From Candidatus Avacidaminococcus intestinavium (GTDB lineage Bacteria; Bacillota; Negativicutes; Acidaminococcales; Acidaminococcaceae), in assembly GCA_018714505.1 (NCBI GenBank), contig DVNI01000040.1, forward strand, positions 13,158 through 77,157: a stretch of 64,000 nt of DNA, read 5' to 3'. Under the pieces are notes generated by a model. That model saw nothing but the letters and a program-made list of their open reading frames with translations. It was not told the DNA's origin and made no database searches. Below, in pieces: positions 1 through 64,000 of the stretch. The stretch's first letter is position 1; the number at the start of each line of letters is the position of its first letter. Both the position numbers and the translations under genes were made by a program.

Positions 1-771
1 ATGCTAACCGCTTATGATTATGCGATGGCCAAAAATATTGATGAAGCTGGCGTTGATATGATTTTAGTGGGCGACTCGTTAGGAAATGTTATGCTAGGCT
101 ATTCATCCACCGTACCGGTTACTATGGAAGAAATGTTACATCATACCAAGGCTGTGGTCAGAGGAACGCAGTATGCCTTAGTTGTAGGTGATATGCCTTT
201 TATGAGTTATCAAACGTCAGAGCAACTGGGACTAGAAAATGCGGGACGGTTGTTAAAAGAGGGTGGCTGTCAGGCGATTAAGTTAGAAGGCGGTAGTGAA
301 ATCTGTCCTTTAGTAGAAAAAATGGTGCAGGCGGGTATTCCAGTTATGGGGCATATTGGTTTAACACCGCAATCAGTTAATCAATTTGGTGGTTTTAAGG
401 TGCAAGGCAAGGAGCTTGTCGCTGCGCAAAAATTAGTAGCTGATGCTAAAGCCTTAGAAGCGGCCGGTGCTTTTTGTATCGTTATTGAGTGCGTACCCGA
501 GGCGCTTACTGCAAAAATTACAGAATTATTAACGATACCAACGATTGGTATTGGGGCAGGTAAGTATTGTAGTGGACAAGTTTTGGTTTGCAACGATTTA
601 CTTGGTATGAGTAAAGGCTTTACACCAAAATTTGTTAAAAAATATCGTTTTTTACAAGCAGAGATCGTAGGAGCAGTGAGCGAATATATTACTGATGTAC
701 GGCAGGGTAATTTTCCTAGTGGAGAGCATACTTTTACAATTGATGAAGAAGTATTAGAAAAAATTTATTAA
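1..771 (+). CDS. panB: 3-methyl-2-oxobutanoate hydroxymethyltransferase; the true N-terminus probably lies upstream of the window
   Basis: PanB hallmarks [23 protein letters not shown] and [11 protein letters not shown]. coli PanB has about 20 residues before the equivalent TAYDY, so the ATG at the window edge is probably internal. panC and panD follow. Confidence 0.9.
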
Positions 772-784
772 GTAAGAGGGGTAA

Positions 785-1642
785 ATGATGATTGTATGTC
801 ATACGGTAGATGAACTAAGAAACAAAATTAAACAAGTATGTAAAGCAGGGGCTAGCATTGGCTTAGTACCGACAATGGGGGCATTACATGAAGGACATGC
901 TGCTTTAATTAAAGCGGCAGTCGAAAATAATGACTTTGTAGTGGTCACGATTTTTGTTAACCCAACGCAATTCGGTCCTACTGAGGATCTGGATAGTTAT
1001 CCGCGAACTTTAGACGCAGATCTCTCTTTGGCTAAACAGCTTGGCGCAAGCCTTGTTTTTGCACCCTCAGCTCAAGCAATGTATCCTTCAGAAGAAATGA
1101 CGTGGGTGGAAGTCACTGGTAATTTAACTAAAGTATTGTGCGGTAGTAGTCGCCCGACACATTTTCGCGGTGTGGCGACAATCGTTAGTAAATTATTTAA
1201 TTTAGTTAAGCCAACACGAGCCTATTTTGGTCAAAAAGATGCCCAGCAAGTACAAGTTTTAAAACGGATGGTTAAGGACTTATTTTTTGATGTAGAACTA
1301 GTTATTATGCCTATTATACGAGAAGCAGATGGTTTAGCAAAAAGCTCTCGTAATGCTTATTTGAGTAAAGAAGAACGGCAGGCGGCATTAGTTTTAGGAC
1401 GCAGTTTAGAAAAAGCTCAAGAACAGTTTAAGCAAGGCGAAAGAAAAGCTAAAGCGTTCATTGATTTTGTGAGTGGAGAAATAGCCAAAGAGCGGCTGGC
1501 AAAAATTGATTATGTTGCTGTGTATCAATTACCAGATTTAAAGCAGCCCAGCGCTATTATCAACGGACAGAGTCTTTTAGCTGTCGCTGTATATTTTGGG
1601 CAAACACGTTTAATCGATAATTGTATATTGGAGGAAAGATGA
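785..1642 (+). CDS. panC: pantoate--beta-alanine ligase
   Basis: [14 protein letters not shown]-like motif, FVNPTQF and FGQKDAQQ motifs, 285 aa. It lies between panB and panD, and its stop overlaps the panD start (ATGA). Confidence 0.95.
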
Positions 1643-2025
1643 TGTTATATAATATATTTCATGGCAAAATTCATCGAGCAACAGTTACTGAAGCAAATCT
1701 TGATTATATGGGTTCTATTACTATTGATTCTACATTATTAAAACTAGCAGGAATTTTGCCGGGAGAACGTGTACAGATTGTCGATAATAATAATGGAGAA
1801 CGCTTAGAAACCTATGTTATTGAAGGAGCTGCGGACTCTGGCATCATATGCTTAAATGGAGCTGCGGCGCGGAAGGTTGCCGTCGGTGACACGGTTATTA
1901 TTATAGCCTATGCTGCGATGAGCCCCGAAGAAGCAAAAAGCTACCAGCCACAAGTAGTTATGGTAGATGCAAATAATCGCCCAGTAGACGTAAGAGGCAC
2001 AGAGTTAGCTGGAGAAATAGGCTAA
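1639..2025 (+). CDS. panD: aspartate 1-decarboxylase
   Basis: [21 protein letters not shown] with the self-processing G-S site. GGAGGA RBS at 1630-1635 precedes ATG 1639; the track ORF start at TTG 1621 is probably too early. Confidence 0.92.
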
Positions 2026-2034
2026 TAAAACGGT

Positions 2035-2115
2035 CCCCTTGCCACGGTGTTTGGAATAGTTATAAGTTAGTGGAGTAAAACTTCTAGCTGACCAAGCCTA
2101 AGGCAAGGGGTTTTT
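2035..2115 (+). terminator. long multi-tier hairpin plus U-tract downstream of panD
   Basis: CCCCTTGCC (2035-2043) pairs with GGCAAGGGG (2102-2110). Inner pairings are TTTGG/CCAAG and AAGTT/AACTT. TTTTT follows at 2111-2115. Confidence 0.5.
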
Positions 2116-2211
2116 CACGGAATTTTTGCTTGTTTAAATCAGGGAATAGCTGTATTATGAAGATAATACTTGCTAAGAAATGATATGGCGATGAAAGCTG
2201 AGGTAAAAGGT

Positions 2212-4092
2212 ATGAACAACAAAAAGGGACCGAAAAGATCGTTGATGTTTTATTATGTGGCAGCAATCTTAATGATTATTGTATTTAATTCATTTATTGC
2301 ACCTATGTTTTTCAGCCCCCAAGTCAAAGAAATATCTTATGGTAATTTTTTGCAAATGGTTGATGAAGGGCAAGCAGCAAAAATAGAAATAACTGAGAAC
2401 AAAATTGCTTTAGTCGGCAAAGATGATGGTGATAAGATAATCTATGTGACTGGACGAGTTGAAGATCCGGAGTTAGTTAATCGTTTAGTAAGAAATAAAG
2501 TAGAGTTTTCTCAGGTTATTCCCAAAGAACCAAGTCCAATAGTAAACTTCTTTACTAATTGGGTGTTACCAATTTTTATTTTCTTTGCGTTAGGACAACT
2601 CTTCATGCGTTATATGAGTAAACGTATGGGTGGCGGTAATGCGATGAGTTTTGGCAAAAGTAATGCTAAAGTTTACGCAGAAGCACAAATTGATAAAAGC
2701 TTTGCGGATGTCGCTGGTCAAGATGAAGCGAAGGAAGCTTTAAAGGAACTCGTGGACTTTTTGCATAAGCCTGAAAAATACAAAGAAATTGGTGCTAAAA
2801 TGCCAAAAGGTGCACTCCTCGTTGGACCACCAGGTACAGGTAAGACTTTATTAGCCAAAGCCTTGGCTGGTGAAGCTAAAGTGCCGTTCTTCTCTATTTC
2901 TGGTTCAGAGTTTGTAGAAATGTTTGTCGGTATGGGTGCGGCACGAGTCCGTGATTTATTTAAACAAGCTCAGGAAAAAGCGCCTTGTATTGTTTTTATT
3001 GATGAAATTGATGCAATTGGGCAGAAAAGAAATAGCGGCGGACAAATCGGTGGTAACGATGAACGTGAACAAACACTTAATCAATTATTATCGGAAATGG
3101 ATGGCTTTGATAGTAGTAAAGGTGTGGTAATTCTCGCCGCAACGAATAGGCCGGAAACACTCGATAAGGCTCTGTTACGACCGGGGCGTTTTGATCGTAG
3201 GGTACCAGTTGAATTACCAGACTTAAAAGGTAGAGAAGAGATTCTCAAGGTGCATAGTAAAGATGTAAAAATGACCGATGAAATTGACTTTAATGCTATC
3301 GCCCGTGCTACTAGTGGTGCGTCTGGTGCAGAGTTAGCTAATATTATTAATGAAGCGGCTTTACGCGCTGTTAAGCTAGGCCGAACGTTAGTTATTCAAA
3401 GTGATTTAGAAGAATCAGTAGAAGTCGTTATTGCTGGTTACCAAAGAAAAGGTGCCGTTATTGCTCCTAAAGAGAAAAAAGTAATTGCCTATCATGAAAT
3501 TGGTCATGCGTTGGTAGCGGCAAAGCAATCTAATTCTGCCCCTGTTCATAAGATTACGATTATTCCAAGAACCTCTGGAGCTCTTGGTTATACGATGCAG
3601 GTTGCAGAAGAAGAAACTGTACTTTTGACGAAAGAAGAAGCTTTTAACAAGATAACTACGATTACGGGCGGACGTAGTGCCGAAGAGGTTATCTTCAATA
3701 GTATTACTAGCGGTGCTTCTAACGATATAGAACAAGCAACTAGAATGGCAAGAGCAATGGTCACGAGATTAGGGATGAGTAAAGAATTCGATATGATGGC
3801 ATTAGAAACGCTGAATAATCCATATCTTGGTGGCGATACTTCGATTCTCTGTTCCGCGGAGACCGCAGCTAAAATTGACGTAGAAGTGTTGGCGATTATT
3901 AAAGCAGCACACGCTAAAGCTAGACGAATTTTAGAAGAAAATACAGATAAATTACATGAACTAGCAGCCTTTCTTTTAGAAAAGGAAACGATTACAGGTG
4001 TAGAATTCATGGAAATTTTAAATGCAGAACCACGAGTAAAGGAAGAGTTGGTAGCAGATGTAGACGCTAGCAATATAGAAAATAATAACTAG
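2212..4092 (+). CDS. ftsH: ATP-dependent zinc metalloprotease FtsH
   Basis: N-terminal TM segments, AAA+ Walker A GPPGTGKT, Walker [13 protein letters not shown] region, and zinc site HEIGHA. GAGG RBS precedes ATG 2212; the track ORF begins at TTG 2170. Confidence 0.95.
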
Positions 4093-4107
4093 AGGTAAAA
4101 AACTAGA

Positions 4108-4149
4108 AAGGTCACATTATGCAAAAGCATAATGTGACCTTTTGTTTTT
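4108..4149 (+). terminator. rho-independent terminator after ftsH, possibly bidirectional
   Basis: AAGGTCACATTATGC-AAAA-GCATAATGTGACCTT perfect hairpin followed by TTGTTTTT. An A-rich stretch lies on the other side, facing the convergent symporter gene. Confidence 0.85.
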
Positions 4150-4190
4150 CTAATAATTTTTTATAGACTATCAACGATACTTAAAAATTT

Positions 4191-5483
4191 TTATTCGGAT
4201 GTCTCAGAAACAGAGGCAAGCTCTTCTTCTGTTAAAGAGGAACTAACGAGCTGAGTAACAACTAAATCACCAGAAACATTGAGCGTTGTCCGGCACATAT
4301 CAAGGAAGCGGTCAACACCAAGAATTAAACCAATACCTTCGGCAGGTACGCCCACGGAAGTGAGTAAAATCGCAATTACAGGCAAAGTGCCACCAGGAAC
4401 ACCGGCGGTGCCGACACCTGCTAAAATAGCCATTAAAACTACAAAAATTTGATTTTCAATCGTAAGCTGAATACCAAAGACTTGTGCTAAGAAGAGTACG
4501 GTAATACCTTCAAATAAAGCTGAACCATTTTGGTTAGCTGATGCGCCGATGGTTAAAACAAAACGCGCAATTTTAGGCGGTAAATTTAGTACTTTGTCCG
4601 CAGCTTCTAAGGCAATGGGTAAAGTGGCATTAGAGGACGCTGTTGAAAAAGCATAAAGATAAACTTCTCGACATTTATAGAAAAATTGGTAAGGATTAAT
4701 TTTAGCAAAAACTTTTAGGAAAATCGCATAAACAACAAATTGATGAAAGAGAATACAGCCAATAACTAAAAGCGTAAAATAGAGAACATTTTCTAAGAAA
4801 CCAGCACCTAAAGCATAAACCGTATTAAAAATTAAACTAAAAATAGCATAAGGAGCTAATTTCATGGCAAAGCCAATTACTTTTAAAGAAGTTTCAAAAA
4901 TCGCATTTAGTGATTGAATGAGAGGATGGTTAAGGTCTGTAACAACGTAACTCATTGCATAACCAAAGATTAACGAGAAGACCATTAACGAGATAATTTC
5001 ACCGGAAAAAGCACGTGCTGCGGAGTCGACTGGATTTTGGGTGAAGAGGTCTAGAATATATTGCACCCAGACTTTATCAGCGACTGTAGCACTACTTGCT
5101 TGAATTTTAATAACAGAGGCATTATCGCTGAGCGTTTTTAAATCAACGGAAACACCAGCACCAGGTTGAAAGAAATTAGTCATAAAAATAGCCAAAATAA
5201 CCGCTATTGAACTTAAAGCAAGCGTGTAAAGCATCGAATGACGTGCTACTTTGCCAAGCCCTCGTCCACGGCCTAATTCAAAAACGCCTAGCACCAGAGC
5301 TGAAACTAATAGCGGTACGACTACCATGAAAATCATGCGTAGAAAGATACCCGCAATTAAGGTTAAAGTTTGTGTAAAAAACTTTAGTGCAGGATATTCG
5401 GATACTGGAAAATTATAATAGCAAAATAAACCAAAAACAATACCGAGGATAAAACCTAAAAATATTTTATGATGTTGTTTCAT
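4191..5483 (-). CDS. dicarboxylate/amino acid:cation symporter (DAACS/GltP family)
   Basis: 430 aa polytopic protein with SSNATLP and NQNGSALFEG motifs, corresponding to the SSSATLP and NMDGTAL motifs of glutamate/aspartate/C4-dicarboxylate symporters. Confidence 0.85.
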   Translation of the reverse strand: MKQHHKIFLGFILGIVFGLFCYYNFPVSEYPALKFFTQTLTLIAGIFLRMIFMVVVPLLVSALVLGVFELGRGRGLGKVARHSMLYTLALSSIAVILAIFMTNFFQPGAGVSVDLKTLSDNASVIKIQASSATVADKVWVQYILDLFTQNPVDSAARAFSGEIISLMVFSLIFGYAMSYVVTDLNHPLIQSLNAIFETSLKVIGFAMKLAPYAIFSLIFNTVYALGAGFLENVLYFTLLVIGCILFHQFVVYAIFLKVFAKINPYQFFYKCREVYLYAFSTASSNATLPIALEAADKVLNLPPKIARFVLTIGASANQNGSALFEGITVLFLAQVFGIQLTIENQIFVVLMAILAGVGTAGVPGGTLPVIAILLTSVGVPAEGIGLILGVDRFLDMCRTTLNVSGDLVVTQLVSSSLTEEELASVSETSE

Positions 5484-5711
5484 GTAGATCAGCCCTTTCT
5501 GATGAATATAGTATTGTTGAAACAGTTTAAACGCGGTATCTTTTCAGAAAATTCAGCATAATTTTTGAAAAATAGTACTCCAAACTGTCTAAAACCAAGA
5601 ATGCTATAAAGAGATCATAATAAGAACTAGAAAAAAAGAAAGTGTCCTAGAAATAAATGATATCAGATAACAGAAAATAGTCAATACATTTTTTTATGTA
5701 TACAATATTAC

Positions 5712-5755
5712 ACAAAAAAACGATGTTATAGTACTGGGACTACAACATCGTTTTA
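5712..5755 (-). terminator. rho-independent terminator downstream of the kinase gene
   Basis: AAAACGATGTT..AACATCGTTTT hairpin. On the minus strand it is followed by a T-run (complement of the A-run at 5714-5720). Confidence 0.75.
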
Positions 5756-5779
5756 TAACTTTGTTTACAAATTATTGCT

Positions 5780-6589
5780 TTATTTACAAAGGCGGCTAGC
5801 ACCATGCCAAACTGGTCCGACATATTGGTTGATTGGGAAACCGTTTTTAATTGCGGCATAAGTGAAATCTTTTGCAGCTTGAGCGGATGTTAACATGTTG
5901 GCCCCTTTAGCAAGACCCGCAGTTACGGCAGCAGCATAAGTACAACCCGCTCCATGGTTATAGGTAGTGACTAGTTTTGGTGAGCGTAGCACAGTGTAGT
6001 TTTTTCCATCATAGAATAAATCAATGGCGTCTTCTGTTTCTAGTTTAGCACCGCCTTTTATCAAGACATTTTTAGCGCCTAACTCATAAATTCTTTGCGC
6101 AGCTTCTTGTAAATCATCAAGTGTGGTAAGAGTTTTTAAACCACTTAAGATTTTAGCTTCAAAGACATTAGGCGTTATTAGTGTAGCGCGTGGGGCTAAT
6201 ACGGTTTTGATGGCTTCTGCTGAATCAGGATTTAGTGGTTCATCCGTACCTTTACAAGCTAATACGGGATCAATGACAATCTGTTTGACTGAACTTTGAT
6301 CAATTTTTTGAGCTACTAGCTCGATAATATCACTCGTTGCTAGCATGCCTGTTTTTAAGGCATCGACGCCAATACCAGTAAGAACGGTATCAAGTTGTGC
6401 GGCTAGAGCCGTTAATGGTAAGGGATAAATGTCATGCGACCAGTTGTTATGGGGATTTTGAGCGACAATGACAGTAATTGCAGCCATGCCGTAAATACCA
6501 AATTCTTGGAATGTTTTTAGGTCGGCTTCAAGGCCAGCACCGCCACTAGTATCTGAACCGGCAATTGTAAGTGCTTTATAAATTTTCAT
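5780..6589 (-). CDS. hydroxymethylpyrimidine/phosphomethylpyrimidine kinase or pyridoxal kinase (ThiD/PdxK family)
   Basis: 269 aa. ALTIAGSDTSGGAGLEADLKTF N-terminus and a C-terminal GAGCT anion-hole motif, typical of ribokinase-fold ThiD/PdxK. AGGAGG RBS. No TPP-riboswitch-like sequence seen upstream, so the thiD versus pdxK assignment stays open. Confidence 0.8.
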   Translation of the reverse strand: MKIYKALTIAGSDTSGGAGLEADLKTFQEFGIYGMAAITVIVAQNPHNNWSHDIYPLPLTALAAQLDTVLTGIGVDALKTGMLATSDIIELVAQKIDQSSVKQIVIDPVLACKGTDEPLNPDSAEAIKTVLAPRATLITPNVFEAKILSGLKTLTTLDDLQEAAQRIYELGAKNVLIKGGAKLETEDAIDLFYDGKNYTVLRSPKLVTTYNHGAGCTYAAAVTAGLAKGANMLTSAQAAKDFTYAAIKNGFPINQYVGPVWHGASRLCK

Positions 6590-6736
6590 AATTACCTCCT
6601 GAATTATAAATTAAATTTTTTAGTTGATATTAAGTATTATAAACCTAAAAGCGTCACTAAAAAATGGGCAGTAATGAGAAAATAAAAAAGGACAGATGGC
6701 TAGTGGTGAGCAAAATAAGTTTGCTCATTAAAGATA

Positions 6737-6774
6737 GAAAAAAGCCAGATGCTTTAGTATGAAAGCATCTGGCT
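6737..6774 (-). terminator. rho-independent terminator downstream of the M20 amidohydrolase gene
   Basis: AGCCAGATGCTTT-AGTATG-AAAGCATCTGGCT hairpin with a T-run on the minus strand. Confidence 0.8.
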
Positions 6775-6801
6775 TATAAGTGATTTAAAAAATTTTAGAT
6801 A

Positions 6802-7905
6802 TTAACCAAGAACTCTTTTGGTTGCTGCTTTAAAAATATTAACGCCGATTTCTAAAGCATCTTTATCAAAATGCATATCGGGGTGATGAAGACCTGGTGT
6901 AGCATTCACACCTAATCCGAAAAATCCTGCTTTAATGGAAGGTTTTAGTTTTTTATAGAAGAAGAAATCTTCTCCGCCAGCGGTAGTAAATGGTGGCAAA
7001 AGACCATCTTGCCCTAGAACGTCTGTAATAGCGTCGGCAAGCAGCGTAGTAACTTCTTCGTCTATTTCAGCAGCGGGTAATTCTTTAATAAAGCTAATCT
7101 CGGCGGTAGCACCAACAGTTGCAACAGCGGCTTCGATTGCTGCTTTAATTTTTGTTTGCAACATTTGCATAACATCATTTTTTTGAGAACGAATATCCCA
7201 GTTAAGATGTGCTAAAGAAGGAATTGCATTGGTAACACCAGCATCGCAAATAAAGCGAGTGGCTTTGGCGCTATAAGAAAAATTAGGATTTAGATGAATA
7301 GCATTAACCGCATTAATAGCTGCAGCAGCTGCATCAATAGCATTTACTCCTAGATGGGGACGCGCGCCGTGAGCTGGTTTGCCGTGGATAATAACATCAG
7401 CAGTAGCAGAAGCTGAATACCACATTGCTGGAATTGCTGTGCCTTTTTTACATTCTTCTTCTGGGCGAATATGAGAGCCAATAATAATATCAACATCTTC
7501 AATGGCGCCACCTTCAACCATTGTTAGTGCACCAGCAGCAATTTCTTCAGCTGGTTGGAAAAGAATTTTTAGACGACCTTTTTTAATAGCGTTTTCTTTA
7601 AGCAATTCTTCAGCAGCGGAAAGCACAACAGAAGAATGTGCATCATGACCACAGGTATGACGAGCGCAAGGAATTCCATCTATAATATGACCAAGAGCGT
7701 CCATATCAGCTCTTAAAGCTAGGGTAGGACCAGCAACTCCACTATCATAAATTCCAACTACTCCTGTTGCACCGCCAATATTTTTGGTAACGGTAAAACC
7801 TGCCTTTTCCAATTGTTCTGCTAAATAGGCAGAAGTTTTAAATTCTTCTAAAGCTAATTCTGGAATAGTGTGCAGGTACTCATAGTGTTTTAAAACGTTT
7901 GACAT
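6802..7905 (-). CDS. M20 family amidohydrolase (N-acyl-amino acid amidohydrolase, HipO/AmhX-like)
   Basis: 367 aa. ALRADMDAL, HTCGHDAH and FQPAEE metal-ligand motifs typical of the M20D subfamily. Confidence 0.85.
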   Translation of the reverse strand: MSNVLKHYEYLHTIPELALEEFKTSAYLAEQLEKAGFTVTKNIGGATGVVGIYDSGVAGPTLALRADMDALGHIIDGIPCARHTCGHDAHSSVVLSAAEELLKENAIKKGRLKILFQPAEEIAAGALTMVEGGAIEDVDIIIGSHIRPEEECKKGTAIPAMWYSASATADVIIHGKPAHGARPHLGVNAIDAAAAAINAVNAIHLNPNFSYSAKATRFICDAGVTNAIPSLAHLNWDIRSQKNDVMQMLQTKIKAAIEAAVATVGATAEISFIKELPAAEIDEEVTTLLADAITDVLGQDGLLPPFTTAGGEDFFFYKKLKPSIKAGFFGLGVNATPGLHHPDMHFDKDALEIGVNIFKAATKRVLG

Positions 7906-8045
7906 AATTTCACCTCAAATTTTTATGCTAATAAATTAGTTTGAATCTACTTATAATTTTAATTCTATATAATATGAGCAGATTTTTCAAGGAGATAACT
8001 ATAATTTTACAGAAATAATATCTTCTTGCATAAAAAAAAGCGGGA

Positions 8046-8074
8046 TTGACACATATAAGTACAGTAGGTATAAT
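8046..8074 (+). promoter_or_regulatory. consensus sigma-70/SigA-type promoter for the yjiH/yjiG-like pair
   Basis: TTGACA (8046-8051), a 17-nt spacer, then TATAAT (8069-8074), about 40 nt upstream of the GAGGAGG RBS. Confidence 0.7.
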
Positions 8075-8115
8075 AAATTTTGTTGATATGTATTAAATAA
8101 TGAGGAGGAAATTTG

Positions 8116-8781
8116 ATGGAACAGGAAAAGGACTCTGGGAGGATAGGCATTGGTGCGTATATAGCACTCGCGGCAGCGGTTTTGTTTTTCTCTGGACTTT
8201 TTATGAAAGTCGATGGAATGAAATGGCTCAGTGCTTTTGACTTTACAACACTTGGTGGTACTTTTGGTACAATGAAAGATCCTGCAAATAATACTTTTAT
8301 CGGTGCTGGTGGGGTAAGTGCGAAAGCTGGGTTTTTATTTTCGCTTTCTTTAGCACCAACAGTTATGTTAGCGTTAGGCGCGTTAGAAATTTTAACACAT
8401 TACGGCGCAATTAAGGCTGCACATAAGCTTTTAACTCCACTATTACAACCGCTACTTGGTATTCCTGGTAAAACGGGTCTTGCTTTGATTACAGACTTGC
8501 AAAGCACTGATGCTGGAGCAGCTCTAACTAAAGAATTATATGATGCTGGTGAAATCGATTTAAAAGAATTAACAATCATGGGTGCTTGGCAATATTCTGG
8601 TGCAGGTATGATTAACAATTATTTTGCCATTGGATCAGCACTTTTTGCTGTTTTAACAGCACCAGTTATTATTCCTTTATTTATTATGTTTGTCTTAAAG
8701 TTTGTCGGAGGTATGTTTGTACGCTTTGTGCTAAACACCGTCTATAAGGAGGATTTTAAAAATGAAAAACAGTCCAGCTAA
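8116..8781 (+). CDS. YjiH-like nucleoside-recognition (Gate) domain membrane protein
   Basis: Polytopic, about 221 aa. It is paired with a YjiG-like gene whose start overlaps its end, and lies divergent from an amidohydrolase, as with E. coli iadA-yjiHG. ATG 8116 is preferred over TTG 8113 on RBS spacing. Confidence 0.6.
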   Translation: MEQEKDSGRIGIGAYIALAAAVLFFSGLFMKVDGMKWLSAFDFTTLGGTFGTMKDPANNTFIGAGGVSAKAGFLFSLSLAPTVMLALGALEILTHYGAIKAAHKLLTPLLQPLLGIPGKTGLALITDLQSTDAGAALTKELYDAGEIDLKELTIMGAWQYSGAGMINNYFAIGSALFAVLTAPVIIPLFIMFVLKFVGGMFVRFVLNTVYKEDFKNEKQSS

Positions 8782-9223
8782 GAATCCTTTTGATATCTTT
8801 GTTATAGGCGCGCGTAAGGGTTTTACTGTTGCAACGCAAAACTTATTGCCGAACGTTTTGATGGCCTATACTATTGCTCATATCCTTAATCTTCTAGGTG
8901 TAATGCAATTGATTGGTAAAGTATTTGGTCCAGCCATGGCTATTTTTGGTTTGCCAGGTGAAGCTATTACGGTACTTTTAACTTCATGGTTATCAGCTTC
9001 AGCTGGAACGGGTATTGCCGTCAGCCTATTAGCTAATGACACAATTAATGGTACGCATGCTACAATTTTGATCCCTGCAATTTTTCTTATGGGTTCGCAA
9101 TTACAATATATGGGTCGTTTGCTTGGTGTTGCCGATGTACCTAAAAAATATTGGCCGCTTTTAATGGTTACTAGTATTCTAAATGCTGTAATTTCGATGT
9201 TTATTATGCGTTTCTTTGTATAA
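8762..9223 (+). CDS. YjiG-like nucleoside-recognition domain membrane protein
   Basis: 153 aa hydrophobic protein. AGGAGGA RBS lies inside the end of the preceding gene, with a 20-nt overlap. Confidence 0.6.
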   Translation: MKNSPAKNPFDIFVIGARKGFTVATQNLLPNVLMAYTIAHILNLLGVMQLIGKVFGPAMAIFGLPGEAITVLLTSWLSASAGTGIAVSLLANDTINGTHATILIPAIFLMGSQLQYMGRLLGVADVPKKYWPLLMVTSILNAVISMFIMRFFV

Positions 9224-9372
9224 AAACTTAGGCAAATTACTATAAAATATTCAAAAATTTATATACGCAAGATCAAAAGCTGACTTAATTTTAATTAAGC
9301 AGCTTTTTTATATTTGCTAAGAAAAATAAAAGGAAAAATTATTTTGGACTAGAATAAAATGTAAAGAGGTGA

Positions 9373-9816
9373 ATGCTAGTGATTAGAGAGATGCAGGAAA
9401 ATGAAATAAAAACTTTATCTGCTTTGTGGTTAAATGCTTCATTAAAGGCACATGCTTTTATTAAAGCCGATTTTTGGCGAAAGAATCAAAGCTTAATTGA
9501 AACTAAATATTTACCACAGAGCTTAACCTATGTCTATACAGAGCATAATTGTTTAAAAGGCTTTTTAAGTCTTAGTGATCATAAAGAAGTGGCAGGACTT
9601 TTTGTGGCAACAAGTTTTCAAGGTCAAGGTATTGGCAGTGCCCTCATGAATTTTGTACAGAAACGGTACCCCAGTTTAACGTTAGACGTTTATGCCAAGA
9701 ATGAGAATGCAGTACGGTTTTATCAAAAACATAACTTTAGGCCTATCAAAACTTATATCGGTGACGATACTGGTGCTGAAAGTATTAAAATGAGGTGGCA
9801 AAAACAATGTATATGA
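9373..9816 (+). CDS. GNAT family N-acetyltransferase
   Basis: 147 aa. Acetyl-CoA-binding motif QGQGIGSALM and C-terminal NENAVRFYQKHNF. Confidence 0.85.
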   Translation: MLVIREMQENEIKTLSALWLNASLKAHAFIKADFWRKNQSLIETKYLPQSLTYVYTEHNCLKGFLSLSDHKEVAGLFVATSFQGQGIGSALMNFVQKRYPSLTLDVYAKNENAVRFYQKHNFRPIKTYIGDDTGAESIKMRWQKQCI

Positions 9817-10556
9817 TGCGAAATAAACAAATAGTAATTAGTGGCGGAACTTCTGGGATTGGGCTTGCTACGGCTGAGCTTTTTGCTCAAGATGGTGCAG
9901 AGGTTTTATTAATTGGGCGTAATAAAGCTAAAGGTTTAAGCGCTGCGCAAAAAATTCAGCAATTATCGCCTGGTTCCGTCTTTATACAGGCTGATTTAAG
10001 CACGATGCAAGGTTGTCATAACGCTGCTCAAAGTATCAAGAGGAGAGGACGTGAGATTGATGTTTTAGTAAATGCAGCGGGTATTTATGCGGAAGGACGT
10101 TTAGGTACTGTTACAGAAATAGAGTATGATGAGCTTATGAATATTAACGTTAAAGGCACTATTTTTTTAACTCAAGAATTATTATCATTAATGAGTAAAT
10201 TGGATGCTAGTATTATTAATATCGCGTCAGATGCAGGTGTCAATGGTAATTATGGTTGTCCCGTTTACTGTGCTTCTAAAGGCGCAGTTGTAGCGTTTAC
10301 ACGTGGTTTAGCTTTGGATTGTGCACCGCTTATTCGTGTTAATTGTATTTGTCCAGGTGACGTGGCAACACCGCTTGTTGAGAAGCAATTAGTTAGTGGT
10401 AATTATACTTTAGCAGAAATGACAAAAGCCTATCCTTTGGCAAGGATAGGCAAAGCAGAAGAGATTGCGCATATGATTTGTGCGATAGCGTCTCCGCTCA
10501 ATGGTTTTATGACGGGCAGTATTATTACGATTGACGGTGGCTTAACTGCAGGTTAA
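9807..10556 (+). CDS. SDR family oxidoreductase
   Basis: Rossmann motif SGGTSGIGLATA, NAAG, catalytic YCASKGAV. The track ORF starts at GTG 9795; ATG 9807 is chosen after a GAGG. Confidence 0.88.
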   Translation: MYMMRNKQIVISGGTSGIGLATAELFAQDGAEVLLIGRNKAKGLSAAQKIQQLSPGSVFIQADLSTMQGCHNAAQSIKRRGREIDVLVNAAGIYAEGRLGTVTEIEYDELMNINVKGTIFLTQELLSLMSKLDASIINIASDAGVNGNYGCPVYCASKGAVVAFTRGLALDCAPLIRVNCICPGDVATPLVEKQLVSGNYTLAEMTKAYPLARIGKAEEIAHMICAIASPLNGFMTGSIITIDGGLTAG

Positions 10557-10558
10557 AG

Positions 10559-11914
10559 TTAGTCAAACCAGGCTTTGCGTAATAAAAGCAGTGCTGGCTT
10601 CAGTTCTTCTTCTTTAATACCAGCAAAAGAAAGTAAGATTTCAGGAAAAACCATTTGAGGTGTTTGGGGCAGTGAAATAATACGGACACCGATCGTTAAA
10701 GCTTTTTGATAAAGCAGCTTGCCACTAGTAGCGGTTTTGATTCGTAGCTTGATATGCAAGCCAGAGGTATAGGCCGTTACTTCGATGCGTTCACCAAAAA
10801 TTTCTTGGAGATATTGGCGTAAGAGAATATTTTTTTGCGCATATAATTTACGCAGACGCCGCACATGGCGACCCAAATGACCAGCAGCGATAAATTCTGC
10901 TAGCGTTAGCTGCTCAATAGTAGAAGACGTTTGATTAAAAAGCAAAGATTTTTCTCGATAGTAGGGCAACAATTTACTGGGTAATACCATATAACTAATA
11001 CGCAAAGAGGGCATGAGTAAACGAGAGAAAGAGCCAAAATAAATAACATTATCGCCGCCCTCTAAACCTTGTAAGGCACCAGTTGGACGGGCAAAGTAAC
11101 GAAATTCACCATTGTAGTCATCTTCAATAATAAAGCCATTGGTGTGTTTTGCCCAGTTCAGCAACTCAATACGTTCGTTAGCTGTGAGCATAGTGCCTTT
11201 ATAAGGATTTGTTGGACTAATAAAAAGTAAGGGCGGCAGGGTTTGTGTTTCTAAATCCTGCATCGTAAATTGTTCAACTTGCCAGCCCGCGCTAGCAAAT
11301 ATTAATTCTGCTTTTGCAAACCCTGGTGGTTCAAAAGCAGCTTTTTTATTTGTGATAGGCAAAGTATTGAGCAAAATAGCAAGTAAGCTCTGTAAGCCAG
11401 CTCCGATTACGATTTGCTCGGGTGCGGCAAGAACACCACGTGATTCATAGCTATAAGTAGCGAGTGCTTCACGTAACTTAGATTCTCCTTGCGCCTCACC
11501 GTAGCTCGCAATATTGGCAGGCGTTTTTAATGTGTTATTGGTGCAACGCCGCCAAAGAGCTGTATTAAATGTATGAATATCAATGTAGTTATTGGCAAAG
11601 TCATATAATGGTGGTTCTGGAATTTTTGGCGCAAAAGATGGCACTATAAGTGGAGTTTCCGTTTCTTGTAAATTAACTACGAGATAACCTTTTTGCGGTT
11701 GACTGATGATATAGCCATCGGTTAATAAGAGATTATAAGTGTTTTCGACGGTCGTGCGACTAAGATTTAACACGGCGGCGAGCTTACGAATCGAAGGCAA
11801 CTTATCAGCTGATTTTAAGTGTTGTTGGCGAATTTCTTTTTTGATATGTTCAGCCAATTGTTTATATAAAGGTACAGTAGTTTGGCGGGTTAGCGTAAAG
11901 TCTAAATCTAGCAT
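10559..11914 (-). CDS. MocR/PdxR-type regulator (GntR wHTH fused to a PLP-dependent aminotransferase-like domain)
   Basis: N-terminal LPSIRKLAAVLNLSRTTVENTY GntR helix-turn-helix, followed by a ~350-aa fold-type I aminotransferase-like domain. 451 aa. AAGGAG RBS. Confidence 0.85.
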   Translation of the reverse strand: MLDLDFTLTRQTTVPLYKQLAEHIKKEIRQQHLKSADKLPSIRKLAAVLNLSRTTVENTYNLLLTDGYIISQPQKGYLVVNLQETETPLIVPSFAPKIPEPPLYDFANNYIDIHTFNTALWRRCTNNTLKTPANIASYGEAQGESKLREALATYSYESRGVLAAPEQIVIGAGLQSLLAILLNTLPITNKKAAFEPPGFAKAELIFASAGWQVEQFTMQDLETQTLPPLLFISPTNPYKGTMLTANERIELLNWAKHTNGFIIEDDYNGEFRYFARPTGALQGLEGGDNVIYFGSFSRLLMPSLRISYMVLPSKLLPYYREKSLLFNQTSSTIEQLTLAEFIAAGHLGRHVRRLRKLYAQKNILLRQYLQEIFGERIEVTAYTSGLHIKLRIKTATSGKLLYQKALTIGVRIISLPQTPQMVFPEILLSFAGIKEEELKPALLLLRKAWFD

Positions 11915-11956
11915 GAATACGCTCCTTTGAACTTGATATTTAATTTAGGAGAGTAA

Positions 11957-13138
11957 TTATTTCGCCATTCGATAAATAGCTTCAATATCGGGTAAATCAA
12001 GTTTTTGAAAACCACCAATTGTACGCGTGCCCATGAAACTACATTTGTAAGCAAGTTCTTTGATTTGTTCTTCAGTAAGTTCAATGCCCATTTCGTGAAT
12101 TGAAGTCGGCATGCCAATGCTATGGAAAAACTCTTCCAAGGCTTCAATACCTTCTAAGGCAGTAGCGGCTGGATCATTAAAACGGTTGGGCACGCCCAAG
12201 ACGTTAACTGCGAGCTGGGCAAAGCGAGCAGGGTTGGTTTGACAAACATAACGTGCCCAACTACCCCAAATTGCAGCTAAACCGGCTCCGTGTGCTACAT
12301 CAAAGAGTCCGCTAAGTTCGTGCTCTAGTTGATGGGAGGACCAATCACCATAATTGCGATCGCCGGTCACACCATTGTGAGAAAGACTTGCTGCCCACAT
12401 AATGGCCGCTCGAGCTTCATAATCTTTGGGATTTTTAAGCGCAACTTTGGTATTGTACATCACGTTTATTAACAAGCTTTCTGCGATAGAATCTATTAAA
12501 GGCATTGTTTCACCAGTTGTGAAATAACGTTCTAAAGTATGCATGATGATATCAGTTGCGCCGCTAGCTGTTTGATAGGCTGGTAAAGAATAGGTAAGCT
12601 CTGGATTCATGATGGCAAACTGACAAAAGCCTGATTCATGAGTTAAAGAACGCTTGAGTAAACCATCTTCATTAGTAACGACAGAAACATTACTCATTTC
12701 ACTACCAGCAGCTGGAAGAGTAACGATCGTGCCTAGTGGCAAACAACCATTGGTAATACGTGCCTTACCAGTAAAAAGATCCCAAATATCAGCAGGGTTT
12801 TTAACGCCATAACCGATGGCTTTAGCACTATCAATAACGCTGCCACCACCTACGGCTAAGATAAAATCAATAGAATGAGCTTGGCAAAGTTCAATTCCTT
12901 CATAAACTTTGCTCAGACGAGGATTAGGGACTACGCCACCTAATTCATGGTAAGTGATATTAGCATCCTTTAAAGCAGCATAAACGCGGTCTAAGAGACC
13001 AGACTTTTTGGCGCTTGTACCACCATAATGAATAAGAATATTTTTATAACCACCCTTGGTTAGTAGCGAACCTACTTTATTTTCGGAGTTTTTACCAAAA
13101 ATAATTTTTGTTGGAGCAAGATAAGTAAATGCGTTCAT
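11957..13138 (-). CDS. iron-containing alcohol dehydrogenase (butanol dehydrogenase/YqhD-like)
   Basis: 393 aa. AVGGGSVIDSAK NAD(P)-binding motif and histidine-containing metal-site motifs (IMHTLERYF, SHQLEHELS). Confidence 0.88.
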   Translation of the reverse strand: MNAFTYLAPTKIIFGKNSENKVGSLLTKGGYKNILIHYGGTSAKKSGLLDRVYAALKDANITYHELGGVVPNPRLSKVYEGIELCQAHSIDFILAVGGGSVIDSAKAIGYGVKNPADIWDLFTGKARITNGCLPLGTIVTLPAAGSEMSNVSVVTNEDGLLKRSLTHESGFCQFAIMNPELTYSLPAYQTASGATDIIMHTLERYFTTGETMPLIDSIAESLLINVMYNTKVALKNPKDYEARAAIMWAASLSHNGVTGDRNYGDWSSHQLEHELSGLFDVAHGAGLAAIWGSWARYVCQTNPARFAQLAVNVLGVPNRFNDPAATALEGIEALEEFFHSIGMPTSIHEMGIELTEEQIKELAYKCSFMGTRTIGGFQKLDLPDIEAIYRMAK

Positions 13139-13178
13139 AAAAGAAAGCCACCTTTCAAGTTAATTTTAGTAGTATATT

Positions 13179-13766
13179 TTAAAGTGTTAAATGAGCAAAC
13201 GCAGGGGAGAGTTTTTTGTAAAGAGCATAGCCAAAGACCGCAACGATAGAGCCTTTGATTAAATTAAAGGGCATAATAACGTAGACAACGAAAGTAAATT
13301 TATCGTGAACGAAAGGAATAAGTTGAGCTGAAAAGGCGAAAATCTCATCGAGCGGTATAAAAAGAGAGAAGAGCGGTAGTAGTAAATAGTAGTTTGCTAA
13401 CATGGCAACGCTCGTCATGACTAGTATTCCTGCTAGTAAGGCCAAAAACGGTTGTTTTCCTTTTAACACGTGATGATATAAAAAGCCAACAGTGCCGATT
13501 AGACTGACACCAATTAGCATATTTGCAAGTTCGCCGATGCCACCAGTATTAGAAATAAAGAGGTGAATAAAGTTTCTAATAATTTGAATCAAAATACCCA
13601 GTGCGGGGCCAAAAATAAAAGTGGCTATTAATGCAGGTAAATCAGCAAAATCAAGTTTAATAAAGAGTGGAAATAAAGGTAAATTAAAATCAAATAATGA
13701 GAGAAGTGCTGCTAATGCTGAGAAACAAGCAACAAAAGCAATTTTTTGGGCTGTGAAATTTTTCAT
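13179..13766 (-). CDS. ECF transporter S component (RibU-like by eye; substrate uncertain)
   Basis: 195 aa with about 6 TM segments. KLDFADLPALIATFIFGP resembles the RibU/FmnP signature. No FMN riboswitch recognised upstream. Confidence 0.65.
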   Translation of the reverse strand: MKNFTAQKIAFVACFSALAALLSLFDFNLPLFPLFIKLDFADLPALIATFIFGPALGILIQIIRNFIHLFISNTGGIGELANMLIGVSLIGTVGFLYHHVLKGKQPFLALLAGILVMTSVAMLANYYLLLPLFSLFIPLDEIFAFSAQLIPFVHDKFTFVVYVIMPFNLIKGSIVAVFGYALYKKLSPAFAHLTL

Positions 13767-13878
13767 GTAGGAACCTCAAGTCTAGAAAACTTAGTATATG
13801 AGTATATTATAAGACAAAATTATACAATAAAACAAATAAAAATTAGGATTTTACAGTACTTTAACTAAAGTGATGATG

Positions 13879-13927
13879 CTAAAACAAAGCAAGAGTTTTC
13901 CTTTTGGGTAGGAAAACTCTTGCTTTG
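13879..13927 (-). terminator. rho-independent terminator downstream of the Dcu transporter gene
   Basis: 17-bp stem CAAAGCAAGAGTTTTCC / GGAAAACTCTTGCTTTG, followed by TTTT on the minus strand. Confidence 0.8.
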
Positions 13928-13940
13928 TAATCTTCTATTT

Positions 13941-15287
13941 TTAATAAACTAAGTGTACTAATATATAACCAGCAAGGCAGGCACTACCAACACCGATAAA
14001 ACCAGGAATTAAAAAGCTATGGTTGATAATAAATTTACCAATATTAGTTGTACCGGAGCGATCAAAACCAATGCAGGCAAGATCAGAAGGATAGGTCGGC
14101 AGGACGAAATAACCGTAAGCTGCTGGCATAAACCCGACGATGACTAAAGGATCGACACCGACACTTAAAGCCATCGGGACGATGACCGTTACCGCTGCTG
14201 CTTGCGAATTAATAAGTTTGGAAACTAAAAATAGTACGATGGCGTACATCCAGGGGTAGGCCAAAACAACGTTACTTAAAGTTTCACGCATTACTGGAAG
14301 GTAAGCGCCAAAATAAGTATCTGCCATCCAGGCAACGCCATAAACAGAAACAATGGCCGTCATGCCAGATTTAAAGACAGAACCAGAAGCTACTTCAGCA
14401 GTTTTAACGTTACAAAGCATCATGATAATAGCGGCAATGGATAGCATCATTAACTGAATGGTTGGGGTCATGGAGAAAGGTTTTAAAACACCTTTCGCAT
14501 CTGGGAATTTAGGCAACAATTGCGGAAAACTGCCAAATAAAGCAATAATACCAATGCCAAGTAGAAAAATGAGAGCAGCTTGATAAGCTGATTTTGGTAA
14601 TTTTATATTGAGCAGACTTTGTTCTTGTAAACCACCATAAATAAATTCTTTTTGCTCAGGGTCTGCTATTTTAGCTTGGAACTCTAAATCGTTATCAAGG
14701 TCTTTGCCGCGATTAATACTCCAGAGACCAGCAACGACAACGCCGACAAAGGTTGCAGGAATAGAAATGGAAAGAATTTGCATAACGCCAAAAGGATGTT
14801 CCGTTGCACCTAAAATGGCTACGACAGAAACTACGGCTACCGAGGCTGGAGAAGCGCAAACACCCATTTGTGAGGCAATGGAAGAAACGGACATGGGGCG
14901 CTCAGGCCTGATATTTTGCTTAATAGCAATATCGTAAATAATGGGAAACATTGCATAAACAACATGACCAGTACCACAGAGTACCGCTAAAAACCAAGTT
15001 GTTAAAGGTGCAAGGATGGTGATGTATTTGGGATTACTACGCAAAAACTTCTCTGCGTATTTGAGCATAACATCTAGCCCCTTTGAGGCTTGGAGAAACG
15101 CAGAACAAGTAACTACAGCCATGATGGTCAGCATAACATCGACCGGTGGTTTGCCTGGTTTTAAACCCATTACAAAAATGAAAAAAACTAAACCGATACC
15201 AGAAACCGTAGCAAGACCAATGCCGCCGCGGCGAACTCCTATGACTAGGCAGGTCATTAAGATAAGAAATCCTAAAAGCATTAACAT
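13941..15287 (-). CDS. anaerobic C4-dicarboxylate transporter (DcuA/DcuB family)
   Basis: Strong by-eye similarity to E. coli DcuA, including NPKYITILAPLTTWFL and RPERPMSVSSIASQMG. GGAGGTG RBS precedes ATG 15287; the track ORF start at 15332 is probably too long. Confidence 0.88.
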   Translation of the reverse strand: MLMLLGFLILMTCLVIGVRRGGIGLATVSGIGLVFFIFVMGLKPGKPPVDVMLTIMAVVTCSAFLQASKGLDVMLKYAEKFLRSNPKYITILAPLTTWFLAVLCGTGHVVYAMFPIIYDIAIKQNIRPERPMSVSSIASQMGVCASPASVAVVSVVAILGATEHPFGVMQILSISIPATFVGVVVAGLWSINRGKDLDNDLEFQAKIADPEQKEFIYGGLQEQSLLNIKLPKSAYQAALIFLLGIGIIALFGSFPQLLPKFPDAKGVLKPFSMTPTIQLMMLSIAAIIMMLCNVKTAEVASGSVFKSGMTAIVSVYGVAWMADTYFGAYLPVMRETLSNVVLAYPWMYAIVLFLVSKLINSQAAAVTVIVPMALSVGVDPLVIVGFMPAAYGYFVLPTYPSDLACIGFDRSGTTNIGKFIINHSFLIPGFIGVGSACLAGYILVHLVY

Positions 15288-15508
15288 GAAGACACCTCCG
15301 TAAAATAATAAAAATATAGCTAACGACAGCAAGGCTGAGGTAAAGCTGCTCTGCCTGGTCGAAGAGACCTTTAGTGAGCAAGTGGTAAAGATAGAATGCT
15401 TATATGCTACACAACATAAAGGCCATATAACAATTAGTATACACTAATATCTTTTTAAGCGCTATATATTTTGTGAAGTATTTTGTATTTTAAATACAAT
15501 TTCCAAGA

Positions 15509-15540
15509 CAAAAAAAACTACCAGTTTAAGTGGTAGTCTT
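15509..15540 (-). terminator. putative terminator downstream of the MBL-fold hydrolase gene
   Basis: ACTACCA-GTTTAAG-TGGTAGT hairpin flanked by an A-run and a T-run. The stem is only 7 bp. Confidence 0.5.
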
Positions 15541-15570
15541 TTTATGTTCCAATAATCATTTGTTGGAGGA

Positions 15571-16473
15571 TTAATTGTTGGTTAGCGCGCTGTAACGGAC
15601 GTAACCATTACTTAAGTTTACGGTAATTTGTTTAGTTTCATAAAGATAGTCTAGATAAGAGTGCAGCATTCTTTCAATTAATAAATGCTTTTGTAGGCTA
15701 TGAATGGGAATACGAAAATTTTTAATGACAGACATCGTAATTTCTTCAAAACTAGCAGATTCTTTGATTAAAGAAAGAATTTCTTTAGCTCGCTGTTGAT
15801 AAAAATCAATATTTAGAGTAATTAGGTCTTGAATATCTTCGTAGCAGCCTTTATGAGCAATAATATATTTTTGTGCAGTAATCTGGTAAAGCAGCTTTTT
15901 GCTTGCTAAATCTTCATTGAGTAAGTAAGCATAAGGCATTTTGGCGCCGCGCATAACTTTGTGACTGATGAGAGTATCACCAAGATAAGCAACGTCGTCA
16001 GGTGTTATAAGACAAATGTGATCAATGCTATGGCCAGGTGTATGAATGATTTGAAACGTCGTATTACAAATCGTGATGGTTGTTTGCTGTTCACTGATTA
16101 AAAAATCAGGTTGATTAATCATATGGCCGAACTGCTTTTTTAGAACGTTGACTGGTAAAGAATGAAAGTAGAGCTTGAGCGTAAGTGGGGAATGACAAAT
16201 AAAGGCTTCTAATTCAGGCATGGCAATCAGACAGTTATATTTAGCTTTGAAAAAAGAGTTATTACCGATATGGTCCGTATGAGAGTGCGTATTAATGATG
16301 GCCTTTATATTGAAGGAGTTTTCAATCAATAAATTAGTAATGCCTTGTTGTTCGCCTTCTGCCCAACCACTATCAAGCATAATAATATCATGTGCATTTA
16401 GTTTATAAAAAGGAATATAAGTCATGCCCGTATTGATACAAAAAGTGTTGCCTCTAACCTGAAAAATATTCAA
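15571..16473 (-). CDS. MBL-fold metallo-hydrolase
   Basis: HSHTDHIGNN (HxHxDH) zinc motif. 300 aa. TTG start preceded by AAGGAAGTGG. Confidence 0.8.
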   Translation of the reverse strand: MNIFQVRGNTFCINTGMTYIPFYKLNAHDIIMLDSGWAEGEQQGITNLLIENSFNIKAIINTHSHTDHIGNNSFFKAKYNCLIAMPELEAFICHSPLTLKLYFHSLPVNVLKKQFGHMINQPDFLISEQQTTITICNTTFQIIHTPGHSIDHICLITPDDVAYLGDTLISHKVMRGAKMPYAYLLNEDLASKKLLYQITAQKYIIAHKGCYEDIQDLITLNIDFYQQRAKEILSLIKESASFEEITMSVIKNFRIPIHSLQKHLLIERMLHSYLDYLYETKQITVNLSNGYVRYSALTNN

Positions 16474-16509
16474 GATTTTGCCACTTCCTTCGTTTTTCCA
16501 AAAACATAG

Positions 16510-16815
16510 TTACGTTAGAATTAAGTTTGCTACTAGAGAAGAAAAAATACTGCCAGCAACAATTAAGATTAAATTATATTCATAATATGCTAGAGCAATT
16601 GCTGCTAAGAAACCAATGAAGGTTGGAAACATTTGTGAGGAGACCGTATTGAAGGGCCCAGGGATGATTAAAGCACCAAGCGCCGCATAAGGAACAAGGC
16701 GCATAAATACTTTTAGGTAAGGGGCGAGGCTAAGATTTTTAAAAAGGACTAGTGGTAATACTCTAGGTAAGTAAGTTACTAAAGCCATGCCTATGATTAA
16801 GTAGATTAAGTCCAT
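16510..16815 (-). CDS. azlD: AzlD family branched-chain amino acid transport protein
   Basis: 101-aa hydrophobic protein that overlaps the end of the azlC-like gene by 10 nt. Confidence 0.75.
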   Translation of the reverse strand: MDLIYLIIGMALVTYLPRVLPLVLFKNLSLAPYLKVFMRLVPYAALGALIIPGPFNTVSSQMFPTFIGFLAAIALAYYEYNLILIVAGSIFSSLVANLILT

Positions 16816-17531
16816 TGATTACTCTCCTTAGCATAAAACATGGCACCTAAAGCTGCACTCGCTATGGTGGAGATAATAATTCCCCAACCCGAAGAGAGCC
16901 CTGCACTAAACGGCAAAATTGTATAAAGTGTATTTAGGCCCATGGCTAGCAGTGCAACAATTAATGCTGGTCGATATTTTTTCATTTGTGGAATTAAGAG
17001 ACCGATGAACATAGCATAGAGCGCAATACCCATACTGTTTTGCAAAATATCAGGTATAATCGCTCCAAAAAAGACACCTAACGCAGTGCCGCTGCTCCAC
17101 GCTAGGTAGGAAAGAGTATTTAGACCTAGTAAAAATGCTTTATCAAGGGATAGCTCTTTTTGAAAAGAAGCTACGGAAAATGTTTCATCAGTAATACCGA
17201 AAGCGAGGAGTGCTCGCCAAGGACTAGTGACCGTCTTGTCTAGTTTTTGTGAAAGTGTAGCGCTCATTAAAAAATGGCGCAAATTTAAAATAAAAGTAGT
17301 AAGAATAATTTCGCTGCTACCAGTGCCTAAGGCAAGTAAGTTAATTGCGATGAATTGACTAGCACCAGCATAAATTACTAAGGACATTAAACAGATTAAT
17401 GCGGGGTCAATGCCGACTGCTTTAGCTAAAATACCAAAGGTAATGGCGATCGGTAAATAACCAATGGCAATCGGTAGCGCAGCCTGGCAGCCTTGTGTAA
17501 AGTGCTGTCGCGAGGATTTTGATAAGGACAC
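16806..17531 (-). CDS. azlC: AzlC family branched-chain amino acid exporter component
   Basis: Polytopic, with AGASQF and ITDETF motifs typical of AzlC/YgaZ. GGAGG plus a 5-nt spacer precedes GTG 17531; the track ATG at 17558 is the alternative. Confidence 0.78.
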   Translation of the reverse strand: MSLSKSSRQHFTQGCQAALPIAIGYLPIAITFGILAKAVGIDPALICLMSLVIYAGASQFIAINLLALGTGSSEIILTTFILNLRHFLMSATLSQKLDKTVTSPWRALLAFGITDETFSVASFQKELSLDKAFLLGLNTLSYLAWSSGTALGVFFGAIIPDILQNSMGIALYAMFIGLLIPQMKKYRPALIVALLAMGLNTLYTILPFSAGLSSGWGIIISTIASAALGAMFYAKESNQWT

Positions 17532-17571
17532 GTTAACCTCCAAAAATTTTAAAATCATTTGATAAGTCTAA

Positions 17572-18354
17572 TTATAAACTATTTTTGGCGATTTCACCCA
17601 CATTTTCTAGTACTAAACGTGGTCGGTAGGGATATTTACTAATATCTTCGCGTGAAGTGACACCTGTTAATACGAGGATAGAGTCAAGTCCGCTTTCGAT
17701 GCCGGCGATAATATCGGTATCCATTCGGTCGCCAATCATTGCTGTTTCTTCTGAATGAATGCCTAAGATTTGAAGGCCTGTCCGCATCATCAAAGGGTTT
17801 GGTTTACCAACAAAATAAGCTTTTTTGCCGGTAGTCATTTCAATTGGCGCAACTAAAGCACGGCACGCTGGAATGATACCATGTTCAGAAGGACCAGTAA
17901 GATCTGAATTAGTACCAATGAGGCGAGCTCCATTTAAAACATGATGCATAGCACGGCAGATATGTTCATATTTATAGTCATTGGTTTCACCAAAGACAAC
18001 GTAGTCAGGATTAATGTCGTTAAAAACAATACCCGCTTCTTCTAAAGCGGTAAAGAGGCCAGGACCGCCAATAATATAGGCACTAGCACCTGGCGATTGA
18101 TGTTTGAGAAACTTCGCCGTAGCTAAAGCACTGGTGTAGAAATGTTCCTCATTAACTTCTAAGCCCATTCCCAGTAATTTGTTTTGTAAATCTTGTGGAG
18201 TTTTACTGCTATTATTTGTAAGAAAAAGAAACTGTTTATTTTCTTTTTGTAGCCAATTGACGAAATCTTTGACGCCTGGTAGTAAATAGTCACCTTTGTA
18301 AATGACGCCATCCATATCACAGATAAAACCTTTTTTTGCTTGTAAGATATTCAT
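17572..18354 (-). CDS. HAD-IIA family hydrolase (NagD-like phosphatase)
   Basis: DMDGVIY motif I, LTNNSS motif II, GKPN and GDRMDTDI motifs III/IV. GGAAGGA RBS precedes ATG 18354. Confidence 0.85.
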   Translation of the reverse strand: MNILQAKKGFICDMDGVIYKGDYLLPGVKDFVNWLQKENKQFLFLTNNSSKTPQDLQNKLLGMGLEVNEEHFYTSALATAKFLKHQSPGASAYIIGGPGLFTALEEAGIVFNDINPDYVVFGETNDYKYEHICRAMHHVLNGARLIGTNSDLTGPSEHGIIPACRALVAPIEMTTGKKAYFVGKPNPLMMRTGLQILGIHSEETAMIGDRMDTDIIAGIESGLDSILVLTGVTSREDISKYPYRPRLVLENVGEIAKNSL

Positions 18355-18568
18355 AGTACTTCCTTCCTTATACACATTGTTAACTTAATCATACCTAAAA
18401 AGTCTTAAAATGACCATGCCTATTAATTAAAATTGTGTAAAATTTTTCTAGTAGTAATTACGCAAAGATGATTATTTTTGCTATACTTGACATTAAAGGC
18501 GAGATGTATTAAATTTGATAAAATAAAGTATATTAAACTAGTATGAATAAAAATAAGGGAAAATCTCA

Positions 18569-19405
18569 GTGGGTGAAAAAATGAATGAACAAAAAATTGA
18601 AGCATTATTAGCATATATTAAAGGACTAGGTAGCGTTGCAGTTGCGTTTTCTGGTGGCGTAGACAGCTCGCTTTTAGCAGCAGCAGCGTATCGAGCTTTA
18701 GGGGATAAAGCAATTGCGGTGACCGCAGTGTCAGAAACGCTGTCAGAATTAGAACTAAGTGAGGCGCGTCAAACGGCAAACGCCATTGGTATTAAACATA
18801 CCGAAGTCTGGATTAGTGAACTAACGGACAAAAAGTTTGTCGCTAATGATAAGAACAGGTGTTATTATTGCAAACATTTACGCTTTTCGCAATTAGTGCA
18901 GCAAGCACAAGCGCAGGGATATGAATGGTTATTAGATGGTTCCAATGTTGATGACCTTGGTGATTATCGACCGGGTTTAGTCGCGGTGAAAGAACTAAAG
19001 CAAGTGGTTTCTCCGTTTTTAGTAACAGGTTTTACCAAAAAGGAAATTAGGGAATTATCGCACCAATGGCAACTGCCTACTTGGGATAAACTTAGTATGC
19101 CTTGTTTATCGTCAAGAGTTGCTTATGGCGAGGAAATTACGAAGTCCCGTTTGCGTCAAATTGAAAAAGCAGAAGAAGTTGTTAAGAACTATATTACAGG
19201 TCCTGTGCGTGTTCGCCACCATGGTGATATAGCTAGAATCGAAGTTGCAAGTCATGTGCTAGGCGTTTTGGTGGTGCCAGAAGTGGCAAGTCAGATTAAC
19301 CAAGCGTTAAAAGCATTAGGCTTTCGTTATGTGACAATTGATTTAGGTGGTTATCAGTCAGGTAGTTTAAATCAACAACTAGAACTACCTAATATACAAA
19401 AATAA
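18569..19405 (+). CDS. larE: LarE-like ATP-dependent sulfur transferase (PP-loop ATP pyrophosphatase)
   Basis: PP-loop AFSGGVDSS, a conserved cysteine region (CYYCK), and C-terminal VRVRHHGDIARIE, typical of the LarE/TIGR00268 family. Alternative start at ATG 18581. Confidence 0.75.
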   Translation: MGEKMNEQKIEALLAYIKGLGSVAVAFSGGVDSSLLAAAAYRALGDKAIAVTAVSETLSELELSEARQTANAIGIKHTEVWISELTDKKFVANDKNRCYYCKHLRFSQLVQQAQAQGYEWLLDGSNVDDLGDYRPGLVAVKELKQVVSPFLVTGFTKKEIRELSHQWQLPTWDKLSMPCLSSRVAYGEEITKSRLRQIEKAEEVVKNYITGPVRVRHHGDIARIEVASHVLGVLVVPEVASQINQALKALGFRYVTIDLGGYQSGSLNQQLELPNIQK

Positions 19406-19428
19406 AAATAAATGGGGGCAGATGTATT

Positions 19429-20199
19429 TTGCATGCATTTTCACGTACAGAAATGTTAATCGGTAAAGAAGGACTAGCTATTTTGTCGGCAGCCAAAGTC
19501 GCTGTTTTCGGTGTTGGTGGCGTTGGTACTTATGTGGCAGAAGCATTAGCTCGTGCTGGTGTTGGTCATTTGGTTTTAGTCGATGATGATACGATTTGTT
19601 TAACGAATACTAATCGACAATTGCATAGCCTAAGATCCACCATCGGTCAAGCAAAGGTCGAAGCGATGAAAGCAAGGCTCTTAGATATTAATCCGTCTAT
19701 TCAAGTAGAAGTAAAAAAAGAATTTTATTTACCAGAAAAAGCAACGACCTTAATTACTGATGATTGTGCTTATCTCGTTGATGCGTTGGATACTGTTACA
19801 GCAAAGATTGATATAGTAATGCAAGGCGCTAAGCATCATATTCCAGTCATCAGTGCGATGGGAGCGGGTAATAAATTAGACCCGACAAAAATTAAGTTAA
19901 CGGATATTTTTAAAACAACGATTTGTCCATTAGCTAAGGTCATGCGTAAAGAATTAAGAAAGCGAGGCATTAAGAGTTTAAAGGTAGTTTATTCAGAAGA
20001 ACAACCAGTGGTTGCGCAGCACTTAGCAGAAAATAATTGTCATACACACTGTATTTGCCCCGCAGAGTCAGCGAAACATTGCTTAGAAAAACGTGCTGTG
20101 CCAGGGAGTATTTCCTATGTGCCAGGTATTGTGGGATTAATGATTGCAGGAACAGTTATTAATGATTTATTGCAAACGGCAAAAAGTTGTGAAGAGTAA
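19429..20199 (+). CDS. tcdA: tRNA threonylcarbamoyladenosine dehydratase (ThiF/E1-like, TcdA/CsdL)
   Basis: FGVGGVGTYVAEALARAGVG Rossmann motif, DDDTICLTNTNRQ. The N-terminus matches the B. subtilis YrvM-type MxxFSRxExxIGKEG, which supports the TTG 19429 start. Confidence 0.82.
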   Translation: MHAFSRTEMLIGKEGLAILSAAKVAVFGVGGVGTYVAEALARAGVGHLVLVDDDTICLTNTNRQLHSLRSTIGQAKVEAMKARLLDINPSIQVEVKKEFYLPEKATTLITDDCAYLVDALDTVTAKIDIVMQGAKHHIPVISAMGAGNKLDPTKIKLTDIFKTTICPLAKVMRKELRKRGIKSLKVVYSEEQPVVAQHLAENNCHTHCICPAESAKHCLEKRAVPGSISYVPGIVGLMIAGTVINDLLQTAKSCEE

Positions 20200-20229
20200 A
20201 TTAGCTTAAGCAGTAATGGAGGTGTAAAC

Positions 20230-21084
20230 ATGAAAAAAAGAACCATTAAAAAAATAGTGACAGGACGTAGAACAGAAGACGGCGCTGGGGTAAAATTAGT
20301 GCGCGTGATCAGTCGCCGTGATGCTAAGGAATTTGATCCGTTTTTAATGCTAGATGCGTTTGACTCGGTTGATCCAGCTGATTATACCAAAGGTTTCCCC
20401 TGGCATCCGCATCGTGGTATTGAAACCATTACCTACTTAGTTGAAGGCGAGATTGCTCATGGTGATAGCTTAGGTAATAAAGGTAGTATTTTAAGTGGCG
20501 GTTGTCAGTGGATGACCGCAGGATCCGGAATTATTCATCAAGAAATGCCGAAAGCAAGCCCGCGTATGTTAGGTTTGCAACTTTGGCTTAATTTGCCGGC
20601 TAAAGATAAAATGACCGAGCCTAAGTATAATGATCTTGTACAGAGTGCGATTCCCGTAGCTTGTGATGCGCAAAGTAAAGTACATATTATAGCTGGTACC
20701 TATGCTGATCAACAAGGAGCATTTGCTGGTCAACATATTAAACCTTTGCTTTTAGATGTGGAACTACAACCAAAAACTACCTGGAGCTTACCAGTGCCAC
20801 ATAATGATACGGTATTTTTTTATATTTTAAGTGGAGCAGCGAGCTTTGAAGAAGATGGAGAACTACTCGAAGCAAGGCAAGCCTTGTTGTTTACCGCAGG
20901 CGATCAAATAGAAGTAACGACAGGCGAGCAAGCAGTACGTTTTTTTGTCATGGCGGCATCTCCTTTGCGTGAGCCAATAGCTTGGGGTGGACCGATTGTT
21001 ATGAATACAGATGAAGAATTAGAACTTGCTTTTAAAGAGTTGCAAGATAACACATTTATTAAACATAAAAATATAGTTTTATAA
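20230..21084 (+). CDS. pirin family protein
   Basis: HPHRGIETITYLVEGEIAHGDS cupin metal-binding motif. 284 aa bicupin. Confidence 0.88.
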   Translation: MKKRTIKKIVTGRRTEDGAGVKLVRVISRRDAKEFDPFLMLDAFDSVDPADYTKGFPWHPHRGIETITYLVEGEIAHGDSLGNKGSILSGGCQWMTAGSGIIHQEMPKASPRMLGLQLWLNLPAKDKMTEPKYNDLVQSAIPVACDAQSKVHIIAGTYADQQGAFAGQHIKPLLLDVELQPKTTWSLPVPHNDTVFFYILSGAASFEEDGELLEARQALLFTAGDQIEVTTGEQAVRFFVMAASPLREPIAWGGPIVMNTDEELELAFKELQDNTFIKHKNIVL

Positions 21085-21104
21085 TTAAATAAAGATAGCT
21101 AGAC

Positions 21105-21134
21105 ACCGTTACTACAAAGTAACGGTGATTTTTA
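21105..21134 (+). terminator. rho-independent terminator after the pirin gene
   Basis: CACCGTTACT-ACAA-AGTAACGGTG hairpin followed by ATTTTT. Confidence 0.8.
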
Positions 21135-21156
21135 TGTGAATTAATAAGTTGGAGAA

Positions 21157-21185
21157 TTGACTATACCGTCCAGACGGTATATTAT
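21157..21185 (+). promoter_or_regulatory. promoter with an embedded palindromic operator for the TetR/SMR unit
   Basis: TTGACT (21157-21162), a 17-nt spacer, then TATTAT (21180-21185). The spacer is filled by the palindrome TATACCGTC-CA-GACGGTATA (21162-21181). Confidence 0.65.
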
Positions 21186-21210
21186 ATCTTGGTGATTAGG
21201 AGGTGAGCCG

Positions 21211-21768
21211 ATGGTTAACACAAGCAAAAAAATAACAACGAAAAGACGTATTTTAAAAGCAGCAGCAAAAATTATTAGTGAACGTGGCGTATTTGCTTTG
21301 ACTTTAGATGCGGTAGCTGCTGAAGCACAAATTAGTAAAGGCGGCTTGTTATATCATTTTGCTGGTAAAGATAAGTTGATGCGTGCAATGAAAAATTTTA
21401 TTATGGAAAAGTTTGTACAACAAATTCATGCTTATGCGGCAGTAGATCCTTGCATAGTGGGGCGTTGGACTCGAGGTTATCTTAAAACGACTTTTGAACA
21501 GATTAATACCGATTTAGAAATGAATGCAGCATTTTTATCCGCTGTTGCAACTGATACAACCTTGGTCGAGGAAATGGCAGCGGACTTTAATGAATTAAAA
21601 AAGCATATTGAAAACGATGGCTTAGATCCGCTTAAAGCTAATGTTGTGCGCTTAGCGGTTGACGGTTTATATTATAATCAGCTTTATGGTATTACGCTAA
21701 CCGAGCGTGAGCAAGCACAACTGCTTCCTTATTTATTGGCATTTACTTATGAGGATTCTTCTGCATGA
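21211..21768 (+). CDS. TetR/AcrR family transcriptional regulator
   Basis: N-terminal HTH (ILKAAAKIISERGVFALTLDAVAAEAQISKGGLLYHF). 185 aa. Confidence 0.88.
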   Translation: MVNTSKKITTKRRILKAAAKIISERGVFALTLDAVAAEAQISKGGLLYHFAGKDKLMRAMKNFIMEKFVQQIHAYAAVDPCIVGRWTRGYLKTTFEQINTDLEMNAAFLSAVATDTTLVEEMAADFNELKKHIENDGLDPLKANVVRLAVDGLYYNQLYGITLTEREQAQLLPYLLAFTYEDSSA

Positions 21769-21862
21769 AGGCGTACTTGTCACTAGCGCTTACAGTAATC
21801 CCCTTAAATATTGCTTAAAAAAATAAAACAAGGATCAGTGTAAGATAGAGAGGTGAATAGTT

Positions 21863-22174
21863 GTGGAATGGCTTTATTTATTAATTGCTGGTAGCTTTGA
21901 AATTGTGTGGGCAATAGGACTCAAAGCATCACATGGTTTTACGCGTGTGGGCTTTAGTATTTTGACTTTAGTAGGCATGATTATCAGTGTTTATTTCTTA
22001 TCGCTGGCTTTAAAAGTTCTACCTTTAGGTACGGCTTATGCGATTTGGACAGGCATTGGTATTGTGGGAACAGTCATCGTAGGTATCCTCTTGTTTGATG
22101 AACCAGTTACAGCAATTAGATTAACTAGTATTGCTTTAATAGGTTGTGGTATAGCAGGGCTTAAATTATTTTAA
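21863..22174 (+). CDS. sugE: SMR family small multidrug/guanidinium exporter (SugE/Gdx-like)
   Basis: 103 aa with 4 TM segments. MEWLYLLIAGSFEIVWAIGLK carries the conserved membrane-embedded Glu. GTG start after GAGAGGTG. Confidence 0.85.
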   Translation: MEWLYLLIAGSFEIVWAIGLKASHGFTRVGFSILTLVGMIISVYFLSLALKVLPLGTAYAIWTGIGIVGTVIVGILLFDEPVTAIRLTSIALIGCGIAGLKLF

Positions 22175-22184
22175 ATTTAGAGAG

Positions 22185-22238
22185 AAAAAACTTTGGAACT
22201 TTATACTTAAGTTCCAAAGTTTTTTTCTTTTTTTTTGA
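22185..22238 (+). terminator. rho-independent terminator after the SMR gene
   Basis: CTTTGGAACT..AGTTCCAAAG stem extended by A/T pairs, followed by a long T-run. Confidence 0.85.
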
Positions 22239-22323
22239 GTTAGGGGCAGCGAATAAAGGAAAGTAAGCAAATAGGGCGAACTATATATAACTAAGATTAC
22301 AAAAAAAGGAGGATTAGCATCAG

Positions 22324-23583
22324 ATGGGTATGACAATGAGTGAGAAAATTTTGGCCCGCGCGGCAAAATTATCAACGGTCAAGGCTGGTCAAATTGTGAT
22401 GGCTAAGGTTGATAAGGCTATGATGGATGATCTTTTAGGACCACGTGTGGAGATTGCCGATCAAATGGAAAGATTGGGAGCAAAAATCTGGGATCCGGAA
22501 CGAGTAATTATTATTTCGGACCATTATACACCACCGGCAACAGCAGCGCAGGCTGATATTGTCAAATACACACGTGACTGGTCGAAAGCTAAAGGAATTA
22601 AAAACTATTATGAATTTATAGGTCCTTGCCATCAGATTATGATTGAGAAGGGACATACCTTACCAGGAGAAGTGATTGTCGGGACGGACTCTCATTCTTG
22701 TTCTTATGGCGCGGTAGGTGCATTTGCTACCGGTATTGGGTCAACGGAGATGCTTGGCGTTTTGATGATGGGAGAAATCTGGCTCAAAGTGCCGGAAACA
22801 ATTCGCGTCAAGTGGAAGGGACAGTTGGCTAAAGGTGTTATGGCTAAAGATCTTTCTTTGCATACGATTAAACATATTGGTCATGCGGGGGCTACTTACA
22901 AAACAGTAGAGTATGTAGGTGCAGGCATTGCCGCATTGCCCATGGATGAAAGAATTTGTATTGCTAATATGGCAGTAGAAATGGGAGCGAAAGCAGGTTT
23001 AATGGAGTATGATGAAGTAACGGCTGCCTATCTTAAGGAAATAGGAGTAACGGCGTCATTTACAGCACTTAAAAGTGATCCAAACGCTAATTTTGTAGCT
23101 GACTTGGAGTTTGACGCAAGTACGTTAGTACCGCAGATTGCCTGCCCTCATGAAGTTGATAATGTAACAGACATTGGTAATGTAAAACAAAAAATCGAAC
23201 AAGCCTATCTGGGGTCTTGTACGGGTGGACGTTATACGGATCTTAAAATTGCAGCGGAAATTTTAAAAGGACGCAAGGTTGCAGAAGGGATTCGTTTACT
23301 CGTTTCAGCAGCTTCAGCTTCTATCTACCAACAGTGTTTGCGTGACGGTATTATCGCAGATCTAGCTGAAGCAGGTGCCATTATTTTGCCGGCAACTTGT
23401 GGTGCTTGCCTTGGTTTGCATTCAGGAACAATCGGGGCAGGAGAAACCTGTATTTCTGCTACTAATCGTAATTTTATTGGTCGTATGGGTAGTAAAAAAT
23501 CATTTGTGTATCTTGGTTCTCCAGCAACGGTAGCAGCGAGTGCGATTACTGGCGAGATAACTGATCCACGTGAATTTTTGTAG
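22324..23583 (+). CDS. aconitase-family dehydratase large subunit (LeuC/HacA type, 3-isopropylmalate/homoaconitate/citramalate-class)
   Basis: 419 aa short-type large subunit. GTDSHS, and [4Fe-4S] ligand cysteines in GSCTGG and PATCGACLG. Confidence 0.82.
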   Translation: MGMTMSEKILARAAKLSTVKAGQIVMAKVDKAMMDDLLGPRVEIADQMERLGAKIWDPERVIIISDHYTPPATAAQADIVKYTRDWSKAKGIKNYYEFIGPCHQIMIEKGHTLPGEVIVGTDSHSCSYGAVGAFATGIGSTEMLGVLMMGEIWLKVPETIRVKWKGQLAKGVMAKDLSLHTIKHIGHAGATYKTVEYVGAGIAALPMDERICIANMAVEMGAKAGLMEYDEVTAAYLKEIGVTASFTALKSDPNANFVADLEFDASTLVPQIACPHEVDNVTDIGNVKQKIEQAYLGSCTGGRYTDLKIAAEILKGRKVAEGIRLLVSAASASIYQQCLRDGIIADLAEAGAIILPATCGACLGLHSGTIGAGETCISATNRNFIGRMGSKKSFVYLGSPATVAASAITGEITDPREFL

Positions 23584-23595
23584 GAGGTGCTTTAG

Positions 23596-24096
23596 ATGAG
23601 CTTACTTGAAGGAAAGGCTTGGAAATACGGAGACAATATTAATACTGATATTATTTCACCAGCGGCGTATATGGAGTTTAGTATAGCTGAGGCTGCTCCT
23701 CATACGATGAGTCCTATTGATGAAACTTTTGGTAAAGAATATCGACCGGGTGATATTTTTGTTGCGGGGCATAATCTTGGTTCGGGCTCAAGTCGAGAGA
23801 CCGCGCCACTAGTTCTAAAAGAGCTTGGCGTGGGCGTGATTATTGCTAAATCTTATGCACGCATTTTTTATCGTAATTGTATTAACGTTGGTATTTTAAC
23901 AATTGAATGCCAAGAGACTGATAAAATTAGCAAAGGTGATGTACTAGCGGTGGACTATGAGCAAGGTATTATTTTTAATAAAACGACCGGTGAACAGTAT
24001 GTCGCAGGACCGATTCCCGCACATATTGCAAAGCTCGTGGCACAAGGAGGTCTCATTCCTTATCTGGAGCATTGGCAGGCTGCGCAGCAAGGCTAA
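23596..24096 (+). CDS. aconitase-family dehydratase small subunit (LeuD/HacB type)
   Basis: 166 aa. NTDIISPA and GSGSSRE motifs. It follows the large subunit after 12 nt, with a GGAGGTG RBS. Confidence 0.82.
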   Translation: MSLLEGKAWKYGDNINTDIISPAAYMEFSIAEAAPHTMSPIDETFGKEYRPGDIFVAGHNLGSGSSRETAPLVLKELGVGVIIAKSYARIFYRNCINVGILTIECQETDKISKGDVLAVDYEQGIIFNKTTGEQYVAGPIPAHIAKLVAQGGLIPYLEHWQAAQQG

Positions 24097-24257
24097 AAAA
24101 GAGCAGTATAAATGTAGTACTTTATTTAGCAGTGGGACGGACAAGATGCCAGCTGGGTGAAAATTGTACAAATGAAGAAAATTGTATATAATGTAGGAGA
24201 TTATATATTAAGAAGCTTTCAATTATAGGAAACTTCTTCAGAAAAGGAGATGTCTAA

Positions 24258-25304
24258 ATGAAAATCAAGGCATTAGCAGCACTGACAATGGCCGGTATGA
24301 TGATGTTTATGGCAGGCTGTGGAGGCGGCGGTGACAAGAAGACAGGAGAAGGAACAGCAGAAGAAAAAGTACTTACCGTTTATTCGGCAAGAAGTGAATC
24401 TTTAAATAATGCTGTTATTCCAAAATTTGAAAAAGCCACTGGCATCAAAGTTAATCTCGTTGTTGCAGGAACAGGTGAAGTTTTAAAAAGGGTTAATTCC
24501 GAGAAAGCAAACCCACTTGGTGATGTTTTGTGGGCAGCTGATGAAACCATGCTCTCTGGTTCTAAAGATCTATTTATGGAATATGTTTCTAAAGAAAATG
24601 ATCAGATGATGGATGCTTTTAAGAATAAACATGGTGTTTTTACTCCAGCTTTTGCTGATCCAACGGTGATGATCGTTAATACAGAATTGCAGGGAGATAT
24701 CAAAATTGAAGGATTTGCTGATCTTTTGAATCCAGCTCTAAAAGGTAAAATTGCTTTTGGTGATCCGGTTAACTCCAGCTCTGCCTTCCAATCTTTGATG
24801 GCGATGTTATATGCTAATGGCAAAGATGGTGATCCAATGTCTGAAGAAGCCTGGGATTATGTAAGTAAATTTATTGCAAACCTTGATGGTAAAATGGCCA
24901 ATAGCTCAAGTCAAGTTTATAAAGGTGTAGCTGGCGGCGAGTACGTGGTTGGCCTAACTTGGGAAGATCCTGCTGCTAGCCTAGTGAAAAACGGTGCTAA
25001 GGTAGCGGTAGTATTTCCGACAGAAGGCGCTATTTTCCCTGGTGAATCGGTGCAAATTATTAAGAATAGCAAGCATCCTGAGAATGCTAAAAAATTTGTA
25101 GACTTTATGCTAAGTGAAGAAATTCAAAGTGCTATTGGTAAAGAGTTAACGGTACGACCTTTACGTAAAGGCGTGGAACTTGCAGATTATATGACTCCAA
25201 TTGATAAAATAAAATTGACTTCTAATTATGATGAAGCCTGGGTTGCTGCCAATAAAGCAGAAATCTCTAAAAAATTCAGCGAACAGTTAGAAAAATCGAT
25301 GTAA
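24258..25304 (+). CDS. ABC transporter substrate-binding lipoprotein (Fe3+/thiamine/polyamine-type family)
   Basis: Lipobox signal peptide (MMMFMAGC followed by GGGGD). 348 aa. By-eye resemblance to FbpA/AfuA-type binding proteins. Confidence 0.8.
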   Translation: MKIKALAALTMAGMMMFMAGCGGGGDKKTGEGTAEEKVLTVYSARSESLNNAVIPKFEKATGIKVNLVVAGTGEVLKRVNSEKANPLGDVLWAADETMLSGSKDLFMEYVSKENDQMMDAFKNKHGVFTPAFADPTVMIVNTELQGDIKIEGFADLLNPALKGKIAFGDPVNSSSAFQSLMAMLYANGKDGDPMSEEAWDYVSKFIANLDGKMANSSSQVYKGVAGGEYVVGLTWEDPAASLVKNGAKVAVVFPTEGAIFPGESVQIIKNSKHPENAKKFVDFMLSEEIQSAIGKELTVRPLRKGVELADYMTPIDKIKLTSNYDEAWVAANKAEISKKFSEQLEKSM

Positions 25305-25325
25305 AATGCTGTAAGTTGACAGAAC

Positions 25326-25357
25326 AAAAGGGCTCTTTTAAGAGCCCTTTTGTTTTT
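25326..25357 (+). terminator. intra-operon hairpin and T-run between the binding-protein and ATPase genes
   Basis: AAAAGGGCTCT-TTTA-AGAGCCCTTTT followed by GTTTTT. Probably partial termination that gives excess binding-protein mRNA. Confidence 0.65.
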
Positions 25358-25391
25358 ATCATCAAGTCATTTAACGAAAGTGGGAGTTTAT

Positions 25392-26504
25392 GTGAGCGTT
25401 GCAATTAATATAGAAGAAGTAACAAAGATTTTTGGTAAAGATACGATTATTGCGGGTTTGTCGCTTGATATTAAACCCGGTGAGTTTTTCACCTTACTTG
25501 GACCTTCTGGATGTGGAAAAACAACATTATTAAGGATGATTATCGGTTTTAATAGTATTGACGATGGTCAAATTTCTGTTGATGGAAAAATTATTAATGA
25601 CATTCCTACTAATTTGCGTAATATGGGGATGGTTTTTCAAAATTATGCTATTTTTCCACATATGTCGGTTAAAGAGAACGTTGCTTTTGGTCTTAAAAAC
25701 CGTAAAGTGCCAAAAGATGAAATTGCTAGACGCGTAGAAGAAATCTTAGATACTGTTAAAATTAAACATTTAAAAGATCGGATGCCTAATCAATTGTCTG
25801 GTGGTCAGCAGCAACGTGTAGCATTAGCTAGAGCGATTGTTATTCATCCTGAAGTTTTGCTTATGGATGAACCGTTAAGCAATTTAGATGCCAAACTACG
25901 TGTAGAAATGCGTAATGCGATTAAATTAATTCAAAAAGAAATTGGTATTACGACGATTTATGTTACCCATGATCAAGAAGAAGCACTAGCCGTTTCGGAT
26001 CGTATTGCCGTAATGCATGGTGGTGTTATTCAACAAATCGGAACACCACAGGAAATTTATAAACGACCAAGTAATACTTTTGTCGCTACGTTTATTGGTC
26101 TTTCAAATATCTTAAAGGCAACGATTGGTGAGCAAAAAGGCGTAAAAGTTTTAGAGTTTTCCGATTATAAGGTACCGATGACGAACTTAAGTCCAGAAGT
26201 TAAAGTTGGTGATGAGGTAATTGTATCGGCAAGACCCGAAGAAATATTTATTGATCCTCTTGCTCAAGCAGGGATTGCTGCTAAGCTCAAGTATAAGGTT
26301 TTTCTGGGCGTGAATACGCATTATTTCCTGGAAGGAGCAAATGGACAGGAATTAGAAGTCATCCAAAATACAGAACTCGCTGGTGGCGAAGAAGTAGAGG
26401 CAGTAAAGCTAGTTCTTGATGCAGCCAAAATAAATGTTTTTACCGCTGATGGCAGCCAGAGTTTATTGGCAGGAGGTTATCGTAATGAAACCGCAAGGCT
26501 TTGA
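25392..26504 (+). CDS. ABC transporter ATP-binding protein (FbpC/PotA type with a C-terminal TOBE-like domain)
   Basis: Walker A GPSGCGKTT, signature LSGGQQQR, Walker B LLMDEPLSNLD. GTG 25392 follows a GGGAG RBS; the track start at TTG 25350 is probably too early. Confidence 0.88.
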   Translation: MSVAINIEEVTKIFGKDTIIAGLSLDIKPGEFFTLLGPSGCGKTTLLRMIIGFNSIDDGQISVDGKIINDIPTNLRNMGMVFQNYAIFPHMSVKENVAFGLKNRKVPKDEIARRVEEILDTVKIKHLKDRMPNQLSGGQQQRVALARAIVIHPEVLLMDEPLSNLDAKLRVEMRNAIKLIQKEIGITTIYVTHDQEEALAVSDRIAVMHGGVIQQIGTPQEIYKRPSNTFVATFIGLSNILKATIGEQKGVKVLEFSDYKVPMTNLSPEVKVGDEVIVSARPEEIFIDPLAQAGIAAKLKYKVFLGVNTHYFLEGANGQELEVIQNTELAGGEEVEAVKLVLDAAKINVFTADGSQSLLAGGYRNETARL

Positions 26505-28146
26505 TATCTGGCGGGGCATAGCGTTAGCAATCTTAGGCTTTTTTGTGCTGTTTGTTGCCTATCCCTTAGTGCAGGTTTTATATAAGAGCATTTTAGCACC
26601 AGACACGACGACTCTAACTCTCACAGGAGATTATTTTGTGAAGTTTTTCTCGCGTAAATATTATTGGAGTACGTTAGTTAATAGTTTTTATGTTACTGTG
26701 GCTTCCACCTTATTGGCTTCATTAATTGGTTTACCTATGGCATATTTACTGCGTAGTTATAAGGTTCCAGGTAGTAAATATTTGAATATTTTGATTGTTA
26801 TTTCTTATTTGTCGCCACCCTTTATTGGTGCTTATGCGTGGATTCAATTATTTGGTCGCAGTGGTTTTTTAACGAGTTTTTTAAGTGAAACCTTTGGCTT
26901 ACAAATGCCTAGTATTTATGGGTTTACAGGAATCGTACTAGTTTTTTCTCTGCAAAGTTTTCCGCTTATTTATATGTACGTTTCAGGAGCCTTAAAGAAC
27001 TTAGATAGTTCTTTAAATGAGGCAGCAGAGAGCCTTGGTTTGAATGCTTTTCAACGAGTTACAAAGATCATTTTGCCGCTTGTCATGCCCTCGCTACTCG
27101 CTGGTGCACTCTTAGTTTTTATGCGTGTTTTCAGCGATTTTGGCACACCAATGTTGATTGGTGAAGGGTATCGTACTTTTCCTGTTTTGATTTATACTCA
27201 GTTCATGGGGGAAGTCAGTACAGATGATCATTTCGCCGCTGCTTTGTGCGTAATTATTATAGCTATTACCTTATTATTATTTTTTATGCAAAGATATGTG
27301 GCGAGTAAATATGCTTACTCGATGACCGCCTTAAAACCCATGGAACAAGTAAAAGCAACTGGGAGTCGCAAAATCTTTACGTATCTTTTTGTATACGGCA
27401 TTGCTTTGCTTGCTATTTTGCCACAATTAACGGTTATTTACACTTCGTTTCTAGAAACTAGTGGTGGAACCGTTTATACTGGTGCTTTTAGCCTTGCCAA
27501 TTATGAAAACACCTTACTAGCTAAAGATAACGACTCGATTCTTAATACATATATTTTTGGACTGTGTGCAATTTCGATTGTTGTGGTGTTTGGTGTCTTA
27601 GTTGCCTACTTAACCGCACGCAAAAAATCTTTTATTACGGAAACACTAGATACAATGACGATGTTTCCTTATATTATTCCAGGGTCGGTGCTTGGTATTG
27701 CCTTTTTATATGCGTTTAATACACCGCCGTTTCTTTTAAGTGGGACAGCGCTTATTATTGTCTTAGCGCTCGCTATACGCAGAATGCCCTACACTATTAG
27801 GTCTAGTACTGCTATTATTTCCCAAATCAGCCCTAGTGTTGAAGAAGCTGCAATTAGTTTGGGTTCTACGGAATTTCAATCTTTTCGAAAAGTTACAGTA
27901 CCGATGATGTTACCAGGTGTTATGGCTGGAGCAATTATGAGCTGGATAACGTTAATTAGTGAATTAAGTTCATCGATTATTCTTTACACTAGTGCCACAA
28001 GTACGCTAACGGTGGCGATTTATGCAGAAGTTATTCGAAGTAACTTTGGTAATGCAGCGGCTTATTCGACAATCTTGACGCTCACCTCAATTATTTCTTT
28101 GCTGGTTTTCTTTAAACTTACAAAAAACAAAGATATTAGCGTCTAA
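26485..28146 (+). CDS. ABC transporter permease, duplicated (two-domain FbpB/ThiP-like)
   Basis: About 553 aa with about 12 TM segments and two EAA-like loops (EAAESLG and EEAAISLG). GGAGG RBS precedes ATG 26485, which overlaps the end of the ATPase gene. Confidence 0.85.
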   Translation: MKPQGFDIWRGIALAILGFFVLFVAYPLVQVLYKSILAPDTTTLTLTGDYFVKFFSRKYYWSTLVNSFYVTVASTLLASLIGLPMAYLLRSYKVPGSKYLNILIVISYLSPPFIGAYAWIQLFGRSGFLTSFLSETFGLQMPSIYGFTGIVLVFSLQSFPLIYMYVSGALKNLDSSLNEAAESLGLNAFQRVTKIILPLVMPSLLAGALLVFMRVFSDFGTPMLIGEGYRTFPVLIYTQFMGEVSTDDHFAAALCVIIIAITLLLFFMQRYVASKYAYSMTALKPMEQVKATGSRKIFTYLFVYGIALLAILPQLTVIYTSFLETSGGTVYTGAFSLANYENTLLAKDNDSILNTYIFGLCAISIVVVFGVLVAYLTARKKSFITETLDTMTMFPYIIPGSVLGIAFLYAFNTPPFLLSGTALIIVLALAIRRMPYTIRSSTAIISQISPSVEEAAISLGSTEFQSFRKVTVPMMLPGVMAGAIMSWITLISELSSSIILYTSATSTLTVAIYAEVIRSNFGNAAAYSTILTLTSIISLLVFFKLTKNKDISV

Positions 28147-28161
28147 TGCTAAAAGTAAAAT

Positions 28162-28219
28162 AAAGGGGCGCTTCTTTTATGTTGAAATTGCAACATAAAA
28201 GAAGCGCCCCTTTACTTTG
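28162..28219 (+). terminator. strong rho-independent terminator after the ABC operon
   Basis: 23-bp perfect stem AAAGGGGCGCTTCTTTTATGTTG / CAACATAAAAGAAGCGCCCCTTT followed by ACTTT. Confidence 0.85.
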
Positions 28220-28301
28220 TTATAAAATTTGTATCAAAAGATCCTTCCCCTTGTTATAATTAAAATATAAACGAATAGCAGTCAGCTAAGAAGGAGAAAA
28301 A

Positions 28302-28751
28302 ATGTTATATTATGTATTAGCGGCACTTGCTGGTGCGACAATAACTACGCAAGTAGGGATGAATACTAAACTGTTGAGTTATCTTGGTAGCCCTATCTTG
28401 ACGGCTTTTTTTAGTTTTTTGGTGGGAACGCTAGGCTTGGGTAGTATTTATTTGGTGGCAGCTTATTATGGCTGGCAGAGCATTCCTGCTCTTAGTGTAT
28501 TTAGTGGTCCGTCTTTGTGGATGTGGTTAGGTGGCTTATTAGGAGGTTTTTATATTTTTACAACGGTTTTTGTAACACCCAAAATTGGTTTTGCTAATAT
28601 GTTTAGTTTGGTAGTAGCAGGGCAAATTATTTTAGCCGTTATTTTTGATCACTTCGGTTTTATTACAGGAACGCTACATAGTGTAACGCAATTACGCTTA
28701 TTAGGCATAGCTTTTTTAATTATTGGTGTGTATCTTATTCAAACAAATTGA
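28302..28751 (+). CDS. DMT-superfamily membrane protein (DUF606/YdcZ-like)
   Basis: 149 aa with 5 TM segments. The N-terminus ALAGATITTQVGMNTKL resembles the YdcZ family. Confidence 0.65.
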   Translation: MLYYVLAALAGATITTQVGMNTKLLSYLGSPILTAFFSFLVGTLGLGSIYLVAAYYGWQSIPALSVFSGPSLWMWLGGLLGGFYIFTTVFVTPKIGFANMFSLVVAGQIILAVIFDHFGFITGTLHSVTQLRLLGIAFLIIGVYLIQTN

Positions 28752-28804
28752 GTGCTTTGTAACTTACAATAAAGAAAATAGCTGATGAGCAGGAGGTGCT
28801 AAAA

Positions 28805-29794
28805 ATGCGTGCAAGCATGCAAAAATTACAGTATAAAACTATATATTTAGCTGGCGGATGTTTTTGGGGAATTGAGAAATATTTACGTTTGATAAATGGT
28901 GTTGTTGATACCGAAGTTGGTTATGCTAATGGTATAACCAGCCGTCCGACCTATGAAGAAGTCTGTGAGGGCCAGACCGGCCATGCTGAAACAGTTAAAG
29001 TTATTTATGACACGCAAGTTATTGAGCTAAAAGAGCTTTTAGGATTATTTTATGAAGTGATCGATCCACTTAGCGTGAATCGACAAGGTAATGATAGCGG
29101 TGTGCAGTATCGTAGTGCTATTTTTTATGAAACGGCAGAAGATGCTCTTATTATCAATAAATCCTTAAAAGAATTAGGACGGGAATATCCGCAACCACTT
29201 GCGTTAGTTAGTGAACAACTGGATAATTACTATCCAGCCGAAGAATATCACCAAAGATATTTAGAGAAAAATCCAGCAGGATATTGTCATCTTGACGATA
29301 AGCAGTTTGCCCAAGCAAGTAAGTGGCAACCCGAAAAGTCAGAAGCAACAAAACTTAAAGAGCGGTTAACCCCTTTACAATATGATGTGACCCAAAATAA
29401 TGCAACAGAACTTGCTTTTAAAAATGAATATTGGCAAAATTTTAAAGAAGGCATTTATGTTGATATTGTTAGTGGTGAACCATTATTCTTTTCTCATGAT
29501 AAATTTGAATCGGGATGTGGCTGGCCAAGCTTTGCGAAACCCATCAGCAACAGTGTTTTACGCGAACTTGAAGATAATACCTATGGTATGAAACGGATAG
29601 AAGTTCGCGGAAGTAAAAGCGATAGTCATTTGGGACATGTTTTTACTGATGGACCTCAAGAACGAGGAGGTCTGCGCTATTGCATTAATAGTGCTGCCTT
29701 AAAGTTTATTCCTAAAGCGCAGATGCGTGAAGAAGGTTATGCAGACCTCTTGCCATTGTTCGAAAAAAGAGAAACTAATGATGATCTTACCTGA
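28805..29794 (+). CDS. msrAB: bifunctional peptide-methionine (S)- and (R)-S-oxide reductase MsrA/MsrB
   Basis: MsrA active site GGCFWG in the N-terminal half. MsrB motifs GCGWPSF and RYCINS in the C-terminal half. AGGAGG precedes ATG 28805. Confidence 0.92.
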
Positions 29795-30284
29795 TCTTTT
29801 AGAACGAGGCCTCAAAGTGGTTTTCTGTGGAACGGCACCGGGCAATATCTCAGCAAAAGAGCAAGCATATTATGCAGCAGCGAGCAATAAGTTTTGGAAA
29901 ATAATTTTTAAAGCGGGCATTATACCATATAGATTGCAAGCACAAGAATTTGAGCAAGCGCTGCGTTACGGTGTAGGTTTTACTGATTTAGCGAAACATG
30001 AATCGGGCGTCGATAAAGAATTGAGTAAAGAGGCTTTTGATCGAAGTGCTTTATATGAAAAAATCTTGACCTACCAGCCTACAGTGTTGGCCTTTACCAG
30101 CAAACGGGCAGCACAAGAGTTTTTTGGTTATAAAACGACAGCGCAACTAAAATATGGTAGACAAAAAGATCAAATTGGGTTAACGACTATTTTTGTTTTA
30201 CCTTCTCCATCGGCAGCAGCGATTCGTTGGTGGCAGGAAGAGCCTTGGTTTAAGTTAGGATTGTATTTGCAAAAAGAAAACTAA
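29778..30284 (+). CDS. uracil-DNA glycosylase superfamily protein (Mug/TDG- or hypoxanthine-DNA-glycosylase-like)
   Basis: [30 protein letters not shown] aligns by eye with E. coli Mug VVFCGINPG...HPANRFW. C-terminal VLPSPSAA motif. The start overlaps the msrAB 3' end by 17 nt. Confidence 0.7.
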
Positions 30285-30299
30285 CGAGGAGGCGATTAG

Positions 30300-32147
30300 A
30301 TGACAATGTTAATTGCTTTTTTAAAAAAGGTGATTAGTGGTATCGGTAAAGCATTTATAACATATCCAGTGGCAATGTTGTGCAATGTAATTTTTGCATT
30401 AGTCACAAGTGCGCGTATTTATTATGATTGGCCAATCTTACGTAGCTATGAGTTCTTGCTAGATAGTATACAATTAGCGTGTTTAGCAGGTGCTTTAGGA
30501 AGTATGGCTTTGGTAACATGGGCACAAAGTCGCTGGGGTTATACCCCAAAAATCAAAATTATCCATCTAGTTAGCTTTGGACTAGTTCTTATTATTTTTG
30601 CAGGTGTATATATTTGGGGTGGGCGGCTAACTGGTATTAGCGATAATCAATACTTAACAATTACAGAGCTAGCATCAGCAAGGGTGTTTGCGGTAAGCAC
30701 TGTAAGTTTATTATTGTTTATTATTTTTGCCGGAGCGCCCGTTAAAGCACCGCAAGTAGACCGTTCCTTTTTTATGACGCAAAAAGCGTTTTTTATTGCG
30801 TTAATTTACGGTATTGTCTTATGGCTAGGCACAGCCGGTGTTGCCAGAGCTATTGAGGTGCTGTTATATCAAGGGCTGAGTAGTGATATTTATGGTTATT
30901 TAGGTATTACTGCAGGTTTTTTGGCTTTTACATTTTTTATTAGTTATTTCCCAAGCTTTTATGAGGGTGCAGAAGATGTATACAGACAAAACGCGGAGCA
31001 ACAACCTAAATTTATTATTGTTTTATTTAACTATATTTTAGTACCTGTACTGCTTGCTTTAACCCTGGTTTTACTTGTGTGGACAGTACAAACTATTGGT
31101 GACGGAAGCTGGCAACGCTTTGAACGACTAGCCTGGATTGCAGCTGGCTATACGGTGTTTGGTATTTGGCTACATTTGATGGTTGCGTCTTACGATGTGA
31201 AGCCAGCTACTTTTTATAAAAAGCTGTATCCATTTGCCGCACTTATTATTTTGGCAACGGAAGCTTATGTTTTATATGCACAGGTACAAAGAGCTGGGCT
31301 TGGCGAAACAGAATATTGGTTTTCGGTGGTTTGGCTCCTAACAGTCTTTGCTGCCGTAGGTTTACTGTGGCGAAGACCGCAAATTTATCGTGATATACTC
31401 TTTGTTGCTTGCGCTCTAACTATGATTACTGTTATGCCACTTATCGGTTATAATGATTTACCCGTTGCCTGGCAAGTTAAGCGAGTAGAACGTTTACTAC
31501 AAGCAGAAAATTTATTAATTAATAATCAGCTCCAGCCAGCACAAAAAGAAATAAGTGAAACAGCTAAAGCGGAGATCACCGAAACAATCTTATTTTTAGC
31601 AAAAAAAGATAATGCGCAAATACCCGCTTGGTTAACACCCGATTTAAAAAATAATAGCGATTTTCAAGCAGCCTTTGGCTTTAATCAGACGCATAGTATA
31701 GATCCGCATATTCCAAGCAGTACTTGGGAAAATGTTTATTTATATGCTAAAAATCAACCCATTATGATTGATGGTTACCAGTGGTCGGTGCAACCAGAAG
31801 TATATGGCTCACAAGAAGAAGAGTGGCAGCTTACTGCAGATACGGGAACTTATACTCTATACTGGCGCCTTAATGAAACAAATGGAGTTCCAACTATAGA
31901 GCTTCGTCAAGCTGAGAAGAGTCTGCTTAAGGAAAGCCTAAGCGCGTATAGCAAGCGTTTGTTGCAAAAATATCCACTTAATCACGGTGGCGGTAACTTT
32001 GATGCAACGCTTGCGGATCTGAGTGTAGTACTAGAAAATCCGCAAGCAAAGGTTTATATTGTTTTTGAATATATTAGTTTAGGAAAAAAGGGAGAACAAG
32101 AACAACATCGTTTTACGCCACAAATGATTTATATACAAATAAAATAA
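30300..32147 (+). CDS. large polytopic membrane protein of unknown function (about 10 TM segments plus a ~210-aa soluble C-terminal domain)
   Basis: 615-aa ORF with a GAGGAGG RBS. Hydrophobic N-terminal ~400 aa and hydrophilic C-terminal region. No catalytic motif recognised. Confidence 0.6.
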   Translation: MTMLIAFLKKVISGIGKAFITYPVAMLCNVIFALVTSARIYYDWPILRSYEFLLDSIQLACLAGALGSMALVTWAQSRWGYTPKIKIIHLVSFGLVLIIFAGVYIWGGRLTGISDNQYLTITELASARVFAVSTVSLLLFIIFAGAPVKAPQVDRSFFMTQKAFFIALIYGIVLWLGTAGVARAIEVLLYQGLSSDIYGYLGITAGFLAFTFFISYFPSFYEGAEDVYRQNAEQQPKFIIVLFNYILVPVLLALTLVLLVWTVQTIGDGSWQRFERLAWIAAGYTVFGIWLHLMVASYDVKPATFYKKLYPFAALIILATEAYVLYAQVQRAGLGETEYWFSVVWLLTVFAAVGLLWRRPQIYRDILFVACALTMITVMPLIGYNDLPVAWQVKRVERLLQAENLLINNQLQPAQKEISETAKAEITETILFLAKKDNAQIPAWLTPDLKNNSDFQAAFGFNQTHSIDPHIPSSTWENVYLYAKNQPIMIDGYQWSVQPEVYGSQEEEWQLTADTGTYTLYWRLNETNGVPTIELRQAEKSLLKESLSAYSKRLLQKYPLNHGGGNFDATLADLSVVLENPQAKVYIVFEYISLGKKGEQEQHRFTPQMIYIQIK

Positions 32148-32374
32148 TTTTTATAGAAGTACTGAACCCTAGCTTATTTCTATTTTTGCTGTAAGAATTT
32201 GTGGTGTTTTAGGAGGCACTAAACTAAAGCTTAGAGCAATCTGTAAGCATAATGATAATAATTTAAAATTCTTTGTAATAGTAAGTACTCATTGACAAGC
32301 TATCTGTAATGAAGGTACGATACTAAATAGTAAGATAATTAAAATATTTAAATTTATAGGGAAGGAAGCTTGTA

Positions 32375-34771
32375 ATGACCAAGGGACACAGACCAGATAT
32401 AGCAATGAACAATGAAGATACAAATAAAAACAAAAACAGAGCGGGATTTCACGTTGTTAATCATGTTATGGATAATATAGTATGGCGAGTTAACTTTACT
32501 AGTATGAAAATAATGGATATTAGTAGTGTCGTCAAGAGTGTCTTAGGCTATGAAGTTGAAGAAGTAATCGGGGTAGATATTCGTAAAATAGTAATGCCAG
32601 AGAGCTATAACCAATTATTAAAGTACATACCTTTATGGCAAAAAGAACTTAATGGTAATATTTTTAGAAGTTTGCATATTGTAGGACGCATTGAGCATAC
32701 GATGAAAGATTCAGATTTGACAAAATGGGTAGAAGTGAATGCACAAGTCTTTGTGCGCAGTAACGGTGAGTTAATCGCTGTTGGTGTTAGCCGTGAAGAG
32801 TCGAATAAAGAGACATTATTTTCGCTATATAATGAATTAGCAGAACAACGAAAAATATTGCAAGAAACTCTTGATATGCAACCGTGCTATCTGAGTTGTT
32901 ATGATCCAGATGGAAAATATCTATTTGTTAATCAACGTTTTGCCGATTACTGGGGCTGTGATAAAAATGAAATCATTGGTAAGCCCATCTTTGGTCCTTC
33001 ACGAGTGCATTTGGATGATAAGGAAAAACATAAAAACCTTTTTGCTAGAGCACAGAAAGGTTTAGCGGGAGAATTTATTGATTCGTATACAAGTAGTAAT
33101 GGTAACTCCTTAGAAAAAGAGTGGGCTTATGGACAGTATTTTCCTGTTATTGATGAATTCGGCAAAGTAACAAAGATTTTTGTTTCGGTAGTTGATATTA
33201 CAGAGCAGTATAAACTAAAGCAGCAGCTTGTTGAAGCAGAGCTAGTGGGTAGAACTGATAGTTGGCGACTTAACTTAGAAACTGATGAACTTTTTTGTTC
33301 ACCAGGCGTTATGTCGCTTTATGGTATTAATGAAGATGATATAGCGAAAAAATCTTATTATGCATTTTTAGATTGCTATAAAAAAGAGTATCGGCAAGTC
33401 GTTATTGATAAAGTACAAGAAGCAATAGCTAAAGATTTAGCGGTTACCTTAGAAATAGAATGCAACTTCCCTGATGGACAAGCAGGTTGGATTAGACTGT
33501 CTTGTTCAATGATGAAAAACAATGAAGGCAAGCCTTATGAAGTATTAGGGCGGGTTGAAGATATTACCAATCAGAAAAAACTCGAGGTTATAAACAAGAA
33601 TAATACAGAACGACTACGCGTCTTTTTGCGTAATTTGCCCGGCGTGGGCTTCATTACAGATTTAAATGGTGATGTACTAGAGTTCTTTGACGAAGGACAA
33701 GTATTGCAGACAAAGAGTGCTAATTATATTTTAAATAGTAACATTTTGGAATTATTTAAGAATGATGCTACGGTGATTAAAGAAAAAATGAGGCTAGCAG
33801 TAGAGCGACATTCCTTACAGTTTTGTGAAGGTGTTTTAGATTATGGCAAGCAGAAAAAATGGTTTAAAATAAGAATTTCAAGACTAAGTTATGGTGAAAA
33901 TCCAAGAGCAGCACTCGCATTTTACTTGATGGACGTGAGTTCACAGGTAAAAAGCAACTTGATTCTTGATAAAGATACCTTGCAAAGATCTAAGGATATT
34001 TTGTTTAATGAACTCATTGAAGGTAAAACCATTCTTAGTAATAGCGTGCTTGATCAAGCTTGGCAATTGCAAATTAATCTAGTCCAAGATTTTTCTTTAT
34101 TTATAATTTTGTTTAATGAAAATCTTGAGTTTACTTTGACAAATAATCAAATACTTAAACTCATTGGACTTGTTGAAAGTAAGGAACAAGCAATCGTTTG
34201 GCGGACGAAAGAAGGTTTTGCTGTTTTGCGCCCGCTGGTGCGTAGTGTTGAAGACATTAAAAAAGAAGAGCTGCAATATGCAAATAGGGTGCAAGAACTT
34301 CTGCAAAGGATACCAGAAGTAGTTAAGCAAACTTTTTATATTGGCATCGCTGAATTTTCTACTGAGACTTTTAAACATTTGCCGCGTAGTTATAAACAAG
34401 CGCTAACAGCTGCTGAATTAGGACGCAAAGAAAGACCTGAGCAAACCATCTTTCATTTCTTAGATAGTGGCGTATTTCAATTTTTCCCCGCAGTTATGCA
34501 AGATGAATATATGCAAAAATTTATTAAGCGTACGATTGGTACTTTAGAAGAATATGACAAAGAGCATGATACGGAATTACTAGAAACTTTGAAATTTATT
34601 TTGAAAAGTGAAAGTTTGAAAGATGTAGCTGATAGTTTATTTGTACATCGACAAACTGTTTTGTTTAGAAAAAAGAGAATAGAACAGCTTTTAAAGATTT
34701 CTCTTGATGATTTTGAAACAAAACTTTCTTTAAGCATGGCTTTAAAATTTAAAAATGCTTTCTTTGAATAA
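32375..34771 (+). CDS. multi-PAS sensor fused to a PucR/CdaR-type helix-turn-helix transcriptional regulator (paralog 1)
   Basis: 798 aa with no TM segments. Several PAS-like modules (for example YLFVNQRFADYWGCDKNEIIGKP). C-terminal LFVHRQTVLFRKKRIEQLL is the PucR C-terminal HTH signature. Clear paralog of 60959-63349. Confidence 0.8.
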   Translation: MTKGHRPDIAMNNEDTNKNKNRAGFHVVNHVMDNIVWRVNFTSMKIMDISSVVKSVLGYEVEEVIGVDIRKIVMPESYNQLLKYIPLWQKELNGNIFRSLHIVGRIEHTMKDSDLTKWVEVNAQVFVRSNGELIAVGVSREESNKETLFSLYNELAEQRKILQETLDMQPCYLSCYDPDGKYLFVNQRFADYWGCDKNEIIGKPIFGPSRVHLDDKEKHKNLFARAQKGLAGEFIDSYTSSNGNSLEKEWAYGQYFPVIDEFGKVTKIFVSVVDITEQYKLKQQLVEAELVGRTDSWRLNLETDELFCSPGVMSLYGINEDDIAKKSYYAFLDCYKKEYRQVVIDKVQEAIAKDLAVTLEIECNFPDGQAGWIRLSCSMMKNNEGKPYEVLGRVEDITNQKKLEVINKNNTERLRVFLRNLPGVGFITDLNGDVLEFFDEGQVLQTKSANYILNSNILELFKNDATVIKEKMRLAVERHSLQFCEGVLDYGKQKKWFKIRISRLSYGENPRAALAFYLMDVSSQVKSNLILDKDTLQRSKDILFNELIEGKTILSNSVLDQAWQLQINLVQDFSLFIILFNENLEFTLTNNQILKLIGLVESKEQAIVWRTKEGFAVLRPLVRSVEDIKKEELQYANRVQELLQRIPEVVKQTFYIGIAEFSTETFKHLPRSYKQALTAAELGRKERPEQTIFHFLDSGVFQFFPAVMQDEYMQKFIKRTIGTLEEYDKEHDTELLETLKFILKSESLKDVADSLFVHRQTVLFRKKRIEQLLKISLDDFETKLSLSMALKFKNAFFE

Positions 34772-34800
34772 TTATTAATAAAAATGAGTGAAAAAACAAA

Positions 34801-34850
34801 ATAATTGCTCCTTATTGTACATCAGGTACAATAAGGAGCAATTATTTTTA
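34801..34850 (+). terminator. rho-independent terminator after regulator paralog 1
   Basis: 20-bp perfect stem ATAATTGCTCCTTATTGTAC / GTACAATAAGGAGCAATTAT followed by TTTTA. Confidence 0.85.
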
Positions 34851-34965
34851 TATCCCCCGAATAATTGAAAAAGAATATAAGGTATTGTATGGTTAGATAG
34901 GATTAATGAAAGTATGTCAAAATGTGAATGTTCGGGTTTATTAAATAAAAAATAGGGAATCTTAA

Positions 34966-36306
34966 ATGAAAAATAATATCAATAAACTAATTAAACCAAT
35001 ATTAATAGCAATGATGTTGGTTGTCGCTGTAAGTCCAACCGTACAGGCAGCTATTAGTAAGGATGGGAAAACAGAGCAAACTATTGACCTTGTGCAAGCT
35101 GTGCAAATAGCTGTAGCAAGGCATCCTTCTGTCTTAGCGGCAGGGCAGACGGTACAGCAATATGGTGGTGAAGTCGCTGCTGCCAAAAGTGGTAAGAATT
35201 TCCAATTTAATTTTGGTCTTAAAGCCAGTAATGAACGTGGTTACAGTAATAATAGTAAGCAAAGTACTAGTGCTGTTGTGAGCGTTAATAAAATGCTATA
35301 TGACTTTGGTAAAACAGATAGTGAAGTAGCCTATGCAAAGGCGCGTGAACAGCATGCCTTTGCCAGTTATAGTAATCGCATAGAAGCAATTGCTCTTTTG
35401 TCAGCGTCTGCCTATCTTGATGTTTTGCGTTATCAACAGCAATTAGCAGAAACAGAAAAACAACTAGCGGCAATTGAGCATATCTTGTATATTGTTGATC
35501 TCCGTGCGCAGGCTGGTATCAGTAGTTATGCCGATGTTGTACAAGTCAAGGCGCGTCTAGCAAGTGCCGAAGCGAATTTAACCAGTGTTAAGACCCAGCT
35601 ATGGCAACAAGAGAATCGTTTAAACCTGTATTTAGGCTTTCGTCCAACTTCTTTGCAACCAATCGATACAACATTGTTCCAAAAAGAAGAAGCAACCGCA
35701 GTTGATTTCACGCAAATGCCTGATTATGAAGAAGCCGTTGCAGAAGTAAATGCGGCTAAAACGAATTATAAAGCTTTAAAAGCACAGAGCTATCCTGCGT
35801 TAGCTTTGCAAGGTGAAGTGGGGAAAGCTTTAGATGGCAGACCTTCTTCCTATGATAAGGACGGTCAATATCGCGCAGTCTATCTGACATTGAATGAACC
35901 ACTAGGCGGTAGCGGTATTCACGAACGAACTGGAGCTGCTCAAAATAGTTTGGCTGCCGCAGAGCAACAATTGGAAGCGGTAGTTTTAGAAAAAAACATC
36001 GTTCTTGCTAATTACTTGGAACAAGTGACTGGCTATAAAAGTATGCTCGCATTTATAGCAGCACAAACAACGCACACGAAACTCACAAAAGAACTGTATC
36101 TTGATCAATATATGTTGGGTAAAAGAAGTATTTTGGATCTCCTAAATGTAGAGCAAGAACTCTATCAAACAGCTGTCCAAAGAAATCAGTTGAACTTTGA
36201 CATCTTAAAAACCTTGCTTACTTACCAAAAAGAATGTGGTCAACTTAGGACGATATTTGATTTAGCGGTAAGCGAAAAGAGTAAAGAGAGCGAGGCACAG
36301 GAATAA
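34966..36306 (+). CDS. tolC: TolC family outer-membrane protein of a type I secretion system
   Basis: Sec signal peptide ending VQA|AIS. 446 aa with internally duplicated coiled-coil-rich OEP architecture. It directly abuts the ABC exporter gene (stop at 36304-36306, ATG at 36307). Confidence 0.85.
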   Translation: MKNNINKLIKPILIAMMLVVAVSPTVQAAISKDGKTEQTIDLVQAVQIAVARHPSVLAAGQTVQQYGGEVAAAKSGKNFQFNFGLKASNERGYSNNSKQSTSAVVSVNKMLYDFGKTDSEVAYAKAREQHAFASYSNRIEAIALLSASAYLDVLRYQQQLAETEKQLAAIEHILYIVDLRAQAGISSYADVVQVKARLASAEANLTSVKTQLWQQENRLNLYLGFRPTSLQPIDTTLFQKEEATAVDFTQMPDYEEAVAEVNAAKTNYKALKAQSYPALALQGEVGKALDGRPSSYDKDGQYRAVYLTLNEPLGGSGIHERTGAAQNSLAAAEQQLEAVVLEKNIVLANYLEQVTGYKSMLAFIAAQTTHTKLTKELYLDQYMLGKRSILDLLNVEQELYQTAVQRNQLNFDILKTLLTYQKECGQLRTIFDLAVSEKSKESEAQE

Positions 36307-38424
36307 ATGGAGCAAGTTGAAAGTAACCTCTGTTGGTTAAATGGTCTTATTTATGCCGGAAGATTTTATGGCTTAGCCGTTTCCGAAGAAAAAGTATACG
36401 CCGATGCACGCTGGGCAACCAGTGAAGACTTACCTACCTTTATCGAAAGAACAGGTAGAAACATCGGCTTAAGTGTTGTCCCCTGCGAGTATGCACCACT
36501 TCAAGAAGAACGTTATCCCGTACTGGTAGAACTTCAAGGTGGCGGCGTTGCCTTTGTAGAAGAGGCAGATAACCTCTTGGTTTCCACCGAGTTTACGGAA
36601 TCGGCTACTGCACAAAAAAGATATACCAAAGAAGAGTTTAGCCTGCAAGTAACCGGCCTAGCGGTAGTAGTACGCCCCGCTGTTAATCAGCCAGATCCTC
36701 GTATTGATGAATATATCAAACCCTATGAAGAAAACTGGTTCCGTCGCATCGTCTTACGGGACTATAAAAAATATGGTGACGTAATTATTGCGTCACTAGT
36801 AGCTAATATTTTGGCGCTTAGTTCCATGATTTTTTCTATGCAAATGTATGACCGCGTAATTCCTTCGCAATCAGAGAATACTCTTTGGGTACTCTTTACT
36901 GGTGTAATGATTGCCTTAATTTTTGAGTTCTTGCTAAGAACTTCAAGGGTCGTAATCACTGATCATATCGGCAAAAAAGCAGATTTACGCCTTTCCGACT
37001 ATGTTTTTGGTCGGGCTTTACGCATTAAAACAACAGAGAAACCAAAATCGACCGGTACTTTTATTGCTCAATTACGAGAGCTAGAACAAGTGCGGGAGAT
37101 GATTACCTCTAATGTTATGGCAAGTTTAGCCGATTTACCTTTTATTTTCTTGTTCTTATTTGTTTTATGGTTTATTGGCGGTAAATTAGTATTTTTGGTT
37201 TTAGCAGTTATTCCTCTTGCCATCATCCCGAGTCTACTCGCACAATATAAATTTGCCAAATTAGCAAAAGAAGGTATGCGTGAAAGTACGTTGCGCAACT
37301 CACTTTTGGTAGAAGTAGTGCAAGGCAGTGAAGATATTAAACTAATGCGCGCTGAAGCTCGCTTTGAACATCAATGGCGTAATTACAATGAATTTTTGGC
37401 AGAAGTCGGTTTAAAACAACGCTTTTTAACAGCCTTGCTTTTAAATGGTTTTGCTGAATTACAAAGCTTTATTTATGTTTGTGTACTCTTAACAGGCAGT
37501 TACCTCGTTATGAGTGGAGAACTAACGACCGGTGCTTTAATTGGTTGTTCGATTCTTGCTTCACGGACAATCGCTTCGATTATTCGAGCAACGCAAGTTG
37601 TTTCACGCTGGCAGCAAACTAAAATTTCGTATGAAAGCTTAGATAACTTGATGCGTAAGCCAGTAGATTATGCCCAAGATAAGCAGACCATTAATGTGGA
37701 GAGTCTGCAAGGTAAATATGAATTAAATGATGTCATGTTTACTTATGGTGACGAAAATGCACCACCGGTACTTAGAATCAATAAACTACAGATTGCTCAA
37801 GGTGAAAAAATTGCCATTTTAGGGCGGATTGGCGCTGGTAAATCAACCTTGCTACAGCTTTTAGCAGGGTTAGCAGAACCACAAGCTGGTCTGGTTAAAA
37901 TAGATGATTTAAATTTAAATCAAGTTGATACTTCAACTGTGCGACGAGATATTGGACTTTTGCAGCAGAATGCAAGACTCTTTTTTGGCACAGTCAGAGA
38001 CAATTTGCTTTTAGGAAAACCAGAAGCCAATGATACCCAGATTCTAGTGGCTTTAAGAGCGGCAGGCGCACTTAGCGTAGTACAAAAACTGCCCAATGGT
38101 TTGGATTATTTAATCATGGAAGGGGGAATGGGGTTATCCGGCGGACAACGACAGGCGCTTTTATTAGCGCGCTTATTGCTTAAAGAACCGAATATATTAT
38201 TATTCGATGAACCAACTTCTGCACTTGATCCTAATACTGAACAAGCGGTTTTAACATCTTTAGCAACGATAAGTCAAGCAAAAACCTTAGTAGTGGCAAC
38301 CCACAAAATGTCGGTCTTGCGTATAGTAGAGCGAATAATTGTCCTCGAAGGTGGCAGAGTTGTGCTAGATGGGCCCAAAGATAAGGTTTTAGAGCAACTT
38401 TCCGGAGGTGCGAAAAAACAGTGA
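36307..38424 (+). CDS. type I secretion system permease/ATPase (HlyB/LapB family with an N-terminal C39-like domain)
   Basis: 705 aa. ~130-aa N-terminal C39-like domain, a 6-TM exporter core, Walker A GRIGAGKST, signature LSGGQRQ, Walker B LLFDEPTSALD. Confidence 0.9.
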   Translation: MEQVESNLCWLNGLIYAGRFYGLAVSEEKVYADARWATSEDLPTFIERTGRNIGLSVVPCEYAPLQEERYPVLVELQGGGVAFVEEADNLLVSTEFTESATAQKRYTKEEFSLQVTGLAVVVRPAVNQPDPRIDEYIKPYEENWFRRIVLRDYKKYGDVIIASLVANILALSSMIFSMQMYDRVIPSQSENTLWVLFTGVMIALIFEFLLRTSRVVITDHIGKKADLRLSDYVFGRALRIKTTEKPKSTGTFIAQLRELEQVREMITSNVMASLADLPFIFLFLFVLWFIGGKLVFLVLAVIPLAIIPSLLAQYKFAKLAKEGMRESTLRNSLLVEVVQGSEDIKLMRAEARFEHQWRNYNEFLAEVGLKQRFLTALLLNGFAELQSFIYVCVLLTGSYLVMSGELTTGALIGCSILASRTIASIIRATQVVSRWQQTKISYESLDNLMRKPVDYAQDKQTINVESLQGKYELNDVMFTYGDENAPPVLRINKLQIAQGEKIAILGRIGAGKSTLLQLLAGLAEPQAGLVKIDDLNLNQVDTSTVRRDIGLLQQNARLFFGTVRDNLLLGKPEANDTQILVALRAAGALSVVQKLPNGLDYLIMEGGMGLSGGQRQALLLARLLLKEPNILLFDEPTSALDPNTEQAVLTSLATISQAKTLVVATHKMSVLRIVERIIVLEGGRVVLDGPKDKVLEQLSGGAKKQ

Positions 38425-39605
38425 AGAATTTATGGCATAAATTACAGAAACTTTGGCCTAGCGATGCCTCACAAACAGCCTTTTTTTCTAAAACCATACA
38501 CCTTACTTTTCTTGGTTTAGTGCTTTTGGTTGTGTGGGCATATTGGGCAGAAGTTGATGAAGTAGCAAGTAGTACCGGTAAAGTTATTCCTTCAGGTAAA
38601 GAACAGACGATTCAGTCATTGGAAGGCGGAATTATTAGCAGTATTCACGTACGAGAAGGTGAAGAAGTACAAGCAGGCCAAGTTCTGGTAAAACTAGATC
38701 CAGTGCGGACATCTGCTGCTGTAGAAGAAAGTGCAGCGAAGGTTAACGCACTAGAAGCGACAGCGGCACGCTTAAAAGCGGAAGTCAGTGGCAGTCCACT
38801 TATTTTCCCACCTGAACTAGATCAAGAAAAAGAACTAAAAGCGGCAGAGACCAATTTGTACCATTCTCGCAAAGGCTCTTTAACGAGTACCTTAGCAAGC
38901 GTGAGTGATGCTTTAGCTTTAGTCAGGCAAGAAATTGCCATGACGGAGCCTCTCGTTAGTAAAGGCGCAGCTAGTCAAGTAGAAGTTTTGCGGTTAAAAA
39001 GACAGGAAAATGATTTAGTGCAAAAACTTAACGATACGGAATCACAATATGTGGTAAAAGCTCGAGAAGAACTAGCCAAAGTAAGTACTGAATTAGAAGC
39101 GCAAAAATCTGTCGCCCGAGGCCGAGAAGATGCTCTCAATCGGTTAGAAATTAAATCACCGGTACGCGGAATTGTTAAAAATGTAGAGGTAACGACAGTC
39201 GGTGGTGTTATTCCCCCGAATGGTCGCTTAATGGCAATTGTGCCTTTAGATGGACAGTTATTGGTTGAGGCTAGAGTATCGCCTAGAGATATCGCCTTTA
39301 TCAGAATGCAACAACAAGCCACAGTTAAAGTAACTGCTTATGATTATTCAATTTATGGCGCTTTACCAGGAGAAGTAGTGATGGTATCACCAGACTCAGT
39401 GCAAGATGAGGTGAAACGCGACAATTATTACTATCGCGTGTATATCAGAACCGATAAAGACTATTTGGTCAACAAAGCGGGCACAAGTTTTCCTATTTCA
39501 CCAGGTATGGTAGCGGTAGTTGATATTCATACAGGTAGCAAGACTATTTTTGATTATATAGTGAAACCTTTTAACAAATTACGGGAAGCTTTGCGAGAAC
39601 GTTAA
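38421..39605 (+). CDS. HlyD family type I secretion periplasmic adaptor
   Basis: Single N-terminal TM (LTFLGLVLLVVWAYW), a long coiled-coil hairpin, and a C-terminal beta-barrel region ending DYIVKPF. The GTG start overlaps the upstream stop (GTGA). Confidence 0.88.
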   Translation: MKNLWHKLQKLWPSDASQTAFFSKTIHLTFLGLVLLVVWAYWAEVDEVASSTGKVIPSGKEQTIQSLEGGIISSIHVREGEEVQAGQVLVKLDPVRTSAAVEESAAKVNALEATAARLKAEVSGSPLIFPPELDQEKELKAAETNLYHSRKGSLTSTLASVSDALALVRQEIAMTEPLVSKGAASQVEVLRLKRQENDLVQKLNDTESQYVVKAREELAKVSTELEAQKSVARGREDALNRLEIKSPVRGIVKNVEVTTVGGVIPPNGRLMAIVPLDGQLLVEARVSPRDIAFIRMQQQATVKVTAYDYSIYGALPGEVVMVSPDSVQDEVKRDNYYYRVYIRTDKDYLVNKAGTSFPISPGMVAVVDIHTGSKTIFDYIVKPFNKLREALRER

Positions 39606-39633
39606 AGTAATAAAAATAATGGAGGGATAGTTG

Positions 39634-42600
39634 ATGAAAAAAGTGGTTGTGGTCAAGGTGAAAAATGACCAGCAAGAGGTAGCTCAAAAAGAGGTTGTTG
39701 TCAAAAGTTCTGTCGAAGGTGCGGTGCTTACCGAACCGCTAGTAATTAAAGCGGAAGCAGGAGCGCAGTATGAATTTATTAATAAAGACACTGGACGTTA
39801 TTCAAAGCATATTATAGTTAAGCATGTCGATAATGATTTATGGGTGTTCTTTACAGACGAAGGTAATACGACGGAAACACCGGATGTTATTATTGAATCT
39901 TATTATGATTATCCATCAGATTCTTTGTTTGGCCTATCTGGTAAAGGTAGTGCCTATGAATATGTACCAGTAGAAGATAGTGTAGAATATACGACTGCTA
40001 GTTTACCAGATAACGATACATTGCTGTTGCATATCGAACGTGATAATGGTGGCGCAGCTTGGCTCTGGCCGGCATTAGCAGCAGGTGGTATTGGAGCCGC
40101 GATTGGTAGCGGTTCTGATGACGATTGTCCGAAGGATACAACGCCACCGAATATTACAGTAGAAGTGCCAGACGTAACTAACGATACAACGCCGGTTATT
40201 AAAGGCACAACTGATGCGCCAGAGGGCAGTACTGTTACTGTGATGATTACACCGAAGGATGGCGGAACGCCTATCGAAATAAAGGTAACAGTTGATGAAA
40301 AAGGTAACTATAAGGTTGACTTCCCAGAAGGAACAGAAATTCCAGAAGGTCCTTTTGATGTTACGGCAAAAGTAACAGATCCAGCAGGTAACGAAGGAAC
40401 AGCCATTGATAACGGCATGATTGATACAATTGCTCCAAGCATTACGGTCGAAGTACCAGAAGAAACTAACGATAAAACACCAACTATTACAGGCACTACT
40501 GATGCAAAAGATGGTAGCATTATTGAATTAACGATTACCGATCAAGCAGACAAGAGCCAAACTGTTCAAACAGTCGCTAAAGATGGTAATTATAAAGTAG
40601 TAGTAACAGAAGAACTAGCAGAAGGCAAATTTGATGTTACAGCAAAAGTAACAGACCCAGCAGGTAACGAAGGCACTGCAAAAAATAACGGTGTTATTGA
40701 TACAACTGCTCCGAAAATTACTGTAGATGTGCCAGAAAATACAAATGATACAACACCAAGCATTACAGGTCATGTTGATGGTGTAGAACCAGGTACGACA
40801 GTTACTCTAACAATTAAACCAAAAGCAGGAGAACCTATTACGCTAACAACCATAACTGATGGTAAGGGTGATTATAGTGTTAGTGTACCAGATGCTAATA
40901 AGTTGCCAGAAGGCGATTTTGACGTTACGGCAAAAGTAACAGATCCAGCAGGTAACGAAGGAACAGCCATTGATAACGGTATGATTGATACAATTGCTCC
41001 GAAAATTACTGTAGATGTGCCAGAAAATACAAACGATACGACGCCAGAAATTACAGGTCATGTTGATAGTGTAGAACCAGGTACAACAGTTACTTTAACG
41101 ATTAAACCAAAAGTAGGAGAACCTATTACGCTAACAGCCACAACTGATGTTAAGGGTGATTATAGTGTTAGTGTACCAGATGCTAATAAGTTGCCAGAAG
41201 GTGATTTTGAGGTTACAGCAAAAGTGACAGATCCAGCGGGTAACACGGCGACTGCAAAAGATGATGGTATGATTGATACAACTAAACCAGAAATAACTGT
41301 AGAAGTGCCAGATGTAACAGGTAATAATAAGACTCCTGATATTATCGGTAAAGTAACAGGTGTGGATGCTAATACGCCGGTAAAAGTAGTAGTGACACTG
41401 AAAGGCGGTGGTACGCCTGTTGAGCTTGACACTATAACTGACGAAGATGGAAATTACAAAGTAACCTTACCGGAAAATTTACCGGAAGGAGATTTTGACG
41501 TAGTAGCAAAAGTAACAGATCCAGCAGGCAATACGGCGACTGATGATGGTAACGGGGTTATTGATACAATTGCCCCAAGCATTACGGTAGATGTGCCAGA
41601 CGTAAGTAATAATAAAACACCAGAAATTACAGGTACGACTGATGCGCCAGAGGGCAGTAAAGTAACCTTGGTAATCACAGATAATGACGGTAAGGTTATT
41701 GAAACAATTGAAAACGTTGAAGTTGCTGATGGTAAATATACGGCAACTCCTAAAGAATTGCCAGAGGGTAACTTTGAGGTTACGGCAAAAGTAACAGATC
41801 CAGCAGGTAACGAAGGAACAGCGATTGATAGCGGTTTGATTTCCGCTAAAGCACCGACGATTACAGTTATTGCACCGGATGATGTGAATGATGCTACACC
41901 AGAAATTACAGGTACGACTGATGCGCCAGAGGGCAGTAAAGTAACTTTGGTAATCAAAGATAATGCTGGTAATGTTATTGAAACAATTGAAAATGTTGAA
42001 GTTGCGGGCGGTAAATATATAGCAACTACTAAAGAATTGCCAGAAGGTGATTTTACTGTTGAAGCGACAGTTGAAGATGGTAAAGGTAATAGTGCAACAG
42101 CAACTGATAGTGGTAGCGTAGATTTATTGCCAGAAATTACTGTAGAAGTACCAGAAAAAACTGACGATAGTACGCCAGAAATCACTGGTACAGTTAAGAA
42201 TGTACCAGAAGGTAGTGATGTAACAATTACAATTACGCCAGAAGATGGCAGTGGTCCTATTGAAGTAAAGGCAAAAGTTGATGACCAAGGTAACTATAAG
42301 GTTACTTTCCCCGAAGGAAAAGAAATTCCGGAAGGTGATTTTGATGTAAACGTTAGCGTTCAAGATATAGAAAATAATACAGCGATTAATACTGGTAAAG
42401 GTAGCGTAGATTTATTGCCAGAAATCACTGTAGAAGTGCCAGAAAAGACTAGCGATATCACGCCAGAAATCACTGGTACAGTTAAGAATGTACCAGAAGG
42501 TAAGGAAGTAAGTATTACAATAAACAAAGATACTGATAAAGAAATTACTTTTACGGCAAAGGTTGAAAAAGATGGAACGTATAAGGCAGAAGTGCCTAGT

Positions 42601-44508
42601 GAATTGACAGAAGGCGAATTTAAGGTAGAGGTTAGCGTTCAAGACAAAGAGGGTAATACAGCTATTAATACGGATACAGGCGTTATTGAATTAGGTGAAC
42701 CTCCTGTGGCACCAACGGCGGAAATTACTATTGGGGATGGAGACGCTGACAAGATTGCTGCTGGTAAGGCAACGACTATTAAAATTACTTTTGATCAAGA
42801 AATTGATCCAGCTACCTTTGTCAGCAGTGACATTAAGGCGAGTGCAGAGGGCGTAACTAATCCGCTAGGTTCGTTCGACAATCTAAGCGCGCCAGTTCTG
42901 AATAAAGAAACGGGTAAGTGGGAAGCGACTGTTGAATTTACGCCGAGTGAAGCGGCTCATGGTAAGGAGATTACCTTTACAATAAAGGATGATTCTTACA
43001 CAGGAGTAAACCAGCTAGCTGGCGGAGGTACAACTGGAGCAACTACCGTTAATACACCACCGACTTTAGAAGTGACGACCGAAACCGAAACCATTGAGTA
43101 TACAGCGGGCGAGAATTTATTTACTGCAGATAAACCACAAGATAATTTTATTAATGTTACAAAGTCGGGTGTGAAAACTATAATTCCAGGTGAAAGAGGC
43201 GAAGCTCTATCTCTACATAATGATAATGGTTACTATGAGGGTATATTGAAAACATCTCCACAAATAAAGTTAGGAGAAGTGCTACAATTGGATTTAAGCT
43301 GGAATAATGGTTGGTATGATGGATCTTCTGGTGGTAAAGCGGTATTAGATATTTCTTATGGCAATGATTCTAAATGGAATAAATTTATGACTATAACAAC
43401 TCCAGATGGTAACCTTGGCGAAGGCGTGTATGGCAACACACCATTTCCAGAGACATCTTTATTTGCAACGATTACTTTAGCTGAAGGCGTAGAGATATCT
43501 ATGGATGAAGGAAGAACATGGCATAATTCTATCACTTGCCAAGAGATTCAATGGAAAACATGGATGTTAAATACGAGCCAGGATATAGGTTCGCTTAAAG
43601 GGTGGGATGAAAGTTTTCTTAAGCAATTTATGGTTAAGTTGCCTGATAGTATGATTGCTCCAGATAATCAAATCAAAATTAATTGGGAGGCTGTAGGAGA
43701 TCCTGCCGATGACTTCCAGCTTGGTGGCATCAAGGTATTGACGCCTGCTGAGCCGACTCCTGGTGGAGAACCGGGTGCTGACAACACGGTTGATTACAAC
43801 GGTGCGAATGGCGAAGAAGCAGTTATTGGTTTATTAGATAAGGTCGCAGTTTCGGATACTAATGCAGATTCTATTAAATCGGTAGAGATTACCTTAAATG
43901 GTTATGAAACTGGTGACCAAATGTGGTTGAAAGGTCATGAGACTAATGCTGGGGAAATTGATGGCTTTAGTTATGAAGTTAAGGTCGATGGTGATAAACT
44001 AGTATTAACCATTGATGCTTCTAGTGCAGATGTTGCTCCGGATAAATGGAATGATTTAATCCATTCCTTGCAGTTCGGTACGACGGGTGCAGCGGGCGAG
44101 CGGACCATTGACTTTGTGATTAATGATGGTTTGGACGATAGTGCTAAAGAGACGATTACCATCGACGTTAAAGCACCGGCACCGGCAACAGGTGGTGTTC
44201 CTGATGTAGTGGGTACTTCTGGTGGCACAGCAGATGCCTTGTTTGAAACAGATGCGATTGCCATGCTCTTAGACGCTACGGCAGATGCTGCAAGTGATGA
44301 TACTGATGCTAGTGCTGACGTGCAGCTACCGCATTTAAGAGAGGTCTTAGCGGAGGACAGTGCAGCAGACTTAGGTCAGTCGACACTCTTTGCTGATGGT
44401 GTAGATCTAGGTTTAGCGCAAGACACGCTAGACTTCTATTATCTAGCACCAACGCATGAACAAGATGAACTTGATGCGGCTTTACAGTTGCAGCAAGTAG
44501 TACTCTAA
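39634..44508 (+). CDS. giant repetitive T1SS-type adhesin (BapA/LapA-like: N-terminal prefix domain, Gly/Ala hydrophobic linker, 9 tandem Ig-like repeats, unique C-terminal domains, acidic C-terminal tail)
   Basis: 1,624 aa with no Sec signal peptide. N-terminal ~150 aa resemble the BapA-prefix domain, followed by AAWLWPALAAGGIGAAIGSGSDDD. Nine ~96-aa repeats of the type APxITVxVPExTNDTTPxITGT...PEGxFxVTAKVTDPAGN. The tail is Asp/Glu/Ala/Leu-rich and Cys-free. The gene sits immediately downstream of tolC-hlyB-hlyD. Confidence 0.85.
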   Translation: MKKVVVVKVKNDQQEVAQKEVVVKSSVEGAVLTEPLVIKAEAGAQYEFINKDTGRYSKHIIVKHVDNDLWVFFTDEGNTTETPDVIIESYYDYPSDSLFGLSGKGSAYEYVPVEDSVEYTTASLPDNDTLLLHIERDNGGAAWLWPALAAGGIGAAIGSGSDDDCPKDTTPPNITVEVPDVTNDTTPVIKGTTDAPEGSTVTVMITPKDGGTPIEIKVTVDEKGNYKVDFPEGTEIPEGPFDVTAKVTDPAGNEGTAIDNGMIDTIAPSITVEVPEETNDKTPTITGTTDAKDGSIIELTITDQADKSQTVQTVAKDGNYKVVVTEELAEGKFDVTAKVTDPAGNEGTAKNNGVIDTTAPKITVDVPENTNDTTPSITGHVDGVEPGTTVTLTIKPKAGEPITLTTITDGKGDYSVSVPDANKLPEGDFDVTAKVTDPAGNEGTAIDNGMIDTIAPKITVDVPENTNDTTPEITGHVDSVEPGTTVTLTIKPKVGEPITLTATTDVKGDYSVSVPDANKLPEGDFEVTAKVTDPAGNTATAKDDGMIDTTKPEITVEVPDVTGNNKTPDIIGKVTGVDANTPVKVVVTLKGGGTPVELDTITDEDGNYKVTLPENLPEGDFDVVAKVTDPAGNTATDDGNGVIDTIAPSITVDVPDVSNNKTPEITGTTDAPEGSKVTLVITDNDGKVIETIENVEVADGKYTATPKELPEGNFEVTAKVTDPAGNEGTAIDSGLISAKAPTITVIAPDDVNDATPEITGTTDAPEGSKVTLVIKDNAGNVIETIENVEVAGGKYIATTKELPEGDFTVEATVEDGKGNSATATDSGSVDLLPEITVEVPEKTDDSTPEITGTVKNVPEGSDVTITITPEDGSGPIEVKAKVDDQGNYKVTFPEGKEIPEGDFDVNVSVQDIENNTAINTGKGSVDLLPEITVEVPEKTSDITPEITGTVKNVPEGKEVSITINKDTDKEITFTAKVEKDGTYKAEVPSELTEGEFKVEVSVQDKEGNTAINTDTGVIELGEPPVAPTAEITIGDGDADKIAAGKATTIKITFDQEIDPATFVSSDIKASAEGVTNPLGSFDNLSAPVLNKETGKWEATVEFTPSEAAHGKEITFTIKDDSYTGVNQLAGGGTTGATTVNTPPTLEVTTETETIEYTAGENLFTADKPQDNFINVTKSGVKTIIPGERGEALSLHNDNGYYEGILKTSPQIKLGEVLQLDLSWNNGWYDGSSGGKAVLDISYGNDSKWNKFMTITTPDGNLGEGVYGNTPFPETSLFATITLAEGVEISMDEGRTWHNSITCQEIQWKTWMLNTSQDIGSLKGWDESFLKQFMVKLPDSMIAPDNQIKINWEAVGDPADDFQLGGIKVLTPAEPTPGGEPGADNTVDYNGANGEEAVIGLLDKVAVSDTNADSIKSVEITLNGYETGDQMWLKGHETNAGEIDGFSYEVKVDGDKLVLTIDASSADVAPDKWNDLIHSLQFGTTGAAGERTIDFVINDGLDDSAKETITIDVKAPAPATGGVPDVVGTSGGTADALFETDAIAMLLDATADAASDDTDASADVQLPHLREVLAEDSAADLGQSTLFADGVDLGLAQDTLDFYYLAPTHEQDELDAALQLQQVVL
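40135..42693 (+). repeat. tandem array of nine ~288-bp coding repeats inside the adhesin gene
   Basis: The period is 288 bp (for example CCGAAAATTACTGTAGATGTGCCAGAAAATAC at 40711 and 40999). Neighbouring units 3/4, 6/7 and 8/9 are roughly 90% identical at DNA level by eye. A ~58-nt stretch recurs at 40379 and 40942 with a single C/T difference. Confidence 0.9.
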
Positions 44509-44530
44509 GTTTTATAAAAATATAAAGATA

Positions 44531-44576
44531 AAAAGGACAAGACTTATTTATGAGTCTTGTCCTTTTTGGTTTTTTA
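44531..44576 (+). terminator. rho-independent terminator after the adhesin gene
   Basis: AAAAGGACAAGACT..AGTCTTGTCCTTTT hairpin followed by TGGTTTTTT. Confidence 0.85.
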
Positions 44577-44704
44577 ACATTTAAGTGAAGATTGCTTTAA
44601 ATACTTGACTAAAAGGGTGGGTTATCGTTTAGAATTAGATTAAAGCAAGGAAGGGCACTTAAAAATAATTTGTGTTTCTTGCGGATAGAGAGGCGGTGCA
44701 GGTA

Positions 44705-45979
44705 ATGCGTCGAATATATATCTTAGGTATTATTATAGTGTTCTTTATTATAGGTGGCGTGTTTGCTTGGCAGCAAGGTTTGCGGGGAATGCGCTGTTCT
44801 GCTTCAGATGGTATGAAGGTTTTGGAAGAAGCGGCGCAACATAACTTGCGTCAGGTCGTGGTAGGCGATAGTACGACAGGTCGCACGATTATGTGGCAAA
44901 GTGATAAAAGGTTGCCAGAGATGATTTTAGAATATAGAAAAACAAATGGTGGAGAACTACAGACTAAGAGTGCAGAGCCAAAAGAGTTTGCCGAAGATGG
45001 CAAGACTGACTATGTCTACAATGTGCTTTTAGATAATTTAGAGTCGGGACAAGCCTATGTGTATCGCATAGGGTATGCTGATCGACGTAGTGAATGGACT
45101 ACGCTTAGCACGCCTATGAAAAATCAAGGTTTTAAAGCACTGGTTTTTCCTGATTCGCAGTCCAGTGATTACCATGATTGGCAAAAACTAGCAGAAGCAG
45201 CCTTTACGGCAAATCCTGATACAGCGTTCTTCATTAATATGGGGGACTTGGTGGACAATGGAGAAGATCGTTATCAGTGGCAGGAGTGGTTTAAAGGTGT
45301 AACGCGTGTTCGGAGCATTCCTATTGCACCGGTGATGGGTAATCATGAAACTTATGATAAAAAGTGGGAAGTTCGAATGCCGGTGGCGTATTTAAGACTT
45401 TTTGCTTTACCGCCGAATGGTAGCAGTGCGTTAGAAGGACAACATTATGCGTTTAGCTACGGTAAAGCGGAGTTTTTTGTGCTTAATACGCAGCTAAGTG
45501 AACTCTCTAAGTGGCAACCAACGATGCTTTCTGAGCAAATTGCTTGGTTACAACAAGTGTTAGAGCATTCGACCGCCAGGTGGAAGGTGGTCTTATTGCA
45601 TAAGGATCTTTTTACCTATGCTTTTAAACAAAAAGATAGTCGGGCTGCCGGCATTAATGAAATGGGCAGAACTTTGATGCCTATTTTTGATAAATATGGT
45701 GTAGATGTAGTATTGAGTGCGCATTTACATACTTATAGAAACCGTGGCTTGGTCTATAATTTTGAACGCGCGGAGCATGGCACGCTTTATGTGTTGACTG
45801 GTGTAGCTGGTAATGTGCGCTATCCGGATTTATGGGCGGTACATCCGCTTGACGAGAAAGGAGCTCCAGAACCGGAGCTTGGTAATTATCTGACGTTAAC
45901 AGTTGATGGAGATAGTTTATTATTAGAAACTTTTATCACAGATGGCACGAAGATTGATAGTGTTCATTTAGTGAAGTGA
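44705..45979 (+). CDS. membrane-anchored metallophosphoesterase (purple acid phosphatase-like)
   Basis: N-terminal signal anchor MRRIYILGIIIVFFIIGGVFAW, a PAP-type N-terminal beta domain, and metallophosphatase motifs GDLVDNG, GNHE and SAHLHTY. The track start at GTG 44672 is less likely. Confidence 0.8.
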   Translation: MRRIYILGIIIVFFIIGGVFAWQQGLRGMRCSASDGMKVLEEAAQHNLRQVVVGDSTTGRTIMWQSDKRLPEMILEYRKTNGGELQTKSAEPKEFAEDGKTDYVYNVLLDNLESGQAYVYRIGYADRRSEWTTLSTPMKNQGFKALVFPDSQSSDYHDWQKLAEAAFTANPDTAFFINMGDLVDNGEDRYQWQEWFKGVTRVRSIPIAPVMGNHETYDKKWEVRMPVAYLRLFALPPNGSSALEGQHYAFSYGKAEFFVLNTQLSELSKWQPTMLSEQIAWLQQVLEHSTARWKVVLLHKDLFTYAFKQKDSRAAGINEMGRTLMPIFDKYGVDVVLSAHLHTYRNRGLVYNFERAEHGTLYVLTGVAGNVRYPDLWAVHPLDEKGAPEPELGNYLTLTVDGDSLLLETFITDGTKIDSVHLVK

Positions 45980-45998
45980 ATGAAGGTGGGTGTAAATA

Positions 45999-46673
45999 GT
46001 GCGTGATAAGGGAGCTTTGCAGGGAAAATTATTTCGGGGTATGTCTTTGGCAGAGACGGAGCAGTTATTAGAAAGCTTGGGGGCAAGGGTTGTTCGGTAT
46101 AAAAAGGGGATGCTGGTTTTTCAAGAAGAGGATACAGCGGCGAATCTTTATGTTTTGGTGCGTGGCAAGGTTGCCATTGGTAAGAATAGTTATCTGGGTA
46201 AACAAATGATGGCGGCGATTTTTACGGAACCGGGTGAGATGTTTGGGGAGGTTTATGCTTTTTTGGATAAGCCGTTTGAGTATTTTGCTTTAGTGGAACA
46301 AGAAAGTGAGATTTTAGAAGTACCGCTTACATTCTTGTCGGATAGTCGTCATGAGTGTACAGTTTTACAAAATATACTTTTACATAATTTATTAAATATT
46401 TTAGCGGAAAAGGCGTATTTTCTTAATCGTAAGTTGCAGGTAATGGCGAGTGGTAATTTGCGGCAAAAGTTGGTCAAATTGTTGCTTGATTCGGCGGATC
46501 AGCGTGGGGTTGTAAGGTTGGCGTTTTCGCGGCAGGGGTTAGCGGAATATCTTAGTGTGGCGAGGCCTTCGTTATCGCGGGAGTTGATGAGTATGCAAAA
46601 AGAGGGTTTGATTGTGGTTAGCGGCAAGCAAATTGTGATTCAAAATCAGGAGCGGTTAGAAAATTATTTATAA
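45999..46673 (+). CDS. Crp/Fnr family transcriptional regulator
   Basis: N-terminal cNMP-binding-like beta-roll (GEMFGEV), C-terminal HTH (RQGLAEYLSVARPSLSRELMSMQKEGLI). There is no N-terminal Cys cluster, so it is not a classical [4Fe-4S] FNR. Confidence 0.85.
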   Translation: MRDKGALQGKLFRGMSLAETEQLLESLGARVVRYKKGMLVFQEEDTAANLYVLVRGKVAIGKNSYLGKQMMAAIFTEPGEMFGEVYAFLDKPFEYFALVEQESEILEVPLTFLSDSRHECTVLQNILLHNLLNILAEKAYFLNRKLQVMASGNLRQKLVKLLLDSADQRGVVRLAFSRQGLAEYLSVARPSLSRELMSMQKEGLIVVSGKQIVIQNQERLENYL

Positions 46674-46856
46674 CAGTCCCGTCACAGTAAAAATTCACAT
46701 AGTAGGCTGTAAGTAGTTGATGTAAATTTCACTGTTCCTCTGGACGTTTCCACACGCGACATTTCGCTTGCTAAGCAATCGGTCGCTGTTGTATAACAGT
46801 CCCGTCACAGTAAAAATTCACATAAGTAGATTGTAAGGTTGGTGTAAATTTTTCAT
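46669..46856 (+). repeat. direct repeat: two copies of a ~60-nt element, 123 bp apart
   Basis: TATAACAGTCCCGTCACAGTAAAAATTCACATA is identical at 46669-46701 and 46792-46824. Each copy continues with a diverged ~30 nt (..GTAGGCTGTAAGTAGTTGATGTAAATTT versus ..AGTAGATTGTAAGGTTGGTGTAAATTT). Copy 1 overlaps the regulator stop codon. Confidence 0.9.
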
Positions 46857-46859
46857 AGG

Positions 46860-46875
46860 GGTAACAATTGTTACC
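46860..46875 (+). promoter_or_regulatory. perfect 16-bp palindrome, candidate Crp/Fnr-family operator centred about -41.5
   Basis: GGTAACAATTGTTACC has GTAAC-N4-GTTAC geometry. Its centre at 46867.5 lies 41.5 nt upstream of the start site predicted from a TAAAAT -10 hexamer at 46897-46902. The ATG of the downstream operon is at 46957. Confidence 0.55.
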
Positions 46876-46956
46876 TCTTTTATTGTTTTTTCTTGCTAAA
46901 ATAGTATTATAAATCAGAGTGTTTTAGTTGGGTTAAAAATAAAGGAGGTTTCTCTT

Positions 46957-48207
46957 ATGAGTAATCAATATTTTAAAATGGAAGATACAGTATTTAATAT
47001 TACGGAAAAATATCCGGAAACAATTAATCTTTTGGCGGCGAATGGGTTTGAGAACTTAAAGAATGATTTGTTGCGTAAGACTTTGGGTAAAACGATTAGC
47101 CTAGAGCAAGCTTTGCGGAGCAAGAAGATTAATCTTGAAGTTTTTGAACAAAAAATGGTGGAATTTATTGAGCAGGCTAATCCAACGGTAACGACTGGAT
47201 TAACACGGATGCAGAAGTTAGATGGTAGTGATATTAGAATTGAAGGTGTCTTGCCTTGTCCGATTAGGTTACCGCTTTTAGAACGTTTTGAAGATTGGTT
47301 GAAGGAGCATCAAAAGGAATTTGGTTATGAGGTTGACTATGATTTAAAAGCGGCTAGCATGGGTTTAGATGATATTAAGGCTGGTTTGCATGAGCAGGCT
47401 GGTGATGAAAACGCCATCGCTGATTTATTCTTGTCGGCTGGTTTTGATTTATTTTTTGACAAAGAGTTAATGGGTAGTTTGAAGGAACGTGGTGTTTTTA
47501 AAGATTTGAGTGGGCTGACGAAACTAAATGCGGACTTTGATAATGACAAGTTGGATTTAAAGGATCCGCGTGGTGAATATTCGGTAATCGGTGTTGTGGC
47601 GGCAATTTTCATGGTTAATACGGCGGTGTTGGGTGATCGTCCTTTCCCAACTAAGTGGTCTGATCTTTTAAAACCGGAGTATGAGAATACGATTTCTTTA
47701 CCGATGCGGGATTTGGATTTATTTAATGCGTTGTTGTTAAATATTTATAAAGAATTTGGTGAGGAGGGCATTCGCAAATTAGGGCGTAACTTGTTGCGTA
47801 GTATGCATCCGGCACAAATGGTGAAGTCTAATGTAAAAAGGGCCGGTCAGGAAGTTCCTGCTATTACAGTGATGCCCTATTTCTTTACGCAAATGGTTGA
47901 TGAAAAAGGTCCGATGAAGCCTGTGTGGCCGGAAGAGGGTGCGATAGTTAGCCCAATCTTTTTGTTAGCGAAAGAAAAGGCTAAAGACAAGGTAAAACCT
48001 TTTGTGGACTTTTTCTTCTCGCCAGCGATTGGTGAGATTATGTCGGCTGGGGGTAAATTCCCTTCGACGAATCCTGCGGTTGATAATCATTTGACACCGG
48101 AGCAGAATTTTCTGTGGTTAGGTTGGGATTATATTAATACGCATGATATTGGCGCTTTACTCAAGGAAACGGAAGCAATGTTCTTTGCGGCGTCAGGGGA
48201 GGAATAA
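46957..48207 (+). CDS. cytoplasmic DUF1858-like domain fused to a periplasmic-binding-protein-like (Fe3+-type SBP fold) domain
   Basis: 416 aa with no signal peptide or lipobox. N-terminal ~70 aa (TVFNITEKYPETINLLAANGF...ISLEQALRSKKINLE) fit the DUF1858/ScdA_N pattern by eye. The remainder resembles class II solute-binding proteins. AAGGAGG RBS. Confidence 0.6.
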   Translation: MSNQYFKMEDTVFNITEKYPETINLLAANGFENLKNDLLRKTLGKTISLEQALRSKKINLEVFEQKMVEFIEQANPTVTTGLTRMQKLDGSDIRIEGVLPCPIRLPLLERFEDWLKEHQKEFGYEVDYDLKAASMGLDDIKAGLHEQAGDENAIADLFLSAGFDLFFDKELMGSLKERGVFKDLSGLTKLNADFDNDKLDLKDPRGEYSVIGVVAAIFMVNTAVLGDRPFPTKWSDLLKPEYENTISLPMRDLDLFNALLLNIYKEFGEEGIRKLGRNLLRSMHPAQMVKSNVKRAGQEVPAITVMPYFFTQMVDEKGPMKPVWPEEGAIVSPIFLLAKEKAKDKVKPFVDFFFSPAIGEIMSAGGKFPSTNPAVDNHLTPEQNFLWLGWDYINTHDIGALLKETEAMFFAASGEE

Positions 48208-48209
48208 CT

Positions 48210-48905
48210 ATGAATTTGACAATTTTTTCGGGACCGCCTTCTTCGGGTAAGACGGCAGTTATTTTAAAAACAATTGCGGCTTTTCGTGAAAGAGGTATTT
48301 CGGTTGGTGTTGTTAAGTTTGATTGTCTTTATACGGATGACGATATTGCCTATCAAAAAGCTGGTATTCCTGTAAAAAAAGGTTTGGCGGGGGCATTGTG
48401 TCCGGATCACTTTTTTGTTTCTAATATTGAAGAAGTAGTGCAATGGGGCAATAAGCTTGGTTTAGATCACTTGATTACGGAGTCGGCTGGTCTATGCAAT
48501 CGCTGTTCTCCTTATTTGAAAGATATTAAAGGTGTATGTGTTATTGATAATTTATCGGGCATCAATACGCCAAAAAAAATTGGTCCGATGCTCAAGGCGG
48601 CTGATGTGGTGGTAATCACGAAGGGTGATATTGTGTCGCAGGCAGAACGGGAAGTCTTTGCTTCGCGAGTTAGTACGGTTAATCCGAAGGCGATGGTTCT
48701 TCATGTGAATGGTTTGACTGGACAAGGTGCTTTTGAATTAGGTACTTTATTGTATGAACCAGAAAAAGAGGTACCTAGTGTGCAAGGCTATCAACTGCGT
48801 TTTGCTATGCCTTCGGCTTTATGCTCATATTGTTTGGGTGAAACGAGAGTGGGCGAGGCGTATCAGCTGGGCAATGTGAAAAAGATGAATCTGGAGGAAA
48901 AATGA
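48210..48905 (+). CDS. P-loop GTPase of the G3E/SIMIBI type (HypB/UreG/CobW-like metallochaperone candidate)
   Basis: Walker A GPPSSGKT. Switch/Walker B-like ITESAGLCNRC with a CxxC. TKGD corresponds to the NKxD guanine-specificity motif. 231 aa. It starts 3 nt after the upstream gene. Confidence 0.65.
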   Translation: MNLTIFSGPPSSGKTAVILKTIAAFRERGISVGVVKFDCLYTDDDIAYQKAGIPVKKGLAGALCPDHFFVSNIEEVVQWGNKLGLDHLITESAGLCNRCSPYLKDIKGVCVIDNLSGINTPKKIGPMLKAADVVVITKGDIVSQAEREVFASRVSTVNPKAMVLHVNGLTGQGAFELGTLLYEPEKEVPSVQGYQLRFAMPSALCSYCLGETRVGEAYQLGNVKKMNLEEK

Positions 48906-49900
48906 CGATGGAGCAATTGACGATTGGAGAATTGATAAAGCGTTATCCTTTTGTAACATCTTATTTTGAACAGAACAAGTTAGTTGTTGCGGGTTTTGAG
49001 GAAGGGACGTTTAGTGAGTATCTAGCACATTTTTCAGAAGAAGAATTGGAAGATCAGGCTATTGATAAAGAAAAGTTAACGGCAGATTTATATTTGTTTA
49101 TTGAGCAAATGGCGGCTTTTTTAAATATTGAAGAGGATGAGGGTGTTAGTTCGCTCACCATTTTGCCGGGTACGGATAAGAGTGGACAAGCGGAGAACTT
49201 CGTAGAGCTGAAGGTCAACACTTCGGAGATTATTGCAATTGTTGGACCGACTGGTAGTGGTAAAAGTCGTTTGCTGGCCGATATTGAGTGGGCGGCGAAG
49301 CGTGATACACCGACTAAGCGTGCTATTTTGGTTAACGAAAAAGAACCTGATGCGAAGTGGCGTTATTCCACGAATAATAAATTAGTCGCTCAGCTTTCAC
49401 AAAATATGAATTTTATTATGGATTTGACGGTGCAGGAATTTTTGGAGATGCATGCGCAAAGTCGTTTGGTAGAAAATCCTGAGGAAATAGTTGCACGTAT
49501 TATTGAAGAAGCAAATAAACTAGCGGGCGAGCAGTTTAGGCTTGATACGCCAGTCACGGGACTTAGTGGTGGTCAGTCACGAGCATTGATGATTGCTGAT
49601 ACCGCTATCTTGAGCAAGTCGCCGATTGTTTTGATTGATGAGATTGAAAATGCTGGTATTGATCGCACCAAGGCTTTAGCTCTTTTGGTAGCGGAAGATA
49701 AGATTGTTTTGATGGCTACGCATGATCCTTTACTTGCTTTGATGGCTGATAAACGTATTGTAATTAAAAACGGTGGTATTCATAAAATTATTGAAACGAC
49801 TGCTGATGAGAAAAAAATGTTAGTTGAGTTTGAAAAAATGGATCAAATAATGCAGACTGCTCGACATGCTTTGCGAGCTGGAGAAGTGTTAAAAGTCTAA
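48902..49900 (+). CDS. soluble ABC-type ATPase with an N-terminal DUF1858-like domain (no cognate permease)
   Basis: N-terminal LTIGELIKRYPFVTSYFEQNKL resembles DUF1858. Walker A GPTGSGKS, signature LSGGQSR, Walker B VLIDEIENAGID, H-loop ATHD. It overlaps the upstream gene by 4 nt (ATGA). Confidence 0.7.
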   Translation: MTMEQLTIGELIKRYPFVTSYFEQNKLVVAGFEEGTFSEYLAHFSEEELEDQAIDKEKLTADLYLFIEQMAAFLNIEEDEGVSSLTILPGTDKSGQAENFVELKVNTSEIIAIVGPTGSGKSRLLADIEWAAKRDTPTKRAILVNEKEPDAKWRYSTNNKLVAQLSQNMNFIMDLTVQEFLEMHAQSRLVENPEEIVARIIEEANKLAGEQFRLDTPVTGLSGGQSRALMIADTAILSKSPIVLIDEIENAGIDRTKALALLVAEDKIVLMATHDPLLALMADKRIVIKNGGIHKIIETTADEKKMLVEFEKMDQIMQTARHALRAGEVLKV

Positions 49901-49947
49901 GTTTTAGGTTAATTACAACCTTTAATAAATAATATACAAAATTTTGC

Positions 49948-49976
49948 TTGCAAAAATACTTTAAATTGTGTAATAT
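49948..49976 (+). promoter_or_regulatory. promoter of the tRNA-Lys/tRNA-Glu unit
   Basis: TTGCAA (49948-49953), a 17-nt spacer ending in TGTG (extended -10), then TAATAT (49971-49976), 15 nt upstream of the tRNA 5' end. Confidence 0.65.
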
Positions 49977-49990
49977 ATTATATGCGCTAC

Positions 49991-50066
49991 GGTCCATTAG
50001 CTCAGTTGGTAGAGCACCTGACTCTTAATCAGGGTGTCGCAGGTTCGAGGCCTGCATGGATCACCA
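49991..50066 (+). tRNA. tRNA-Lys (anticodon CTT)
   Basis: Manual cloverleaf fold: acceptor GGTCCAT/ATGGATC (one G-U pair), D-arm GCTC/GAGC, anticodon stem CCTGA/TCAGG with loop CTCTTAA, T-arm GCAGG-TTCGAGG-CCTGC, encoded CCA. Confidence 0.9.
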
Positions 50067-50074
50067 TTTTTAGC

Positions 50075-50149
50075 GGCCGGTTGGTCAAGCGGTTAAGACA
50101 CCGCCCTTTCACGGCGGTATCAGGGGTTCGATTCCCCTACCGGTCACCA
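50075..50149 (+). tRNA. tRNA-Glu (anticodon TTC)
   Basis: GGCCGGTTGGTCAAGCGGTTAAGACACCGCCCTTTCACGGCGG... Anticodon loop CTTTCAC, T-arm AGGGG-TTCGATT-CCCCT, encoded CCA. Close to canonical Firmicute tRNA-Glu. Confidence 0.9.
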
Positions 50150-50157
50150 CGTAAATC

Positions 50158-50190
50158 AAAACCTCCTATTTTAATAGGAGGTTTTTTTAT
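50158..50190 (+). terminator. rho-independent terminator after tRNA-Glu
   Basis: ACCTCCTA..TAGGAGGT hairpin followed by TTTTTTT. Confidence 0.8.
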
Positions 50191-50310
50191 TTTACAAAAA
50201 TTTTTATAAAAGGTAGATTAGAATCATTGCTATTGTATTAACAAAAATGGTATAGTAAAAAAAAGAAAATAGTTAAGTTGATTAAATGGGAAAAGGAGGA
50301 GCAGTTTGAT

Positions 50311-51768
50311 ATGTATAAATTTACACGAAATGATCATGCGCAGCCTACGTTACTAGAAAATATTTTGCTAGATATTCGTTTGGCCATCAATTGCGAATCT
50401 GGTATTTTATATTTGCATCGAGCGGGTAAACTCTATGTTGAAGCAATTCAAGGCAGCGATGGGTATACCTATAAAAGGGGACAGATTGTTAATAAGAGTT
50501 TTATGGCTTTGGAGGTAGATGAAACCTCGGCGGTGGGCTATAGCTTTATTTATAGTCGTGTAGTGAATACGGATGCTTTGGGTAATGTTGAATATCCTTT
50601 TTTACATAATGGTTTGAAACAACCGTACGAGGAAGAACTAGCCATTGCTGAGGGTAGCGGTCTTTATGTTCCGATTACGAATTATTCGGGAGAAAAACTA
50701 GGGGTTATTCGCTTAGCTAATGCAATTGATGATACGGGTGCAAGAACTGCTTTTACTAGTATTCATGCACGAGCAGCAAGAATTATTGCTACATACTTTA
50801 ATATTTGTGTGTCTAATGCCAAAGATGCTTATGTCGCTGATGAAATGGTAAAAGCGTTAGCTCATTTAATGTCAGCATTCACTGATGAAATCAAGGGGGT
50901 ACCAGAAGGGCATACGAGGCATCTCATTAATTTGTCTAAACAGTTTATTAAATATTTGCGTAAAACAGATTTAGCTCCTAGCGCAAGTGAGGTTAATGAA
51001 GCAAATGTTGTCGAATTAGTTGCTTGTTTAAAAGATATTGGTTATTTGGATAGTAATATCAAAAACAACATGGCAGCTAGTGGACAAGTAGAAATATATA
51101 ACTTGTTAAAAACCAGATTTTTAGCGATTAAAGAACAAAGAAAGTTTCAATTGCTTAAAGAAGTCTTGCAAGGTGATTTTGACGAGCGCAAAAACTTAAG
51201 TGAAACGGCGTGGCAAGAGATCAGAATTATTGAAGATGAGATGAATACAGCACTTAATTTTATTGAAATGCTTAGTAATTCTGCTTGCATTGCTAGTGAA
51301 TCAACGCAAAGATATATTGAAGATTTAGTTTCTCAAAGTTGGCTTAATGCCGAGGGCAAGGAAGTACCTTGGTTAACACGTGAAGAAGCCACATTTTTGC
51401 TTAAGGATTGTTCTGAAATTAGTAATGGTGTGAATAATTTGGCTACAGAACAAATGATTGTGGCTAGTAGTAGGTTGTTAAAGCGCATTGTTTTTACTAA
51501 TAAATATAAAGATATTCCAGAATTAATTACGGGTTTACATGAATACAATGCATACCTTAATTATCCACTGGGTGAAATGATTGTTGAACCGCCTTTATTG
51601 GTTATAGTTTTGCAAGTAGTGGAAACTTTCTTAAATAAAATTGAGCGTTTAGGTGAATATAATCTTTCGCGGGCCGAAAAAGTACTTGATGAGATGGCGC
51701 TCGAGCAAAAGCATAATAGGCTCATGATAGTGCGGTTTAAAGAGAGTGGTTCGTGGCAAAATTTATAA
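50311..51768 (+). CDS. GAF-like domain protein with a degenerate HD-GYP-like C-terminal region (function unknown)
   Basis: N-terminal ~170 aa look GAF-like (ILYLHRAGKLYVEA...GVIRLANAID). Downstream are GHTRHL, LKDIGY (in place of HDIGK) and LHEYNAYLNYPLG (in place of HHExxDGxGYP). AAGGAGGA precedes ATG 50311; the track start is TTG 50278. Confidence 0.5.
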   Translation: MYKFTRNDHAQPTLLENILLDIRLAINCESGILYLHRAGKLYVEAIQGSDGYTYKRGQIVNKSFMALEVDETSAVGYSFIYSRVVNTDALGNVEYPFLHNGLKQPYEEELAIAEGSGLYVPITNYSGEKLGVIRLANAIDDTGARTAFTSIHARAARIIATYFNICVSNAKDAYVADEMVKALAHLMSAFTDEIKGVPEGHTRHLINLSKQFIKYLRKTDLAPSASEVNEANVVELVACLKDIGYLDSNIKNNMAASGQVEIYNLLKTRFLAIKEQRKFQLLKEVLQGDFDERKNLSETAWQEIRIIEDEMNTALNFIEMLSNSACIASESTQRYIEDLVSQSWLNAEGKEVPWLTREEATFLLKDCSEISNGVNNLATEQMIVASSRLLKRIVFTNKYKDIPELITGLHEYNAYLNYPLGEMIVEPPLLVIVLQVVETFLNKIERLGEYNLSRAEKVLDEMALEQKHNRLMIVRFKESGSWQNL

Positions 51769-51776
51769 ACTAATGC

Positions 51777-51805
51777 TTGACAAATTAGTGTAAAATTGTT
51801 ATCAT
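51777..51805 (+). promoter_or_regulatory. promoter of the tRNA-Val/Asp/Phe unit
   Basis: TTGACA (51777-51782), a 17-nt spacer ending in TGT, then TATCAT (51800-51805). It starts 9 nt after the stop codon of the preceding CDS. Confidence 0.65.
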
Positions 51806-51856
51806 AAATTTTGTAGTTAAGCGTTAACCGATGTGTGTACGCTTGACCTTTGGTAA

Positions 51857-51932
<76 letters not shown>

Positions 51933-51956
51933 TTTTTTTTGCCAAAAATCACATAA

Positions 51957-52033
51957 GGCCCGGTAGTTTAGTTGGTTAGAATGCCGCCCTGTCACGGCGG
52001 AGGTCGTCGGTTCGAGTCCGATCCGGGTCGCCA
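51957..52033 (+). tRNA. tRNA-Asp (anticodon GTC)
   Basis: GGCCCGGTAGTTTAGTTGGTTAGAATGCCGCCCTGTCACGGCGG... Anticodon loop CTGTCAC, encoded CCA. Confidence 0.92.
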
Positions 52034-52035
52034 AT

Positions 52036-52111
<76 letters not shown>

Positions 52112-52124
52112 TTTTTTATACGAA

Positions 52125-52155
52125 AGCACTTACTTTTAGGGTAAGTGCTATTTTC
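52125..52155 (+). terminator. rho-independent terminator after the tRNA cluster
   Basis: AGCACTTAC-TTTTAGG-GTAAGTGCT followed by ATTTTC. Confidence 0.75.
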
Positions 52156-52344
52156 ATTTGTGAACTTATTGTAAAAAAGTTGAGTAAATTACTGAGGTAT
52201 ATGGGGTAATACGCATGGTTGAGCCATTTATAAGACGTTAGAAATTTTACATTACAACCTTTGACCTATTGCGTCACAAACTGATAAGTGCTACAATGAG
52301 CATACCGAAAGGTGATAATTATTTTCTATTAGGAGGGGAATTGA

Positions 52345-53826
52345 ATGACTGTTAAACTCCAAGACAAATATCAACTCTTTGTGAACGGAGAGTGGCTTGA
52401 CGCCTCAAATGGTGCGACTTTAAAATCCTATAATCCTGCAACTGGAGAATTTTTGGCAGAAATTGCTGATGCTTCTGATCAAGATGTTGATGCAGCGGTT
52501 AAAGCTGCTCGAGAAGCGTTCCAAAGTTGGGGAAAAACAACCGTAGTTGAGAGAGCTGCGGTACTAAATAAAATTGCAGATATTATTGATGCCAATAGAG
52601 AGTTTTTGGCGACAGTAGAAACGATGGATAATGGTAAACCAATTAGGGAGACCATGAATGCTGATATTCCGCTTGCTGCTGATCATTTCCGCTATTTCGC
52701 AGGTGTAATTCGCGGTGAAGAAGGCAGTGCTACGATGGTGGATGAAAACACCATGACGCTTATTATAAGAGAGCCAATTGGTGTAGTTGGACAAATCGTG
52801 CCGTGGAACTTCCCGTTCTTAATGGCTGCTTGGAAACTAGCACCAGTTTTAGCGGCAGGTGACGTAACGGTACTTAAACCTTCCAGTACGACTTCACTAA
52901 GTGTATTGGAATTAATGAAATTAATACAAGATGTTGTGCCGAAAGGCGTAATCAACGTTATTACAGGTAAGGGTTCTAAGAGTGGTGAATTCTTGCAACA
53001 TCATACGGGACTAGATAAACTAGCGTTTACTGGTTCTACAGAAGTTGGTCGTGAGATTGGACTTTCAGCAGCGCAAATGATTATTCCTGCTACTCTTGAA
53101 TTGGGTGGCAAATCTGCGAATGTTTTCTTTAAAGATGCAGATATGAAAATCGCTTTGGAAGGTGTTCAACTCGGAATTCTCTTTAACCAAGGACAAGTAT
53201 GTTCTGCTGGTTCAAGAATTTTTGTTGAAGAATCTTTCTATGATGAGTTCATGGCACATGTCGTTCCAGCTTTTGAAAAAGTTAAAGTTGGTAATCCGCT
53301 TGATCCAGAAACCCAAATGGGTGCTCAAATTGATGAGCGTCAATTGAAGAAAATCTTAGAATATGTTGAAATCGGTAAAAGTGAAGGTGCTAAAGTGGCT
53401 GTCGGTGGTGCTCGTTATACTGAAGGTGAAGCCGGTAAAGGTTACTTTATGCAACCAACGCTTTTGACAGATGTAACTAATGATATGCGTGTTGCACAGG
53501 AAGAGATTTTTGGACCTGTTGGCGTAGTTATTAAGTTTAAAGACGAAGAAGAATTACTTAGACTCGCTAATGACAGCGTTTATGGTTTAGCTGGTGGTGT
53601 CTTTACTACTAACATAAACAAAGCAATTAGAGTGGCACGTGGTATTCAAACTGGACGTGTTTGGGTAAATACCTATAATATATTCCCAGCAGGAGCTCCG
53701 TTTGGTGGTTACAAAGAGTCTGGTATTGGTAGAGAAACTCATAAAGTAATTCTTGACCACTATACTCAGATGAAAAACATCATTATCAATCTTAATGAAA
53801 AACCAGGTGGTTTTTACGTTAAATAA
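52345..53826 (+). CDS. NAD(P)+-dependent aldehyde dehydrogenase
   Basis: 493 aa. VPWNFP, catalytic Glu in ELGGKS, catalytic Cys in NQGQVCSAGSR, C-terminal GYKESGIGRE. Confidence 0.92.
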   Translation: MTVKLQDKYQLFVNGEWLDASNGATLKSYNPATGEFLAEIADASDQDVDAAVKAAREAFQSWGKTTVVERAAVLNKIADIIDANREFLATVETMDNGKPIRETMNADIPLAADHFRYFAGVIRGEEGSATMVDENTMTLIIREPIGVVGQIVPWNFPFLMAAWKLAPVLAAGDVTVLKPSSTTSLSVLELMKLIQDVVPKGVINVITGKGSKSGEFLQHHTGLDKLAFTGSTEVGREIGLSAAQMIIPATLELGGKSANVFFKDADMKIALEGVQLGILFNQGQVCSAGSRIFVEESFYDEFMAHVVPAFEKVKVGNPLDPETQMGAQIDERQLKKILEYVEIGKSEGAKVAVGGARYTEGEAGKGYFMQPTLLTDVTNDMRVAQEEIFGPVGVVIKFKDEEELLRLANDSVYGLAGGVFTTNINKAIRVARGIQTGRVWVNTYNIFPAGAPFGGYKESGIGRETHKVILDHYTQMKNIIINLNEKPGGFYVK

Positions 53827-53868
53827 ATTAGCGGTTAAGTAAATGCTAATCATAAAAAACATTGAACG

Positions 53869-53900
53869 AGTCACAGATTTTTGTCTGTGACTTGTTTTTT
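53869..53900 (+). terminator. rho-independent terminator after the aldehyde dehydrogenase gene
   Basis: AGTCACAGA-TTTTTG-TCTGTGACT followed by TGTTTTTT. Confidence 0.8.
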
Positions 53901-53920
53901 AATTACAAAGAAAGAATAAC

Positions 53921-53960
53921 GCAAAAGGGCTGAATCACTAAAAAGTGACTCAGCCCTTTG
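53921..53960 (-). terminator. rho-independent terminator downstream of the autotransporter gene
   Basis: AAAGGGCTGAATCAC / GTGACTCAGCCCTTT stem with one mismatch. TTTTGC follows on the minus strand. Confidence 0.7.
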
Positions 53961-54011
53961 TTTATGAGCGCTATTTATGAGAAAATAGTAAATACTGCGT
54001 TTTAAAGCTTT

Positions 54012-57000
54012 TTATTTGGCAGTTATTTCAGAACCGTACTTATCACGACTTTCTCCGCCATTTACGCGTACACGTTCAACTTTACGTCGATCATTGTCTT
54101 CGCCGCTAATACGATCTACTCTTATTCTGCCTAGTTCGGCTTCGAATTCATTAATGAGTCTGGATTCAATATTAACCCCTCTTTGCATTGCACGATAAAG
54201 CATGGTTGCAAATTCATATCTTGTCATCATGCGATCACCGCCAAAGTTACCATCAGGATAACCTTCGATAACACCTTGTTTAGCAAGACCACTTACGTAT
54301 TCGTAGGCCCAGTGATTTTCTGCAACATCTGGGAAGAGACGATTGAGGTCAAGATTGTCGTAGCCTTTAGTATTATTTTGCATAACGAGCATGGTTAAAT
54401 CGGCAACTTGCTTACGCAAATCAACTAATTCTTTAGCCATTGCTACTTTGGAATTATTGACGTGGCTAGTGCGGTCAAGAGCAAAAGACACGCCCATATT
54501 AACCATATTTTCGCCGTTGCCAATTGTTCCGCCTAGATTGAGCATTACTTTTTCATCTGGGCGATAGAAAGCACCGATTGCGCCAGCGGTTTCGCCTTTG
54601 TAGTTACCAACGCCAGCGGCAAAGCTTAGCTTGGTGTCTGGATCAAATTCCAGTGGGTGAAGCGCAGCAAGTGCAGCAGCACCGGCACCTACTTTATCAA
54701 CGCGGCTGCCAAGTTTATTAACGTTATTAGTGATGTTATTGATTTGGTCACCGTGTTGCTCAAGTACGTCACGGTTGGTTTTTATTTCTCGATCAAGAAT
54801 AACATCGGCATCGGCCATATCTTTGGCATCTTTGATGAAGTTAGTTTCTTTGTAGCGTTCTTTCATTTCTTCTTTTGTACTAACGCCAACAGTGCTAGTC
54901 AAATCATCAAGTTTCTTTTTACTTGCAACATCTTTAATTTTCACGTCATAAGAGTTGCTTTCGTTGTATTTATCAACGACCTTCATCGTGACGTCACCGT
55001 TATCATTTGCTGCATATCCTATGCCGTTGTTATCGTCTAGTGCATAATCATGCAATGTACCTTCTAGGGTGATATCGGGTTTGCTATCTTTTTTCTTTAG
55101 GGTAATTTTACCATCAGCGCCAATTTTACCACCGGTAATCGAAGTAGCATCTAGTTCTTCAACTTTATTGTTGACGTTCTCGATTTTGGTATTTACGTCT
55201 TGATAGAGACCTTGCAATTGCCCTTCAGTAGCGGCGCGGTCAGGGGTGGTTTTGCCAGTAGTTTCTGGATCCCAGGTTGTGTTTTTTAGACCATCAATAT
55301 GCCCGTCTTTGCCGTCGATGCTAATACCATCTGCGCCACCAACTTGGATTTTACCATTTTTACCATCAAGCTGGACGGCGTTATTGCCTTCGCCTAGCGT
55401 AATGCTATCTTGGAGGCTTACTTTATAATCATTGGGACCAGCTTCGGGACCGCTTTTTTCAACTTTAATGCCATTGCCTTCGGAAACGGTTGTTTTAGTT
55501 TTGGTGGTTTCGTTGTTAACATAATCTTTCATCTGACCAACGTTGACTGCATCGGTATCTGCTGTACCGGTACCTACATTAGTAATTTTGTTACCGCCGT
55601 TATTAAGGCCAGCATCGGTTAATGAAACGGAACTACCGTTAATATATACACCGCCAGTGGTTACTTTTTTGAACTCAACTTCTTCGGCTAAGCTGATCTC
55701 CAGATCACCTTTTTCATTAACAACTGTTTTTACATTTTTAGTAGATGTTTCTTTGCTATCATCTAGGATACCGCCAACAATGTTTACAGTAGTTCCTAAT
55801 TTTTTATTAACGGTACCTTTATTACCGGCAAAAGTTAAGCCGCCATCAAGCGTCTGAGATACCTTTTGCAATTGATCTTCAGTAGCAGCTTGACCGCTAA
55901 CAATCTTAGTGGGATCCCAAGTTTTGTTAGTAAGACCATTAACAGTTGCACCAGTGCCACCACCGTTAATGCTAACATTGCCAATAGTAGCAGTTCCGGT
56001 AACACCGTTTAAGGAAACGGTGTTGCCAGCAGTAATTTTACCTTCTTCACCATTAATAGTAACTTGGTTATCACCTGTCCCCAAGGTTATTTTATCATTT
56101 AAATTAACTTTATAATCTAACGTTCCGTCATTATTTGTAGAAGAAGTAACATTTGTATTTTTACCGTCTGATAAAGTTGTTTTAGCATTAGCTTTTTGTT
56201 CAACAACTTTTAGTTGTTTTAGATTAACAGCATCCGTATCAACTGTACCTTCTGCGACACCAGTAATTTTGTTACCGCCGTTATTAAGACCGTTCACTGT
56301 TAGTTCTATGGTGCTGTTTTTAAATTTAATACTACTTAGATCAGTGATATTTTCAGCGAGTTTAACGGCAAGTTTATCCTTATCATTAATTACTCCAATA
56401 TTATTATTAGTTAGTGGTGCTGTCGCTCCACCAATAATATCAAGTGTTTGGTCTGAGCCGCGTTTGATGGCCTCACCTTGATCGCCTTTAAAGCCTAAAG
56501 GTCTAGTCAAAGCATAGAGCTGGCTACCGTTTATCGCATCGGTACTGCTAGCAGTAACAAGACCTGCGGAAACGTTTTGAATGCGGCGTTCAGCGCCTAC
56601 GCTACCAATCGAAACTACGCCTGCTGGTACAGTGCCGCCAGCAAAAGTATAAGTTTTTTTATTATCAGTTAGTTTGTCGTAGGCTTTATTACCTTGGGTA
56701 CTTGCACCTTGTTTTTCATAGGTAGTGTTATCACCTAGATAAACTGAATTAGCGAGGATATCTGAAGTATTACCTACGTTATTACCAAGGATGAAAACTT
56801 TATCTTGGTTATGGTCTTTGTTATTGTTACCTAGTACGCGATTATTATTGCCAAGTACTTGGTTATCATTACCGAAGACGCCGGAGTTCTCAACAAAATC
56901 ATAATCATTGCTACCAACAGGTGGTTTTTGACCAAGCGTATTGCCATAACCAATAACCGAAGAAGAATGCGATGTAACACTATTATTATTACCTAAGACG

Positions 57001-60000
57001 CCTGTATTTGTGGAGAAAATAGACTCTGGCTCTTCTTTGTCGTTGGTAAAGGTATCTCCGATTTTATTTTGGTTACCAATGATACTGCTGTTATGTCCAG
57101 CGATGTCGCCGTTGGCATTACCAACAACATAGGTATTACTGCCATGTAAGTAGTTGGCTGCGGCATTGTCACCAGTCATATTTGTGCCAATTACGCCTGA
57201 ATTGGCACCTCTTACTCTATTTTGACTACCTAAGGCTAGTGCGTTGTTTCCAGCAACGGTAGTGTTGGCACCTATGGAAATAGTATTGCTATTAATTGCA
57301 TTGCTGTTTGTGCCTTGTGCAAAAGCATTAATTCCTGATGCGACGGCATTAGAGCCAATCGCAACTCCACGATCAGCGGTGGCCTTGGCTTTAGTACCGA
57401 AGGCAATCGCATCGTTAGAGCTTAGATCAGCATTTTGCCTTTGTGTAGTAGCTTCATAGCCAAAAGCAATAGAGCGATCGCCAGCACTGCTAGCGGCAGT
57501 ACCAATTGCGATACCAGACTTGTTATAAGCAACGGCTTGTTTAGCTTCTGTGGAGGATTCAGCATTACCAATGACAATGCTGTTATCTCCTTCAGATTTG
57601 GTATTAAGACCAATGGAGATACTTTGCTCGCCAACCGCTTTGGCAGCTGGTCCAATGGCCATAGAATCGCTACCACTTGCACCAGAATTATCACGATTAG
57701 CATCACTATCTGATTTTACGCTGTAGTATTTAATTCTACTATCTTCAATTGCTGTATTCATTTGGCCAAGGTTAACGGCTTGGTCATTTGTAATTGCATT
57801 TTTGACATTACTGATAGTGGCATCGGCATTAATATTGCCACGACCTGCATCAGTATATTTGACTGCATCAGCCAGTGCTACATTGATTTCGCCAGCACTA
57901 ATTTGCCCCATTGCTTCAGCTACAGTATTAAATTCCATGTAGTCAGCTGGATTATGCGGATCACCATCTTTTTTTAGTAACTTGAATTTTGAATAATTGC
58001 CTTCACCTGTAAGGGTAACGCCTCCACCAATGAGATTGGCAAGAGTAGTTTGAGCTGCTTTTAATTGATTAACGTTAACCGCATCGTTGCCTTCAGAACC
58101 ATCAGCAACATGAACAATGCGGCGTTTAATAGTGTCAGAACCCACGGATATAACGCCCGATGATCCTGCACTTTGCTTAGTTAGATAACTAGCCGCAGAA
58201 GAAATACTTTGATCAGCAGTAGAGGCATTGCCTAAGGCAATGCTATTATCTGTTGCTACTGCATTTTGCCCAATAGCAATAGCCGTATCGCCAAGAGATT
58301 GTGCACCGTAGCCTACGGCGACGGAGTTCTTACCGGTAGCTTTAGCTGTATCACCAATTGCCGTAGCACCAGCATGCGCTTTGCTTTCGGCACCAATGGC
58401 AGTACTATGGCTACCAGAACCAGCGGCATTAAAACCAATTGATGTATTTTTGTCACCTTCAATATTGCTACCGGCTAAACTACCAATCGCTACATTGCTA
58501 TCACCGCTAACAGCACCACCTGCTTTGTAGCCAATGGCGATATTTTCGTTGCCAGAATTATTGCTTCCAGATTCGGTACCGATTGCAATACGATCGTGTT
58601 TTAGTTTTTCTGGATCGCCACCGGCGGAATTAGTACCCGCATTTTGACCGAGTGAGATATCGCGAGCACCAGCTGCATAAGAATTAGAGCCTAAAGAGAG
58701 GCTTCCTTCGCCATTAGAATGTGAGTTCAGACCTAATGCGATAGATTGAGCGCCGTTTGCATTAGCTCTTGTTCCTAATGCTAAAGCATTTATTTCAGCG
58801 TTACTACCTAGACCGGTAGCGATACCATTTTCTTGAGCCACGCTATCTGTTCCGATGGCGATACTGTTTTTATATTTAGCATCGGCATCTTTGCCTAGGG
58901 CAATAGCGCCTTCATCAAGAGCCTCAGCATTTTCACCAATGGCAAGAGCGCTTTCTTCTTGGGCTTTAGCGCCATTACCAATTGCTACGGTATTATCACC
59001 GTTAGTTGTGCTATTAACGCCTAGTGCAAGTGCACCGCTACCCGTGGCAGCGGTTTCTTTACCTAGAGCAATAGCATTATCGCCAGTGCTTTTTGCTAGT
59101 TTGCCAATTGCAATGGCATCTTGTCCACTAGCTAGTGCATCGTCTTCTTCGCCTGAAGAATTAGCTTTGAAATATTTTAGTGCGGTACCGGAGCTTTGCA
59201 CATCAGTAATTGCTTTTTCCATTTGCGCTTTGTTAACGGCATCCGTAGCAGCCGTACCCTCTGCAACACCAGTAATTCGCTTGCCGCCGTTATTTAAACC
59301 GCTAGCGGATAAAGAAATGGCACTGGCACCGGTGCCGATTGTAAGGCCACTATTATTAACGGTAGTATTACCAGTTTTAACACTGGTAAAGGACGGAGTT
59401 GCTGATAGCGCAAGATCAATTGTGCCGTCTGTATTCGTCAATGTAAGGTTAGTGCCAGCTGTAAACTTAAGCGTATCACCAGGAGCTATTTGCGTGGCAG
59501 GTGTTGCGCCAACTTGCACATTAAATCCTTGCTGAGCGGTTTGCTGTACTTCATATAATTGATCGCCATTTACGGCATCAGTGGAACCACTAGTTACATC
59601 GCCCGCTAATACACCGCTAATTTTTTGGTTATTAGCATTTAAACCAGTTGTTGAAAGATAAGTTTTGTCGCCAACGCTAATAGAACCAGCGTCACCTAGA
59701 TTAAAGATACCTTCATTAAAAGTAAGCTGCTTGCTAGCGGCAGTGCCGATGGTAATACTGCCAGATGTGATACTTTCAGCTTGCACGGAAGTAAATTCGG
59801 GTGTTAGTGAGGTGCTGATCTTTTGGTCAAGTTCTGTTGCACCAGCTTCAATCGTAATATTGGTGCCGGCTTCGAGTGCTGCGAAGGCTGGCGTAATGGG
59901 CGCAAAAGTGATGAGAGAACTCAAAAGCGCGATTTGGATTGCGCACAAGCCCGTAAGGCTTTGACGAGCCTTTCTTGTAGCACTAGGCGTTGATGCTTTA

Positions 60001-60080
60001 GTGTTACCGTTGGCAAGCTCGGAAACAACCATATAACAACTACGAGCTTTACTCCAGATAACTTTAAAAATTTTATTCAT
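54012..60080 (-). CDS. trimeric autotransporter adhesin (type Vc) with a C-terminal periplasmic coiled-coil and SLH domain
   Basis: 2,022 aa. ESPR-type extended signal peptide MNKIFKVIWSKARSCYMVVSELA. Long tracts of YadA-head-like GxxSxAxG repeats. Recurrent neck motifs (GLNNGGNKITGVAEGT..TDAVN..QL). YadA-type anchor (AGAAALAALHPL...NMGVSFAL). A coiled coil and an SLH motif follow (FPDVAENHWAYEYVSGLAKQGVIEGYPDGNFGGDRMMTRYEFATMLYRAM, about nt 54187-54339). Confidence 0.88.
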   Translation of the reverse strand: MNKIFKVIWSKARSCYMVVSELANGNTKASTPSATRKARQSLTGLCAIQIALLSSLITFAPITPAFAALEAGTNITIEAGATELDQKISTSLTPEFTSVQAESITSGSITIGTAASKQLTFNEGIFNLGDAGSISVGDKTYLSTTGLNANNQKISGVLAGDVTSGSTDAVNGDQLYEVQQTAQQGFNVQVGATPATQIAPGDTLKFTAGTNLTLTNTDGTIDLALSATPSFTSVKTGNTTVNNSGLTIGTGASAISLSASGLNNGGKRITGVAEGTAATDAVNKAQMEKAITDVQSSGTALKYFKANSSGEEDDALASGQDAIAIGKLAKSTGDNAIALGKETAATGSGALALGVNSTTNGDNTVAIGNGAKAQEESALAIGENAEALDEGAIALGKDADAKYKNSIAIGTDSVAQENGIATGLGSNAEINALALGTRANANGAQSIALGLNSHSNGEGSLSLGSNSYAAGARDISLGQNAGTNSAGGDPEKLKHDRIAIGTESGSNNSGNENIAIGYKAGGAVSGDSNVAIGSLAGSNIEGDKNTSIGFNAAGSGSHSTAIGAESKAHAGATAIGDTAKATGKNSVAVGYGAQSLGDTAIAIGQNAVATDNSIALGNASTADQSISSAASYLTKQSAGSSGVISVGSDTIKRRIVHVADGSEGNDAVNVNQLKAAQTTLANLIGGGVTLTGEGNYSKFKLLKKDGDPHNPADYMEFNTVAEAMGQISAGEINVALADAVKYTDAGRGNINADATISNVKNAITNDQAVNLGQMNTAIEDSRIKYYSVKSDSDANRDNSGASGSDSMAIGPAAKAVGEQSISIGLNTKSEGDNSIVIGNAESSTEAKQAVAYNKSGIAIGTAASSAGDRSIAFGYEATTQRQNADLSSNDAIAFGTKAKATADRGVAIGSNAVASGINAFAQGTNSNAINSNTISIGANTTVAGNNALALGSQNRVRGANSGVIGTNMTGDNAAANYLHGSNTYVVGNANGDIAGHNSSIIGNQNKIGDTFTNDKEEPESIFSTNTGVLGNNNSVTSHSSSVIGYGNTLGQKPPVGSNDYDFVENSGVFGNDNQVLGNNNRVLGNNNKDHNQDKVFILGNNVGNTSDILANSVYLGDNTTYEKQGASTQGNKAYDKLTDNKKTYTFAGGTVPAGVVSIGSVGAERRIQNVSAGLVTASSTDAINGSQLYALTRPLGFKGDQGEAIKRGSDQTLDIIGGATAPLTNNNIGVINDKDKLAVKLAENITDLSSIKFKNSTIELTVNGLNNGGNKITGVAEGTVDTDAVNLKQLKVVEQKANAKTTLSDGKNTNVTSSTNNDGTLDYKVNLNDKITLGTGDNQVTINGEEGKITAGNTVSLNGVTGTATIGNVSINGGGTGATVNGLTNKTWDPTKIVSGQAATEDQLQKVSQTLDGGLTFAGNKGTVNKKLGTTVNIVGGILDDSKETSTKNVKTVVNEKGDLEISLAEEVEFKKVTTGGVYINGSSVSLTDAGLNNGGNKITNVGTGTADTDAVNVGQMKDYVNNETTKTKTTVSEGNGIKVEKSGPEAGPNDYKVSLQDSITLGEGNNAVQLDGKNGKIQVGGADGISIDGKDGHIDGLKNTTWDPETTGKTTPDRAATEGQLQGLYQDVNTKIENVNNKVEELDATSITGGKIGADGKITLKKKDSKPDITLEGTLHDYALDDNNGIGYAANDNGDVTMKVVDKYNESNSYDVKIKDVASKKKLDDLTSTVGVSTKEEMKERYKETNFIKDAKDMADADVILDREIKTNRDVLEQHGDQINNITNNVNKLGSRVDKVGAGAAALAALHPLEFDPDTKLSFAAGVGNYKGETAGAIGAFYRPDEKVMLNLGGTIGNGENMVNMGVSFALDRTSHVNNSKVAMAKELVDLRKQVADLTMLVMQNNTKGYDNLDLNRLFPDVAENHWAYEYVSGLAKQGVIEGYPDGNFGGDRMMTRYEFATMLYRAMQRGVNIESRLINEFEAELGRIRVDRISGEDNDRRKVERVRVNGGESRDKYGSEITAK

Positions 60081-60115
60081 AGTTAGAATTCACCTCTCTG
60101 TATGTAATATGTGTG

Positions 60116-60544
60116 TTATTTATTTTCTTCAATGGTTACTGGGGAAAGGGCAAAATCCGTCATCTTGGCATCTTTATCAAAGATAAAGACTAAACGGACA
60201 ACGTTTTCTTTGCTAAAGCTACCGAGATAAGTAGCGCGATCGCCTTGATCAAAACGTTCAAAGTGAATTAATTTTATTTCGTCAGCACGACCAAACCGTT
60301 CACGCACTTGATCTTGCAAGAGCGCTAGTCCATCAGCTGTCACTGATTCTTTGAGCTGGGGGCTAAACCCTTTCGCTATTTCGCTATAACTAACGGTACT
60401 TTGTTTCTTGTCCAGCGAGTTAATAAGCAGATCAATAGTTTTTTCTTCTCTGTTTAAAACATTACCATTGACCCCGGCTAAACAAATGTTAGTGGTGGAA
60501 ACCATCATCACTAAAGCAAGCATTAAAAAAAGTTTTTTCATCAT
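60116..60544 (-). CDS. small secreted/periplasmic protein of unknown function, encoded 35 nt upstream of the autotransporter
   Basis: 142 aa. Signal peptide MMKKLFLMLALVMMVSTTNICLAG. GGGGGTG RBS. Same strand as the adhesin gene and probably co-transcribed with it. Confidence 0.65.
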   Translation of the reverse strand: MMKKLFLMLALVMMVSTTNICLAGVNGNVLNREEKTIDLLINSLDKKQSTVSYSEIAKGFSPQLKESVTADGLALLQDQVRERFGRADEIKLIHFERFDQGDRATYLGSFSKENVVRLVFIFDKDAKMTDFALSPVTIEENK

Positions 60545-60958
60545 AACACCCCCTTTTATACTTTTTTATATAGTTGATTAGCACTAATCACGCAAAATAC
60601 CTTATTAGTGCTAAGGACTTTCTCTGTAATGTAAAAAAAGACATTTAATAGCACAAGATTTTCTGTATAACTTCTTGCGGTATCAAATGTTTTAGTAATT
60701 GAGCCGTAAAAAAGTATTCTTTTCGTTGGAGCTAATAAAAGGTAAAATCTTTAATATGAAATACCGAACAAATAATAAATAGTAGTTATTGTTTGATTAA
60801 TAAGCTCTTCAGCACTTGATTACTACTTAATTTATAACATAGCCCTGTTTTTTTTTAAATTAGACAATGTGTAAGAAAAAACCACTACTTATTCATACAA
60901 ATTGTGAATTAAAGAAAAGTTCTTAAACGGTTACAATAAAAGTAGGAGGATGTAGACT

Positions 60959-63349
60959 ATGGATAAGCATGAAGTGATGACAAATACAAAAAATAGCTTA
61001 AAGTATCCGGTCAAATATAATAGTGATTTTATTCCAATTTTTTCGCGACAAGAGCATGGGATTTTAACGTGGCGGATTGATTTGGAAAAATTCATAGTTA
61101 CCGGTGTAGATCTTCATGTGGAAACCATATTAGGCTATACCTCTGATGAACTTATTGGGATGAAACTAAATAGAATTTTAACGAAAGCATCTCGTGATTT
61201 AGTAAATGAATATTTACCTTGTTGGTTAGATCGATTAAAAAAAGATCCCGACAAAGGTTTCTTTGTTTCGGGATTTCTTGAATATTTATGCAAAAATGGT
61301 GATTCTATTTGGTTAGAAGTTACAGCGTATTTAGCGTTAAATGATCACGAGTGTTTTGAAGTCAATTGTATTAGTCGCAAAGTTAAAAGGCGCTTAGGTG
61401 CGACTAGCTTTTTTCTTAATGATAAATTTGAAGAGCATTATTTATTAAAGACAATCTGGAATCAAGTGCCGGGTATTTTGACTTGTCTTGATCGTGATGG
61501 TAAATATATTTTAGTTAATGATAATTTTACGCAAGTTATGGCTAAATCACGCGAAGAGATTATAGGCAGCAGTTTCATACAGCTTTTACCCAAAAAACTA
61601 TTGAAGAAACACCAAGGCTACTTTAAAGAATGTTTAAAAGGCAAAACCGTGAGTTTTATTGATCGGTTAGAGAATATGGAGGGAGAGCCGCGTTGGTTCT
61701 ATGGTTTATATACCCCAATTTGTCTACACGAAGCTTTTGCAGAAAAAATAATTATTTTAGCAACTGAGCTGACCAAAGGGTATAAGTTAACTAAGCAATT
61801 AATGGCAGCTGAGAAAGTCTTTAATATAGGAAGCTGGCAGTATGAGTTTCCTACGAAGAAGTTTTTCTGTTCAGAAGAATTATTGGAATTATTTGAATTA
61901 ATGGAAGATGATGTTAAAAAGGATTCATTTCACGCGCTTTTAAAGTATTTGGACGAAGAAGAAGTTCTTAAAGTGAAGGAACGTTTGATTAAGCCATTGT
62001 TAAAAGAGCAGCAATGTGAAGCAAGTATTACAGTGACCTTGCCGAGTGGTAGAAGGCGCGTTTTAAAAATCACATTATTATTAGTAAAGAATGCGTGTGG
62101 GGAACCACAAAAAATATTTGGTTGCGTTGAAGATGTTAGTAGCGAGACTCGTTTACTAAATGAATGCTCGGAAAGCGAACTGCGAGTACGGGAGTTTCTG
62201 CATGCTGTGCCGGGCGCAGGTGTTTTATTATCAGTAACTGGTATTGTCATCGAGGTTTTTGACTACAATGAATGTTTAACTGATTTAGATGCGCACAAAT
62301 GGCAAGGACAGTCTTTTTTCACTTTTTATCCCTTAGCAGAAGCACAAAAATTACTTGCTAAAGTAACCTATGCGGTTAAAGAGAACGTCTTACAGTTTTA
62401 TGATTTACATTTAAATTTGGATGGTAATGAATATTTTTTTCATATGCGCATTGTACCATTACATTACAAGTGGAAAAGTCGTGCAACCGTAGCTTGCTAT
62501 ATCACGCGGCAAGATGGTATGAAGGAAGTTTTAAATCCAATTCATGAAAAAAAGTGGCGAAGATATCTTCTAAATCAGTTGATTGAAAATAAAATAGAAC
62601 TATCGGAAGCCACCCTTGATCAGCTATGGAGTGTTGGCTTAGATTTAACGCGTAATTTTTCTTGTTATGTTGTGACATTTACTCCGCAAGATGCTGCGGA
62701 TGGGGTGCTTGTAATTAAAGATCAGACAGAGGACGTGCTTAAACGGCAAGAAAATTTAGAAAATAGCATTGTCTGGCAAACTAAAGAGGGGATTGCTATT
62801 TTGCAGCCGGTCGTTAAAACTGATAAGCCTTATAAAAATAAGGAACAGTTACAGGCGTTAACTTGGCAAAAAAACTTGGAAAAACAATTAAAAGGGTTTA
62901 AATTTTCTATTGGGATTGCTGAATACAAAGATAATACTTTTTGTCATTTGCCTAAAATGTATGAGCAAGCATTGACTGCGGTAAAGTTGGGTGATAAGTT
63001 GTTTCAAGATCGAAGTGTTTTTCATTATTTAGATATTGGTGTTTTTCAGTTTTTTAATGAGGTGGCGGATAATAATAGTATTAAAGATTTTATTAAGCGC
63101 AATATAGGGCAATTAATTTTATACGATCAAAATCATAATACAGATTTTTTACAAACACTAAGAGTTTTGGTGCGAAATGGTAATGTGAGTGAAGCAGCTA
63201 AGGAATTATTTGTGCATCGACAGACTGTTATTTTTAGAAAGAAGAGGATTGAAAGCATTTTAGAAACGTCTTTAGATGATTTTGAAAGTCGGTTGGCTAT
63301 TGTAATGGCCTTAAAGTTTAGGCAAGCGATGGAAACTAGTGTTTTTTAA
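60959..63349 (+). CDS. multi-PAS sensor fused to a PucR/CdaR-type HTH transcriptional regulator (paralog 2)
   Basis: 796 aa. Same architecture as 32375-34771 and collinear with it. Shared blocks include VFQFF, FIKR(T/N)IG, LFVHRQTV(L/I)FRKKRIE, SLDDFE and MALKF. AGGAGG RBS. Confidence 0.8.
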   Translation: MDKHEVMTNTKNSLKYPVKYNSDFIPIFSRQEHGILTWRIDLEKFIVTGVDLHVETILGYTSDELIGMKLNRILTKASRDLVNEYLPCWLDRLKKDPDKGFFVSGFLEYLCKNGDSIWLEVTAYLALNDHECFEVNCISRKVKRRLGATSFFLNDKFEEHYLLKTIWNQVPGILTCLDRDGKYILVNDNFTQVMAKSREEIIGSSFIQLLPKKLLKKHQGYFKECLKGKTVSFIDRLENMEGEPRWFYGLYTPICLHEAFAEKIIILATELTKGYKLTKQLMAAEKVFNIGSWQYEFPTKKFFCSEELLELFELMEDDVKKDSFHALLKYLDEEEVLKVKERLIKPLLKEQQCEASITVTLPSGRRRVLKITLLLVKNACGEPQKIFGCVEDVSSETRLLNECSESELRVREFLHAVPGAGVLLSVTGIVIEVFDYNECLTDLDAHKWQGQSFFTFYPLAEAQKLLAKVTYAVKENVLQFYDLHLNLDGNEYFFHMRIVPLHYKWKSRATVACYITRQDGMKEVLNPIHEKKWRRYLLNQLIENKIELSEATLDQLWSVGLDLTRNFSCYVVTFTPQDAADGVLVIKDQTEDVLKRQENLENSIVWQTKEGIAILQPVVKTDKPYKNKEQLQALTWQKNLEKQLKGFKFSIGIAEYKDNTFCHLPKMYEQALTAVKLGDKLFQDRSVFHYLDIGVFQFFNEVADNNSIKDFIKRNIGQLILYDQNHNTDFLQTLRVLVRNGNVSEAAKELFVHRQTVIFRKKRIESILETSLDDFESRLAIVMALKFRQAMETSVF

Positions 63350-63360
63350 GAAAATAAAAT

Positions 63361-63398
63361 AACCGCACCTAAACTTCTTAAGAAGTTTAGGTGCGGTT
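63361..63398. terminator. bidirectional terminator between convergent genes
   Basis: 38-nt perfect palindrome AACCGCACCTAAACTTCTT|AAGAAGTTTAGGTGCGGTT with A/T-rich flanks on both sides. Confidence 0.8.
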
Positions 63399-63411
63399 AC
63401 TTTATTGATTT

Positions 63412-64000
63412 TTATAGATGAAATTCAGTGTGACTACCACGTGTGCCGGGGATGACCTCTAGTCGAGTGGGAATGCGTTCACGTAATTCCGTAACGTGAG
63501 AAATAATTCCGACTAAGCGACCGCCTTTTTGTAAATCGGTTAAAGTACGAATTGCCATATCGAGTGCTTCTGAATCTAGGCTACCAAAACCTTCATCAAC
63601 TAAGATGGTATCAAGGCGAATACCGCCGGCATAGGATTGTAAAACATCGGCTAAGCCTAGAGCTAGCGAAAGGGCAGCAAGGAAAATTTCACCACCAGAC
63701 AGCGTATTGACCGGTCTGGCAAGTCCAGTAAAACTATCCATTACTTCGAGGTTAAGACCGCTTTCTTTGCGAGCATCAGTCACTTCTGCTAATCGTGATA
63801 AAGCATAACGACCACGGCTCATTTGGTTGAGCCTTAGGTTAGCAGATTGTAAAACATCATCTAAGATAGCTTGTAAAACAAAGGCTGAAAAAGAGAGTTT
63901 ATGACTGTTATTGCCAGTAGCGGCTTGAGCTAAAGTAGCAGCTGTTGCATAGACTGTTTCTAAGGTTTGCAGTTGTTGCTCTGCTATCGTTAGTTTATCG
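63412..64000 (-). CDS. sbcC: SbcC/Rad50-family exonuclease ATPase subunit, C-terminal part (the 5' end is beyond the window)
   Basis: ABC-type signature LSGGEIFLAALSLALGLADV, Walker B ILVDEGFGSLD, H-loop GIISHV. My manual translation shows the minus-strand frame stays open from 63822 to the window end (..LSFSAFVLQAILDDVLQSANLRLNQMSRGRY..). Confidence 0.85.
   Translation of the reverse strand, partial: DKLTIAEQQLQTLETVYATAATLAQAATGNNSHKLSFSAFVLQAILDDVLQSANLRLNQMSRGRYALSRLAEVTDARKESGLNLEVMDSFTGLARPVNTLSGGEIFLAALSLALGLADVLQSYAGGIRLDTILVDEGFGSLDSEALDMAIRTLTDLQKGGRLVGIISHVTELRERIPTRLEVIPGTRGSHTEFHL

What the first reader, a model, noticed from the sequence alone, without database searches (positions are those of the whole stretch)
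34966..44508. Complete type I secretion operon (TolC-HlyB-HlyD) with a giant non-RTX Ig-repeat adhesin in a diderm Firmicute
Seen in sequence: four co-directional genes abut or overlap (36306/36307; the GTGA overlap at 38421-38424; a 28-nt gap before the adhesin). They are bounded by strong terminators at 34801-34850 and 44531-44576. The substrate has no Sec signal. It has a BapA-prefix-like N-terminal domain followed by a Gly/Ala hydrophobic linker, nine Ig-like repeats and an acidic Cys-free C-terminus. I saw no GGxGxDxUx nonapeptide (RTX) repeats. Established knowledge: in Proteobacteria this layout defines LapA/BapA/SiiE-type surface adhesins, retained in TolC through an N-terminal plug and released by LapG/LapD. 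Inference: Negativicutes surface adhesion has mostly been attributed to type V autotransporters. A LapA-like T1SS adhesin here, with no LapG/LapD homologue in the window, suggests a different or unregulated retention mechanism and possibly horizontal origin of the cassette.
Basis: partly seen in the sequence, partly recalled or inferred. Interest (0 to 1): 0.65.

Follow-up and report, generated by a model that had tools for sequence, protein, structure and literature searches.

The report
Type I secreted adhesin in a Negativicute
A bacterium of the double-membraned Firmicute family Acidaminococcaceae carries a complete, Pseudomonas-LapB-like type I secretion operon with a 1,625-residue repeat adhesin; this is an ordinary kind of system in an unusual lineage, and the adhesin's N-terminal anchoring module lacks the protease site that controls release in the known Lap systems.

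Summary
Four co-directional genes at 34966-44508 encode a TolC-like channel, a LssB/LapB-family ABC exporter, a HlyD adaptor and a 1,625-aa protein. They lie between two strong hairpin terminators. The large protein has no Sec signal, no RTX nonapeptides, nine 92-96-aa Ca-stabilised Ig repeats (Big_13/Ca_tandemer) and an acidic, Cys-free, disordered tail.

The host is a Negativicute. Its FtsH is 80-86% identical to Acidaminococcaceae MAG proteins, and a trimeric autotransporter with a C-terminal SLH domain lies 10 kb away.

Corrections:
- The N-terminal domain does not match BapA_N or any other curated model. It belongs to an uncurated family (225 clusters) found at the N-termini of giant proteobacterial adhesins. 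The family has a ~135-aa beta domain, a transmembrane-like Trp/Gly/Ala segment and a Gly/Asp run.
- No LapG site is present. The single LAAG is not conserved in the orthologue.
- No LapG or LapD gene is in the window.

Base composition gives no sign of recent transfer, and the cassette sits at the same chromosomal place in a relative. Even so, the ABC exporter's nearest named relatives are all Proteobacteria (~50% identity).

Verdict: a new member of a known kind. It is probably retained by an N-terminal plug, without LapG, and controlled by the adjacent PAS-PucR regulator. Secretion and retention are untested.

The parts
32375..34771 (+). PAS-PAS-GGDEF_2-PucR-HTH transcription regulator (798 aa), a candidate regulator of the operon
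   Evidence: Pfam PAS_9/PAS_3/PAS_4 and HTH_30. The same gene lies upstream of the cassette in L001, at 58% identity. A 32%-identical full-length paralogue at 60959-63349 lies beside the trimeric autotransporter gene. The link to the operon is inferred from position only.
34801..34845 (.). 20-bp hairpin terminator, bidirectional in form, that ends the regulator gene and bounds the operon upstream
34865..34893 (+). Weak sigma-70-like promoter match (TTGAAA-17-TATGGT, 9 of 12) ahead of the TolC-like gene
   Evidence: It is a consensus match only, and the number of such sites does not exceed shuffles.
34966..36306 (+). TolC-family outer-membrane factor (446 aa) with an N-terminal Sec-type signal (…PTVQA/AIS)
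   Evidence: Pfam OEP 130.6 bits, two stretches. TIGR01844 scores 177 bits, below its 225 cutoff. The signal peptide was read from the translation.
36307..38424 (+). LssB/LapB-family T1SS ABC permease/ATPase (705 aa) with a degenerate, non-catalytic N-terminal domain
   Evidence: TIGR03375 777 bits, above the 693 cutoff. It is 69-71% identical to three metagenome proteins, then 48-52% to proteobacterial LapB. The N-terminal 140 aa give no Peptidase_C39 hit at E<=1. Cys9 is not conserved in LapB homologues.
38421..39605 (+). HlyD-family T1SS periplasmic adaptor (394 aa). Its GTG start overlaps the ABC stop codon.
   Evidence: TIGR01843 328.7 bits, above the 208.65 cutoff
39631..44508 (+). Adhesin gene (1,625 aa from the TTG at 39631; more likely 1,624 aa from the ATG at 39634)
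39631..40044 (+). N-terminal beta-sandwich domain (aa 1-138), the proposed plug or retention domain
   Evidence: AF2 pLDDT is ~75-97 over aa 1-138 and the model is all beta. There are 225 remote homologues, all at protein N-termini. It has no Pfam, NCBIfam or PDB match.
40045..40125 (+). Hydrophobic Trp/Gly/Ala segment followed by an acidic patch (aa 139-165: GAAWLWPALAAGGIGAAIGSGSDDD)
   Evidence: It is the most hydrophobic 19-mer of the protein (KD 1.25). It is conserved in the orthologue except for the dialanine. It is the family hallmark: 88 of 130 relatives have KD>=1.6 at median position 142. AF2 leaves it disordered.
40153..42714 (+). Nine tandem Ca-stabilised Ig-like extender repeats (aa 175-1028, 92-96 aa each)
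   Evidence: NF033510, 9 stretches, 234.5 bits. Big_13, 8 stretches, 237.9 bits. Repeat register. PDB 6XI3, 'Large adhesion protein (Lap)', E 1.8e-29. A 288-nt DNA tandem repeat lies at 40619-41312.
42715..44166 (+). Non-repetitive distal region (aa 1029-1512): three predicted beta domains, the candidate ligand-binding part
   Evidence: No Pfam, NCBIfam or PDB sequence hit. The low-confidence AF2 model has beta domains at aa ~1048-1118, ~1193-1370 and ~1417-1513. Foldseek gives only weak MAM / L-type-lectin-like hints.
44167..44505 (+). Acidic, Cys- and Lys-poor, disordered C-terminal tail (aa 1513-1625) ending …LQLQQVVL, the presumed uncleaved T1SS signal
   Evidence: Composition and charge. 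pLDDT 23-36 with short helices. Similar …Q-Q-x-[IV]-x-V-[IL] ends in 23 of 51 long family members.
44529..44568 (.). 18-bp hairpin terminator that ends the operon

Best explanation
This is a chromosomal operon of an Acidaminococcaceae (Negativicutes) bacterium. It encodes a LapB/LssB-type type I secretion system, in the order outer-membrane factor, ABC exporter, HlyD adaptor, followed by its dedicated substrate.

The substrate is a ~170-kDa surface adhesin. Its proposed route and function are as follows.
- Secretion: it is exported unfolded, C-terminus first, guided by the acidic disordered tail (inferred).
- Outside the cell: the nine Big_13/Ca_tandemer repeats bind Ca2+ and stiffen into a stalk. 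The stalk holds out the non-repetitive distal beta domains, which would carry the binding activity (inferred by homology to the solved Lap extender).
- Retention: the last part to leave, a stably folded 138-residue beta-sandwich followed by a hydrophobic Trp/Gly/Ala segment and an acidic patch, cannot pass the TolC-like channel. It keeps the protein tethered to the cell (inferred by analogy with the LapA and MpIBP retention modules).
- Release: there is no LapG-type cleavage site and no LapG or LapD gene nearby, so release, if any, is not by the Lap protease switch.
- Control: the amount on the surface is probably set by transcription, through the adjacent PAS-PucR regulator (inferred from conserved position).

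The gene content, family assignments, architecture and host lineage are shown here. Secretion, surface retention, Ca2+ binding, the ligand and the regulation are inferred.
For: - Operon structure with coupled or overlapping genes between two strong terminators.
- The ABC and MFP are above NCBIfam trusted cutoffs for T1SS families. The OMF matches Pfam OEP.
- The substrate has no Sec signal, nine Ca_tandemer/Big_13 repeats, and homology to the solved Lap extender 6XI3 (E 1.8e-29). It also has an acidic, disordered, Cys-free tail.
- The same four genes occur in the same order, with the same adhesin N-terminus, in three other assemblies (L001-L004).
- The N-terminal module has 225 remote homologues. 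All sit at the N-termini of often giant Ig-repeat proteins, some named 'T1SS secreted agglutinin RTX'. Many have typical T1SS C-termini.
- The N-domain is confidently modelled as a compact beta-sandwich.
- Host lineage: FtsH is 80-86% identical to Acidaminococcaceae MAG proteins. A neighbouring trimeric autotransporter carries ESPR, a YadA anchor and an SLH domain. Among trimeric autotransporters, a C-terminal SLH domain has been reported only in Negativicutes (bioRxiv 10.64898/2026.01.22.700529; PMC7549365).
- The regulator is conserved upstream in L001 and has a paralogue beside the autotransporter gene.
Against: - There are no expression or secretion data. No RNA run holds the region.
- The TolC-like protein is below the TIGR01844 cutoff (177 against 225 bits).
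- The C-terminal 608 residues (aa 1018-1625) match no curated T1SS target-domain model.
- The N-terminal domain matches no characterised retention module, by sequence or by fold. Its plug role therefore rests on position and analogy.
- The hydrophobic segment is only moderately hydrophobic here (KD 1.25) and AF2 leaves it disordered.
- LapG and LapD could be encoded elsewhere in the genome, which was not available.
Confidence: 0.7

Rival explanations
1. It is a true LapA-type, LapG/LapD-controlled adhesin. The BTLCP protease and the c-di-GMP receptor would be encoded elsewhere in the genome and would cleave at the LAAG (A150-A151) just after the N-terminal domain.
For: - The ABC exporter is in the same NCBIfam family as LapB.
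- LAAG at 149-152 is the only [TAPLS]AA[GV] in 1,625 residues. It lies just after the N-terminal beta domain, though at A150-A151 rather than the ~106-109 of the LapA and DvhA sites (PMC10690286).
- 22 of 130 family relatives carry a [TAP]AA[GV] near the hydrophobic segment.
- LapG and LapD need not be linked to the adhesin gene.
Against: - The dialanine is not conserved in the 81%-identical N-terminus of the orthologue (TLAGGA).
- The motif starts with L, not T, A or P.
- No preceding DP motif or targeting helix is present, and AF2 shows no helix after residue 134. The site definition is from PMC13090378.
- AA[GV] strings are expected by chance in Ala/Gly-rich segments.
- No Peptidase_C93 or LapD domain is in any window ORF of at least 150 aa.
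- Two proteobacterial family members also have no LapG or LapD within 10 kb.
Confidence: 0.1
2. The protein is fully released rather than retained, as a soluble or matrix-forming Ca-binding protein. The N-terminal module would have another role, such as chaperoning, pacing of secretion or self-association.
For: - No characterised retention module, LapG site or anchor was detected.
- Many T1SS substrates are released.
- The hydrophobic segment is weak in this member.
Against: - The architecture of N-terminal globular domain, long rigid extender and distal non-repeat domains is that of cell-anchored T1SS adhesins. The extender is homologous to that of a solved adhesin.
- An N-terminal folded domain plus a transmembrane-like segment is conserved across 225 clusters and always sits at the extreme N-terminus, the last part to be exported. 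That fits anchoring better than any role in a released protein.
Confidence: 0.15
3. The cassette is a recent horizontal acquisition from Proteobacteria, a mobile adhesin island.
For: - Beyond three unnamed metagenome proteins at 69-71% identity, the best hits of the ABC exporter listed are 48-52% identical, and every one that carries a name is proteobacterial.
- The GTDB species-representative scan found only Gammaproteobacteria as full-length relatives, at 45-50% identity.
- Acinetobacter shares the OMF-ABC-MFP order.
- In L003 and L004 the cassette abuts IS21 istA/istB.
- TXSScan found no T1SS in the Negativicutes genomes of 2016 (PMC4793230).
Against: - GC (0.40-0.42), GC3 (0.27-0.32) and synonymous codon use lie inside the range of the other 38 genes.
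- The cassette has the same upstream regulator and downstream genes in L001, at 56-71% protein identity, so it predates that split.
- The closest proteobacterial proteins are only ~50% identical.
- An old transfer into this lineage remains likely. A recent one does not.
Confidence: 0.15

Closest known systems
Pseudomonas fluorescens LapA-LapEBC (Lap system), with relatives in Vibrio cholerae (FrhA, CraA) and Desulfovibrio vulgaris (DvhA)
   Same: - The ABC exporter is in the same NCBIfam family (TIGR03375), with ~50% identity to proteins named LapB.
- It has the same tripartite machinery.
- The substrate is giant, with an N-terminal folded domain, then a Gly-rich stretch, then Ca-dependent beta-sandwich repeats, non-repeat distal domains and a C-terminal signal.
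   Different: - No match to a retention-module model.
- No targeting helix or DP-[T/A/P]AAG site.
- No RTX nonapeptides and no vWA domain.
- No LapG or LapD in 64 kb.
- A hydrophobic transmembrane-like segment stands where LapA has its cleavage site and poly-Gly linker.
- The host is a Negativicute, not a proteobacterium.
Salmonella BapA-BapBCD and SiiE-SiiCDF (non-RTX, LapG-independent T1SS Ig-repeat adhesins; from general knowledge)
   Same: - A non-RTX giant adhesin made of tandem bacterial Ig domains.
- Encoded next to its own OMF, ABC and MFP genes.
- No LapG switch.
- A few relatives of the N-terminal module give weak hits to BapA_N (2 of 41, best E 0.041) and to 'BapA-related adhesin SiiEA' (4 of 41, best E 9e-5).
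   Different: - This protein itself gives no BapA_N or biofilm_BapA_N hit, even at E<=10.
- The repeats are Big_13/Ca_tandemer.
- No SiiAB-like (MotAB-like) accessory genes are in the operon.
- The hydrophobic segment after the N-domain is not, to my knowledge, a described BapA or SiiE feature.
Marinobacter/Marinomonas-type RTX adhesin extender regions (PDB 6XI3, 'Large adhesion protein (Lap) involved in biofilm formation')
   Same: The nine repeats align to the solved tetra-repeat over 374 residues (E 1.8e-29). They match NCBIfam 'Ca2+-stabilized repeat-containing adhesin'.
   Different: - Only nine repeats.
- No RTX beta-roll before the C-terminus.
- The distal domains have no detectable sequence relatives in PDB, Pfam or NCBIfam.
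Veillonella parvula type V adhesins (VtaA-I and others), the known adhesins of Negativicutes
   Same: The host class and the presumed role in surface adhesion are the same. A trimeric autotransporter of this kind, with an SLH domain, is in the same window at 54012-60080.
   Different: - A different secretion pathway: Sec plus Bam and a YadA anchor, against a one-step ABC/TolC route.
- A different anchoring mechanism.
- The V. parvula papers read here do not mention a T1SS adhesin.

Membership tests
Type I secretion system, LssB/LapB subfamily | ABC permease/ATPase scoring above the TIGR03375 trusted cutoff | tested here: met
   777 bits against a cutoff of 693.1, covering residues 10-700
Type I secretion system, LssB/LapB subfamily | HlyD-family T1SS adaptor (TIGR01843) encoded next to the ABC gene | tested here: met
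   328.7 bits against a cutoff of 208.65. The start codon overlaps the ABC stop codon.
Type I secretion system, LssB/LapB subfamily | TolC-family outer-membrane factor | tested here: inconclusive
   Pfam OEP is well above its cutoff (130.6 against 22). TIGR01844 type_I_sec_TolC scores 177 bits, below its 225 cutoff. A Sec signal is present.
Type I secretion system, LssB/LapB subfamily | The substrate is exported through an uncleaved C-terminal signal, and export depends on the three components | not testable with these tools
   Only compatible features were seen: no Sec signal, and an acidic, disordered, Cys-free tail. No curated C-terminal target-domain model hits.
LapA-like (BTLCP-linked, two-step) adhesins | N-terminal retention module recognisable as LapA-type | tested here: not met
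   The N-terminal 181 aa give no NCBIfam or Pfam hit at E<=10. None of 41 family members hits a retention-module model at E<=1. I did not verify that the library holds such a model.
LapA-like (BTLCP-linked, two-step) adhesins | LapG site: targeting helix, DP motif and scissile [T/A/P]AAG (definition from PMC13090378) | tested here: not met
   The only candidate is LAAG at 149-152, without DP or a helix, and it is not conserved in the orthologue.
LapA-like (BTLCP-linked, two-step) adhesins | LapG (Peptidase_C93/BTLCP) and LapD genes in the genome, usually linked | tested here: not met
   Neither is found in any ORF of at least 150 aa in the 64-kb window, nor on the 18-kb syntenic contig L001. 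The rest of the genome could not be searched.
RTX proteins | Tandem GGxGxDxUx nonapeptides (HemolysinCabind) | tested here: not met
   Zero regex matches. No HemolysinCabind hit.
BapA-type adhesins | BapA_N (PF22783) / biofilm_BapA_N (NF033677) prefix domain | tested here: not met
   No hit for this protein at E<=10. Among relatives, 2 of 41 hit BapA_N at E>=0.041 and 1 of 41 hits NF033677 at E 0.25.
Ca2+-stabilised Ig-repeat (Big_13 / Ca_tandemer) adhesin extender | Tandem repeats above the NF033510 and PF19077 cutoffs | tested here: met
   234.5 bits against 50, in 9 stretches. 237.9 bits against 27, in 8 stretches. Homology to PDB 6XI3. Ca2+ binding itself was not tested.
Negativicutes (diderm Firmicutes) as host | Core-gene affiliation and lineage-specific envelope proteins | tested here: met
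   The best named FtsH hits are Acidaminococcaceae MAG proteins, at 80-86% identity. A trimeric autotransporter with a YadA anchor followed by an SLH domain is present; a 2026 preprint finds that combination only in Negativicutes.

The most novel reading that the evidence does not exclude
The N-terminal module would define a second, LapG-independent way of holding type I secreted giant adhesins on the cell. The module is a ~135-aa beta-sandwich, then a Trp-flanked transmembrane-like Gly/Ala helix, then a Gly/Asp run. It is present in ~225 protein clusters from Gamma- and Betaproteobacteria, Campylobacterota and this Negativicute, and no Pfam or NCBIfam model covers it. In this reading the hydrophobic segment acts as a stop-transfer or membrane anchor. 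It would either be released sideways into a membrane or be lodged in the exporter, rather than sitting as a soluble periplasmic plug. Its presence in a diderm Firmicute would then reflect an ancient or transferable 'anchor cassette'.
Probability: 0.3. Interest if true: 0.7.

Novelty: new member of a known kind. Interest (0 to 1): 0.45.

Why it matters
In the work I could find, adhesion in Negativicutes (Veillonella and its relatives in gut, mouth and rumen) has been explained by type V autotransporters. A LapB-type T1SS with a dedicated giant adhesin adds a second adhesin class to diderm Firmicutes.

It also gives a natural test of whether the one-step ABC/TolC route and N-terminal retention work across the OmpM-tethered outer membrane of these bacteria.

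The more general point concerns the N-terminal module. It is widespread, unannotated and lacks the LapG site. If it is a retention device, many giant adhesins now labelled only 'Ig-like domain-containing protein' would be anchored by a mechanism that has not been studied.

Tried and rejected
- Exact look-up of the window's ABC protein in the assemblies index found nothing.
- A single-sequence scan of GTDB genomes with the ABC protein found no relative.
- A word-seeded homologue search with the adhesin N-terminus found none. The exhaustive HMMER search was needed.
- The profile of the N-terminal family against PDB sequences gave only a chance hit, E 4.6. Foldseek of the N-domain model against PDB gave nothing at E<=1e-3.
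- A JGI metagenome scan with the three close N-termini found no relative.
- No RNA-seq run holds the gene, so co-transcription could not be checked.
- The AF2 model of the C-terminal 606 residues was built from only two sequences and is poor (mean pLDDT 52). Its Foldseek matches (MAM, L-type lectin, gp350) have TM-scores of 0.11-0.18 normalised to the 606-residue query, and at most ~0.37 normalised to the lectin domains, and are treated as hints only.
- I considered Cys9 of the ABC N-domain as a possible C39 catalytic residue and rejected it. There is no Peptidase_C39 hit, no partner His by inspection, and the position is Pro, Ala or Ser in 106 of 120 homologues.
- I considered that the hydrophobic segment marks an N-terminally anchored, Sec-independent membrane protein unrelated to the T1SS. 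I rejected this because the gene is coupled to the T1SS genes in four assemblies and the protein has a T1SS-type tail.
- Smith et al. 2018 (PMC5869472), which defines LapA-like T1SS, is not held in the library. Definitions were taken from PMC13090378, PMC10690286 and PMC6890996.

Full report
**1. What is in the sequence**

Between 34966 and 44508 four ORFs run on the + strand:
- 34966-36306, 446 aa.
- 36307-38424, 705 aa. It starts on the base after the previous stop codon.
- 38421-39605, 394 aa. Its GTG start overlaps the previous stop as GTGA.
- 39631-44508, 1,625 aa from a TTG.

A GGAGGG lies at 39621-39626 and an ATG at 39634, and the orthologue begins MKK.

Hairpins of 20 bp (34801-34845) and 18 bp (44529-44568), each followed by a T-run, bracket the block.

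**2. The three machinery genes**

- The first protein matches Pfam OEP (130.6 bits) and has a Sec-type signal peptide. It scores 177 bits on TIGR01844, below that model's 225 cutoff. It is a divergent TolC-family factor.
- The second is a full-length match to TIGR03375, the LssB/LapB type of T1SS exporter (777 bits, cutoff 693). It scores far lower on the HlyB and PrtD models.
- The third matches TIGR01843, the HlyD T1SS adaptor (329 bits, cutoff 209).

The exporter's N-terminal 140 residues give no Peptidase_C39 hit even at E<=1. Its Cys9 is peculiar to this small clade, and the position is Pro, Ala or Ser in 106 of 120 homologues. The N-domain is therefore non-catalytic, as expected for exporters of large uncleaved substrates.

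**3. The substrate**

The substrate has no N-terminal hydrophobic signal and no GGxGxDxUx nonapeptide. Its only cysteines are at residues 166 and 1303.

Residues 175-1028 are nine repeats of 92-96 aa, each beginning ITV[E/D/I][V/A]P. They score 234.5 bits on NCBIfam NF033510, 'Ca2+-stabilized repeat-containing adhesin' (9 stretches). They score 237.9 bits on Pfam Big_13 (8 stretches). They also align over 374 residues to PDB 6XI3, 'Large adhesion protein (Lap) involved in biofilm formation' (E 1.8e-29). Repeats 3 and 4 are still 87% identical at the DNA level (288-nt tandem repeat).

Residues 1029-1512 match nothing in Pfam, NCBIfam or PDB sequences. A two-sequence AF2 model (mean pLDDT 52) suggests three beta domains and a disordered tail from about residue 1513. 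Foldseek gives only weak MAM and L-type-lectin-like hints.

The last 145 residues have net charge -25 and a single Lys-poor, Cys-free stretch, and the protein ends …LQLQQVVL.

**4.

Residues 1-181 hit no Pfam or NCBIfam model at E<=10, and that includes BapA_N and biofilm_BapA_N.

An exhaustive phmmer search of 1.84 billion representatives found 225 proteins at E<=1e-3. Every match lies at the protein's own N-terminus. Many of the proteins are giant, up to 4,157 aa.

The relatives share one plan:
- A ~120-135-aa domain with the motifs …Y-E-[LF]…A-P…[TK]-R-x-G-N-D-L-x-[IV]-x-F… and P-D-[LV]-I-I-E-x-[YF]-Y….
- A Trp-flanked hydrophobic Gly/Ala/Leu segment. 88 of 130 relatives have a 19-mer with Kyte-Doolittle mean >=1.6, at median position 142.
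- A run of Gly, Asp or Ser.

Named members come from Moraxella, Oligella, Sulfurimonas and a vent metagenome. They are annotated only as 'Ig-like domain-containing protein', 'VCBS repeat' or 'T1SS secreted agglutinin RTX'.

Of 41 aligned members, 2 touch BapA_N (best E 0.041), 1 touches biofilm_BapA_N (E 0.25) and 4 touch 'BapA-related adhesin SiiEA' (best E 9e-5). None hits a retention-module model. The module is therefore at most a distant cousin of the BapA prefix and is not covered by curated models.

AF2 with this alignment gives a confident all-beta sandwich for residues 1-138 and leaves residues 139-177 disordered. Neither a profile search of PDB sequences nor Foldseek finds a solved relative.

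In the window's protein the hydrophobic segment is AAWLWPALAAGGIGAAIG followed by SGSDDD. It is the most hydrophobic stretch of the protein but only moderately so (KD 1.25).

**5. LapG and LapD**

The LapG site is defined as a targeting helix, a DP motif and a scissile [T/A/P]AAG (PMC13090378; also PMC10690286 and PMC6890996).

The adhesin has a single [TAPLS]AA[GV], the LAAG at 149-152. It has no DP and no predicted helix before it. In the orthologue, whose N-terminus is 81% identical, the sequence there is TLAGGA.

All ORFs of at least 150 aa in the window were scanned with Pfam. None has a Peptidase_C93 or LapD-type domain. None is on the syntenic contig L001 either. Two proteobacterial family members also have none within 10 kb.

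The rest of the genome could not be searched. Absence is therefore shown only locally.

**6. Host**

FtsH (2170-4092) is 80-86% identical to proteins named 'MAG: … [Acidaminococcaceae bacterium]'. That family belongs to the class Negativicutes.

The 2,022-aa ORF at 54012-60080 on the - strand is a trimeric autotransporter. It has an ESPR signal, YadA head, stalk and anchor domains, and a C-terminal SLH domain. Béchon et al. describe the extra SLH domain for Veillonella and other Negativicutes (PMC7549365). A 2026 survey finds it only in Negativicutes among trimeric autotransporters (10.64898/2026.01.22.700529).

Near-identical sequence occurs in bovine, food-production and dust metagenomes.

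**7. Relatives and origin**

The exporter's closest relatives are three unnamed metagenome proteins at 69-71% identity. After that come proteins at 48-52% identity. All of those that carry a name are proteobacterial, and several are named LapB.

L001 carries the same four genes with the same upstream regulator (58% identity). It also has the same downstream Metallophos, Crp and DUF1858-SBP genes, and its adhesin is 58% identical. L003 and L004 carry the cassette next to IS21 istA/istB, with a homologous adhesin N-terminus.

A scan of 185,579 GTDB species representatives used two conserved exporter motifs. It returned only Gammaproteobacteria as full-length relatives, at 45-50% identity. Acinetobacter has the same OMF-ABC-MFP order. 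The scan used only two patterns, so it is not an exhaustive negative.

The cassette's GC (0.404-0.418), GC3 (0.265-0.322) and synonymous-codon likelihood lie inside the spread of the window's other 38 genes.

Taken together, an old acquisition is plausible and a recent one is not supported. The cassette is rare in sequenced Negativicutes.

**8. Regulation**

The gene immediately upstream (32375-34771) encodes a regulator with PAS domains, a GGDEF_2 domain and a PucR-type HTH. It has its own terminator.

A full-length paralogue (32% identity) sits at 60959-63349, next to the autotransporter gene. The upstream copy is conserved in L001.

This pairing of one paralogous regulator with each adhesin locus suggests transcriptional control. 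That is an inference from position.

**9. Mechanism proposed**

Shown:
- A complete LapB-family T1SS operon with an adjacent substrate.
- The substrate has the standard adhesin plan and a T1SS-type tail.

Inferred:
- Export proceeds C-terminus first through the ABC, HlyD and TolC conduit.
- The extender rigidifies on binding Ca2+.
- The distal domains bind a ligand.
- The folded N-domain arrests at the channel and tethers the protein.

What the hydrophobic segment does is open. It could be a conduit-spanning linker, a lateral membrane anchor or a stop-transfer signal.

**10. Comparison and novelty**

The system works like LapA/LapEBC and like BapA and SiiE. It is a member of the LssB/LapB T1SS family by curated thresholds. 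It is not a LapA-like (BTLCP-linked) adhesin, an RTX protein or a BapA_N protein by the features tested.

TXSScan (2016) predicted only T4SS and T5SS in Negativicutes, and T1SS only in Halanaerobiales among diderm Firmicutes (PMC4793230). The V. parvula envelope and adhesin papers mention TolC only with efflux pumps. No other open paper combines Negativicutes with T1SS.

I therefore rate it a new member of a known kind, in an unusual lineage, with an unstudied N-terminal module. Interest is moderate.

Noticed in passing
window 54012-60080 (-): A 2,022-aa trimeric autotransporter adhesin with an ESPR signal, 6 YadA head and 6 stalk stretches, a YadA anchor and a C-terminal SLH domain. This is the Negativicutes-specific architecture, so the window holds two different adhesin secretion types within 10 kb of each other.
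   Followed up: partly
window 32375-34771 (+) and 60959-63349 (+): Two paralogous ~797-aa PAS-GGDEF_2-PucR-HTH regulators, 32% identical over their full length. Each lies beside one of the two adhesin loci. The first is conserved upstream of the cassette in L001. They may be dedicated adhesin regulators.
   Followed up: partly
window 40619-41312, and contigs of runs X1-X3 laid on 40200-42500: A 288-nt DNA tandem repeat (2.4 copies, 87% identity) covers repeats 3-4. Metagenome contigs show joints that skip or go back by 288, 576 or 588 nt. That fits strains with different repeat numbers, or assembly collapse of the repeats.
   Followed up: partly
L003 695-3015 and L004 81-2401: In a third organism the same OMF-ABC-MFP-adhesin cassette lies directly beside IS21-family istA/istB genes. 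That hints the cassette can sit in mobile contexts.
   Followed up: no
window 50278-51768 (+): A 496-aa ORF with no Pfam hit at E<=1. It lies between two tRNA clusters: Lys-Glu at 49991-50149 and Val-Asp-Phe at 51857-52111.
   Followed up: no
window 30300-32147 (+): A 615-aa protein with many hydrophobic segments in its N-terminal two-thirds and no Pfam hit at E<=0.01. It lies just upstream of the regulator.
   Followed up: no
window 36331-36333 (Cys9 of the ABC exporter): The Cys aligns with the position of the C39 peptidase catalytic Cys. It is invariant in the four-member Negativicute clade but is Pro, Ala or Ser in proteobacterial LapB homologues. No matching His was seen.
   Followed up: partly
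L022 8975-9934 (Moraxella nasovis): A family member with the same N-terminal module (P0222, 2,110 aa) is preceded by an OmpA-family gene, not by T1SS genes. The adhesin and its exporter are unlinked there.
   Followed up: no
window 39631-39636: The mechanical ORF starts at a TTG, but the next codon is an ATG, which has better spacing to the GGAGGG at 39621-39626 and matches the orthologue's start. The adhesin is probably 1,624 aa.
   Followed up: yes
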